Source: Candidatus Moranbacteria bacterium CG_4_9_14_3_um_filter_45_14 (GTDB taxonomy: Bacteria; Patescibacteriota; Minisyncoccia; Moranbacterales; UBA1568). From it: a DNA stretch of 32,698 nucleotides. Below are positions 1-32,698 of the stretch, in pieces. How positions within the stretch are numbered: the first letter of the stretch is position 1; each line of letters starts with the position of its first letter. A program made the translations under genes and the position numbers. Location of the stretch: NCBI GenBank assembly GCA_002790675.1, contig PFVP01000032.1, forward strand, positions 1 through 32,698, written 5' to 3'. The notes beneath the pieces were generated by a model. That model saw nothing but the letters and a program-made list of their open reading frames with translations. It had not been told where the DNA came from and did not search any database.

Positions 1-21
1 AAAAACTTCCTTTCGGAAGTT
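1..21 (-). terminator. putative intrinsic terminator downstream of tRNA-Tyr
   Basis: 7-bp stem aacttcc/ggaagtt (4-10 with 15-21) and loop tttc. On the minus strand the hairpin is followed by a U-run (plus-strand aaaaa at the window edge), so it is truncated by the window. Confidence 0.4.
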
Positions 22-31
22 ATTTCATTTG

Positions 32-311
32 TGGGCAGGGAGGGATTCGAACCCCCGAAGGCCGAAGCCGACAGATTTCATATAACCCAAAGATTTCTCC
101 TTGGCACGGACTATATCTTCACCTGTTCTAGGTGCTCTGGTATCTAGTCTCTACGGCGCTCTCCGACAAAATGTCAGAGTTCCCACGGTATTCGCATATT
201 CTCTTACGAGAACTTAGCCTCCACCGTTATCCCAGAAAGTTCATCCAAGAGTCCCCTCTTAGAGCTGCAAATTCTACAGTCTGTTGTAATAGACCACTCT
301 ACCACCTACCC
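32..311 (-). tRNA. tRNA-Tyr(GUA), type II (long variable arm), interrupted by an intron; exons 276..311 and 32..78
   Basis: The minus strand reads GGGTAGG-TG-GTAG-AGTGGTCTA-TTAC-A-ACAGA-CTGT | intron | AAA-TCTGT-CGGCTTCGGCCTTC-GGGGG-TTCGAAT-CCCTC-CCTGCCC-A. The 7-bp acceptor stem has one G-U pair. D, anticodon (ACAGA/TCTGT) and T stems all pair, the T-loop is the canonical TTCGAAT, and the joined anticodon loop is CUGUAAA. The mature length is 83 nt. CCA is not encoded. Confidence 0.9.
79..275 (-). ncRNA. group I self-splicing intron (small tRNA anticodon-loop type, IC3-like), 197 nt
   Basis: The 5' exon ends in U and forms a U.G pair in P1 (exon CUGU 279-276 with intron GCAG 268-265). The intron ends in G (position 79). 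The core contains GUAGAGACUAGA and GAAGAUAUAGUCC. P7 is GACUA (149-145) paired with UAGUC (113-109), and the J8/7-like AAGAUA matches the catalytic-core consensus as I recall it from the Tetrahymena and Azoarcus ribozymes. Other hairpins are P8 (120-134), P5 capped by a GUAA tetraloop (199-212), P6 (161-179) and P9 (87-104). There is no internal ORF. Confidence 0.88.
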
Positions 312-367
312 ATATTTACAAGGTGCTCCTCCAGCATCCTATCAAACCCATCTCTTTTATTCAACTG

Positions 368-440
368 AGCCACCTGTCAGACTCGAACTGACGACCCACG
401 CATTACAAGTGCGTTGCTCTACCAACTGAGCTAAGATGGC
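368..440 (-). tRNA. tRNA-Thr(UGU)
   Basis: The minus strand reads GCCATCT-TA-GCTC-AGTTGGTA-GAGC-A-ACGCA-CTTGTAA-TGCGT-GGGTC-GTCAG-TTCGAGT-CTGAC-AGGTGGC-T. This is 73 nt, all four stems pair, and the anticodon is TGT. CCA is not encoded. It lies 56 nt upstream of tRNA-Tyr on the same strand; as I recall, E. coli thrU-tyrU have the same order. Confidence 0.93.
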
Positions 441-445
441 TTACC

Positions 446-1057
446 TCACAATCCCCTCTTGTATTCAGCAATCCAAAAATTTATCTTCTCTAACAACTTT
501 TTATCTGAATAATTAATTGTAATCGTACCATATAATGCTTTCTTTTTATACGTTCCTTTTGCTCCTTTATGAATAAAAGATTTGTAGAAATTTTTCTTTG
601 GCACTCGTGTGGTTTTCGACCAGAAATCAATTAATTCGCTTTCATTGTGATCAGGGTACATATGAATCAATAATTTCAAACGCTCTTCCCAAATCCCACA
701 AATCTCCCTAAGAAAAGTTAAAAACAACTTTATCATCGCCGGATCACTATTGACAAACTTCACCGTTCCCCAACCTTTACATCCTTCTGCCCAATAGAGC
801 ATTACTCCCGCTAATCGAAGACGCTCTTCTTTCTGTGAAAGATCTTTCTTAATGTTTACTGGTTTCTTAGAAAGCCCTGTAATGTTCCATTGTGTTACAG
901 CATCACTTCTCGAACGACGAGATACTTTATGTTTGTTAAGGTAATATACGACTGCCGATAGAGAGATACCAAACTTAGCAGCAACTTGAGACATAGAAAG
1001 TGTATCTTCAAGATAGGCTGTTACAATCTTCAATTGAATTTCCTGTGATATCGCCAT
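446..1057 (-). CDS. HTH domain + LAGLIDADG-like homing-endonuclease/maturase-family protein (free-standing)
   Basis: The N-terminus is HTH-like (LSMSQVAAKFGISLSAVVYYLNKH). The C-terminal ~120 aa starts with a LAGLIDADG-type motif, RLAGVMLYWAEGCKG, followed by VKFVNSDPAMIKLFLTFLREI, which is the pattern of single-motif LAGLIDADG domains. I moved the start to the ATG at 1057 (MAISQE...); the track start at 1075 is GTG. The TGA stop is only 5 nt from the tRNA-Thr 5' end. The family call rests on motif recognition only. Confidence 0.55.
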   Translation of the reverse strand: MAISQEIQLKIVTAYLEDTLSMSQVAAKFGISLSAVVYYLNKHKVSRRSRSDAVTQWNITGLSKKPVNIKKDLSQKEERLRLAGVMLYWAEGCKGWGTVKFVNSDPAMIKLFLTFLREICGIWEERLKLLIHMYPDHNESELIDFWSKTTRVPKKNFYKSFIHKGAKGTYKKKALYGTITINYSDKKLLEKINFWIAEYKRGL

Positions 1058-1063
1058 ATATAT

Positions 1064-1093
1064 AATATAGCACACTAACAGTTTCTAAATCAA
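1064..1093 (-). promoter_or_regulatory. putative sigma70-type promoter giving a leaderless mRNA for the LAGLIDADG-like gene
   Basis: On the minus strand: TTGATT (1093-1088), an 18-nt spacer, TATATT (1069-1064), then 6 nt to the ATG at 1057. There is no Shine-Dalgarno sequence. Confidence 0.35.
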
Positions 1094-1101
1094 TAGAACT
1101 A

Positions 1102-1839
1102 CTAACTACTCTCTCTTGCTTTGGTTAAAAGCTTTTCCAAGCGACGAATTTTGATCTTTACCATACGCTGAACCGGACTCAACTTGAGTACTTGTCGATA
1201 ACAATCTTTGGCATCTTTCATATTTCCGATTTCCAAATAATGGTCACCAAGTTCTTCATAGGCAGTGAAATCTTTCGGATCCACAGCAATACGTGCAATC
1301 AAACCTTCCTCGCGGGAAATATCCGCTGACGTTTTCCTGTACGGTACTTCCGGACGAACTATTCTATCACTGACCATCGGTCGAGGGATGGTTTCCGATA
1401 TTTCTGACTGTGTCGATCGCACATTCTGATACTCTCGGGAAGTCTCCCCAATTTCGGACGTACGAGGATGAACATCTTCAGAAACTGTTCCGTGTGAAAA
1501 AACGATAGCGTCTGTACGCATTTCTTCGTCGGAGTTTTCCGATATCGTTTTCGCATCGCTGTCTTGAAAACGTTTTCGTCGTTCTTTCAGTGTCTGTGTG
1601 AGATCATTCAAAGCATTGTGCATCTGAAGCGACAGAACCTTGAAACGATAGGCTGTCCTCTCAAGAATACGCAAAAAAAACTTTTTCGTACGGAAGAAAG
1701 ATACTCTCTGTTCCGCACCATCTTCCAACTGAGAAATCTTCCTAGCAATGAATGGATCGGCTCCTTTACGAGAAAGGTACCACAATACGAAGAGCAGACT
1801 CACGATGACGATGATTGGCGGAAGAATGAGATACCACAT
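1102..1839 (-). CDS. membrane-anchored protein with C-terminal TPR motif, function unknown
   Basis: N-terminal TM helix (LILPPIIVIVSLLFVLWYL), a charged and probably disordered middle, and a TPR-like C-terminus (AYEELGDHYLEIGNMKDAKDCYRQVLKLSP). Confidence 0.6.
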   Translation of the reverse strand: MWYLILPPIIVIVSLLFVLWYLSRKGADPFIARKISQLEDGAEQRVSFFRTKKFFLRILERTAYRFKVLSLQMHNALNDLTQTLKERRKRFQDSDAKTISENSDEEMRTDAIVFSHGTVSEDVHPRTSEIGETSREYQNVRSTQSEISETIPRPMVSDRIVRPEVPYRKTSADISREEGLIARIAVDPKDFTAYEELGDHYLEIGNMKDAKDCYRQVLKLSPVQRMVKIKIRRLEKLLTKARESS

Positions 1840-1861
1840 GAAACTTGAATAAGAAGACTGA

Positions 1862-2446
1862 TTACATTTCGTAACGTACGAAACCGCCTACCTGGATATT
1901 TTCTCCGATCTTCTGGATTTTTTCAGCAAGCAATTCTCCAACGGTTCTACTCGGATCTTTGACAAAAATCTGCGTCAAAAGAGCATTTTCATTGCGGAAT
2001 TTCTCCTCTTTACCGGTCATAATCTTATCCAGTATCTCTTTCGGTTTATTTTCTTTGGCAAGTTGTTCGCGCCAAATACTCCGTTCCTTTTCTACTAGTT
2101 CTTCCGGTACCTCTTCCGGTTTCACGTACTGCGGGGCGGATGCGGCGATATGCAAAGCGATATCGCGACCGAGTTCACGGAAATCCTCATTAAGAGCCAC
2201 AAAATCCGTCTCGCAAAAAAGTTTCACCAGAACGCCGATGTGATTATTAGAATGAACGTAGGAGACGATAATACCCTCGTGCGCCTCACGGTCACCCTTC
2301 TTTAATGCCTTGTCTTGACCGCGTTTACGAAGAATGAGAATAGCTTGCGTTTCGTCACCTTTTGCTTCATCCAAAGCTTTTTTTATATCTACGACGCCAG
2401 CACCAGTCTTCTCGCGCAACATTTTCACCTGTTCCATTGAATTCAT
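1862..2446 (-). CDS. tsf: translation elongation factor Ts (short form, 194 aa)
   Basis: N-terminal UBA-like signature VKMLREKTGAGVVDIKKALDEAKGDETQAILILRKRG. The core contains CETDFVALNEDF. It lies directly downstream of rpsB, the classic rpsB-tsf order. Confidence 0.93.
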   Translation of the reverse strand: MNSMEQVKMLREKTGAGVVDIKKALDEAKGDETQAILILRKRGQDKALKKGDREAHEGIIVSYVHSNNHIGVLVKLFCETDFVALNEDFRELGRDIALHIAASAPQYVKPEEVPEELVEKERSIWREQLAKENKPKEILDKIMTGKEEKFRNENALLTQIFVKDPSRTVGELLAEKIQKIGENIQVGGFVRYEM

Positions 2447-2585
2447 AATTTTGTCTCGTTCATCACCATCGCCTGTTCATCAGATCGTTCTCAAACGACA
2501 GTGACAAGCGATGTATGTGACAAGTTTACTTTTTAATTTCCTGCACTCAAGAATAAGTCCACTCAATACTTCACCGAAAAAACCA

Positions 2586-3419
2586 CTAAGCCACCTTTTC
2601 TTTCACTGTTTCTTTCGGTGCGACTTTGGCTTCGGCGACTTTTTCTTTGGTTTCAAGAATCGTTTTTCCCAAATATCCCAAGAGGAGACGGAGAGAGGAA
2701 AGAGCATCATCGTTTCCTGGAATAGGATAATCGACAAGACTCGGATCGGTATTCGTATCGGTGATGCCGACAACGGGAATATTCATTTTTCTCGCTTCGT
2801 GGAGGACAAGCGTTGCTTCTTTGACATCGGCTATCACGATAGCTCCCGGCAATTGACCCATATGTTTGATACCACCGACTTTCCTTTCGAGTTTTTCGAC
2901 TTCTTCGCCCTTCTTCGCTTGTTCGAATTTCGTATATTTCTTGAATTCGCCCTGTGCGAGCTTGTCCTGTGTTTCGTTCAGATACTTTGCACGGGAATTG
3001 ATACAGGAAAAGTTCGTCAGCGTCCCTCCGAGCCAACGGTCAGTCACATATGATTCTCCTAGACGCATAGCCAGTGATTCCACAGTGTCCTGCGTCTGCT
3101 TCTTCATACCGACGAAAAGAATCGGCTTGCCACTTTTCGTCACTTCAGCCAAGAATTTCCCAGCTGATTGGAGCTTCTCTGCTGTCTTCTCAAGATTCAG
3201 AATATTGATATTCTTGCGTGTCGTATAGATGTATTCATCCATTTTCGGATGACGACGCGACTTCAAGTGACCGAAATGGACACCCGCTTTGAGCAAGCCC
3301 TCCAAACCGGCATCTATTTTCGCAAAATCAAACAAAGCAAAATAGTGTTCGCCTGTTTTTTCTGACTTTGACTTCGGCACGATACTCTCTTCGGCTACGG
3401 CTGTAGTCATCTCTGACAT
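2586..3419 (-). CDS. rpsB: 30S ribosomal protein S2
   Basis: Motifs LLKAGVHFGHLKSRRHPKM, ILFVGMKKQ and IPVVGITDTNTDP. The SD-like AAGGAAG sits about 8 nt upstream of the ATG. There is a ~30-aa N-terminal extension and a Lys/Glu-rich C-terminal tail. Confidence 0.95.
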   Translation of the reverse strand: MSEMTTAVAEESIVPKSKSEKTGEHYFALFDFAKIDAGLEGLLKAGVHFGHLKSRRHPKMDEYIYTTRKNINILNLEKTAEKLQSAGKFLAEVTKSGKPILFVGMKKQTQDTVESLAMRLGESYVTDRWLGGTLTNFSCINSRAKYLNETQDKLAQGEFKKYTKFEQAKKGEEVEKLERKVGGIKHMGQLPGAIVIADVKEATLVLHEARKMNIPVVGITDTNTDPSLVDYPIPGNDDALSSLRLLLGYLGKTILETKEKVAEAKVAPKETVKEKVA

Positions 3420-3599
3420 AATGTTACTTCCTTACAATAATTACACCTATTTTACCTTATACAAGCCTTGAAAGCACTGTAAGTACAGGCCAGGAACAGG
3501 CTCCTCGGAAAAATATGTTTGATTTCAACACTCTTCCTTCCTTCAGAAGAAAAAGAAGAGGAAAATACAGTTGTAAGCATAACAGAATAAAGAAAGCCT

Positions 3600-3737
3600 G
3601 GCAAGCCCACACATCAACTTAAGTTTCGGTTTTGGGGCTGTATATTCCTATTTTAAAGTAGTTATGTCGGTAGCAGAGAAGAAATACATTCCCTTTCTAT
3701 AGTATCAAACTCAAGTTGGTGTGTGGTGGGCAAGCCC
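3600..3737. repeat. MITE-like element / long imperfect hairpin: ~20-bp terminal inverted repeats flanked by a 9-bp direct repeat
   Basis: The left arm CCACACATCAACTTAAGTTT (3607-3626) is the reverse complement of AAACTCAAGTTGGTGTGTGG (3707-3726), with 2 transition mismatches. The direct repeat GGCAAGCCC occurs at 3600-3608 and 3729-3737. The internal ~80 nt are AT-rich and non-coding. Confidence 0.45.
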
Positions 3738-3812
3738 CCTGATCGCCTTTCTCTCAAAAGACTTTTTCCTCCATTTTTTTTGACGACATTCCTCACAAAT
3801 ACAGACGGAGAC

Positions 3813-3841
3813 TTGTCAATTTCTCCAACCCATGTTACACT
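3813..3841 (+). promoter_or_regulatory. putative promoter of rpmE
   Basis: TTGTCA (3813-3818), a 17-nt spacer, then TACACT (3836-3841), about 37 nt upstream of the rpmE ATG. Confidence 0.35.
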
Positions 3842-3878
3842 CTATCTTACATTACCCCATACGTAAAACCCATTCTTT

Positions 3879-4166
3879 ATGAAGCAAGGAATCCACCCGA
3901 CCTATTTCAAAGAAGCGACCATCACCTGTTCCTGTGGTGCCGTGCTTAAAACCGGTTCAACCGTAGAAACAATGCGTACGGAAATCTGTTCTCAGTGCCA
4001 TCCGTTCTATACCGGCAAAAAGAAATTCATCGACGCGACCGGTCGTGTCGATCGTTTCAAGAAACTTTCAGAGAAATCCGTTGCCAAACAGGCTCTCCTT
4101 CTCAAGACCACCAAAGCCAAGAAAACTGAAACGAAGAAGGAAAAGAAATCTACGAGCGATAAATAG
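3879..4166 (+). CDS. rpmE: 50S ribosomal protein L31 (Zn-ribbon, type A)
   Basis: MKQGIHPTY..., cysteine pairs CSCG and [11 protein letters not shown], and GRVDRFKK. Confidence 0.95.
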
Positions 4167-4243
4167 CGATCTTTCAGACGCTTTCTCTTGGATTTTTGAG
4201 AGCATCCTCACTATCGTATCCGATCAAAAGAAGGCGTACGCAT

Positions 4244-4291
4244 CCCATATCGTTCCGCACCCGGTGGAAAGTAGATGGGATTTTTGCTTTT
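4244..4291 (+). terminator. intrinsic terminator after rpmE
   Basis: Nested hairpin with outer stem cccat/atggg and inner stem ttccgc/gtggaa (4244-4279), followed by atttttgctttt. Confidence 0.55.
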
Positions 4292-4336
4292 CTACCACCA
4301 TTTGTGCTAGTCTTCGGATGAACCAAACACATATTT

Positions 4337-5416
4337 ATGCAAAACCTCTTCAAAGAGATCGAACGTGAGTACCAAGAAATTATGGAACTTTTGAGTGTGC
4401 CCGAAACGATGCGTGATCAGAAAAAACTCGCCACTTTGGGAAAAAGAAAAACTGAGCTGGATATCATCATCGAACGCATCGGGCATTTGCATGCTATCGA
4501 GAAAAATATGCGTAATAATGCTGAATTGACGCAAAGTGATGAAGAAGAAGAGCTCAAAAATATGGCAATGGAAGAAAATCTCGCTTTGGCTAAAGAGAAA
4601 GCAACACTCGAAGAAGAACTGAAACACTTGCTCCTGCCTAAAGATCCTGCTGACGAGAAAGATGTCATCGTTGAAATCCGTGGTGGAGCCGGTGGAGATG
4701 AATCAAGCCTTTTTGCCGCAGAACTTTTCCGTATGTATTCACATTATGCTGAAAAGCAAAACTGGCACATAGTGATGCTCCACTCCAATCAAACGGAAGT
4801 CGGCGGTTTCAAAGAGGTCGTCTTCGAACTCAATCGCGGTACGAGCGATACCCCTGTCTATCAAAAGATGAAATACGAATCCGGAGTACATCGCGTCCAA
4901 CGTATTCCTGAAACCGAAAAGTCCGGACGTATCCACACATCGACAGCGACGGTAGTCGTCCTTCCTCAAGTCGAAGAAGTGGAAATCACCATCCGTACCG
5001 AGGATCTCCGCATCGACACATTCTGTTCATCCGGGCCTGGCGGACAATCGGTCAATACCACCTACAGTGCCGTGCGTATCACACATCTTCCTACCAATAC
5101 AGTCGTCTCTTGCCAGGATGAAAAATCGCAGATAAAAAACAAGGAGAAGGCTCTCAAGGTTCTCCGCTCTCGTCTCTTCCAGCTCGAAGAAGAAAAACGG
5201 AACAAAGAACAGGGCGATGCGCGACGTACCCAGATCGGTACCGGTGATCGGAGCGAGAAGATCCGCACTTACAATTTCCCTCAGGATCGGATCACCGATC
5301 ATCGTATCAAAATGTCATGGAGCAATATCCCGCAAGTACTCGGCGGAAACTTCGATCCGATCATCAGTGCTCTCGAAACAGAGGATATGCGGCTCAAACT
5401 CGAACAGGCACAATAA
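4337..5416 (+). CDS. prfA: peptide chain release factor 1
   Basis: GGQ motif ([11 protein letters not shown]); an RF1-type PxT tripeptide region ([18 protein letters not shown]); and [12 protein letters not shown]. Confidence 0.95.
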
Positions 5417-5496
5417 ACAACACAGTTAACAGACAACAAGGGGACCTTAAAACACCGATTGTTTTTTGTTATTTGTTTTTTGTTAATTGACAAGCG

Positions 5497-6372
5497 ATGA
5501 CTATTGCAGAATTACAAAATGAATTTTTCACATCAGGGAACGAACATATTACTCCGGCTGATTTCTTCATTCTGCTCGCTCATATAAGCAAAAGAGAGAG
5601 GGTATTTCTGCTCGCTCACCCAGAATATTCCCTCAGCATATCGGACGAAGCGATGTTACGGGATTTTCTCAATCGTCGCCTACGGTATGAGCCGATAGCC
5701 TCTATCGTAGGGCACAAAGAATTCTATGGGTATGATTTTCTTGTCACTCGCGATACGCTCATCCCGCGACCAGAAACGGAAATTCTCGTCGAATTGACAC
5801 TCGATCATATCGACAAGAGACAACAGAAGATCACGATTATCGATATCGGGACGGGAAGTGGCAATATCATCATCTCTCTCACAAAAGAAATCGAAAAAAA
5901 CAATCGGGTATCGGATACCACATATTATGCTACCGATATTTCCACGGATGCGCTCACTATTGCGAAGGAAAATGCCAGACAACACGGTGTCGACAGTCTC
6001 ATTCGATTCTACGAAAGCGACCTCCTCGAATCAATAGAAAAAGAAATTCTTTCAACAGGGAAGGTTATTATCGTAGCCAACCTCCCCTATCTCTCGGAAT
6101 CCCTCTATAAAGATACTCTGCCAGATGTCCACAATTTTGAACCGAAGGGTGCGCTCATAAGTGACGAAGCTGGTCTCTCTCACTACTATCGACTGCTCCG
6201 ATATATCCAAAAGTTTCTCTCTTCACAAAACTCTCTCATCCTCTTTCTCGAAATCAGTCCGGAACAAACACTGATCCTCAAACACTTTATTCTTACACTT
6301 TTCCCAGATGCGAGAATACGCATACATAAAGACCTCGCGAAGAAAAACCGTGTTGTAGAAATCATCATATAA
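5497..6372 (+). CDS. prmC: release factor glutamine N5-methyltransferase (PrmC/HemK)
   Basis: SAM-binding motif IIDIGTGSGNI and catalytic N-x-P-Y variant VANLPYL. Immediately downstream of prfA, the conserved prfA-prmC pairing. Confidence 0.88.
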   Translation: MTIAELQNEFFTSGNEHITPADFFILLAHISKRERVFLLAHPEYSLSISDEAMLRDFLNRRLRYEPIASIVGHKEFYGYDFLVTRDTLIPRPETEILVELTLDHIDKRQQKITIIDIGTGSGNIIISLTKEIEKNNRVSDTTYYATDISTDALTIAKENARQHGVDSLIRFYESDLLESIEKEILSTGKVIIVANLPYLSESLYKDTLPDVHNFEPKGALISDEAGLSHYYRLLRYIQKFLSSQNSLILFLEISPEQTLILKHFILTLFPDARIRIHKDLAKKNRVVEIII

Positions 6373-6399
6373 CATTATCAAGAATATTCATTGAAGAAC

Positions 6400-6437
6400 A
6401 AAACAAAAACCCCGATTTACGGGGCTTTTGTTTTTTT
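6400..6437. terminator. bidirectional intrinsic terminator (prmC on +, micro-ORF on -)
   Basis: Stem ccccg/cgggg (6410-6414 with 6420-6424), loop attta, an A-run upstream and cttttgttttttt downstream. Confidence 0.65.
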
Positions 6438-6464
6438 GAACCAAAAGAACAGAAAACATCTAAA

Positions 6465-6560
6465 CTATTTTCGTTTCTTAGTAGCTTTCTTCTTTGTTAC
6501 CTTCTTTGCTACCTTCTTCTTTGCTACCTTCTTCTTGGTTACTTTTTTCTTAGCTGCCAT
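6465..6560 (-). CDS. 31-aa lysine-rich micro-protein (MAAKKKVTKKKVAKKKVAKKVTKKKATKKRK), absent from the ORF track
   Basis: The ATG at 6560 is preceded by a near-perfect SD, GAAGGAGGTGA (plus 6566-6576), with a 5-nt spacer. The TAG stop is at 6465-6467 and the bidirectional terminator follows. The nucleotide sequence repeats in K-K-K-V-A units. Confidence 0.6.
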   Translation of the reverse strand: MAAKKKVTKKKVAKKKVAKKVTKKKATKKRK

Positions 6561-7066
6561 AATAGTCACCTCCTTCTATACCACTTCCTCTTTTCGTATT
6601 TCATAAGTTTATGAAACGGAGAGAAAATATGGAATTATTTATTTTTATTTCACACAACAAATATTTATTTTGTGCGTGATACAGAAAAAGTTTCCTGTAC
6701 ACTTTTATTATACTCTTTTTTTGCAAATTGCATAGAGGTAAAAAATATCTGTCAACCCCCACAAACTCTTTTTTGCAAATACCCTGATAAATTTTCAAAA
6801 ATAAAAAATCATTCGATGCCGAAAGAAAACAAACGAAATATTTTTGTGAAAAAACACATACGTTTCAAAATATACAAAAAAAATATTCTCACGTGTTCAT
6901 TTCCAAAAAAGTTATCGTTCATCCTGCGAAGCGAAGGGAGAAGAAATAATTTCCCTCTCAACATATTTTTTGGTTCTTGTCCCACGGAAAAAACAGTCAG
7001 AAAAATTTGTGACTTTTCTCCCATAAACTTCCCTTTATCAGGCCAAAAATAACCGATTTTGTCCAG

Positions 7067-7095
7067 TTGACAGCTGTTTTTCAAAGACGTAGTAT
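7067..7095 (+). promoter_or_regulatory. putative sigma70-type promoter for the 7223 gene
   Basis: Perfect TTGACA (7067-7072), a 17-nt spacer, then TAGTAT (7090-7095). This implies a ~120-nt 5' UTR ending in the SD GAGAGGTGA. Confidence 0.5.
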
Positions 7096-7222
7096 GAAGA
7101 GGCAGGAGGTCGATTAGTTTGTCAATGATACGAAAGATAGCCCTGACAAGCTAAGCGAGGCTTCAACGTAAGCAAGCACTTTCACAATCTTAATTATAAG
7201 CTAGAAAGAGAGGTGAAAAATA

Positions 7223-7813
7223 ATGGAACAACAAGATCCTATATTCAAAGAATCTTCTGCTGATCAGGCGAAAGCCTGGGTTCAGGAAAATCTCCGTATT
7301 ATTGTGAGCGTATTCATTGTTGCGGCTATTGCCTTGGGTATCTACTCATATTCACAACGCACGCCGATAAGTTCTGATGACGACGCAAACATTCTTCTCG
7401 AAACAAAGGGAGGCGAAAATAGCGCCACTCAAGTCGAAGACAAGAAATCACAAGATGCAGTGAAGGCAGAAGTGAAAAATAACGTGATAGTAACCACAGA
7501 GCTGAGTCGTGAAACCGAAACTTCCTTCGTCGAACAAGCTGAACGTGGAAACGGAAAAACGCATTTGGCGCGCCGCGCACTCGCTCATTACCTCGAAAAA
7601 AATACTGACTCATCTTTGACCGCTGAACATAAGGTATATATCGAAGATTACCTCCAGAAAAATATCAGTTCTCAGGGTGCAGTAACGACGAAAACATCGA
7701 TTGAATTCTCGAAAGATCTTATCAAACAAGGCATTGAGAAATCGAAAACATTGAACGACAGACAGTTGCAAAATCTCAAGAAATACTCTGCGCGTGTCAG
7801 CGCTTATCGCTAA
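7223..7813 (+). CDS. hypothetical single-pass membrane protein
   Basis: ATG with an upstream SD; one TM helix (IIVSVFIVAAIALGIYSY); the rest is hydrophilic. No motif recognised. Confidence 0.6.
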   Translation: MEQQDPIFKESSADQAKAWVQENLRIIVSVFIVAAIALGIYSYSQRTPISSDDDANILLETKGGENSATQVEDKKSQDAVKAEVKNNVIVTTELSRETETSFVEQAERGNGKTHLARRALAHYLEKNTDSSLTAEHKVYIEDYLQKNISSQGAVTTKTSIEFSKDLIKQGIEKSKTLNDRQLQNLKKYSARVSAYR

Positions 7814-7860
7814 CACAAACCGAAACACGGAAGAACCGTTCTTTCATTGAAAAATCTCAT

Positions 7861-7884
7861 AAAACCCCGCAACGGCGGGGTTTT
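7861..7884. terminator. bidirectional intrinsic terminator
   Basis: Stem ccccgc/gcgggg (7865-7870 with 7875-7880), loop aacg, aaaa upstream and tttt downstream. It lies between convergent genes. Confidence 0.6.
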
Positions 7885-7899
7885 ATCGTTTTCAGAGAT

Positions 7900-8385
7900 T
7901 TATCCTCCATACAAGAACTGCATTTCTTCCCCGACACGGAGATTTTGCCCCTTGCCAGCACCAAGTTCGAGTACTGTATCGGCAAAAACCATTGGGTTCA
8001 AAATACCAGAAAATTCAGGATCCACATCGTGTTGTACAAAAACGATCCTGTTTTCAAGAAGCCAAATGATATCAATCGGGAAACGCATATCCTGCATCCA
8101 AAACGCATACTGTCCTCGAGTTTCGAATACGAATAACATTCCACAGGACTCACAGAGGGTGTCACGGCCACCAAGTCCCTTCTCGCGTCTCATCTCCGTA
8201 TCAGCAATTTCCAAAGAATAAACAACCTCTCCGATTTTCACCTTCTGCGATGAAGAAGAGTGTTTTGACTTGCCGATATCCAGAAAAAAGAATGCTCCCA
8301 AAGCAGAAAATACTATCAATATACCTACGGAGAAGAATCTCCCTGTCATAGATGATAGGAAAGGAGGTGTTATTTTCTCATTCAT
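7900..8385 (-). CDS. DUF192 (COG1430) family protein with N-terminal signal anchor
   Basis: Matches the DUF192 pattern: ADTEMRREKGLGGRDTL...GMLFVFETRGQYAFWMQDMRFPIDIIWL...VLELGAG. Confidence 0.75.
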   Translation of the reverse strand: MNEKITPPFLSSMTGRFFSVGILIVFSALGAFFFLDIGKSKHSSSSQKVKIGEVVYSLEIADTEMRREKGLGGRDTLCESCGMLFVFETRGQYAFWMQDMRFPIDIIWLLENRIVFVQHDVDPEFSGILNPMVFADTVLELGAGKGQNLRVGEEMQFLYGG

Positions 8386-8391
8386 ACGCTC

Positions 8392-9435
8392 TCATTCAAG
8401 TGTCGCTTGCTTGTTTTTCAGTCGTGTTTTCTGATCTACGAAGAGGAGTAAAGCGAAAATAATGCAGAACACCAAGAACACAGCAACAAATTTTCCCAAA
8501 GCCTGCGTATTCAAAGCAATGACGGCGATGAGAGCGGTCACAAGGAAAAAAAACCAAGCGATGCTTCGCTCAGACCAGCCAAGTTCTAAAAGCCTGAAAT
8601 GAAGATGGCGCTTATCCGGTTGAAACAGAGATGTTCCATCATTCAATCGTTGCCAAAGGACGAACAGCGCATCAGCGATAGGAAGCGATAGGACAAGAAA
8701 TGCGGTGGCGATTTTTGTGCCTGCGATAATCGCGAGTGTGGCGACAAGAAAACCCAAAAACATCGACCCAACCGTTCCCGCCAGAATACGTGCTGGGTAT
8801 ATGTTGAAAAAAAGGAATCCAATGACGACACCCATACCAATAATCGCAAGAATAGCGATAGGAGGCTGATAGACTTCTGGCTTCAAACTTAAGAAAAAAA
8901 TGGTCACGAAAGTAATAAGAGAAATTCCTCCACAGAGACCGTCGAGTCCGTCAAGCCAATTCATAGCATTCATCACCAGGAAAATCCACGCAAAGAGAAG
9001 AAAGAATCCTGACAATATGAATGTGTCCGGAACGATCCAGACGCCTCCGAAAGGATTAGGAAGAGAGCTGATGCGCATACCAAAAATAAAAATAAGTACG
9101 GTCAATACCACTTGAAAGAAAACTTGGATCTTCCAACCAAGTTCCTTCAAATCATCCCATAATCCGAAAATGAGGATGGATGCGCTCCCGAATAACAACC
9201 CATAAAATTCCCGCGTCAAAACAAGATGCGTATCGAAAAAGAGAGTAAATGAAAAAGCGATCAACATCGCCACGCCTCCCAAACGAGAAACAACCTTCTT
9301 ATAACCATGGCGCTTCTCTGTCCGCCAAACTGATCGCTTAAAAAGAGGCGTGAGAAGAAAAAGAAGGATGAGTCCTGTTGTCAGTGTGAATGCGATGATA
9401 AATGGGATGAGAAAAAGTTCTGTCCACATACACAT
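8392..9435 (-). CDS. polyprenyl-phosphate HexNAc-1-phosphate transferase (MraY/WecA superfamily; WecA/TagO-like)
   Basis: About 10 TM segments; GLWDDLKELG (DD motif); NAMNWLDGLDGLCGG; C-terminal PDKRHLHFRLLELG, which resembles the WecA HIHH-type motif rather than the MraY HHHFE motif. Confidence 0.8.
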   Translation of the reverse strand: MCMWTELFLIPFIIAFTLTTGLILLFLLTPLFKRSVWRTEKRHGYKKVVSRLGGVAMLIAFSFTLFFDTHLVLTREFYGLLFGSASILIFGLWDDLKELGWKIQVFFQVVLTVLIFIFGMRISSLPNPFGGVWIVPDTFILSGFFLLFAWIFLVMNAMNWLDGLDGLCGGISLITFVTIFFLSLKPEVYQPPIAILAIIGMGVVIGFLFFNIYPARILAGTVGSMFLGFLVATLAIIAGTKIATAFLVLSLPIADALFVLWQRLNDGTSLFQPDKRHLHFRLLELGWSERSIAWFFFLVTALIAVIALNTQALGKFVAVFLVFCIIFALLLFVDQKTRLKNKQATLE

Positions 9436-9444
9436 CAGAAGAAA

Positions 9445-9852
9445 TCAATAATTAATATATGCAACGCTGGCACTCGCCAGTACAATGCCGATACTGAGCA
9501 ATCCTGAACTGAAAAGCATCAAATACGAAGCGATGCGCAGAGATCTGTCATAGAAACGGCGCGCGAAGAAGGTATGCCCACCCAAAAAGAATAGTCCTGC
9601 TATCGGTAGAATGAATACTTGCCACCAGATACCCTGAATATCCACTCCGAAATACACATTATAATGAAGCACGATGATATTTTCAGTCGGCCTGATGAAA
9701 TATCCAAGCAATCCAAAACTTACCAGACAAAAGAAAACGTTCACGCCAAGAAGTGTTCGGACAATCATATTGTCAAAGAAAGATACGCCCCCTTCTGATT
9801 GGGCGATAGTGACATCCCAATTCACCCTCTGTATGTCTTTTGTATCCGTCAT
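9445..9852 (-). CDS. hypothetical integral membrane protein (3-4 TM)
   Basis: ATG start, tightly packed in the operon (a 9-nt gap to the transferase and a 6-nt gap to rmuC). Hydrophobic segments are present. No motif recognised. Confidence 0.55.
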   Translation of the reverse strand: MTDTKDIQRVNWDVTIAQSEGGVSFFDNMIVRTLLGVNVFFCLVSFGLLGYFIRPTENIIVLHYNVYFGVDIQGIWWQVFILPIAGLFFLGGHTFFARRFYDRSLRIASYLMLFSSGLLSIGIVLASASVAYINY

Positions 9853-9858
9853 ATATCG

Positions 9859-10944
9859 TTACTCAGAAGAAGAATCCTTCTCCAAAGGAGCAGGCAGAGA
9901 TTCGGGAGTTTCGTGTTCTACTCCGAGACGCGCATGTTCGAGCTGATTGGTCACTTTAAATAAACGCTTTTCTGCTTCATCATATTTCTTATGAGCGTTA
10001 CCGATATGGCTTCCGAGTATATCGAACTCCTGTTCGAACTTTTCGTGTTCACGAGCCAGTTTCTCTAATTGTCCCATAATTTCTTTCGCCCGCTTCTCGA
10101 TCTGTAATCCCTGCAATCCGAAGAGAATCGTTCTCATATATGCGTAGAAAGAATTCGGCGATACTGGCATAATACGCTTCTGCGTCAGATAATCGAGCAA
10201 GCCTTGTTCATCATCGTCCTTGATAATAATCTCATAATAGACATTCTCAGCGGGAATATACATAAGCGCGAAATCAAGCGTCCCTTCTTCGGGAACGATG
10301 TATTTGTTGGCGATAGCATCGATATGTTTTTTCACATCAGTATAGAATTGTTTCCGTGCCATGCGTTTCTCGTCATCAGTCTTGGCGGTAAGGATCTTCT
10401 TGAAGTTTTCCAAAGGAAATTTCGAATCAACACTCACCATACCTCCTTTCAGCTTGATGATAGCATCTACGGCTTCACCGCTCTTGAACATATATTGCAA
10501 AGCGAAGTTCTCTTTAGGCAACATTTGCGAGAGCAGATCCTGGAGCATCAGTTCGCCGAAACCACCACGGATTTTTGGAGCCTTCAAAATTTCCTGAAGC
10601 GATGCGACTTCTTTACCGACTTCAAGTATTTTTTCACTTGAATGACGCATCTGCTCCAACCCTTTCTGCACATCCGCGTATGATCGGGCAGCCGTATCGA
10701 GACGGTCATCGAGACGCTTGCCGTTATCCGCTAGACGGCTATCCAAAGTATGCTGGAAATTCGCAAGTTGCTGATTGAAAGCATTGACTACCGAGTGAAG
10801 TTCCGTATCGAAACGCCGATTTATATTTTCCATTTCTATCTTGGCCGTCTCTCCGGACGATTCCCGTCCACGCAAAGAAAAAACCAGCCACAAGACGAGA
10901 CTGGCTACCAAAAACAGAAGAATGATCATTATCCACGAAGTCAT
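9859..10944 (-). CDS. rmuC: DNA recombination protein RmuC
   Basis: N-terminal TM helix plus coiled coil, then the RmuC core: RGGFGELMLQDLL, VDSKFPLENF, ALMYIPAENVYY and MPVSPNSFYAYMRTI. Confidence 0.85.
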   Translation of the reverse strand: MTSWIMIILLFLVASLVLWLVFSLRGRESSGETAKIEMENINRRFDTELHSVVNAFNQQLANFQHTLDSRLADNGKRLDDRLDTAARSYADVQKGLEQMRHSSEKILEVGKEVASLQEILKAPKIRGGFGELMLQDLLSQMLPKENFALQYMFKSGEAVDAIIKLKGGMVSVDSKFPLENFKKILTAKTDDEKRMARKQFYTDVKKHIDAIANKYIVPEEGTLDFALMYIPAENVYYEIIIKDDDEQGLLDYLTQKRIMPVSPNSFYAYMRTILFGLQGLQIEKRAKEIMGQLEKLAREHEKFEQEFDILGSHIGNAHKKYDEAEKRLFKVTNQLEHARLGVEHETPESLPAPLEKDSSSE

Positions 10945-10967
10945 AGGCTTTTTCTTGTTACAAACGA

Positions 10968-11573
10968 CTACTTCTTCAACCCGGAAATGAAACGTTTGAG
11001 TTCGGGCACCTTATTCGATACTTCTTCGTATGGTCCTTCAAGAAATTCTATGAAAAAGCGATCAAGCATATTCAAACGATAGTGCAATTCTTCGCTGTTC
11101 ATCAGCACGAAACGGATCTCTTTTCCCACTTCCGCTTCCAAAAGCGTGATAGCACGCTTGAGTTTGGTCCGATTGAGGTTATTCACGACAAGGATCATAT
11201 CCACTTTACCCTTCGCATAGTTGATGAACAACCCGCTGATAAGAATCAATTTCACTTCCCCGATCACCTTCACCTTACGGAACACCTGCGATTGCGCGTG
11301 AACATTGAGTTTTGAAACAAGACTTTTCAACTCTGTATGAAAAGGAAAGTCTTCATTCACAGCAAACAGCCTTCTCCCTTTACGGGAATGTTCGACAACA
11401 AATCTCATTTTGGCAAGACGAGCAAGTTCGCGTGTTGTTTCTACTTTTGAAATAAGCGTCTTTTCAGCAATAGTTGCTGTTCCAAACTCCATCCCGGGAT
11501 TGAGAAGAAAAAAACGGATGAGACGGGCACGCGCTTTCGATCCAAACAAAGAATCAAAGAGAACCAAGGACAT
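10968..11573 (-). CDS. winged-helix (ArsR/MarR-like) DNA-binding protein with uncharacterised C-terminal domain
   Basis: SLFGSKARARLIRFFLLNPGMEFGTATIAEKTLISKVETTRELARLAKMRFV resembles a wHTH. I moved the start to the ATG at 11573 because the first 57 track codons derive from a poly-T/low-complexity stretch. The start remains uncertain. Confidence 0.55.
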   Translation of the reverse strand: MSLVLFDSLFGSKARARLIRFFLLNPGMEFGTATIAEKTLISKVETTRELARLAKMRFVVEHSRKGRRLFAVNEDFPFHTELKSLVSKLNVHAQSQVFRKVKVIGEVKLILISGLFINYAKGKVDMILVVNNLNRTKLKRAITLLEAEVGKEIRFVLMNSEELHYRLNMLDRFFIEFLEGPYEEVSNKVPELKRFISGLKK

Positions 11574-11852
11574 AGGATTACAATCGTTACAAAATACACT
11601 GACAGTGAAGACATTCTCTCCTTTCTCAAGTATAGGAAAAAAGAAAAAAAAAGTCAAAAACGCTCTCTCAGACATTCTCATACAAGACACCACCAGGTTC
11701 CGAAAATGGAGCTTTTTAGCCGTAGATGTGGTATAATAAAGCATATCAACCTTTTGATGTTGCTTCTTCTCTCAAAAAGGCGAGGCAACGGTATACATTC
11801 ATCCCTCTCACCCTTTTGTTTGTCGGTGGACAGAGTTTGGTAATAAAAAAAT

Positions 11853-14351
11853 ATGTTGGATAAAAAACGCCAAGAAAAAATCAAAGGGCTTGTCGAATTG
11901 GAAAAAGTCATAACAGAAATTCTTGTGGCGAATGGACGTACTGTAGAGCCATTCATCAAGGTCTTCAATTACAGTGATGAAAATATCACCAAAAGTCCGC
12001 TCGGGTCTCTGATCGGTGTTTTTGAAATTGCAGAGCAGAGCGAAGATTCAGCTTATATCGTCAACTTCCTGGCATCCGTTGCGAAAAAAGAATACTTCAG
12101 CAACGGACGCCGTGGTGCTATCGAAAGTTTCGAAGCGGCTCTGCATAAAATCAACCTCGCCCTTGCGGAACTTGTCAGGCACGGCAATATCGCATGGCTG
12201 GGTAACTTCCACGGAGCACTCGGCGTGCTGGAGAAAAACAATCTCCATTTCTCTATCACCGGCAAATCGGAAATTCTTCTCTTGCGCGGTGAAAAAATCT
12301 CAGAAATCAGTGCTGGCCTGGCCTCCCCTGAATCCAACATCCACCCCATCAAAACATTCGTTGAGATTTCAAGCGGTCACCTGATGCTGGAAGATAAAAT
12401 CATTTTCACTTCACCAGAACTTCTCGACCTGCTCTCAATTGAAGACCTCAAAAAAAACGCTCTCCGTATGGATAAGGATCAATTCGCTCAATTCCTCCGG
12501 ACAGTCCTTGTGAATGAACTCAATATGGGAGGCTCTCTTATCGTCGATCTCAAAGAAAGTACTCCTCTGCCGGAGCCACGCAAGGAGACGAGGAAAGTTA
12601 CTACTGTCATCGAGAATATCTTCAGCAAAGAAGCTTTCGATTCACAGATCAAACCAAAGGAAAATACGGATCAACTGCCGGAGAAAGAGGAGAAATATTC
12701 GAACCCGAAGGAATATGTCGATTCCAAAACCGGACATATTTTCATCCAAGGAGAGACATCGGGAGAGGCGCCCGAACACCTTATTTTTGAACGAGCGAAA
12801 CTTTCAGCTCAGGACTTGCTCCATATCTTCAGCTCATTTTTTGCATCCCAGGGAAAACTCATCCGTAAAGGAAAAAAGTATGGTCTGCTCCTTTCTAATA
12901 CTCTGGCGGAAAAGAATGCCGTCATAACGCACAAAATGACACGCTTCCTCCGTAAGCAATGGCAGAAAGGAATGACTGCATCAACATCGGGGGTTTCTTC
13001 TTTGATCCTTTCTCTTCGCTCGGTGAAAATATCACAGAAGGCCAAAAAGAAAGTCCTCCCAGATACGATTACGACATCTTCATACGAAGAAACTCTGAAA
13101 TCCCGATTGACATTCACAGAGAAGAGAGCGGAAGATATTTCTTCTCTCGTAGAAGAGAAGAATGAAGATATACCGGATTTTATGAAAGAAAAGCTCGCTC
13201 GTTTCTATCGAGAGAATACCGCTGTCGTAACACAGATTGCCACCGAAACCTATTCTGCCAAGAAATTTCAGACGGAAAAATCCAACATATCCGTTCTTGT
13301 CCGAAAAATATTTCAAAGAATACCCTCTTCCTCTCATATGATTTGGAACAGTATCTCATCTCAAGCGAAAACCGTCATCAAGTCATTCTTTCCCTTCTTG
13401 AGAACGCTCTCTTCACGCTATCAAAAACGCACGTTCATCTTCAGCATCCTCTTTGTTGTTCTTTTCATCACAGGATCCGTTCTGTTGACACGCTCATTTT
13501 TGAAAAATACTCCTTCTCCACTGGCAGAAATATCCCAACCTCCGATTGAAACGTCCGTCTTTCCTCTTGAGACCGAAAAAAATGCCCACGTATTGGAAAC
13601 ATCCCCTCTTATCATCGCTACCGAACAAGATCCTCTCATCGCTTCCATACTTCTTGGCAATGAGACATACCTCATCACCACTACCTCTATTCAAAACACA
13701 AACGATAACAAACGCTATCCGTTACCATCTGGAGCTGGAGCGATACAGTTCGCCTCTCCGATGGATGATTTGCGTCTCATCTTCGTCTATACCAATACGA
13801 ACGAGCTCTTCTCATTCGCTCCTGTCAATCATACATTCACAAAAAATACCCTCACACTACCCGCAAACGCCCTCGTGGAAGATATAGGCACGTATCTCAC
13901 CTATCTCTATGTCCTCGATAGCGCTACTGATCAGATTTATCGCTTTCCACGGGCAGAAGGCGGATTTGGAGCAGGGTCAACTTGGTTCAGAAACACGATA
14001 GATATAGAAGACACGGCTCAAATGGCCATCAATGAAACTATCTTCATCGCTCCGAACAAGGCGACTGTCTCGGCATTCTTCCGTGGCCAGTTCGTAAAGA
14101 ATCTCGAATCTCCCGTTACACCGCTTTCTCTGACAAGCCTCTTCACTCACCCAGGACTCACAGATATCTACGCTCTCGATGCAGAGAATAAACGTGTCCT
14201 CATCTGGAACCAAGACAGTACTCTCTTGGCTCAATACTTCTCCGAACAATTCGCTTCCGCCGAAAGCATCACTGTGAACGAAAAAACGGGCGAATTTTTC
14301 CTGACAACTTCAAATACTCTTCTTTCTTTTAAAATCAATCTCGGGGAGTAA
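11853..14351 (+). CDS. 832-aa bitopic membrane protein: cytoplasmic N-domain (possibly a degenerate PP2C/SpoIIE-like fold), one TM, extracytoplasmic repeat (beta-propeller-like) domain
   Basis: A single strong TM helix (TFIFSILFVVLFITGSVLL) lies near residue 530. The C-terminal region carries recurring Y-x-L-D-x(4-5)-I-Y/W motifs (YLYVLDSATDQIYRF, DIYALDAENKRVLIWN). The N-domain assignment is a weak pattern impression only. Confidence 0.6.
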   Translation: MLDKKRQEKIKGLVELEKVITEILVANGRTVEPFIKVFNYSDENITKSPLGSLIGVFEIAEQSEDSAYIVNFLASVAKKEYFSNGRRGAIESFEAALHKINLALAELVRHGNIAWLGNFHGALGVLEKNNLHFSITGKSEILLLRGEKISEISAGLASPESNIHPIKTFVEISSGHLMLEDKIIFTSPELLDLLSIEDLKKNALRMDKDQFAQFLRTVLVNELNMGGSLIVDLKESTPLPEPRKETRKVTTVIENIFSKEAFDSQIKPKENTDQLPEKEEKYSNPKEYVDSKTGHIFIQGETSGEAPEHLIFERAKLSAQDLLHIFSSFFASQGKLIRKGKKYGLLLSNTLAEKNAVITHKMTRFLRKQWQKGMTASTSGVSSLILSLRSVKISQKAKKKVLPDTITTSSYEETLKSRLTFTEKRAEDISSLVEEKNEDIPDFMKEKLARFYRENTAVVTQIATETYSAKKFQTEKSNISVLVRKIFQRIPSSSHMIWNSISSQAKTVIKSFFPFLRTLSSRYQKRTFIFSILFVVLFITGSVLLTRSFLKNTPSPLAEISQPPIETSVFPLETEKNAHVLETSPLIIATEQDPLIASILLGNETYLITTTSIQNTNDNKRYPLPSGAGAIQFASPMDDLRLIFVYTNTNELFSFAPVNHTFTKNTLTLPANALVEDIGTYLTYLYVLDSATDQIYRFPRAEGGFGAGSTWFRNTIDIEDTAQMAINETIFIAPNKATVSAFFRGQFVKNLESPVTPLSLTSLFTHPGLTDIYALDAENKRVLIWNQDSTLLAQYFSEQFASAESITVNEKTGEFFLTTSNTLLSFKINLGE

Positions 14352-14365
14352 AACAATAAATAAAG

Positions 14366-14391
14366 GAGCCTCCTAAAAAGAGGCTCTTTTT
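14366..14391. terminator. intrinsic terminator between convergent 832-aa and 830-aa genes
   Basis: Stem gagcctc/gaggctc (14366-14372 with 14380-14386), loop ctaaaaa, then ttttt. An A-rich stretch lies upstream. Confidence 0.6.
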
Positions 14392-14436
14392 CCCATTTAT
14401 CCCTCCTATCAAACGAGTAGGAATTTTCGGTTTTCT

Positions 14437-16929
14437 CTATACAGGCTTCTCGGCCAATTTCATCCGGCTCATAATTTCACGATTGACGATTGAGGCATCA
14501 CGACCATAACGGAGGCGTGAGAGCTCTTTGAATGCATTGGCTACTTCCTGATTACCATGTGTCGGTGGGTACGTCTTCATATTGAACGGCTTGGTAAGCT
14601 CATTGTTCATCAGGAGTCTCGCGAAACAATTGCGGTTATCCGCGTTTATCAGATCGCGTGCGGTAAACACTGGCAAAAACTGTTTTTCCAAAAATTCAGC
14701 ATCCTCAGAACCGACACGGAAAGACACCAATGATCCGACGTTACCGAATACCGCCTTGGCGATATCTTCTTTCAGTTGGGCGATAAATTGATGTGCCATC
14801 GTGAGTACCAACCGATACTTTCGGGCTTCTGAGAGAATCTGCGCGATAGAATTCGTTGTAACGTTTTGGAACTCATCCATATAGAGGTAGAAATCCGTCC
14901 GTTCATCTTCCGGCGTATCCACTCGAGAAAGAGCTGCCATCAGAATCTTCCCGACGATAACCATACCGAGTAATCGTGCGTTGATCTCACCGATCTTGCC
15001 TTTTGAAAGATTGACGAGAAGAATTTTCTTCCCATCCATAATGGCGCGGAAATCAAGCGTACTCTTCTGCTGAGCGATGATCGGACGCATCATATCGTTC
15101 GAGATGAACGTGGTAAGTTTGGAGGTAATATACGGCACCATATTGGCCAAAGCAGCTTCGCCACCGGCCTTCTCTGCTTCTTTCGTCCAAAAATCATAGG
15201 CGATTGGGTTGTTGCATTTGGAAAGTTTATATTTTCGGAAATCTTCGTCTGCCAGTACTTTGGAAATCTCCATCAAAGTCGATCCACTCTCTGGGTCTTC
15301 CATAATGAGAAGCATCGCATTGCGCATATATTGCTCGAACATCGGACCTCCAGTCGCTTTCAAATCATAAAGTTGATCAAAAATACCGATCATTTCATTG
15401 ATGACGAATGTCTTCTGCTCTGGATGAGCCGGATCGTACTCGAGCATATTGAGCCCGATTGGCCGTTCGGTATCTGATGGATCAAACAAAATGACATCTT
15501 CTGCACGTTCTTTCGGAATAGACGCCAAAATATCTTCGATGGCATCACCGTGCGGATCGATGAAACAAAGACCCTTACCAGCCAATACGTCTTTCTTGGC
15601 CATTTCTTGTAAATAAACAGATTTACCGACACCAGTCTGACCGATGACGTACATATGACGACGACGATCATTATCAGTGATACGGATATCCGTCTTTATA
15701 CCACGATAATCGTTGAAGCCAAGCAGAAGACCATCCTGTGGAATGTTGACTGGTGGTGGAGCTGTTCCGGATTTCAGCCACTTGATTTTCGGCGTAGCAG
15801 TAGTAGAAATCGGAAAATGGAAAATACTCGCCAGCTCTTCCACCGTAAGAATCATCTGCGTTTCATCATCGAAATTACGGAAGATGAAATCATACACGGA
15901 TCGTTTCTCACTGATGCGTTTTTTGATACGAAAGCTGTTCACTTCCGGATTTTCAAACTGCCCGAAAGCATTTTCCATATGACCCAAAATTTCTTCCGCC
16001 CGTTCCTGTGTCGCTCCCGATGCAATCAAACGTATATTGCTACGGAAAGCTCCTTTGTTGGTTTTTTCATCAATGGATTTCACAAGTTCCTGCTCCTCGG
16101 GAGTCAAACTTACTTGCTTCTTCTCCTCCTTGATACGCTCTCTATGCTTTGGGTTCTTCAAAATATCAAGTATCTCTCTCCCTACGGTAGAGGAAGTTTC
16201 ATAAAAAATCGAATTGCTTCTCGCGTCTTTCAGACGCTTTCCTTCCTGCATTTTCTGAGCGATTTTCTTCCCATCCTTACGCCAACTCATATTTGTCCGA
16301 GCAAGCAAAATTTGGATAGCTGCTCCTTCTTCAATAGTATTTAATTTACTCAAAGCATTCGATATCTCGTTCAATGGATCAACATCTACTGTACGATATG
16401 TACGCAGTGGCAGGGAATGCCCATGCGTCAATTCCAACACCGATACAGCCGTATGGCTCTCTGGAGAGAAAATGGTGTAATCAGAGACTTTCTCGATCAC
16501 TGCATGAGGGAAAAAACTGTGTACCTGTTTTTCCGCATTTTCACGGAAACGCTTCGGCACGGAAAGATAGAAGAATATCTCTTCACTCGAAGATGGATTG
16601 GCGATTTCGAAAACGATGGTAGGCATATCAAAAAAAAGACTCTTCAAAAAACCACCTTTCGATTTGAGGGTCGTGAGAGATGAGAGCAATTGTTCCATTG
16701 CTAATATTTCTTCTTTCCACGCTTCCGCACTCGATTGTTGTTGTCTTCCTTCGGGAATGTCTTTCTGTGTCACACGAATCATTTCTAGATCCATATTCAC
16801 AGACTGATTGACCTGATAGCGGAAACGGAGAAAACTCCGTACAACAAGGTATATCCCACTCACGACCGATACCGATGCGAATATCCAGATGAGTGATACG
16901 AAAATGGTATTGAAATCAAAGCCTGTCAT
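14437..16929 (-). CDS. membrane-anchored P-loop NTPase of the FtsK/HerA-VirB4/VirD4 (T4SS coupling-protein-like, AAA_10/DUF87 + TraG-D_C-type) group
   Basis: N-terminal TM helix (IFVSLIWIFASVSVVSGIYLVV) followed by a ~400-aa domain of unknown function. Walker A is VIGQTGVGKSVYL, then CFIDPHGD. Walker B is FYLYMDEFQN. The ARKYRLVLTMAHQFIAQL motif is typical of the TraG/TraD C-terminal region. Confidence 0.75.
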   Translation of the reverse strand: MTGFDFNTIFVSLIWIFASVSVVSGIYLVVRSFLRFRYQVNQSVNMDLEMIRVTQKDIPEGRQQQSSAEAWKEEILAMEQLLSSLTTLKSKGGFLKSLFFDMPTIVFEIANPSSSEEIFFYLSVPKRFRENAEKQVHSFFPHAVIEKVSDYTIFSPESHTAVSVLELTHGHSLPLRTYRTVDVDPLNEISNALSKLNTIEEGAAIQILLARTNMSWRKDGKKIAQKMQEGKRLKDARSNSIFYETSSTVGREILDILKNPKHRERIKEEKKQVSLTPEEQELVKSIDEKTNKGAFRSNIRLIASGATQERAEEILGHMENAFGQFENPEVNSFRIKKRISEKRSVYDFIFRNFDDETQMILTVEELASIFHFPISTTATPKIKWLKSGTAPPPVNIPQDGLLLGFNDYRGIKTDIRITDNDRRRHMYVIGQTGVGKSVYLQEMAKKDVLAGKGLCFIDPHGDAIEDILASIPKERAEDVILFDPSDTERPIGLNMLEYDPAHPEQKTFVINEMIGIFDQLYDLKATGGPMFEQYMRNAMLLIMEDPESGSTLMEISKVLADEDFRKYKLSKCNNPIAYDFWTKEAEKAGGEAALANMVPYITSKLTTFISNDMMRPIIAQQKSTLDFRAIMDGKKILLVNLSKGKIGEINARLLGMVIVGKILMAALSRVDTPEDERTDFYLYMDEFQNVTTNSIAQILSEARKYRLVLTMAHQFIAQLKEDIAKAVFGNVGSLVSFRVGSEDAEFLEKQFLPVFTARDLINADNRNCFARLLMNNELTKPFNMKTYPPTHGNQEVANAFKELSRLRYGRDASIVNREIMSRMKLAEKPV

Positions 16930-16971
16930 TTTTTTATTGATATCGGGTATTTTATTTTTCTCTCAGAAACA

Positions 16972-17397
16972 TCAGTCTTTTCGGATAAGGCCTTTCGCCA
17001 AAAGTCCATCGTACAATTTGTCCACCAACTCATCATGCATCCTATCAAGCGCATAGTAGTCCTGCAAAGAACGAGCGACTTTTACTGCATAAGCAACGCC
17101 TTTGACTTCAGCCAGATCAACGAGTTTCTGAATCTTGCTTTCTTCGTCTACGGTGGCGCTGATATTCTTCGCATCGAGAAGATGATCATCGGAAGGCTGG
17201 TTCGCTCCTGTCGCTTGAGGAGTCACTTTCGAAAGAATCTCGTTGTATTTTCCTTCGATGCGTTCAGTCGCTCCTTCAACCTTCGATTCCGGTTCTACGG
17301 AGAATCCTCTCGCTCCATCGTTTCCGTCTTGTTTTTCAGAAAACTTTTCCTGCAGAACATTCCCGCCTTCCATTCCTAAGATTTTCTCATCTGCCAT
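16972..17397 (-). CDS. hypothetical protein (141 aa), operon member
   Basis: ATG start, 42 nt upstream of the ATPase gene. The N-terminal half looks acidic and disordered, the C-terminal ~60 aa helical. No motif recognised. Confidence 0.5.
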   Translation of the reverse strand: MADEKILGMEGGNVLQEKFSEKQDGNDGARGFSVEPESKVEGATERIEGKYNEILSKVTPQATGANQPSDDHLLDAKNISATVDEESKIQKLVDLAEVKGVAYAVKVARSLQDYYALDRMHDELVDKLYDGLLAKGLIRKD

Positions 17398-17415
17398 AAT
17401 GTTGAAAATAATTGA

Positions 17416-17721
17416 TTACATCGCCCCTTCTGCCAATTCTTCCTTAAATTTGGTCACTATGCCACGAACAAAAATATTATACCCTGGAATCTTGCTCTCA
17501 AAAAACACTTCAAACTCTTCTGGCTTGGCCCCCCTATCCAGCATTGCTTCGTATTCCTTCATATTGGCACTCCCCAGTTTCTCCATCGTATCGATGAAAA
17601 TTCGTTTAAATAATGACTCTCCCATCTTCTCGAGAAGTTTTTCTTTCTTGTCTTCTGGAACATCCTCCAGATGAAAAGACTGTATAAGTTCTTCTTTCAA
17701 CGCCTCTTGATCAAGTGTCAT
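17416..17721 (-). CDS. hypothetical small acidic helical protein (101 aa), operon member
   Basis: ATG start with 18-19-nt gaps to both neighbours. No TM helix. No motif recognised. Confidence 0.5.
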   Translation of the reverse strand: MTLDQEALKEELIQSFHLEDVPEDKKEKLLEKMGESLFKRIFIDTMEKLGSANMKEYEAMLDRGAKPEEFEVFFESKIPGYNIFVRGIVTKFKEELAEGAM

Positions 17722-17740
17722 AGTCGTTATGTATAAAGAA

Positions 17741-20500
17741 TTATGGTTTAAAGAATCCTTTTATCTCTTTGCCTGTACGAAGAGCAACGGTGGTCATCCT
17801 TCTCGTATAATGGTCGATATTCTCACCGGCTTCTACCTGAGAGAACTTCACCCCGAAAGCTTTCTCGGAAGCTTCGGTGAATCTCACCAGTTCTTTCATC
17901 TGATCATAGTGAAGCGGGTTCTGTATTCTATCATATCTATATCCCAATTTCTCATTTTCAAAACCGTTCACATCTTTCAATACATCTGACATCTTCGTGG
18001 CGCCGAGTTTCTGCCCATTCATAGTATAATCATACTCTATCGGTACACTGGCCTCTCCGGGATTCATCATAAAGATATTCATTCGGATCCGCCCCAACGT
18101 CGTATTGAAACGGCCAAAATCTTCCGGATGTTCTGTAAGATAAGCTTTCGGATCAGTAAAAGCAATGTTCTCTTGTACCAATACATTTCTCGTTTCCTGA
18201 ATAGCAATATCTGGATTTGATCCATCTATCCCTCCTGCTAAAAGGGTATTCCCATCAGTCATTTTGATCACATCTGATTGATGAGGAGAACCACTACCTA
18301 AAATTTCATCCACTCTTGCATTAGTGAGCATCGTTTTAGGATGATTCGTAACATATTCCGCTATTTTTGCATCATTGGAAACAATCGAGGAAAGCTGATC
18401 GGAAGAAAGTGCTTTCGTCTGAGCGAGCACATCTGCAATAAATTTTTCATCAATGCCGTGTGATGAGAAATTGATTGTTTCTCCTGCCTTAAGTTGTACA
18501 TCACCATACTGATCCTTCAACGCATCAATAAAGTGCGTTTTCTCTGGTTCGTCGAGTTTCATCGTATCCGCTAACCTCCCCGCTATTTTCCAGACAGAAT
18601 CACCTTTCTGGACAACATAATCCTTATCGAACATACCGCTTATCATATCCGGTTTCACCACTGGTTGAGCCTCAGCGGGTATGATAGGTTTCGCTGAAAT
18701 ATTCGCAGGTAGGACTTCAGATCCGTAAAAAGCATTTACAATATGGTTCTTTGTCCAATCAACCGCTTCATTTCCGCCCAAATGATCCATCGCCACCTGT
18801 GTCAACCATCCGGATCCGACAAGACCCCCGACTCCTACAGCCCCCAACTTTCGCCACGTCTTGACTCTTTTTTCATTCTGTAATTTCCCATTGAGTGAAG
18901 CAATATCTTTTTTGAGGAATGCATTCAAAACATCGATATTTACTTCCGGTTTTGCACTCAGGTTTTCTTTTCCAAATATCTTGAGTTGTTCTTGTATTTC
19001 TTCTTCTGATTGAGTTGTTTTACTTCTTTCTCCGAAACTTTCCAAGAGTGCTTCAACACCAACTGCTGTTCCCGCACCGCTGGCAATTTTTCGTATCACG
19101 GAAACGAAAGCCATCGCTCCTAAAGCTGTTCCGCCCCCACCTGATAACACCGTTGCTGTCGTAATGCCCAAAAAAGCGGCTGTTATCGCTAATTTTCCTT
19201 TCAGAGGAATGCGATTATATGCACGCCCCATATTGCCGAAAAGAACCGTCATTTTCTCGAAAGCACTTGCGTCCGAGAAATGCTCTGATTTATATCGAAC
19301 GCGTTCATCTATAAGATTTTTTGATTCATCAATCTTATAATACCTCAATAATTGTTCTGCTCTTCTTGATTGTTGTTCTCGAGTGAGAGATGCATCATTT
19401 TGCAATGTTTCTATTTCAGCCTCCCTGAGATTCTGCAGCGCGTTTTCATAAAGTACTTGATTTTCACCTTTCTTTTTATCCTTCTCAATACCGAACATAC
19501 TTCTAATTTTTTTCCAAGCAGTTGTCGTTTCAGCATCTTCTTTGACCCATGCAGCACGGAATTCTCTCACGAAAATACGAAGGTCGTCGATATTTCGCTG
19601 TCCCCCCTCTCGATCTGATAAAACAGACTCTCCCTCCTGTTGTTCAGAAGTTTTCTCATCGATCATTTCTCTTTCTTTTACAACGTCATCCGGTCTTTCA
19701 CTTGCCTCTTCCAGAGGAGGATGGAGTTCCAAGTATTGCTTGGCAAAAACTTTTCCTGAAACATAGTCTTCTTCGGTATCAGTATCATCAGTATGATCAC
19801 CCAAAGAAGGAGTTTCTGTATCTTGTTTCGCTGGAATTTTTTCCGATATGGATCCAACGCCGATGTCTACCAATTTCCATCCATTCTGATGTCTTTTCCA
19901 AGCGGATTCTGTTTTCACAATACTATTGTTTTTACCAACCAAATCATCGCCACTACGCCTATAATACGCTTTGTGCCCATTTTCACTCATCAAAATCAAG
20001 AGTTCCCCGTCAGGAACGCTCTCTACGAATGTTTTTACCCGAAAATCTTCCAATTCCTCTTCTCTCGGTATTTCTTCCTGTTTTGACTCAGCAACTCTAA
20101 CAAAATCGGTACTTTGTTCCATACTGGCAGGAACAACCGCTTTCGCTCGCTCATCTTCTTCCTGTTGCTGTGTTTTCAATGTATTCTTATTGTTATTTCT
20201 TTTTGGGTTGAATGGGCTTCTTATATATCTGTCATCGACATCTTTGCCAGCCGGAAAATTCTGAGTGACATTTGCTGTCACCTCAACCTTGACTGCTGGC
20301 ATCGCGAACTTCGCAGGTTGTGTTCTTATAGAAACATCTGCATTCTGTGCGGGCTCTGATTGCTGTTTCGGTTCTTCCCGAGGTACATCGAGACCAAGCT
20401 TTGCTCTGACACGTTTTATCATAGGCGCTACCAACTCCTGAGCGAATTTTTCTCCCTCTGCTCTAGGTAAATACGGTAATAATTTTCTGGGCTCACTCAT
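17741..20500 (-). CDS. 919-aa membrane protein with LysM peptidoglycan-binding domain
   Basis: The N-terminal ~440 aa are charged. Gly/Ala-rich TM segments follow (LAITAAFLGITTATVLSGGGG..., LGAVGVGGLVGSGWLTQVA). A LysM-like segment is present (YVVQKGDSVWKIAGRLADTMKLDE...LKAGETINF), then a ~250-aa C-terminal domain of unknown function. The start overlaps the upstream stop (ATGA). Confidence 0.7.
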   Translation of the reverse strand: MSEPRKLLPYLPRAEGEKFAQELVAPMIKRVRAKLGLDVPREEPKQQSEPAQNADVSIRTQPAKFAMPAVKVEVTANVTQNFPAGKDVDDRYIRSPFNPKRNNNKNTLKTQQQEEDERAKAVVPASMEQSTDFVRVAESKQEEIPREEELEDFRVKTFVESVPDGELLILMSENGHKAYYRRSGDDLVGKNNSIVKTESAWKRHQNGWKLVDIGVGSISEKIPAKQDTETPSLGDHTDDTDTEEDYVSGKVFAKQYLELHPPLEEASERPDDVVKEREMIDEKTSEQQEGESVLSDREGGQRNIDDLRIFVREFRAAWVKEDAETTTAWKKIRSMFGIEKDKKKGENQVLYENALQNLREAEIETLQNDASLTREQQSRRAEQLLRYYKIDESKNLIDERVRYKSEHFSDASAFEKMTVLFGNMGRAYNRIPLKGKLAITAAFLGITTATVLSGGGGTALGAMAFVSVIRKIASGAGTAVGVEALLESFGERSKTTQSEEEIQEQLKIFGKENLSAKPEVNIDVLNAFLKKDIASLNGKLQNEKRVKTWRKLGAVGVGGLVGSGWLTQVAMDHLGGNEAVDWTKNHIVNAFYGSEVLPANISAKPIIPAEAQPVVKPDMISGMFDKDYVVQKGDSVWKIAGRLADTMKLDEPEKTHFIDALKDQYGDVQLKAGETINFSSHGIDEKFIADVLAQTKALSSDQLSSIVSNDAKIAEYVTNHPKTMLTNARVDEILGSGSPHQSDVIKMTDGNTLLAGGIDGSNPDIAIQETRNVLVQENIAFTDPKAYLTEHPEDFGRFNTTLGRIRMNIFMMNPGEASVPIEYDYTMNGQKLGATKMSDVLKDVNGFENEKLGYRYDRIQNPLHYDQMKELVRFTEASEKAFGVKFSQVEAGENIDHYTRRMTTVALRTGKEIKGFFKP

Positions 20501-21477
20501 AGTTTTGTTTTGTCAATAGCTGATTCCTCCAAACTTCTCAGTATCGCTATAAATACCTTGTTCCCATCTCTTCTCGGTACTGATTGGTATCTCTCCAAAT
20601 ACTCGATTATCATCTCTTGCACCTGTGGCGAAGAAAACATCCTCCAGAGTCTCGCTCTCTCCCTGCGTGAAACAAAGGCTTTCTCAGCACGTGCTCTGTC
20701 AGAAATCTTTCGATCAAATGCCTGCCGTTCGTCGATAATCAATTTTCCAAGCATATTGATCGTTTCCCGTCCTTTCGGCTGATCCACCAAGAAATCATCC
20801 AGTTCTCTCCTCCAGAGGGTATCCGAGATCATCTCCGCTGGCGCACGATCGCCTCTTCTCTCTATTTTGACACCTGTCTCCCCTTTTTTTGAACCGACAA
20901 GAACCTTGAGGTCAGCATTCGGTTCTTTGGTCATTTTTTCTCCTTGTGCTTTCATAATAGCTTCTTGCACTTTCATAGGCATCGTATTTACAATCAAGCG
21001 AAGATCGTCAAATACTTCAAGGATACGCAATTTTTCAGTTGTTGAGTCTCTCTTTTTCCCTGGTGCAAGCGGTTCATCATTCAGTGTGTTCCATCGAGTC
21101 CCTATTTTCTCAATATCTCCGTAAAGTCTGTCATAAAGAGCTTCTTCATCTGCTTTTTTGAGAGTCTTACTCCATTCATCCAACTCTCCAGTAACGACCG
21201 AAAATTTTCGAACAAAAGATTCTTCCAACTCTCTTATCTGTGTCTCATCCGTTTCCATAGAATCACGCAAAACGGCGTCTGTCATTGCGGGACCGGATTG
21301 TTCATCTGATTTTTCCGTGGCGGGTTCTTCTACAGAGTCCTTGAATCCATCAGTAAAAACAAGACTCCCTTCTTCTTCAGATTGTTGAGACCCAGATAAC
21401 CCCGAACTGCTGGAAGATTTCTCACTGCCGGCAGCCCTCATCGATTGACGACCGTGCATACTTTCAAAAGCGTTCAT
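20497..21477 (-). CDS. hypothetical acidic soluble protein (326 aa), first gene of the operon
   Basis: Ser/Glu-rich, disordered N-terminus and a helical C-terminal half. Its TGA stop overlaps the ATG of the 919-aa gene at 20497-20500. No motif recognised. Confidence 0.55.
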   Translation of the reverse strand: MNAFESMHGRQSMRAAGSEKSSSSSGLSGSQQSEEEGSLVFTDGFKDSVEEPATEKSDEQSGPAMTDAVLRDSMETDETQIRELEESFVRKFSVVTGELDEWSKTLKKADEEALYDRLYGDIEKIGTRWNTLNDEPLAPGKKRDSTTEKLRILEVFDDLRLIVNTMPMKVQEAIMKAQGEKMTKEPNADLKVLVGSKKGETGVKIERRGDRAPAEMISDTLWRRELDDFLVDQPKGRETINMLGKLIIDERQAFDRKISDRARAEKAFVSRRERARLWRMFSSPQVQEMIIEYLERYQSVPRRDGNKVFIAILRSLEESAIDKTKL

Positions 21478-21537
21478 TTCGTTTTTCTTTTCAACTTATC
21501 TTTGCTATAATTCTATCATAGAAAACAAAATAAATAT

Positions 21538-23160
21538 ATGTTCAAACAATCAATACCCCGTCCTCACCACATCGCAACATGGATTCTTCTTACTCTTATA
21601 CTGACACTCGCTTTCACTGTAAGAATCTATCATATCGACAGTATCCCAGCCGGCATCTATCCTGACGAAGCTGCTAATGGTGTTGATGCTTTGAATGCGA
21701 TAGAAACCGACGATTACAAACTCTTCTACCCGGCCAATTATGGCAGGGAGGGTTTTTTCATCAATCTTCAGGCTCTCTCTATCGCACTCATAGGCAACAC
21801 GATTCTCGGACTAAAACTCTGGTCCATCCTCTTCGGCACGTTCTCAGTCCTCGGCATCTATCTCTTGAGCAAAGAACTCTTCCATAGGCGATCAGCCGGT
21901 ATCCTCTCGGCCTTTATGCTCGCCACTTCCTATTGGGCGATCAATTTCTCCCGTATCGGATTTCGCGCCATTATGGTCACCTTCATTCTTTCTTTCTCAT
22001 TCTATTTCTTCTTCCAAGGTCTGCGCACCAGAAGATTCCGTGATTTCCTCATCTCCGGCGCTATTTTAGGACTTGGCCTCCATACCTACATTGCGTTCCG
22101 GGTCACACCAATCATCCTCATCCTCCTCCTCCCTGCACTCATCCTTTCTTATGAAAATTTTCTCAAACGCTACTACAAACACGCTCTCTTCTTTCTCTTC
22201 GGGGCTTTCATCACCGCTCTGCCGATGTTTTATAATTTCTTCGTCTCGCATCCGGAAGATTTCGCATCACGTTCGGATCAGATCTCCGTCTTTTCACCGG
22301 AAATAAATCATGGAGATATCATAGGGACTCTTGCAAGAACATTCTCTCTTTCTCTCATCAAATACAATTTTTTCGGCGATCAGAATTGGCGACACAACTA
22401 CCCTCCGTATCCGATCCTCGATCCATTTGTCGGTACATTCTTTCTTGCCGGATTCCTTTTCACTCTCTGGCAGGCTGTCACCCTTATCGGTCGGCGTATC
22501 CGCGATAAAGATCGTGACACCCGCCTCGTCATCGACTTCTTCTTGCTCGGTTCTTTCTTCATTATGCTCATCCCCGAGTTTCTGACAGGGGAAGGTCTCC
22601 CTCACGCCCTCCGCTCCATCGGAACGCAGTTGCCGGTTTTCTTGATGGCCACTCTCGGCGCATTCTGGATTTTACAGAAAGCACTACGTTCACAAACGGG
22701 AGCGCGCATCGCATTTTTCTCCATCCTCATCATCACTCTTTTCGGTAGCGCCATTTTCAATCTCACAAAATACTTTGTTTTCTTCGCGAATAGTTCTGCT
22801 GCAGCAGGCTCTTTCAATGAGAACTACACCAATATGGGTCGTTATCTGCTCTCTCTCCCCGCAGACACGAAAAAGTACGTACTCTTCGATGAAAAAGGGA
22901 ATGACAGTCATTTCAATCTCCCTGTCTACGCTCATCCCGTCTATTTCCTCACTTCCGGGCGTGTCGCCAATATGGAGATCATCAGAAGCGATACTGTCAT
23001 TCACGGCCCCGCTCTCTTTCTTATGGTGAATTATAATGATGAAATAGCAAAAAAAATCGAGAAGTTTTCTCCCGGGGCATCCGTAGAGCGTATCGATATG
23101 AACGGACCGAATCGTGAAGGTGGAGATTTCAATGTCATTCTCTTGCCAGGGAACAAATAA
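21538..23160 (+). CDS. GT-C fold glycosyltransferase, family 39/83-like (PMT/ArnT-type, polyprenyl-phosphate-sugar dependent)
   Basis: Multi-TM N-terminal half with a first-loop acidic motif (IYPDEAANGVDA) and a soluble C-terminal domain. A perfect TATAAT lies at 21506-21511. Confidence 0.75.
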   Translation: MFKQSIPRPHHIATWILLTLILTLAFTVRIYHIDSIPAGIYPDEAANGVDALNAIETDDYKLFYPANYGREGFFINLQALSIALIGNTILGLKLWSILFGTFSVLGIYLLSKELFHRRSAGILSAFMLATSYWAINFSRIGFRAIMVTFILSFSFYFFFQGLRTRRFRDFLISGAILGLGLHTYIAFRVTPIILILLLPALILSYENFLKRYYKHALFFLFGAFITALPMFYNFFVSHPEDFASRSDQISVFSPEINHGDIIGTLARTFSLSLIKYNFFGDQNWRHNYPPYPILDPFVGTFFLAGFLFTLWQAVTLIGRRIRDKDRDTRLVIDFFLLGSFFIMLIPEFLTGEGLPHALRSIGTQLPVFLMATLGAFWILQKALRSQTGARIAFFSILIITLFGSAIFNLTKYFVFFANSSAAAGSFNENYTNMGRYLLSLPADTKKYVLFDEKGNDSHFNLPVYAHPVYFLTSGRVANMEIIRSDTVIHGPALFLMVNYNDEIAKKIEKFSPGASVERIDMNGPNREGGDFNVILLPGNK

Positions 23161-23354
23161 AAAACACACAAGTATTAATAGAAAATATCTTTTGCAAGAA
23201 GCTTTCCGGCAAGCTTGAAGTTTTTTCGAGCATGGTTCCGTCTTATCTACTCGAGACGGATCGAAAAAAGTTTATGCAAGGGGTTTGCCCGCTGGGGCAA
23301 ACAACTGGTTCCGGGAAAGATTGCTTGTAAAAGATATAAAATAAAAGAAACTCT

Positions 23355-25253
23355 ATGGATTTTTTGAAAAAACACGCTTATCTCATCGTTGCAGGGATCC
23401 TTTCTCTGCATTTCATCCTTGCTCTCGTCATTTCCAGTCAGGAATCGATGATTTATGATGAACGGGCTCATATCCCGGCTGCCTATAGCTATGTTCGCTT
23501 CGGCGATATGCGCCTCAATCCGGAACACCCGCCACTTCTCAAAGACCTTGCAGGGCTTCCTCTTCTCGCCCTTGATCTCTCTTTTCCTCTTAACTCTCCC
23601 GAGTGGCGATCAGGGACGAACGAACAATGGTCAGTCGGAGATATGTTTGTCAATTGTACGCGACCGGAGATGGGTTGCAACAATGCCGACAAGATTCTTT
23701 TCTGGTCCCGCCTGCCTATCACGCTGGTAGCCGTCGTCTTGGGCATTGCCATCTTTCTCTGGACGAAAGAACTCTCAGGGACGCTCGCGGGGCTTTTCGC
23801 CGTCACACTCTATGCTTTCGATCCCAATATCATCGCGCACAATCATTATGTCACGACTGATATCGGTATCGCTGCATTCCTTTTTTTCGCATTCTATTTT
23901 TTCGTCCGTTTCTTGAAAAATCCGAGTCTCAAGAACGTCATCATCGCCGGCATTTTCCTCGGCCTCGCAGAGCTCGCCAAAGTCTCTGCCATACTCCTCT
24001 TCCCTCTGTTCGGATTGACAGTCATTCTCTATGCACTCACAAAACAGAAACCTCCGAGTGATACACAGGGTCCTTTCTCCTTCAAACTCCGCACGCTCCT
24101 CGCATACAGTCTGAAATTCGCCGGAAGCGTTCTCGTCTGTTTCATACTCATCTGGTCTCTCTATGCCTGGAATACTATCAATATGCCAGGAGAAAAACTC
24201 GTCGACAGCGCCAACCTCTATCTCTCTCAAAAAAATGTCGCAGCGGAATTTGCGCACACTCTCGTAGTCAATACGAGTGAGAATGCTTTCCTCAAACCAC
24301 TGAGTGAATATTTCCTCGGGGTGGCGATGATAGTCGCCCGTGTTGAAAGCGGTAACCCTCATTACTTCCTCGGTGAAGTGACGATGACTCCCTCACGCTG
24401 GTATTTTCCGACTGTTTTCTTATTGAAAGAAACATTACCCTTCCTCCTGCTCCTTCTCCTCACAACATTCTTTACTATGTATCGCATCGGCAGAACTCTC
24501 ATTCAAGGGAAAAAAGCAGGTCTCTGCTCTTTCCTCTCCCGCTCTTTCCAGAATAAAACCGCTCAGTATCTCATCTTTTTCTTTGTCCTTCTGTATAGTT
24601 ACGTCAGTATCACGGGAAAATTGAACATCGGTTTCCGACACCTCTTCCCTCTGCTCCCCTTCCTCTCTATGCTCGTTGCGAAAACTGCCTTTGATTTCTT
24701 CAAACGCTTCGATACCGACAAAACGACAAAGAAAATGCTCTCATTTTTCCTCGGAGGCATCACTCTCTTTGTTATGGCCATTCCCATTCTGGCATATCCG
24801 AATTATCTCTCGTATTTCAATATCGCAGCCGGCGGACATAGCAATGGATACACATACGTCAGTGATTCCAATTACGATTGGGGACAAGATTTGAAAAGAC
24901 TCGGCTTGTTCATCGAGACACACAATCGATGCCAGGCTGGAACAGCGAATTTCAGCGAAGGAAAAAAATGCGCTCTCACGAAAGACTATCCTCCTATCGA
25001 CAAGATACGCATCGATTATTTCGGTGGTGCCAATCCTTCCGTTTCTCTCAAGGAAGTATTCATTCCTTGGTGGGATCAGAGAGAGCCGGAGCCGGGCTGG
25101 TATGCCATCTCATCATTCTTCTACCAAGAGAGTATCTATAAGGAGGAACCTGCTAATCAACAAGATTATTCTTGGCTGCGAAACATCCGGCCAGTAGCTC
25201 GTGCCGGGGATTCCATCTTTATCTATTACATCCCTAGGGAAGATGCGAGATAA
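23355..25253 (+). CDS. GT-C fold glycosyltransferase, family 39-like (PMT_2/ArnT-type)
   Basis: The first loop reads YDERAHIPAAYSY...NPEHPPLLKDLAGLPL (DE motif plus HPPL, typical of the PMT family). More than 10 TM segments and a soluble C-terminal domain. Confidence 0.75.
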   Translation: MDFLKKHAYLIVAGILSLHFILALVISSQESMIYDERAHIPAAYSYVRFGDMRLNPEHPPLLKDLAGLPLLALDLSFPLNSPEWRSGTNEQWSVGDMFVNCTRPEMGCNNADKILFWSRLPITLVAVVLGIAIFLWTKELSGTLAGLFAVTLYAFDPNIIAHNHYVTTDIGIAAFLFFAFYFFVRFLKNPSLKNVIIAGIFLGLAELAKVSAILLFPLFGLTVILYALTKQKPPSDTQGPFSFKLRTLLAYSLKFAGSVLVCFILIWSLYAWNTINMPGEKLVDSANLYLSQKNVAAEFAHTLVVNTSENAFLKPLSEYFLGVAMIVARVESGNPHYFLGEVTMTPSRWYFPTVFLLKETLPFLLLLLLTTFFTMYRIGRTLIQGKKAGLCSFLSRSFQNKTAQYLIFFFVLLYSYVSITGKLNIGFRHLFPLLPFLSMLVAKTAFDFFKRFDTDKTTKKMLSFFLGGITLFVMAIPILAYPNYLSYFNIAAGGHSNGYTYVSDSNYDWGQDLKRLGLFIETHNRCQAGTANFSEGKKCALTKDYPPIDKIRIDYFGGANPSVSLKEVFIPWWDQREPEPGWYAISSFFYQESIYKEEPANQQDYSWLRNIRPVARAGDSIFIYYIPREDAR

Positions 25254-25279
25254 GTGATAATAGATGCGAGATAAAAAAA

Positions 25280-25303
25280 CCCCGAGAATTCTCGGGGTTT
25301 TTC
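25280..25303. terminator. bidirectional intrinsic terminator (GT39-like gene / ftsQ)
   Basis: Perfect 18-nt palindrome ccccgagaattctcgggg (25280-25297), flanked by aaaaaaa upstream and ttttt downstream. Confidence 0.7.
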
Positions 25304-25381
25304 ATTCGACAAAATCTACACAAACTGTTTGGATTTATTCTGACATCACTTATCCATCATCCTGTATCTATTATCCTGTTC

Positions 25382-26356
25382 CTATTTTTTCTTCTTTTCA
25401 GAGGTGTCCTTGTTATCATTTTGTACCCGTGTATCAGGAACAGCAACGGGAATGATTTCCATGTTCGTTCCGTCACGAAAAGCATAATATGCCCGATTTT
25501 CCGCTCGCAAATCGATATAGGCGAGTTTCGATCGTTTCTCTCTCGGCAATTGTTTTTCAAAGAGAAGCTTGAGCGTATGGAGAGACGTTTCGATCGGAAT
25601 ATCCGTATCGAAATATACCTCCCACCCTTCGTCCGTTTTCGCCCGTAATTCTTCAGCGAAACGGGAAACGATAGTATATTTCGGTTCAAGCGTCAGTCCC
25701 AATCGTTCCGGAAAAAGCTCATTCATTCCGATAACGAATGCTCCGTACTTCGCATCAAAAACCTTCTCTCCGATCGTCACAGGTTTGTCACTCGTATCTG
25801 TAACAGTGATCACGAAGGCTTCATTCTCCAGAGACACCGCCTGCGTACTCTCGTGAGTGATACCATCTTCGTCTACGAGGTAGGATGAGTCAAGTGAATG
25901 CCAAATGATGATTTTTTTCCGCTCCGTCACGAGAAGCCTGAGTTTGTTCGGGAACAAACACTGTACGGAAATAGTGGCAAGCAATGGGTATGTAGTACGC
26001 AAACGTTCTTCCAGAATATGCGGTCGTACGACAAAATACGCGCGCTTGGGAAAAATACCCCAGTATTTTCCTGCCAACTGATCTGTTACAAATCCTTGTA
26101 GTGCTGTTTCCGAAATCACGTTCGTTCCTAAAGTTTCTATTTTCTCAATCAATATGAACGACGAAAAGAAGAAAAGATAGAAGAGTGTTCCGCAAAAAAC
26201 GATCCACAAGAAAAGAAGTGCTCCGCTTCTTCCATTCCCATTTTGTTTCTTTTTCAGCGTCCGCGAGTCCCGACGTTCCGGCAAGGCTTTCCGCAAAAAA
26301 TGGAAGGTTCTTTTCCTCCGGTGCTTCGGTCTGATTCGTTTGAATGGAAACCACAT
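25382..26356 (-). CDS. ftsQ: cell division protein FtsQ/DivIB (POTRA domain)
   Basis: Basic N-terminus and a single TM helix (LLFLWIVFCGTLFYLFFF), followed by a POTRA-like segment (IEKIETLGTNVISETALQGFV) and an FtsQ-type beta domain. Confidence 0.7.
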   Translation of the reverse strand: MWFPFKRIRPKHRRKRTFHFLRKALPERRDSRTLKKKQNGNGRSGALLFLWIVFCGTLFYLFFFSSFILIEKIETLGTNVISETALQGFVTDQLAGKYWGIFPKRAYFVVRPHILEERLRTTYPLLATISVQCLFPNKLRLLVTERKKIIIWHSLDSSYLVDEDGITHESTQAVSLENEAFVITVTDTSDKPVTIGEKVFDAKYGAFVIGMNELFPERLGLTLEPKYTIVSRFAEELRAKTDEGWEVYFDTDIPIETSLHTLKLLFEKQLPREKRSKLAYIDLRAENRAYYAFRDGTNMEIIPVAVPDTRVQNDNKDTSEKKKK

Positions 26357-26373
26357 AGGATTTTGAACCGGCT

Positions 26374-27279
26374 TTAAATTGAAAAAAAGAGTTTTTCTAG
26401 AAGCAATCGTGCGTTACTCTGTGTCGTTTTGAGCAGTGTCAGCGTCTGTTCCGCTTCCTCAAGCAATCTGAAGAAGCGCGCTGTGCGACGGATATCAGTC
26501 TCTTTGAGAGCCTGCGTATGCAGTCCCGGCAACCACCATTCCAGAAGCCGTATCGATTCAGGAACGTTTTTTGCCAATTCTTCAGCCAGTCCCAATCGCT
26601 CACCGAGTGTCAATGAAGAAAGCCGGAAAAGGCGTCCGAGTTTCTCCTGTTCTTTCGTGAAACTTTGCGGATCAAGCACCGCTTGCACGATCATCCCTGG
26701 TCTTCCGAGAGAAAAAAAGAAAGAAGCGATAGGATATTCATTTTTTCTCACAAAGAGAGCATCGATATCGTTCTCGATTTCTTTCTCTGGGACATAGTCG
26801 AAACGGATACGTTCGACACGGGAAAGAATGGTCGGTATGATGCTTCCCACCTCATGGGTGATGAGAATCATCACCGCGGACGGGTTCGGTTCTTCGAGAG
26901 TTTTCAAAATGACATTCTGCGCGGCAAGAGAAAGCTTCTGCGCATCTTCTATGATCGCCACTCGGAAACGCCCCACCGCAGGAAATCGGGCAAGAAAAGA
27001 GAGTACATCACGCATCGTTTCCACTCCGATACTTTTTTGTTTCGTCACGCTATGTTTCGTTTCTTCCTCCGGTTTCACGACAAGCACATCGAAAGGATAC
27101 GGTTTGTTTTCATTCGGTTCGAAGGATGGTTCGGAAACAAGTTCCATCGCGAATTCCAAAGCGCACAGACTTTTCCCCACGCTTTGCGGTCCGACAAAAA
27201 GATATCCCTGAGAGATTTTATTTTCTTGAGCCAATTTCTTCAATCGCTCTCTTTCTTTGTGATGGCCGATGATTTTCAT
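26374..27279 (-). CDS. holB: DNA polymerase III delta-prime subunit
   Basis: N-terminus IIGHHKERERLKKL...SQGYLFVGPQSVGKSLCALEFA (degenerate P-loop), AIIEDAQKLSLAAQNVILKTLEEP and ILSRV. About 300 aa. Confidence 0.8.
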   Translation of the reverse strand: MKIIGHHKERERLKKLAQENKISQGYLFVGPQSVGKSLCALEFAMELVSEPSFEPNENKPYPFDVLVVKPEEETKHSVTKQKSIGVETMRDVLSFLARFPAVGRFRVAIIEDAQKLSLAAQNVILKTLEEPNPSAVMILITHEVGSIIPTILSRVERIRFDYVPEKEIENDIDALFVRKNEYPIASFFFSLGRPGMIVQAVLDPQSFTKEQEKLGRLFRLSSLTLGERLGLAEELAKNVPESIRLLEWWLPGLHTQALKETDIRRTARFFRLLEEAEQTLTLLKTTQSNARLLLEKLFFSI

Positions 27280-27306
27280 AGCTTGAAGATTTTCAACTGT
27301 AAGATT

Positions 27307-28461
27307 TCAATCAATATGTGCTCCTATGAATTTTCTCATACTTTCCTGAAAATTTTCTTTCGTCAGATGGGCGACCGATTGTTTCATCAACGCTTTATCA
27401 TATTTCCCTTCATTCTGTAGAAAACGCAACACCCCTTCGGCGATGATTTCTGGCGTCGCCGAATGGAATAATTCCCCGGTCTTCCCCTGCTGTACGATCT
27501 CCTTCACACCGCCATACGCATAGGCGATTACGGGCGTACCGAAAGAAAGTGCTTCCGCGATAACCATTCCGAAATCTTCTTCTGAGGGGAACAAAACTGC
27601 CCGTGCACCACTATAAAGCCTGACAAGTTCGCTCTCTTCGACAAATCCTCTGAAAACGATATTCTTTTCTGCCATTCCTTCAAGAGCCTGACGCTGTGGA
27701 CCATCACCGACAATCACCATGGGAAGTTCCAGTTTGTTGAAGGCCTCGATGACCTTATCGATTTTCTTGGAACGGGTCAGGCGAGAAACGACAAGAAAAT
27801 GTGTACGTTCTGCAATCGTTCTCTGAGATGAAGGCTCCAAAGATTTCTCAAACAATGCGAGAGCTCCGGGATATACCACCGTACTTTCACGCCGATAGTA
27901 TTTCTTCACCCGAGCCTCTGTAAATTTCGAATTCACCAAAAGTGCATCCGGACGCTCTGCCGCCTGTCTGTCCCACACACGGAGATAGCTCATAAACATA
28001 CGCAGAAGAATCTTCCTCTTCCCGCGTGCCCCGAATTCTCCCAAATACTGTTCGTGATAATCCCACGCGTAACGCATCGGAGAATGTAGATACGCGATAT
28101 GTTTCGTATTGAGGCGTGTGATGATGCCTTTGCTCCAGGCTCCGGAAGAAGATATCACCAGATCAAAATCCCGCAAATCAAACGACTCAACCGCAACGGG
28201 AAAAAATGGCAGAAAGAATCGATAACGTTTTTTCAAAAAACGTGGCAATTTCGATAGCCACGACACCCGGATATCGCGCCCTTTAAAATACTCTCCCATC
28301 CGTTCTTTATCATAGAGGAGCGTATAGATCGGCGCCTCGGGATACATCTCTGCTATCGCTTCGAATACCCGTTCCGCACCGCCATAAGCCACCAAAAAAT
28401 CATGCACCAATGCCACCTTTTTTGGCTTATCAGAGGTATCTTGTGAGGGTTGACTTTCCAT
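27307..28461 (-). CDS. glycosyltransferase family 4 (GT-B, group 1)
   Basis: N-terminus VALVHDFLVAYGGAERV and an E-x7-E region, FPSEEDFGMVIAEALSFGTPVIAYAYGGVKEIV. Confidence 0.8.
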   Translation of the reverse strand: MESQPSQDTSDKPKKVALVHDFLVAYGGAERVFEAIAEMYPEAPIYTLLYDKERMGEYFKGRDIRVSWLSKLPRFLKKRYRFFLPFFPVAVESFDLRDFDLVISSSGAWSKGIITRLNTKHIAYLHSPMRYAWDYHEQYLGEFGARGKRKILLRMFMSYLRVWDRQAAERPDALLVNSKFTEARVKKYYRRESTVVYPGALALFEKSLEPSSQRTIAERTHFLVVSRLTRSKKIDKVIEAFNKLELPMVIVGDGPQRQALEGMAEKNIVFRGFVEESELVRLYSGARAVLFPSEEDFGMVIAEALSFGTPVIAYAYGGVKEIVQQGKTGELFHSATPEIIAEGVLRFLQNEGKYDKALMKQSVAHLTKENFQESMRKFIGAHID

Positions 28462-28525
28462 AAAATATATACTATACTGTAGGGTAAACTAATTTTGGTT
28501 TATGTTTCTCAAAAAGGAGAATCAA

Positions 28526-28714
28526 ATGAACTGGAACAACCTATTTATAAGCATCATCGTTGGAGAGTTTGCGGGGTTGGTGGTTCTAGAGATAGAACCA
28601 TCCGAACGAATCGCCTGGTATTTTGCCACTTTCCTAGCGACGACACTCCTGTGGCTAATATTCATGACTTTGGTGGATATTCGCAACAGGTTACCGCCAC
28701 CGCCGGAGCCATAA
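28526..28714 (+). CDS. putative 62-aa two-TM membrane peptide ending in a polyproline run
   Basis: The SD AAGGAG lies 6 nt upstream of the ATG at 28526. Two hydrophobic helices (LFISIIVGEFAGLVVL, IAWYFATFLATTLLWLIFMTLV). The C-terminus is RLPPPPEP. It sits in a 317-bp gap between two minus-strand GT genes. Confidence 0.45.
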   Translation: MNWNNLFISIIVGEFAGLVVLEIEPSERIAWYFATFLATTLLWLIFMTLVDIRNRLPPPPEP

Positions 28715-28778
28715 ACCTGGCGCAATGCGCCCCACCCGAAACGGTCCCACCAATATGTGCGTGACCGTTTCAAACTTT

Positions 28779-29993
28779 TTAGAGCATCTCTCCAATTTCC
28801 TCGGCGCAACGCACCCAACCGAAGCGACTCACATTCTGGGTCGCTTTTTCTATTATACCATTTCGGAGGTTCTTCTCCGAAAGGACTTTCCAAACGCCTT
28901 CTCTGATACTTTCCGCGCTCTTTGGGTTCATATACATCGCCCCCCTCTCACCGCCGACTTCCGGCAAAGACGAGACAGCAGATGTCACCACCGGCACGCC
29001 AACCGACTGCGCTTCCAGAACAGGAATGCCAAATCCTTCATACAGGGAAGGGAACAAAAAAACATCCGCTCCTCTGAGCAACTCCCACTTCTCTGCTTCA
29101 TCAACATACCCCATTTCCGTAATATAAATAGAGGATGGAGAGTGAAAGATAGAGGATGCTATCCTTTCATAGCCATAGCCCGGTTTTCCAACCAGTACCA
29201 ACCGATGAGGGATGTTTTTCTCCCTTTTCAAAATATTGAATGCTTCGATGATTCGAATGATATTCTTCCTTTCTTCTAACCTGCCGATGAAAAGGAGGTA
29301 GGGCGTATCCTGTATGCTGTATTTCGCATCTGATGCGTCATACGTGTTCTCATACCCCTCATATATCACGTGAATTTTTTCTTCCGGGACATCGTACAGA
29401 CGCATGACATCTTTTTTGGTGTTTTCTGAAACACAGATAACAGCTTCCGAAGCAGAGCAGGAAAAACGGATGGACAGTTGCATATACAGACGATCCAGAA
29501 ATGAATAGCTGTCTTTGCAAAATTCATATTCCAAACCATGAATGGTGACAATGGTTTTCTTCAACCCACCTGCGACACTATGCTCGAATGAACAAGAAGA
29601 TATTCTGTGAAAAACTTTCCTTATAAATACAGCTACACTGCTGTATAAAAGCGTAGCATTGCGGGCAGGATGAATAAAAGGCACAGTATGTGCGGGAACA
29701 AACAGAATATCTGGTGTATGTAAAACCATTTCGATAGAAAGCGCTATCTGTGTCCAAAAGCGCGGTGCCCAGATGCCCCGCACGCTCCAATTGAAAGGAA
29801 GAGGGAAATCGATTTCTGGGAGAACAAAATGGAAGGAGCTATTCCGAAAAACAATCTTCTTGCGCACATACAAAATCACCTGTTTCTGAGGGAGAATGAC
29901 TTCTCGTAAATGTTTTATCGTTTGATAAGCATATTCCTCGATCCCCGTCCGTCGTTTCAAGAATGCCCTCGATGCATCGATGCCGATTACCAT
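28779..29993 (-). CDS. glycosyltransferase family 4 (GT-B, mannosyltransferase-like)
   Basis: Begins MVIGIDASRAFLKRRTGIEEY from the ATG at 29993; the track start at 30026 adds 11 repeat-derived codons. E-x7-E region: FPSLYEGFGIPVLEAQSVGVPVVTS. Confidence 0.8.
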   Translation of the reverse strand: MVIGIDASRAFLKRRTGIEEYAYQTIKHLREVILPQKQVILYVRKKIVFRNSSFHFVLPEIDFPLPFNWSVRGIWAPRFWTQIALSIEMVLHTPDILFVPAHTVPFIHPARNATLLYSSVAVFIRKVFHRISSCSFEHSVAGGLKKTIVTIHGLEYEFCKDSYSFLDRLYMQLSIRFSCSASEAVICVSENTKKDVMRLYDVPEEKIHVIYEGYENTYDASDAKYSIQDTPYLLFIGRLEERKNIIRIIEAFNILKREKNIPHRLVLVGKPGYGYERIASSIFHSPSSIYITEMGYVDEAEKWELLRGADVFLFPSLYEGFGIPVLEAQSVGVPVVTSAVSSLPEVGGERGAMYMNPKSAESIREGVWKVLSEKNLRNGIIEKATQNVSRFGWVRCAEEIGEML

Positions 29994-30058
29994 AACAATT
30001 AACAAAAAACAATTAACAAAAAACAATCTTTACCGCTGACTGTTGGCTGTTAATTGTT
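29994..30058. repeat. tandem 14-nt direct repeat plus matching inverted copy between mreB and the GT4 gene
   Basis: caattaacaaaaaa occurs twice (29996-30009 and 30010-30023). aacaattaaca (30008-30018) is the exact reverse complement of tgttaattgtt (30048-30058). Confidence 0.5.
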
Positions 30059-30064
30059 AACTGA

Positions 30065-31081
30065 TTATTTTGCTAACATAATACTCCGCTTATACACTTC
30101 CAAATTCTCGAGCACGATGCCAGTACCTTTCACGACACAAAACGCCGGATCATCAGCCACATAACAGGGCACATTGATGGTCTTCGATATGAGCTGATCC
30201 AGATATTTCAGCTGTGCCGTTCCTCCGGAAAGTACCATACCCTTGTCCATAATATCAGCGGCAAGCTCCGGCGGTGTCTCCTGCAAGACTTGCTTGATGA
30301 CATTGACGATTTCACGCAATTCATCTTGGATAGCCTCCGTCACTTCGTTCGAAGAAATGGTGACTGTTTTCGGCAAACCTCCCATCAGATCGCGTCCGCG
30401 CACTTCGATATGGTCTTCTTTCACCTGTGCGATGGCAGAACCAATCTTAATTTTGATCTCCTCAGCCGTCCGATCCCCGATGGCGAGACTGTACTTCCGT
30501 TTGATATAATCAGAAATCGCCTGATCGATACGATTACCACCGACGCGAGCACTATGAGCGGCAACAATTCCTCCCAAAGAAATGATAGCGATTTCCGATG
30601 TTCCGCCACCGATATTGATGATCATATTTCCCTGTGCCGCGTGGATAGGAATGCCCGCCCCGATAGCCGCCAAAATCGGTTCCTTCACGACATAGGCTGT
30701 TTTGGCACCGGCTTTGAGAGCGGCATCGATGACGGCACGGCGCTCCGTCGAAGTCACTCCTGCCGGAATAGAGAGGACGACTTCCGGACGGAAAAAACGC
30801 AGACGACCGCTCATGCGATTCAAAAAATATTTGAGCATCGCTTCCGTCACGCGATAATCGGCGATAGCTCCATCTTTGAGTGGTTGGCTAGCCACGATTG
30901 TATCTGGCGTACGTCCGAGCATCTCCTTGGCTTCATTCCCGACAGCAATCACTTTGTTTTCAAACAAAGAAATCGCCACGACGGAAGGTTCATTGATTAC
31001 CACGCCTTGACCAGGAACGAAAACAAGCGTATTCGTCGTTCCGAGATCAATGCCAATTTTTCGTAAAAACATCGGTTTCAT
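30065..31081 (-). CDS. mreB: rod shape-determining actin homologue MreB
   Basis: IGIDLGTTNTLVFV, NEPSVVA, INIGGGTSEIAIISLGG and GMVLSGGTAQL. The start could instead be the ATG at 31072. Confidence 0.93.
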   Translation of the reverse strand: MKPMFLRKIGIDLGTTNTLVFVPGQGVVINEPSVVAISLFENKVIAVGNEAKEMLGRTPDTIVASQPLKDGAIADYRVTEAMLKYFLNRMSGRLRFFRPEVVLSIPAGVTSTERRAVIDAALKAGAKTAYVVKEPILAAIGAGIPIHAAQGNMIINIGGGTSEIAIISLGGIVAAHSARVGGNRIDQAISDYIKRKYSLAIGDRTAEEIKIKIGSAIAQVKEDHIEVRGRDLMGGLPKTVTISSNEVTEAIQDELREIVNVIKQVLQETPPELAADIMDKGMVLSGGTAQLKYLDQLISKTINVPCYVADDPAFCVVKGTGIVLENLEVYKRSIMLAK

Positions 31082-31129
31082 ATCTGAGAATGAAATATAT
31101 GATATTCTTGAAATTCAAACCGCTTCTCC

Positions 31130-32419
31130 CTATACTCCCGCCACTATGCATATCCCTTCCGTCTCGACTCTTTTGATCCGCGCGCCGATCTTCTGTAACC
31201 GCTCTTCTATCCTCTCATAACCGCGATCCACCTGATAGATATCTTCGATGATCGTCTTCCCATTCGCACACAATGCCGCAATGATGAGAGCCGCCCCTGC
31301 GCGTAGATCATAACTCTTTATCACGGTACCGTGAAGTTCCGTTTTACCGTGTACCACTACCTGATGAGGATTGAGTACCGTAGCCTGCGCACCCATCTTC
31401 AGCAATTCAGGCACATAATTGAAACGACCTTCGAAGAGAGAGTCATGTATGAGCGTCTCCCCTTGTGCCTGCGTCGCAAGGACTCCGAAAGGCGCTTGTA
31501 CATCGGTCGGTACGCCTGGATATGTACGCGTATCAATTTTAGCGACTGCTTTCAATTTTTTTGTCGGAAGGATCGTAATGCTATTTCTCTTCACCAAAAA
31601 ATTCACACCGCATTCACGCATCTTTTCCAACACGAGATCGAGATGTTCTGCACGCGCATTCTTGACGGTGATAGTGCTTCCTGTGGCAGCGCCAAGAATG
31701 AGAAATGTCGCTGCTTCATTAGCATCAGAGATAATAGCGTGTTTCCCTCCATGTAATGTTTTCGAACCTACTATTTCAAGAGTGTGCGTTCCGAGACCGT
31801 TGATCTTCGCGCCCATCGTCACAAGAAATTTCCCGAGATCCTCCACGTGCGGTTCAGTGGCCGCGATCTTGATGATCGTTTTCCCTGACATACCGGCTGC
31901 GAGCATCATCGCGTTTTCCGTCGCTGTCACTGACATTTCTCGCAAAACAATCTGATCTGCTTTTCGACTACTGGCATCTACCACATATTTCTTTCCACGA
32001 GAAGATATTTTCACCCCAAGTTTTTGGAGCGCATCAAAATGGGTGCCGACCGGTCTCGTTCCGATCACACAACCGCCTGGATGATAAAACGAAAAATTTT
32101 CAAAACGCGTTGCAAGTGGTCCGAGCAACAGAATAGACGAACGGATTTTTTTCATTGCAGAAGCGTCTATCTTGGTCGGATCGATATCCTTGGCCGTGAT
32201 AGCCACTGTCCGTTTGCCACGCCACTCCACTTTCGCTCCCATACTCTGCAGAATCGCAAGCATACAGAAAACGTCCTCAATGAGAGGCAAATTGGCAAGC
32301 ACACAGGTTTCTTTCGTCAGAAGAGTGGCTGCCAGGATCGGTGTCGTCGCGTTCTTGGATCCGCTGACTAAAATCTCACCTGTAAGCCGTTTTCCCCCTT
32401 CGATTTCAAAAACTTCCAT
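31130..32419 (-). CDS. murA: UDP-N-acetylglucosamine 1-carboxyvinyltransferase
   Basis: MEVFEIEGGKRLTGEILVSGSKNATTPILAATLL, HPGGCVIGTRPVGTH (active-site Cys loop) and DRGYERIEERL. I moved the start to the ATG at 32419; the track start at 32443 is a TTG lying inside the predicted promoter. Confidence 0.93.
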   Translation of the reverse strand: MEVFEIEGGKRLTGEILVSGSKNATTPILAATLLTKETCVLANLPLIEDVFCMLAILQSMGAKVEWRGKRTVAITAKDIDPTKIDASAMKKIRSSILLLGPLATRFENFSFYHPGGCVIGTRPVGTHFDALQKLGVKISSRGKKYVVDASSRKADQIVLREMSVTATENAMMLAAGMSGKTIIKIAATEPHVEDLGKFLVTMGAKINGLGTHTLEIVGSKTLHGGKHAIISDANEAATFLILGAATGSTITVKNARAEHLDLVLEKMRECGVNFLVKRNSITILPTKKLKAVAKIDTRTYPGVPTDVQAPFGVLATQAQGETLIHDSLFEGRFNYVPELLKMGAQATVLNPHQVVVHGKTELHGTVIKSYDLRAGAALIIAALCANGKTIIEDIYQVDRGYERIEERLQKIGARIKRVETEGICIVAGV

Positions 32420-32426
32420 ATAGATG

Positions 32427-32455
32427 AGTATAGCCCAGAACAAGCTTTAAATCAA
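32427..32455 (-). promoter_or_regulatory. putative promoter giving leaderless murA mRNA
   Basis: On the minus strand: TTGATT (32455-32450), a 17-nt spacer, TATACT (32432-32427), then 7 nt to the ATG at 32419. No SD is present. Confidence 0.4.
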
Positions 32456-32491
32456 TACTGCACCAACTGAAAAAATCAAAGCATATTTTAT

Positions 32492-32537
32492 AAAAGAAAA
32501 CGAAAAAGCCGTACGGATACTATGGTATCGGCACGGC
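32492..32537 (-). terminator. intrinsic terminator of an upstream minus-strand transcript
   Basis: 12-position stem with 10 pairs (32508-32519 with 32526-32537). On the minus strand it is followed by UUUUUCGUUUUCUUUU. Confidence 0.5.
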
Positions 32538-32563
32538 CTCTCTGACCTCTCTTTCGAAAGGCG

Positions 32564-32588
32564 AAGGCAAAGGAATTTGCCTTGTTTT
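32564..32588 (+). terminator. plus-strand terminator-like hairpin
   Basis: Stem aaggcaaa/tttgcctt (8 bp) capped by a GGAA tetraloop, then gtttt. Confidence 0.4.
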
Positions 32589-32598
32589 AAGTAAATTT

Positions 32599-32633
32599 TT
32601 TGCCTGCCTACGGCAGGTAAATTTTTTGTTTTT
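32599..32633 (+). terminator. plus-strand intrinsic terminator
   Basis: 10-bp stem (32599-32608 with 32612-32621, one G-U pair), loop tac, followed by ttttttgttttt. Confidence 0.55.
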
Positions 32634-32698
32634 AAAGAACCTCTTTTCTTTCCCCAAGAGAATCGCCGACTCTTCAGCGTATTTTCTTGGAAAAAGAA

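Follow-up and report, generated by a model that had tools for sequence, protein, structure and literature searches.

Near one edge of the window, the whole stretch of 32,698 nucleotides analysed here, a bacterial type II tRNA-Tyr(GUA) gene lies in two halves on the minus strand, 311..276 and 78..32. The halves are separated between anticodon nucleotides U35 and A36 by an insert of 197 nt (275..79, minus strand). A tRNA-Thr(UGU) gene lies upstream on the same strand and is probably co-transcribed with tRNA-Tyr, and a terminator-like site follows directly 3' of the tRNA-Tyr gene:

1..21, minus strand: intrinsic-terminator-like hairpin AACUUCC-GAAA-GGAAGUU and a U run that passes the window edge (read from the sequence)
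32..78, minus strand: tRNA-Tyr 3' exon, 47 nt, tRNA positions 36-73, AAAUCUGU...CCCUGCCCA
79..275, minus strand: group I intron, 197 nt, AGAAUUUGCAG...GUUAUAUG, without protein-coding capacity
276..311, minus strand: tRNA-Tyr(GUA) 5' exon, 36 nt, tRNA positions 1-35, ending ...GACUGU (U35)
367..440, minus strand: tRNA-Thr(UGU), 55 nt upstream of tRNA-Tyr

The 5' exon (311..276) reads GGGUAGGUGGUAGAGUGGUCUAUUACAACAGACUGU and the 3' exon (78..32) reads AAAUCUGUCGGCUUCGGCCUUCGGGGGUUCGAAUCCCUCCCUGCCCA; A36 is base 78, the discriminator A is base 32, and no CCA is encoded at the 3' end. When the exons are joined, ARAGORN calls the 83-nt product as tRNA-Tyr(gta) with a long variable arm, a 7-bp acceptor stem, G1-C72 and A73, as befits a type II tRNA-Tyr. 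In its intron mode the program recovers tRNA-Tyr i(37,197) from the raw DNA; in its default mode on the window it calls only the neighbouring tRNA-Thr and misses the split gene. A first-pass annotation of this DNA had placed a 197-nt group I intron at the 35/36 site of a tRNA-Tyr spanning 32-311, with a ligated tRNA of 83 nt, and had proposed the intron-aware search; the sequence and ARAGORN agree with it on each of these points. Past the window edge, an independent assembly (L292) continues the hairpin AACUUCC-GAAA-GGAAGUU with UUUUUUAUUUU, for a full tail of TTTTTTATTTT.

No credible ORF is present in the intron, where the longest frames (33-78 aa) are artefacts that span the exons. The intron thus encodes no homing endonuclease of the kind that marks mobile group I introns.

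The insert has the conserved core of a group I intron

All of the helices from P2 to P9 can be drawn from the intron sequence. In 5' to 3' order on the minus strand, the elements are:

265..272, minus strand: internal guide sequence AUUUGCAG (read from the sequence)
244..263, minus strand: P2, 8 bp, with the GNRA loop GGGA
232..237, minus strand: P3 5' strand UUCUGG, pairing with 140..135
222..227, minus strand: P4 5' strand ACGGUG, preceded by J3/4 GAUAA and pairing with 190..185
194..218, minus strand: P5/P5a, GC..GC with the internal loop CUAAG/UAUG and the tip UCUC-GUAA-GAGA (sequence and fold)
185..190, minus strand: P4 3' strand UACCGU (covariation test)
155..183, minus strand: P6/P6a hairpin, GG..CC and CUCUGAC/GUCGGAG (covariation test)
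145..154, minus strand: J6/7 GUAGA and the P7 5' strand GACUA, the latter at 149..145 (sequence)
135..140, minus strand: P3 3' strand CCAGAG (covariation test)
120..134, minus strand: P8 hairpin CACCU-AGAAC-AGGUG (covariation test)
109..119, minus strand: J8/7 AAGAUA (119..114) and the P7 3' strand UAGUC (113..109) (RF00028 match and alignment)
87..104, minus strand: P9, 7 bp, with a GAAA tetraloop (covariation test)
79..81, minus strand: P9.0 3' strand (81..80, pairing with 107..106 in a 2-bp helix) and the terminal guanosine (79)

In the guide, GCAG pairs with the exon sequence CUGU to form P1, which places a U35·G wobble at the 5' splice site; one further A-U pair inside the intron lengthens the helix (CUGU plus the first intron A, against UGCAG). 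The 5' half of the guide, AUUU, could pair with AAAU of the 3' exon as P10, so that AUUUGCAG is complementary to the ligated anticodon loop CUGUAAAU. P10 has 4 bp in the window intron and is weak in most relatives. The features that the first-pass annotation had read from the letters are present: the CUGU/GCAG P1 with a 5' exon ending in U, the P7 pairing GACUA/UAGUC (149..145 with 113..109), J8/7 AAGAUA, a GNRA cap (GUAA on P5a), hairpins P6, P8 and P9, and the omega G, which is base 79. The internal loop CUAAG/UAUG in P5 resembles the 11-nt GAAA-tetraloop receptor and is a putative receptor of this kind. The centroid structure calculated with ViennaRNA, which is independent of our manual model, recovers P2, P4, P5, P6, P8 and P9; the minimum free energy of the intron is -60.3 kcal/mol (z = -2.85 against shuffled sequences). 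With a G+C content of 46%, the intron may need help to fold in vivo.

A search of bases 1-600 with Rfam models gives a match to RF00028 (Intron_gpI) at 286..87 on the minus strand, covering model positions 1-253. The first-pass annotation had proposed this search; the match is full-length, with 38.7 bits and E = 2.3e-8, but lies below the curated gathering score of 50 bits. Searches of the whole window, at the gathering threshold or at an E-value threshold, do not report the intron; at the gathering threshold only tRNA-Thr is found around the locus. Of six relatives with an intron at this site, three attain or exceed the threshold (80.3, 68.2 and 50.0 bits) and three fall below it (42.5, 40.8 and 40.0 bits). 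These relatives connect the intron family to the curated RF00028 model, although the copy in the window falls short.

By its boundaries, its similarity and its covarying secondary structure, the window intron belongs with the group I introns. It has a P1 with a guide sequence and a U·G pair at the 5' splice site, a terminal guanosine at the 3' splice site, and the conserved core of P3-P8, P4-P6, the P3/P7 pseudoknot, J3/4, J6/7 and J8/7. It also resembles the IC3 type: it is inserted in the anticodon loop immediately 3' of a U (U35/A36) and is compact, with a GNRA L2, a GAAA L9, the receptor-like motif in P5 (elements of predicted contacts), no P5abc and no ORF. We also considered a protein-spliced tRNA intron of the archaeal/eukaryal bulge-helix-bulge class. 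Such introns are short, usually lie at 37/38 and are cut by a splicing endonuclease; the length of 197 nt, the 35/36 site and the group I core led us to reject this assignment.

Introns at the same site in other CPR genomes

We searched one genome per GTDB species with a pattern consisting of J8/7-P7', a gap, a G directly before AAAUC of the 3' exon, a gap and the T-loop. This yielded 93 loci, for each of which the candidate exons were joined explicitly and submitted to ARAGORN. At 56 complete loci, a tRNA-Tyr(GUA) is cut at the identical site by an insert of 184-240 nt. Two more loci (L132, L156) carry the same tRNA-Tyr intron truncated by the locus edge, bringing the total to 58 homologous genomes, the window excluded. 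These species representatives are nearly all CPR/Patescibacteria MAGs, and their labels include Moran-, Magasanik-, Doudna-, Yanofsky-, Lipton-, Lloyd-, Peregrini-/Peri-, Gracili- and Saccharibacteria. The tRNA-Thr(UGU) gene is found at 44 of the 58 homologous loci (45 of 59 sequences counting the window). The smallest intron among the relatives has 184 nt, in line with the earlier view that the window intron is among the smallest group I introns. That annotation had also called a tRNA-Tyr host with a 35/36 insertion in a CPR-like genome unusual; the combination is indeed absent from the classic list of hosts and sites, but it is common within the CPR, with at least 58 species representatives.

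Some third-party assemblies among the hosts are labelled 'uncultured Gammaproteobacteria/Bdellovibrionales'. Such labels are doubtful because the 'Bdellovibrionales' locus L129 shares its gene order with Moranbacteria and with the window.

The remaining 35 of the 93 pattern matches are not Tyr introns and lie in a protein-coding gene, intact tRNA-Ser genes or tRNA fragments. About 11 matches in alpha- and beta-proteobacteria and similar genomes fall inside a G+C-rich protein-coding gene, and 9 in Armatimonadota are intact tRNA-Ser(GGA) genes. Another 5, in Bacillota/'Bacteroidetes' MAGs (the L077 type), seemed to hold a tRNA-Ser(UGA) intron and were rejected, since an RF00028 match and a 5' half are both missing; each resembles the 3' end of a tRNA next to A+T-rich cargo, for example the remnant of an integration site. 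A looser pattern, AGATATAGTCN{15,45}GAAATCTG, gave 65 matches on viral contigs, about the number expected by chance, and none of them has a tRNA. The intron mode of ARAGORN has no model of group I boundaries and therefore labels many of the homologues tRNA-Ser, Asp, His or Phe; we corrected these labels by explicit exon joining.

Compensatory changes in the proposed helices

We aligned 57 sequences with MAFFT and imposed the manual P1-P9 model on the alignment. In the model, 94.5% of cells are paired; shifting the 3' partners by 1-3 columns lowers this share to 34-45%. Both sides have changed in a compensatory manner in 34 of 56 pairs, and none of 500 shuffles attains any of the observed measures.

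The changes are spread over most of the helices: 8 of 8 pairs in P2, 4 of 6 in P3, 6 of 7 in P6a, 4 of 5 in P8 and 6 of 7 in P9 show compensatory changes. In P1, none of the 57 sequences departs from the four exon pairs (CG/UA/GC/UG), and the adjoining pair, the first of the intron, covaries (AU 25, CG 17, GU 10, GC 4); the second pair of P9.0 (182:207) does so as well (CG 28, UA 18, UG 7, AU 3). P4 is near-invariant, with 99.4% of its cells paired. Because P7 and most of P4 do not vary, covariation neither supports nor contradicts them. The distal part of P5/P5a varies in length among homologues. L2 is a GNRA loop in about 54 of the 57 sequences, and L9 is GAAA in 54.

J6/7 together with the P7 5' strand, GTAGAGACTAG, is invariant in all 57 sequences, though the search pattern did not require it. 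In contrast, the invariance of GATATAGTC and of the terminal G is uninformative, because the pattern had imposed GATATAGTC and a G before AAATC.

A neighbour-joining tree built on the conserved intron columns is rough, and half of its labels are uninformative. In this tree, all Moranbacteria-labelled introns, including that of the window, form one clade, most Magasanikbacteria introns cluster together, and so do the Peregrini/Peri/Gracili introns. This pattern fits mainly vertical descent with occasional loss. L089 and L120 (240 nt) stand well apart from the rest: their P3/P4/P6 core differs, and they carry an additional insert.

An intron-less allele in the same slot

Scanning metagenome contigs for the predicted ligated junction, ACAACAGACTGT joined to AAATCTGTCG, we found at least 120 intron-less tRNA-Tyr genes. 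One of them, L215, equals the ligated exons of the window at 82 of 83 positions and scores 60.7 bits against RF00005. It lies directly after a tRNA-Thr(UGU) gene, as in the window, and its flanking genes are collinear with those of the window at ~67-77% nucleotide identity. The match shows that the exon boundaries are exactly as predicted: L215 confirms the 5' splice site after base 276 and fixes the terminal guanosine at base 79. Intron-bearing Moranbacteria loci (L101, L129, L074) stand at a distance from the window similar to that of L215. The intron is therefore present or absent in the same slot among related genomes, which indicates a precise loss or gain.

The genes that flank the tRNAs match Moranbacteria MAGs in collinear order, bearing out the earlier reading of the genome as CPR-like, and the closest intron is that of L075 (Moraniibacteriota; 91%). 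Housekeeping genes in the window include EF-Ts, S2, RF1 with PrmC, an MraY-like transferase and RmuC. The window also encodes a TraG/TrwB-like protein and several large ORFs without a Pfam match. The same organism is found in many aquifer assemblies, and the 1110-nt tRNA region including the intron is 100% identical in two other independent assemblies (L291, L292). We found no intact tRNA-Tyr in the window or in 413 kb of flanking sequence from the 58 homologous loci.

Proposed splicing pathway

Taken together, the RF00028 match, the covariation in 57 sequences and the intron-less L215 allele uphold the original proposal of a compact group I intron splitting a type II tRNA-Tyr(GUA) at 35/36. 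Very probably, the tRNA-Tyr(GUA) gene of a Moranbacteria-like CPR bacterium here carries a genuine group I intron, free of ORFs and built like the compact introns of tRNA anticodon loops (IC3-like). Judging from the sequence comparisons, it is a real and conserved ribozyme intron and probably functional. We infer that the gene is transcribed and that the intron is autocatalytic; its splicing would be essential if this were the only tRNA-Tyr gene in the genome, as the first-pass annotation had pointed out.

In the pathway that we propose, transcription of the tRNA-Thr/tRNA-Tyr unit would stop at the terminator by the window edge. The guide AUUUGCAG of this precursor would pair with exon nucleotides C32-U35 to form P1 with its U35·G wobble. 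The core of P3-P8/P7, braced by tertiary contacts of L2 (GNRA) and L9 (GAAA), would bind free guanosine or GTP, which would attack after U35. The terminal G (base 79), placed by P9.0, would then enter the G site in P7, and the 3'-OH of U35 would attack after base 79, joining U35 to A36. Ligation would restore the anticodon GUA in an 83-nt tRNA, to be end-processed, given its CCA and charged. The existing L215 gene has the sequence of the ligated product in a relative and may be taken as indirect support for exon ligation.

Alternative explanations

The sequence was assembled from a metagenome, and several of the organism's contigs end near tRNAs, so one could suspect an artefact of assembly, or a sequence that resembles a ribozyme core by chance. 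The identical 1110 nt in two independent assemblies, the homologues in 58 species genomes and covariation statistics far above the controls effectively refute this. It is also extremely unlikely that the split gene is decaying or disabled and that a second, uninterrupted tRNA-Tyr elsewhere does its work. Such a gene could lie outside the 32.7 kb of the genome that are visible here, and metagenomes often contain uninterrupted tRNA-Tyr genes whose anticodon stem-loop is the same. Yet exons and intron are under clear purifying selection, with compensatory changes over at least 58 species, and tRNA-Tyr holds a conserved tRNA-Thr/tRNA-Tyr slot with a terminator. The 413 kb of homologous flanks contain no intact tRNA-Tyr, and L215 has its single intron-less copy in that very slot.

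A third reading accepts the group I intron and holds that it is not autocatalytic in vivo: its folding and splicing would need a protein, either a cofactor or a chaperone, as is the case for many group I introns of organelles. The moderate G+C content of 46%, the very small size with few peripheral elements, the weak P10 in most relatives and an RF00028 score below the gathering score all lend themselves to this reading. We nevertheless consider it unlikely: all of the core elements and two tetraloop-type clamps (L2 GNRA, L9 GAAA) are conserved, and similarly built bacterial tRNA introns from Azoarcus and Anabaena self-splice. CPR genomes are also small, and neither the intron nor its neighbourhood contains a candidate maturase. 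An autocatalytic intron in a working tRNA-Tyr gene remains the reading that we prefer.

A bolder version of the autocatalytic reading, which we think very unlikely, is that this is the sole tRNA-Tyr of a nucleotide-auxotrophic bacterium with a minimal genome, and that the intron has been kept since the early CPR radiation because it couples tRNA-Tyr supply, and with it translation, to the guanine-nucleotide pool. If so, no tyrosine codon could be read without a ribozyme that uses up free guanosine or GTP, and the intron would be a built-in metabolic checkpoint instead of a passive passenger. In a weaker version, the intron may be an ancient, vertically inherited and essential ribozyme, from a family that holds the smallest natural group I ribozymes (184 nt).

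Relation to known introns

The classic hosts of bacterial tRNA group I introns are tRNA-Leu-UAA, fMet, Ile-CAU and Arg-CCU, with insertion at 34/35 or 36/37; these anticodon-loop introns belong to subgroup IC3 and have L2-P8 and L9-P5 clamps. The window intron appears to share this IC3 architecture, with the elements of the predicted L2-P8 and L9-P5 contacts. Its class (IC3-like anticodon-loop introns) is known, and the new features are the host tRNA and the insertion site. Tyr becomes the fifth host tRNA, and 35/36 the third anticodon-loop position, for bacterial tRNA group I introns.

The intron most similar in build is that of the Azoarcus sp. BH72 pre-tRNA-Ile(CAU) (IC3, ~205 nt). Both are compact, ORF-less and lodged in a bacterial tRNA anticodon loop, with the helix set P1-P2-P3-P4-P5-P6-P7-P8-P9, a GNRA L2, a GAAA L9 and the P5 CUAAG/UAUG receptor-like motif. 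Set against the Azoarcus sequence, a profile built from the Tyr introns would match it from P4 to P7', with GUAGAGACUAGA identical in the two and GGUGAAG.(A/C)AUAGUCC shared as well; we take this similarity as a lead. They differ in their host (Tyr versus Ile), in their site (after U35, 35/36, versus after U36, 36/37), in length (197 nt, 184-240 in the family), in composition, the window intron being far more A+T-rich at 46% G+C, and in lineage (CPR versus Betaproteobacteria).

Similarly, the cyanobacterial and plastid tRNA-Leu(UAA) intron, as in Anabaena, sits in the anticodon loop of a type II tRNA, pairs the U of its 5' exon to G in P1, and has a wide, mostly vertical distribution in one large clade with sporadic loss. 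Unlike the window intron, it lies between U34 and A35, has ~250 nt and carries a different guide sequence. The introns of cyanobacterial tRNA-fMet and Agrobacterium tRNA-Arg(CCU) belong to the same class of bacterial anticodon-loop ribozymes, but they lie after position 36, and some fMet introns contain a homing-endonuclease ORF. Group I introns in CPR rRNA genes share the host clade and are often large and often encode LAGLIDADG proteins, whereas the window intron is minimal and in a tRNA.

Group I introns in 16S/23S rRNA genes make the CPR unusually intron-rich for bacteria (PMC11270868, PMC11809585). Lui et al. 2021 note briefly that group I introns occur in some CPR tRNAs (PMC8172020). The tRNAscan-SE 2.0 paper, in accounting for 'missing' tRNAs, names introns of fMet and Ile2 alone (PMC8450103). 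A preprint by Nakagawa et al. 2025 on group I introns in Patescibacteria tRNA genes (bioRxiv 10.1101/2025.07.03.662931), cited in PMC12641178, announces a novel insertion site in its title; it may already cover the tRNA-Tyr 35/36 site, and if that is its site, our finding is already known. This preprint aside, the literature that we searched yielded no description of a bacterial tRNA-Tyr group I intron.

Since routine annotation (default ARAGORN, Rfam at the gathering threshold) misses the intron, many CPR genomes will seem to lack tRNA-Tyr, and this apparent absence affects estimates of completeness and claims of a reduced translation machinery. With members smaller than the ~205-nt Azoarcus intron, the family offers 57 aligned natural variants that are useful for work on minimal ribozymes. 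The intron-bearing and intron-less alleles found in the same slot of related Moranbacteria make it possible to study cleanly how an intron is lost and gained when no homing endonuclease is involved.

Intron-less and intron-bearing tRNA-Tyr genes

The genome represented by L215 is related to the window and syntenic with it, and its tRNA-Tyr, immediately preceded by tRNA-Thr(UGU), has no intron:

L215:5515-5695, locus of the intron-less tRNA-Tyr

Given that this syntenic gene is identical to the window's ligated exons at 82/83 positions, the site is polymorphic for the presence or absence of the intron without any homing endonuclease. In other assemblies of the window's organism (L283-L290), the contig ends before or inside the tRNA region; 8 of the 10 contigs carrying the neighbouring 245-aa gene stop 80-700 nt downstream of that gene. 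The clustering of contig ends near the tRNA region suggests strain variation or assembly difficulty at this site.

A divergent sub-lineage is inserted at the same position of tRNA-Tyr, between 35 and 36:

L089:2011-2274, locus of a 240-nt intron, tRNA-Tyr 35/36 site
L120:3892-4155, locus of a 240-nt intron, tRNA-Tyr 35/36 site

The P3/P4/P6 core of these introns differs (e.g. GGGTGAATTCGGGG..., GAGCCAAGC), and between P7 and P3' they carry an additional insert of ~23 nt. Against RF00028 they score 80.3 and 68.2 bits, the highest values among the window intron and the six relatives scored. They may represent a second, independent colonisation of the site.

Several tRNA-Tyr introns, including those of L129, L131, and L072, come from records titled 'TPA_asm uncultured Gammaproteobacteria/Bdellovibrionales'. 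Because these introns are nested among CPR introns, and because L129 shares its gene order with the window and Moranbacteria, the labels assigning these records to Proteobacteria or Bdellovibrionales are probably wrong.

Five loci from Bacillota and 'Bacteroidetes' MAGs (L077, L097, L099, L108, L127) share a conserved type II tRNA 3' half (...GGAAATCGTGTG...GGTTCGAATCC) adjoining A+T-rich DNA, without a group I match or a detectable tRNA 5' half. This 3' half looks like the remnant of a tRNA-gene integration site.

Detection of the intron by routine annotation

Neither the intron nor tRNA-Tyr was recovered by Rfam searches of the whole window (1-32698) at gathering or E-value thresholds, and default ARAGORN overlooked both; only a 600-nt search or the intron mode of ARAGORN recovered them. 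In genomes of this kind, routine annotation will therefore list tRNA-Tyr as missing.

Large ORFs in the window

One group of large ORFs encodes proteins of 830, 832, and 919 aa:

11853-14351 (+), ORF of 832 aa
14437-16929 (-), ORF of 830 aa
17741-20500 (-), ORF of 919 aa

The 832-aa and 919-aa ORFs have zero Pfam matches; the 830-aa protein beside them has weak TraG/TrwB/T4SS coupling-protein matches, and precomputed annotation also assigns it DUF8128. Together, these ORFs may form a cluster of the CPR type for secretion or DNA uptake.

Follow-up and report, generated by a model that had tools for sequence, protein, structure and literature searches.

A chromosomal coupling-protein-type ATPase and its small partner in a five-gene operon of Candidatus Moranbacteria

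Organization of the operon

The window, by which we mean the whole stretch of DNA analysed here (32,698 nucleotides of contig PFVP01000032.1 from Candidatus Moranbacteria bacterium CG_4_9_14_3_um_filter_45_14), contains five packed genes on the minus strand at 14437-21477. An ORF check recovered all five at exactly the coordinates originally predicted, with products of 326, 919, 101, 141 and 830 aa. The genes and sites are as follows.

21515..21544, minus strand: promoter-like site, candidate operon promoter, in the divergent intergenic region 5' of p326 (consensus scan, 9/12 hexamer matches)
20497..21477, minus strand: p326, 326 aa, acidic soluble protein; ORF confirmed; no TM segment
17741..20500, minus strand: p919, 919 aa; ORF confirmed
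17416..17721, minus strand: p101, 101 aa, small acidic protein; Pfam DUF5663 (PF18908), 29.1 bits against a cutoff of 23.7
16972..17397, minus strand: p141, 141 aa; N-terminal half acidic and variable, C-terminal domain (about 65 aa) helical and conserved
14437..16929, minus strand: ATPase, 830 aa; ORF confirmed
16843..16899, minus strand: ATPase N-terminal membrane anchor, residues 11-29 (hydropathy score 2.15)
15730..16794, minus strand: ATPase N-terminal cytoplasmic domain DUF8128, residues about 46-400 (PF26449, precomputed for the 100%-identical protein P0001)
14437..15729, minus strand: ATPase motor, T4CP-type P-loop NTPase, residues about 401-830 (Pfam, profile, Foldseek); sites are the all-alpha insertion about 505-632, Walker A 430-437, DPHGD 458-462, Walker B 683-689 and ARKY...AHQ 702-714
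14366..14386, minus strand: intrinsic-terminator-like hairpin at the operon end; 9-bp stem (5 GC pairs), 3-nt loop, T-rich tail

The predicted tight spacing was confirmed. In the order p326, p919, p101, p141 and ATPase, a single ATGA overlap (-4) is followed by gaps of 19, 18 and 42 nt. A sequence scan found no internal terminator within the operon, and the terminator-like hairpin, with a strong stem and a T-run, lies 51 nt downstream of the ATPase stop codon. The five genes are probably a compact, co-transcribed unit. Because such sites are no more numerous in the region than expected from shuffling, the upstream site can be called no more than promoter-compatible. At about 21500 the nucleotide identity to the closest relative changes abruptly, from 69% to 85%, and this step marks the 5' boundary of the operon.

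A conservation gradient runs through the operon. Against the closest relative, L036, dN/dS is 0.045 for the ATPase, 0.08 for p101, 0.17 for both p141 and p919 and 0.31 for p326, values that are rough because dS is near saturation. Purifying selection, which had been proposed as a test for the small proteins, holds for all five genes. The operon dS against L036 is about twice that of the flanks, and the upstream genes are hypervariable. Both observations, together with weak PADLOC matches (mad8 42.9 bits, HerA 19 bits or less), would suit a module for anti-phage defence or of a mobile element, with an ATPase of the HerA/DUF87 type at its centre. However, these matches are limited to the P-loop core, no partner belongs to any defence family, and the ATPase gene is near-universal, single-locus and vertically conserved among housekeeping genes, which also flank the operon, with no integrase or transposase. 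Such a module was already disfavoured and is extremely improbable.

Domain structure of the ATPase

The ATPase had been predicted to resemble T4SS coupling proteins or VirB4, and both likenesses were found, in different parts of the protein: the motor is T4CP-like by sequence and TrwB-like in fold, and the N-terminal domain is VirB4-like by fold. All four predicted motifs were located, namely GQTGVGKS at residue 430, DPHGD at 458, YMDEFQN at 683 and the TraG/TraD-type ARKYRLVLTMAHQ at 702, and their key residues are invariant in 58 diverse family members. The expected N-terminal TM helix is present as a hydrophobic helix at residues 11-29, which the AlphaFold model (pLDDT 87.3) shows as a section of a long helix spanning residues 6-44. 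Such an anchor occurs in 91 of 125 full-length family representatives; about 20 carry a TM-less, often p141-like extension instead.

Two of the Pfam profiles suggested with the original prediction, T4SS-DNA_transf and TraG-D_C, scored above their cutoffs on the ATPase, as did TrwB_AAD_bind; AAA_10 was absent, CagE_TrbE_VirB gave no match, and LysM stayed under its cutoff on p919. When the family profile was searched against PDB sequences, the best matches were TrwB (E=3.9e-8) and DotL (2.5e-6), and no VirB4 was found at E<=0.01. In Foldseek, the top match of the full ATPase model was full-length VirB4 (E=7e-15), and the model aligned to TrwB with TMt 0.62-0.66 over about 420 columns. A domain-only model of DUF8128 (pLDDT 89.8, pTM 0.88) had TrwK/VirB4 structures as all of its top 14 PDB matches (E 6e-7 to 6.5e-4, TMq 0.39-0.44), followed by unrelated ones at E>=1e-2. 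As judged from this model, DUF8128 has a fold like the VirB4 N-terminal domain, which is a new observation. It had been stated that four of the five proteins lack a recognisable motif beyond LysM; this needs correcting, as two of the proteins fall into named, though uncharacterised, Pfam families, p101 into DUF5663 and the ATPase N-terminal region into DUF8128/PF26449.

As a member of the FtsK-HerA superfamily that retains an all-alpha DNA-binding-type insertion (TrwB_AAD_bind), the ATPase could instead be a stand-alone FtsK-, HerA- or TraB-like translocase of the cell's own or incoming DNA, for example in chromosome/dimer resolution, repair or uptake/export, with p141 regulatory and the giant p919 and p326 unrelated. 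RmuC is encoded in the window and at the distant locus L087, and RuvC, gyrase and DnaB also recur nearby, as do a Xer-type recombinase in 11 loci, DivIC in 7 and a likely TopA (from sequence) in 6. The phage homologues are located in replication modules under the annotation 'DNA helicase or translocase'. However, the neighbour signal is clade-specific and may be chance, since genes of this kind make up much of a small CPR genome. Matches to Pfam FtsK_SpoIIIE and HerA remained under their cutoffs, non-CPR plasmids pair the ATPase family with relaxase-like proteins and a T4SS, and a separate ftsK is annotated in the saccharibacterium TM7x (PMC10768705). We consider a stand-alone DNA translocase unlikely.

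The ATPase family within and outside Patescibacteria

The family, defined by DUF8128 and a T4CP-like motor, is very large (5607 50%-identity clusters at E<=1e-30), and ATPase identity is 63-90% over 80 Moranbacteria-type genomes. Almost all Patescibacteria have the ATPase, which is under strong constraint and is encoded on the chromosome without linkage to virB4 or to any relaxase. Outside this group it takes the place of the coupling protein in conjugation-type T4SS clusters of monoderms and archaea. In the conjugation operon of a Bacillus plasmid, the CPR family HMM matched the first ATPase from end to end (E=3e-92), a protein encoded next to a Replic_Relax protein, and left the VirB4 of the same plasmid unmatched. 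The gene order of a Streptomyces relative is PrgI, VirB4, DUF8128-type ATPase, Replic_Relax and SLT/NlpC-P60, and on a haloarchaeal plasmid, in the neighbourhood of conjugal transfer genes, two separate genes encode the DUF8128 part and the motor part of the same protein. Full-length relatives are also found in Bacillus phages that lack a T4SS.

The ATPase family is a known one, made up of coupling proteins from the conjugation machines of Gram-positive bacteria and archaea. The earlier terms 'orphan' and 'undescribed' do not suit a family that is so large and already forms a Pfam DUF, and that it is chromosomal and unlinked in Patescibacteria was reported in 2025 (PMC12102498). Assignment to a characterised non-secretion family had been named as evidence that would count against the prediction; the ATPase does fall robustly into a characterised class, but it is one of secretion/transfer, so the general translocation idea survives.

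p141, the partner of the ATPase

Alignment of the p141 C-terminal domain revealed the invariant residues D75...H121-D122. The gene lies immediately 5' of the ATPase gene in 77 of the 80 related loci and also adjoins it in L087, where the context is different (E=3e-19; hhalign 98.8%). The domain is fused onto the ATPase N-terminus in P0121 (E=7e-18) and 9 other representatives, that is, in at least 10 of the 150 family representatives. In P0176 the domain order is p141 domain, two TM helices and ATPase, which places p141 on the cytoplasmic side. The protein has a net charge of -9 (p101, -8), and no relative was found among PDB sequences. We conclude that p141 is a dedicated, true partner of the ATPase.

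The upstream genes

The three genes upstream of p141 are conserved to different degrees. DUF5663 is present in 59-61 of the 80 related loci. A word-seeded search of 5.8 billion proteins returned only 7 p919 homologues, and an iterated HMM found p919 in 58 of the 80 related loci, in every one directly 5' of the DUF5663 gene. Its first 270 or so residues are acidic and variable, and the remainder (about 270-919) forms a conserved core, where most of the conservation falls at positions 270-900. Hydrophobic segments rich in Gly/Ala (1-3 in number; about 434-480 and 556-578) lie within the core, together with half of a LysM-like motif (about 628-642) and a C-terminal domain; the positive charge of the C-terminal tail is only a weak signal. 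The description of p919 as polytopic was overstated, with a single segment above Kyte-Doolittle 1.6 (451-469) plus weaker Gly/Ala-rich ones, and its family members have 1-3 hydrophobic segments. Support for the LysM label is weak: the Pfam match covers only 15 residues at 16.2 bits, under the cutoff of 20.9, and LysM was found at E<=0.01 in only 1 of 41 family members, although a single LysM repeat of LytE is a weak match to the family profile (E=0.0015). From its sequence, p919 appears to be a fast-evolving, membrane-associated protein with a LysM-like motif.

No family was found for p326 in Pfam, NCBIfam, PADLOC or PHROG. It was detected in 3 of the 80 related loci by tblastn and in 8 by iterated HMM, and elsewhere its position is taken by one or two unrelated-looking ORFs of 330-1030 aa. 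The p326 slot is hypervariable and the protein itself essentially not conserved.

The co-conservation test proposed for the five families thus gave a mixed result, in which p141 is linked to the ATPase in 77/80 loci and by fusions, DUF5663 and the giant are conserved just within Moranbacteria-type genomes, and p326 is essentially not conserved. In 80 diverse CPR loci the ATPase neighbours are unrelated, and p101, p919 and p326 were not detectable beside the ATPase. Because the unrelated flanking genes (PMT, RmuC, p258, up832) are retained in the Moranbacteria-type loci to about the same degree as p101 and p919, collinearity by itself could account for most of the conserved gene order. Only p141 and the ATPase might form a functional unit, with DUF5663, the giant and p326 as co-transcribed but functionally unrelated envelope or surface proteins that are adjacent through collinearity in a compact genome; the much faster evolution of p919 and p326 than of the ATPase agrees with this. 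On the other hand, DUF5663, a giant and the ATPase recur together in the distant locus L086 with other flanking genes, the giant always abuts the DUF5663 gene in the 58 loci, and the genes are closely packed, one pair overlapping by 4 nt and no terminator lying between them. We regard a unit restricted to p141 and the ATPase as quite unlikely.

T4SS genes elsewhere and a self-contained translocon

As had been predicted, the window contains no T4SS scaffold, pilin or relaxase genes, and none were found near the ATPase in 166 of 167 related loci; VirB4 is near it in the remaining one. No Replic_Relax homologue was found in the window or the 167 loci, and this speaks against a relaxase-DNA complex as the substrate. 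From the missing scaffold it had been concluded that the operon resembles a minimal Gram-positive-type module. This conclusion does not follow from the published data on sister genomes. In the available excerpts of Table S1, nearly all Moranbacteria genomes have VirB4, among them the genome from which locus L021, with the same operon, was taken (PMC12102498). With VirB4 encoded elsewhere in these genomes, the missing scaffold genes are not evidence for a minimal system.

The same source counts 5,713 T4CP homologues in 2,918 of 3,035 Patescibacteria genomes, 148 of them near virB4, whereas VirB4 occurs in 2,417 of the 3,035; it also states that in S. epibionticum the T4CP homologue is not essential for epibiotic growth and other T4SS genes are (PMC12102498). 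The excess of T4CP over VirB4 and the non-essentiality suggest a T4SS-independent role. The orphan Patescibacteria T4CP was already noted there and exaptation was raised as a possibility (PMC12102498).

The alternative originally suggested is a self-contained, envelope-spanning minimal translocon for DNA or protein, formed by the membrane-anchored ATPase, the membrane/cell-wall-associated giant and the accessory small proteins without a VirB-type scaffold. The compact operon, the conserved hydrophobic segments of p919 (a 3-segment topology would put the LysM-like motif outside the cell) and the relatives in Bacillus phages without a T4SS agree with it, as does the VirB4-like N-terminal domain that the ATPase has of its own. 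The corresponding domain of VirB4 docks onto membrane components in the R388 structure. The number of CPR genomes with a T4CP homologue also exceeds the number with VirB4 by at least about 500 (PMC12102498). However, the giant is kept within one order-level clade, and the same-position giants in the distant loci L084 and L086 have no detectable homology to p919, that of L084 being without a TM segment. The membrane segments of p919 are weak, and no operon protein resembles VirB3, VirB6, VirB8 or any channel protein. The unrelated neighbours in the diverse CPR loci and the VirB4 of sister genomes also speak against a self-contained translocon, which we consider rather unlikely.

Proposed function

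A coupling-protein/adaptor module is the most likely reading. In its full form, the operon encodes a chromosomal DUF8128-type T4CP of the VirD4/TrwB class with a p141-type adaptor, serving a distal T4SS or, less likely, acting alone; we give this an about even chance. The operon is not demonstrably a new envelope-spanning system, being composed of a known ATPase family, p141 and three fast-evolving, lineage-specific genes. The motor would be docked at the membrane, presumably as a hexamer, and p141, perhaps with DUF5663, would act as an adaptor at its membrane-proximal N-terminus. Together they may recruit an envelope partner or a substrate, protein rather than DNA, and hand the latter to a T4SS encoded elsewhere in the genome, a link that we infer, or, less likely, the motor alone may move it across the membrane. 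The fast-evolving upstream genes might encode cargo or an envelope-side partner; the hydrophobic segments of p919 would be unusual for a secreted cargo.

Comparison with known systems

Among the closest known systems outside CPR are the coupling proteins of monoderm and archaeal plasmids, for example an 885-aa protein (WP_345805471.1) on the Bacillus subtilis plasmid NZ_CP154917, an 814-aa ORF on plasmid p1 of Streptomyces sp. BHT-5-2 and the split pair WP_152944001.1 and WP_193565100.1 of Natronorubrum aibiense. They share full-length homology (DUF8128 and motor; tblastn 24-28% identity over 76-86% of the query) and have Walker A, DPHGD, Walker B and ARKY..HQ in the same order. The Bacillus and Streptomyces proteins adjoin VirB4, PrgI and Replic_Relax, and the haloarchaeal one lies by conjugal transfer and pilin genes, whereas the window ATPase is chromosomal with no such genes within 15 kb. 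Its CPR-specific partners match nothing in the plasmid T4SS clusters, and the Bacillus protein lacks its N-terminal TM helix. The phrog_5156 ATPases of Bacillus phages (SP-10, Goe26, phage G, 0105phi7-2) are also full-length homologues (PHROG E=8e-89; family HMM E=1e-44 to 1e-65; 20-23% identity) with small same-strand ORFs immediately 5'. However, their context is phage or plasmid-prophage, and the small ORFs are TM-rich and non-homologous to p141 or DUF5663 (hhalign probability below 2%).

The orphan VirD4-like T4CPs of Patescibacteria, found as VirD4-type HMM matches (Quinonero-Coronel et al. 2025, PMC12102498), are almost certainly the same genes; the available text of that paper does not describe their domain architecture, VirB4-like N-terminal fold or neighbouring genes.

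TrwB, VirD4, DotL and Cag-beta share with the window ATPase the motor fold (TrwB TMt 0.62-0.66; Cag-beta 0.54-0.56), the all-alpha insertion, an N-terminal anchor and the T4CP Pfam domains. However, identity is about 16%, the ATPase has one TM helix against the two of TrwB, and its extra 350-aa N-terminal cytoplasmic domain has no match in TrwB structures, where the motor half alone was aligned. VirB4 (TrwK of R388) is similar in having two domains and about 800 aa, and DUF8128 matches VirB4 alone in the PDB, although the family profile misses VirB4 in PDB sequences and the TM-scores of the N-terminal domain are just moderate.

By functional analogy alone, p141 and p101, which are small, acidic and encoded beside the coupling protein, may be compared with T4CP adaptors and chaperones (IcmS/IcmW/LvgA on DotL; VirE1); no sequence similarity was found in Pfam or NCBIfam or, for p141, in PDB sequences. 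The DotL adaptors bind its C-terminal tail, unlike p141, which attaches at the ATPase N-terminus and in some lineages is fused to the coupling protein.

Results

The five minus-strand ORFs, their tight spacing and the ATPase motifs all lie exactly where the original prediction had placed them. The first two genes overlap by 4 nt (ATGA), and the following junctions, read 5' to 3', are gaps of 19, 18 and 42 nt.

Genes and sites of the operon, in the order of transcription
21544-21515, minus strand: promoter-like site found by a scan, in the divergent intergenic region
20497-21477, minus strand: p326, ORF confirmed at the predicted position
17741-20500, minus strand: p919, the giant protein, ORF confirmed
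17416-17721, minus strand: p101, the DUF5663 protein, ORF confirmed
16972-17397, minus strand: p141, ORF confirmed
14437-16929, minus strand: ATPase of 830 aa, ORF confirmed
14386-14366, minus strand: terminator-like hairpin (9-bp stem and T-run) directly past the ATPase stop

The ATPase carries GQTGVGKS at residue 430, DPHGD at 458, YMDEFQN at 683 and ARKYRLVLTMAHQ at 702. Since the site counts of the scan were not above those of shuffled sequence, the promoter- and terminator-like sites are only compatible with one transcription unit. The operon is surrounded by chromosomal housekeeping genes (rpsB, tsf, prfA, prmC, a glycosyltransferase-4/MraY-like gene, rmuC, holB, an FtsQ-like POTRA gene, mreB and murA), and no integrase or transposase was found among the genes around it in the 32.7-kb window.

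The related set comprised 80 genomes in which the ATPase is 63-90% identical to that of the window. In 60 of these 80 loci, at 25-84% identity, a protein of 832 aa (up832; 11853-14351, plus strand) is found in place on the opposite strand, converging on the 3' end of the operon. It has a single central TM helix (residues 527-545) and no match in Pfam, NCBIfam, PADLOC or PHROG, and its linkage to the operon may be plain collinearity. Divergent from the operon are two tandem polytopic glycosyltransferases of the PMT_2 (dolichyl-phosphate-mannose-like) type (21538-23160 and 23355-25253, plus strand), which might act in envelope-protein modification; synteny of the pair is kept in 55-58 of the 80 related loci and in the more distant locus L084. 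Elsewhere in the window, a GC dip (0.349 at 6001-7000, against about 0.42-0.46 in the adjacent 1-kb bins) surrounds a 126-aa ORF (6672-7052) without a family match, and this region is among the least conserved relative to the closest related locus, L036 (69.6% identity at 6500-6999).

Three Pfam families recognise the ATPase above cutoff, all by small margins: TraG-D_C (27.4 bits, cutoff 22), TrwB_AAD_bind (24.8, cutoff 20.5) and T4SS-DNA_transf (23.7, cutoff 20.1). Scores against the NCBIfam TraD/VirD4 models were all far under the equivalog cutoffs. The best solved relatives in a PDB sequence search were TrwB and DotL. For TrwB the E value improved from 4e-5, when one sequence was searched, to 3.9e-8 for a 58-member profile; that for DotL was 2.5e-6, and the family profile found no VirB4 chain there at E<=0.01. 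When an AlphaFold model built from a diverse alignment (pLDDT 87.3) was compared with the PDB by Foldseek, VirB4/TrwK of R388 ranked first and aligned at full length over about 930 columns (E=7e-15). TrwB was second, over the C-terminal half only (about 420 columns, E about 1e-11 to 1e-12, TMt 0.60-0.66, rmsd 4.5-5.7), followed by Cag-beta and HerA, the HerA structures being weaker than TrwB. The modelled motor contains an all-alpha helical insertion (residues 505-632), as in the TrwB fold. The N-terminal anchor is one hydrophobic helix at residues 11-29, and such an anchor is present in 91 of 125 full-length family representatives.

Other classes of ATPase fit less well. The FtsK_SpoIIIE score was 12.7 bits (cutoff 24), confined to the Walker A region, and the protein has a single TM helix. 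A role as FtsK substitute is also weakened by this sub-threshold match and by the saccharibacterium TM7x, which carries its own annotated ftsK (PMC10768705). For a HerA-NurA system, DUF87 (19.3 against 23.2 bits) and HerA_C (12.6 against 22) were below cutoff and the window holds no NurA-like neighbour. A defence-system reading was rejected, the PADLOC matches being weak and at the level of the P-loop only.

The N-terminal domain, DUF8128 (PF26449), is precomputed for a database protein 100% identical to the ATPase and for all 120 listed homologues. The literature searched held no paper on DUF8128 or on DUF5663. Modelled alone (residues 30-400; pLDDT 89.8, pTM 0.88), it gave 14 top PDB matches that were all TrwK/VirB4 (E 6e-7 to 6.5e-4, TMq 0.39-0.44); the next matches were unrelated, at E>=1e-2. 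By sequence the motor does not match the VirB4 families: it has no AAA_10 or CagE_TrbE_VirB match, and the family HMM misses the VirB4 of a Bacillus plasmid at E<10. Taken together, the N-terminal and motor matches indicate an architecture of one TM helix, a DUF8128 domain resembling the VirB4 N-terminus, and a TrwB-like motor with an all-alpha insertion. The features of a coupling protein (T4CP) found here are the sequence families, the NBD plus all-alpha fold, the N-terminal anchor and the coupling-protein position of the orthologues; linkage to VirB4/T4SS genes or to a relaxase was not found in this organism within the 32.7-kb window. This weakens T4CP membership without excluding it, because T4CP genes are often unlinked (PMC12102498). 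On sequence and modelled fold, the protein is securely predicted to be a DUF8128-type coupling protein.

In one syntenic clade of Patescibacteria (CPR), the ATPase is split at the DUF8128/motor junction in 15 loci (L089, L090, L095, L097-L100, L108, L112, L113, L143, L148, L154, L159 and L162), and the same two-gene split occurs in a haloarchaeal plasmid (L169 8647-12868). The ORFs are in frame in 14 of the 15. An alternative genetic code was rejected as the cause: the stop between the ORFs varies (TAA, TAG or TGA), the second ORF mostly begins 3-9 nt after it, and the 15 loci belong to a single clade. The splits imply that DUF8128 can act as a separate polypeptide.

The family is large. A word-seeded search with the ATPase gave more than 6400 matches, of which the top 120 were all at least 70% identical and all PF26449. 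An exhaustive search of 1.84 billion representatives returned 21,469 clusters at E<=1e-3, of which 5,607 also passed E<=1e-30; most alignments run from about residue 10-100 through the C-terminus. Against plasmids, tblastn found 232 records with 24-28% identity over 76-86% of the ATPase, in Streptomyces, Bacillus, haloarchaea and Sulfolobus. In a 27.5-kb plasmid of Bacillus subtilis, the relative is the first gene of the conjugation operon, ahead of genes for Replic_Relax, conjugal transfer proteins and an AAA_10 VirB4. With the HMM of the CPR family, this first ATPase is matched at E=3e-92 over DUF8128 and motor, and the VirB4 of the plasmid is left unmatched. A Streptomyces linear plasmid has the order PrgI (VirB3), VirB4, DUF8128 ATPase, Replic_Relax and an SLT plus NlpC/P60 hydrolase, and a Natronorubrum plasmid carries a 395-aa DUF8128 gene and a 1014-aa motor gene adjoining conjugal transfer and pilin genes. 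These contexts assign the family to the coupling-protein position in conjugation-type T4SS clusters of monoderms and archaea. None of these clusters (Bacillus, Streptomyces, haloarchaeal) contains an ORF that the profiles of p141, p101, p919, p326 or up832 match at E<=1, and these five proteins were therefore rejected as diverged VirB3/6/8, relaxase or PG hydrolase.

The ATPase also corresponds to phrog_5156 (E=8e-89), being found at full length in large Bacillus phages and a plasmid-prophage after small TM-rich ORFs; the family is thus not strictly tied to T4SSs. In phages 0105phi7-2 (L171 4976-5696) and Goe26 (L172 3917-4789), two homologous TM-rich ORFs of 114-136 aa directly precede the ATPase. 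They are unrelated to p141 or DUF5663 and could be VirB2- or VirB3-like membrane partners, which would imply a phage-borne mini-translocation module.

Two further variants of the family were observed. Tandem DUF8128 ATPase paralogues occur in three loci (L088 6828-13096, L092 242-6143 and L096 1430-6950), separated by a protein of about 170-190 aa whose family is also found 3' of the ATPase in 10 loci. Long members of 1,580-2,006 aa (L083 10001-16021; representatives P0177, P0179, P0184, P0186, P0187, P0190, P0194 and P0197) combine a normal DUF8128 plus motor N-terminal half with a very long C-terminal extension.

For the original prediction to stand, the five families should be conserved together, and this holds only in part. 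In the 80 related loci, tblastn found p141 in 77 (directly upstream of the ATPase), p101 in 59, p919 in 39 and p326 in 3; with iterated HMMs the numbers were 79, 61, 58 and 8. The synteny within the clade is partly plain collinearity, because the flanking genes (PMT, RmuC, p258 and up832) are conserved in the same loci. The partnership of p141 goes beyond this. P0121 (E=7e-18) and nine more representatives carry the conserved helical domain of its C-terminus as a fusion at the ATPase N-terminus, and a free homologue lies 5' of the ATPase among different neighbours in the distant locus L087. In about 20 of the 125 full-length representatives, a TM-less N-terminal extension of 125-150 aa replaces the anchor. 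The order in P0176 (p141 domain, two TM helices, ATPase) places p141 in the cytoplasm. The predicted role of p141 as a dedicated cytoplasmic partner of the ATPase, and a candidate for interaction, is therefore secure at the level of sequence. When Moranbacteria HMMs and hhalign were applied to 92 small ATPase-adjacent ORFs of diverse CPR, deep conservation was found only in L087 (p141) and L086 (DUF5663).

For the remaining genes, conservation is confined to Moranbacteria-type genomes (DUF5663 and the giant) and fails at depth. The p101 protein matches PF18908 (DUF5663) with 29.1 bits (cutoff 23.7) over 78 of 84 model positions, and all 29 close relatives from a word-seeded search are precomputed PF18908. 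DUF5663 occurs again with a 2108-aa giant and the ATPase in the distant locus L086, which has other flanks, and is absent beside the ATPase in the other diverse loci. Members of the p919 family are 768-1602 aa long, and their gene is in every case immediately next to that for DUF5663. Past an N-terminal region that is hypervariable, they share a conserved core (about 270-900), in which lie 1-3 hydrophobic segments rich in Gly/Ala and the half-motif VxxGDSxWKI. A word-seeded search with p919 gave 7 homologues only, and the giants of L084 and L086 were rejected as further ones (hhalign probability <1%). The LysM domain at first assigned to p919 was not borne out, because PF01476 scored 16.2 bits (cutoff 20.9) over 15 of 43 model positions and matched 1 of 41 family members; the p919 profile aligned over 33 residues to one of the LysM repeats in LytE (E=0.0015), so that the motif may at best be called LysM-like. 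With regard to a possible positively charged secretion signal, the C-terminal tails of the giants are net positive in 35 of 40, against 51% of controls; the charge is small in magnitude and the sequences are not independent. At the slot of p326 there are one or two ORFs (330-1030 aa), which can seldom be recognised as homologues. In Moranbacteria-type genomes, DUF5663 and the giant plausibly work in one functional unit with p141 and the ATPase. A unit of p141 and the ATPase only is another possibility: the outer three genes lack conservation at depth, while DUF5663, a giant and the ATPase stand together again in L086. We consider this restricted unit very unlikely.

Purifying selection on the small proteins, on which the original prediction depended, was seen as for all five genes (dN/dS relative to L036: ATPase 0.045, p101 0.08, p141 0.17, p919 0.17, p326 0.31). 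In the same genome pair, dS of the five operon genes (0.91-1.77) was about twice that of four flanking genes (0.53-0.64). At the nucleotide level the flanks are 82-90% identical, p919 and p326 67-73%; identity rises from 69% to 85% exactly at the 5' boundary of the operon (about 21500), and elsewhere changes as a gradient with no sharp boundary. The raised dS could reflect recombinational exchange between lineages or saturation noise.

Quinonero-Coronel et al. 2025 counted 5,713 VirD4-type T4CP homologues across 3,035 Patescibacteria genomes, of which 2,918 have such a homologue; just 148 of the homologues lie close to virB4, and VirB4 occurs in 2,417 genomes (PMC12102498). In our set, a single one of 167 loci has VirB4 and PrgI no farther than about 10 kb from the ATPase. 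The VirB4 of that locus (L149 5184-7601) matches that of the Streptomyces plasmid at E=1e-109, which makes an actinobacterial origin of the contig more probable than a CPR one. Neither the window nor any of the 167 loci yielded a Replic_Relax homologue. A T4SS cluster with no recognisable coupling protein or relaxase has been described in a Tn-seq paper (PMC10633639). The scaffold-free operon had been likened to minimal translocation modules, and T4SS scaffold genes are indeed lacking in the window, but sister genomes encode VirB4 elsewhere. Among the rows of Table S1 considered, VirB4 is marked in nearly all Moranbacteria genomes, including GCA_001784735.1 (PMC12102498), from which locus L021 comes; L021 carries this operon too, with an ATPase 86% identical to that of the window. 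Missing scaffold genes in the window thus do not speak for a minimal stand-alone system. A stand-alone translocon, which phage relatives outside T4SSs would suit, seems unlikely to us.

Among 80 diverse CPR loci, the recurring neighbours of the ATPase were a Sigma70_r4 plus HARE-HTH protein, a Xer-type recombinase, DivIC, a likely TopA and clade-specific proteins, with no T4SS parts. The first, a protein of about 350 aa, lies just 5' of the ATPase on the same strand in 24 of these loci (L093 8804-9853 and 23 others, at positions -1 to -3) and may be a lineage-specific regulator or partner. The Xer-type tyrosine recombinase (11 loci) and the septum protein DivIC/FtsB (7 loci) follow the ATPase at a distance of up to three genes in a single CPR subclade (L104, L111, L122, L123, L126, L131, L141, L147, L161, L166 and others), and RmuC is near the ATPase in the window and L087. 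These neighbours hint at a connection with DNA or cell division, and they may also be due to chance in small genomes. A DNA-handling role of the ATPase is quite unlikely in our view; protein is favoured over DNA as the substrate because no relaxase was found.

Discussion

We favour the reading of the operon as a coupling-protein/adaptor module, because the family acts as coupling protein in three non-CPR lineages, T4CP genes typically sit with genes for substrates and adaptors rather than with virB4, and the probably co-transcribed genes encode small acidic and fast-evolving large proteins. Several points stand against this module. T4CP homologues are found in more genomes than VirB4, the homologue of Southlakia has been reported to be non-essential, the phage relatives occur without a T4SS, and the outer three genes of the operon are without deep conservation. 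According to the 2025 survey, S. epibionticum does not need its T4CP homologue for epibiotic growth, and exaptation "cannot be ruled out" (PMC12102498).

It is conceivable, if distinctly improbable, that the DUF8128 ATPase, which has a VirB4-like N-terminal domain and a membrane anchor of its own, forms together with lineage-specific partners (p141, DUF5663 and the membrane giant in this operon) a T4SS-independent, self-sufficient translocase, a near-universal part of Patescibacteria and a third VirB4/VirD4 branch exapted from conjugation. Such a translocase would explain why T4CP homologues are found in more CPR genomes than VirB4 and why relatives occur in phages that lack T4SSs, and DNA or fast-evolving proteins might cross the envelope through it during episymbiosis. 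Both this reading and the favoured adaptor module are hypotheses rather than a demonstrated new machine.

Patescibacteria are host-dependent, and their T4SS is essential for epibiotic growth in the one species tested. Within the adaptor module that we favour, the fast-evolving, probably co-transcribed genes could reasonably be considered first as cargo or as envelope partners in host interaction. The first interpretation of this operon is thus partly supported: the observation was confirmed, and the "undescribed envelope-spanning system" becomes a lineage-specific elaboration of a known orphan coupling protein of Patescibacteria. That orphan component is already known from the earlier survey (PMC12102498). 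New here are the VirB4-like fold predicted for DUF8128, the full-length homology, as judged from sequence, of the ATPase to monoderm and archaeal plasmid coupling proteins and phage ATPases, and the partnership of p141, backed by gene fusion. A T4CP homologue present in about 96% of Patescibacteria genomes and unlinked from the T4SS is now given an anatomy of anchor, VirB4-like NTD and TrwB-like motor.

The N-terminal domain of the ATPase is predicted to share the fold of the VirB4 NTD, whereas its motor has no VirB4-family sequence match, and the presence of a VirB4-type NTD in a coupling-protein family bears on the divergence of the two T4SS ATPases. The Gram-positive T4SSs contain TrsD, a stand-alone VirB4-NTD-like protein, and the split form of DUF8128 is reminiscent of it.
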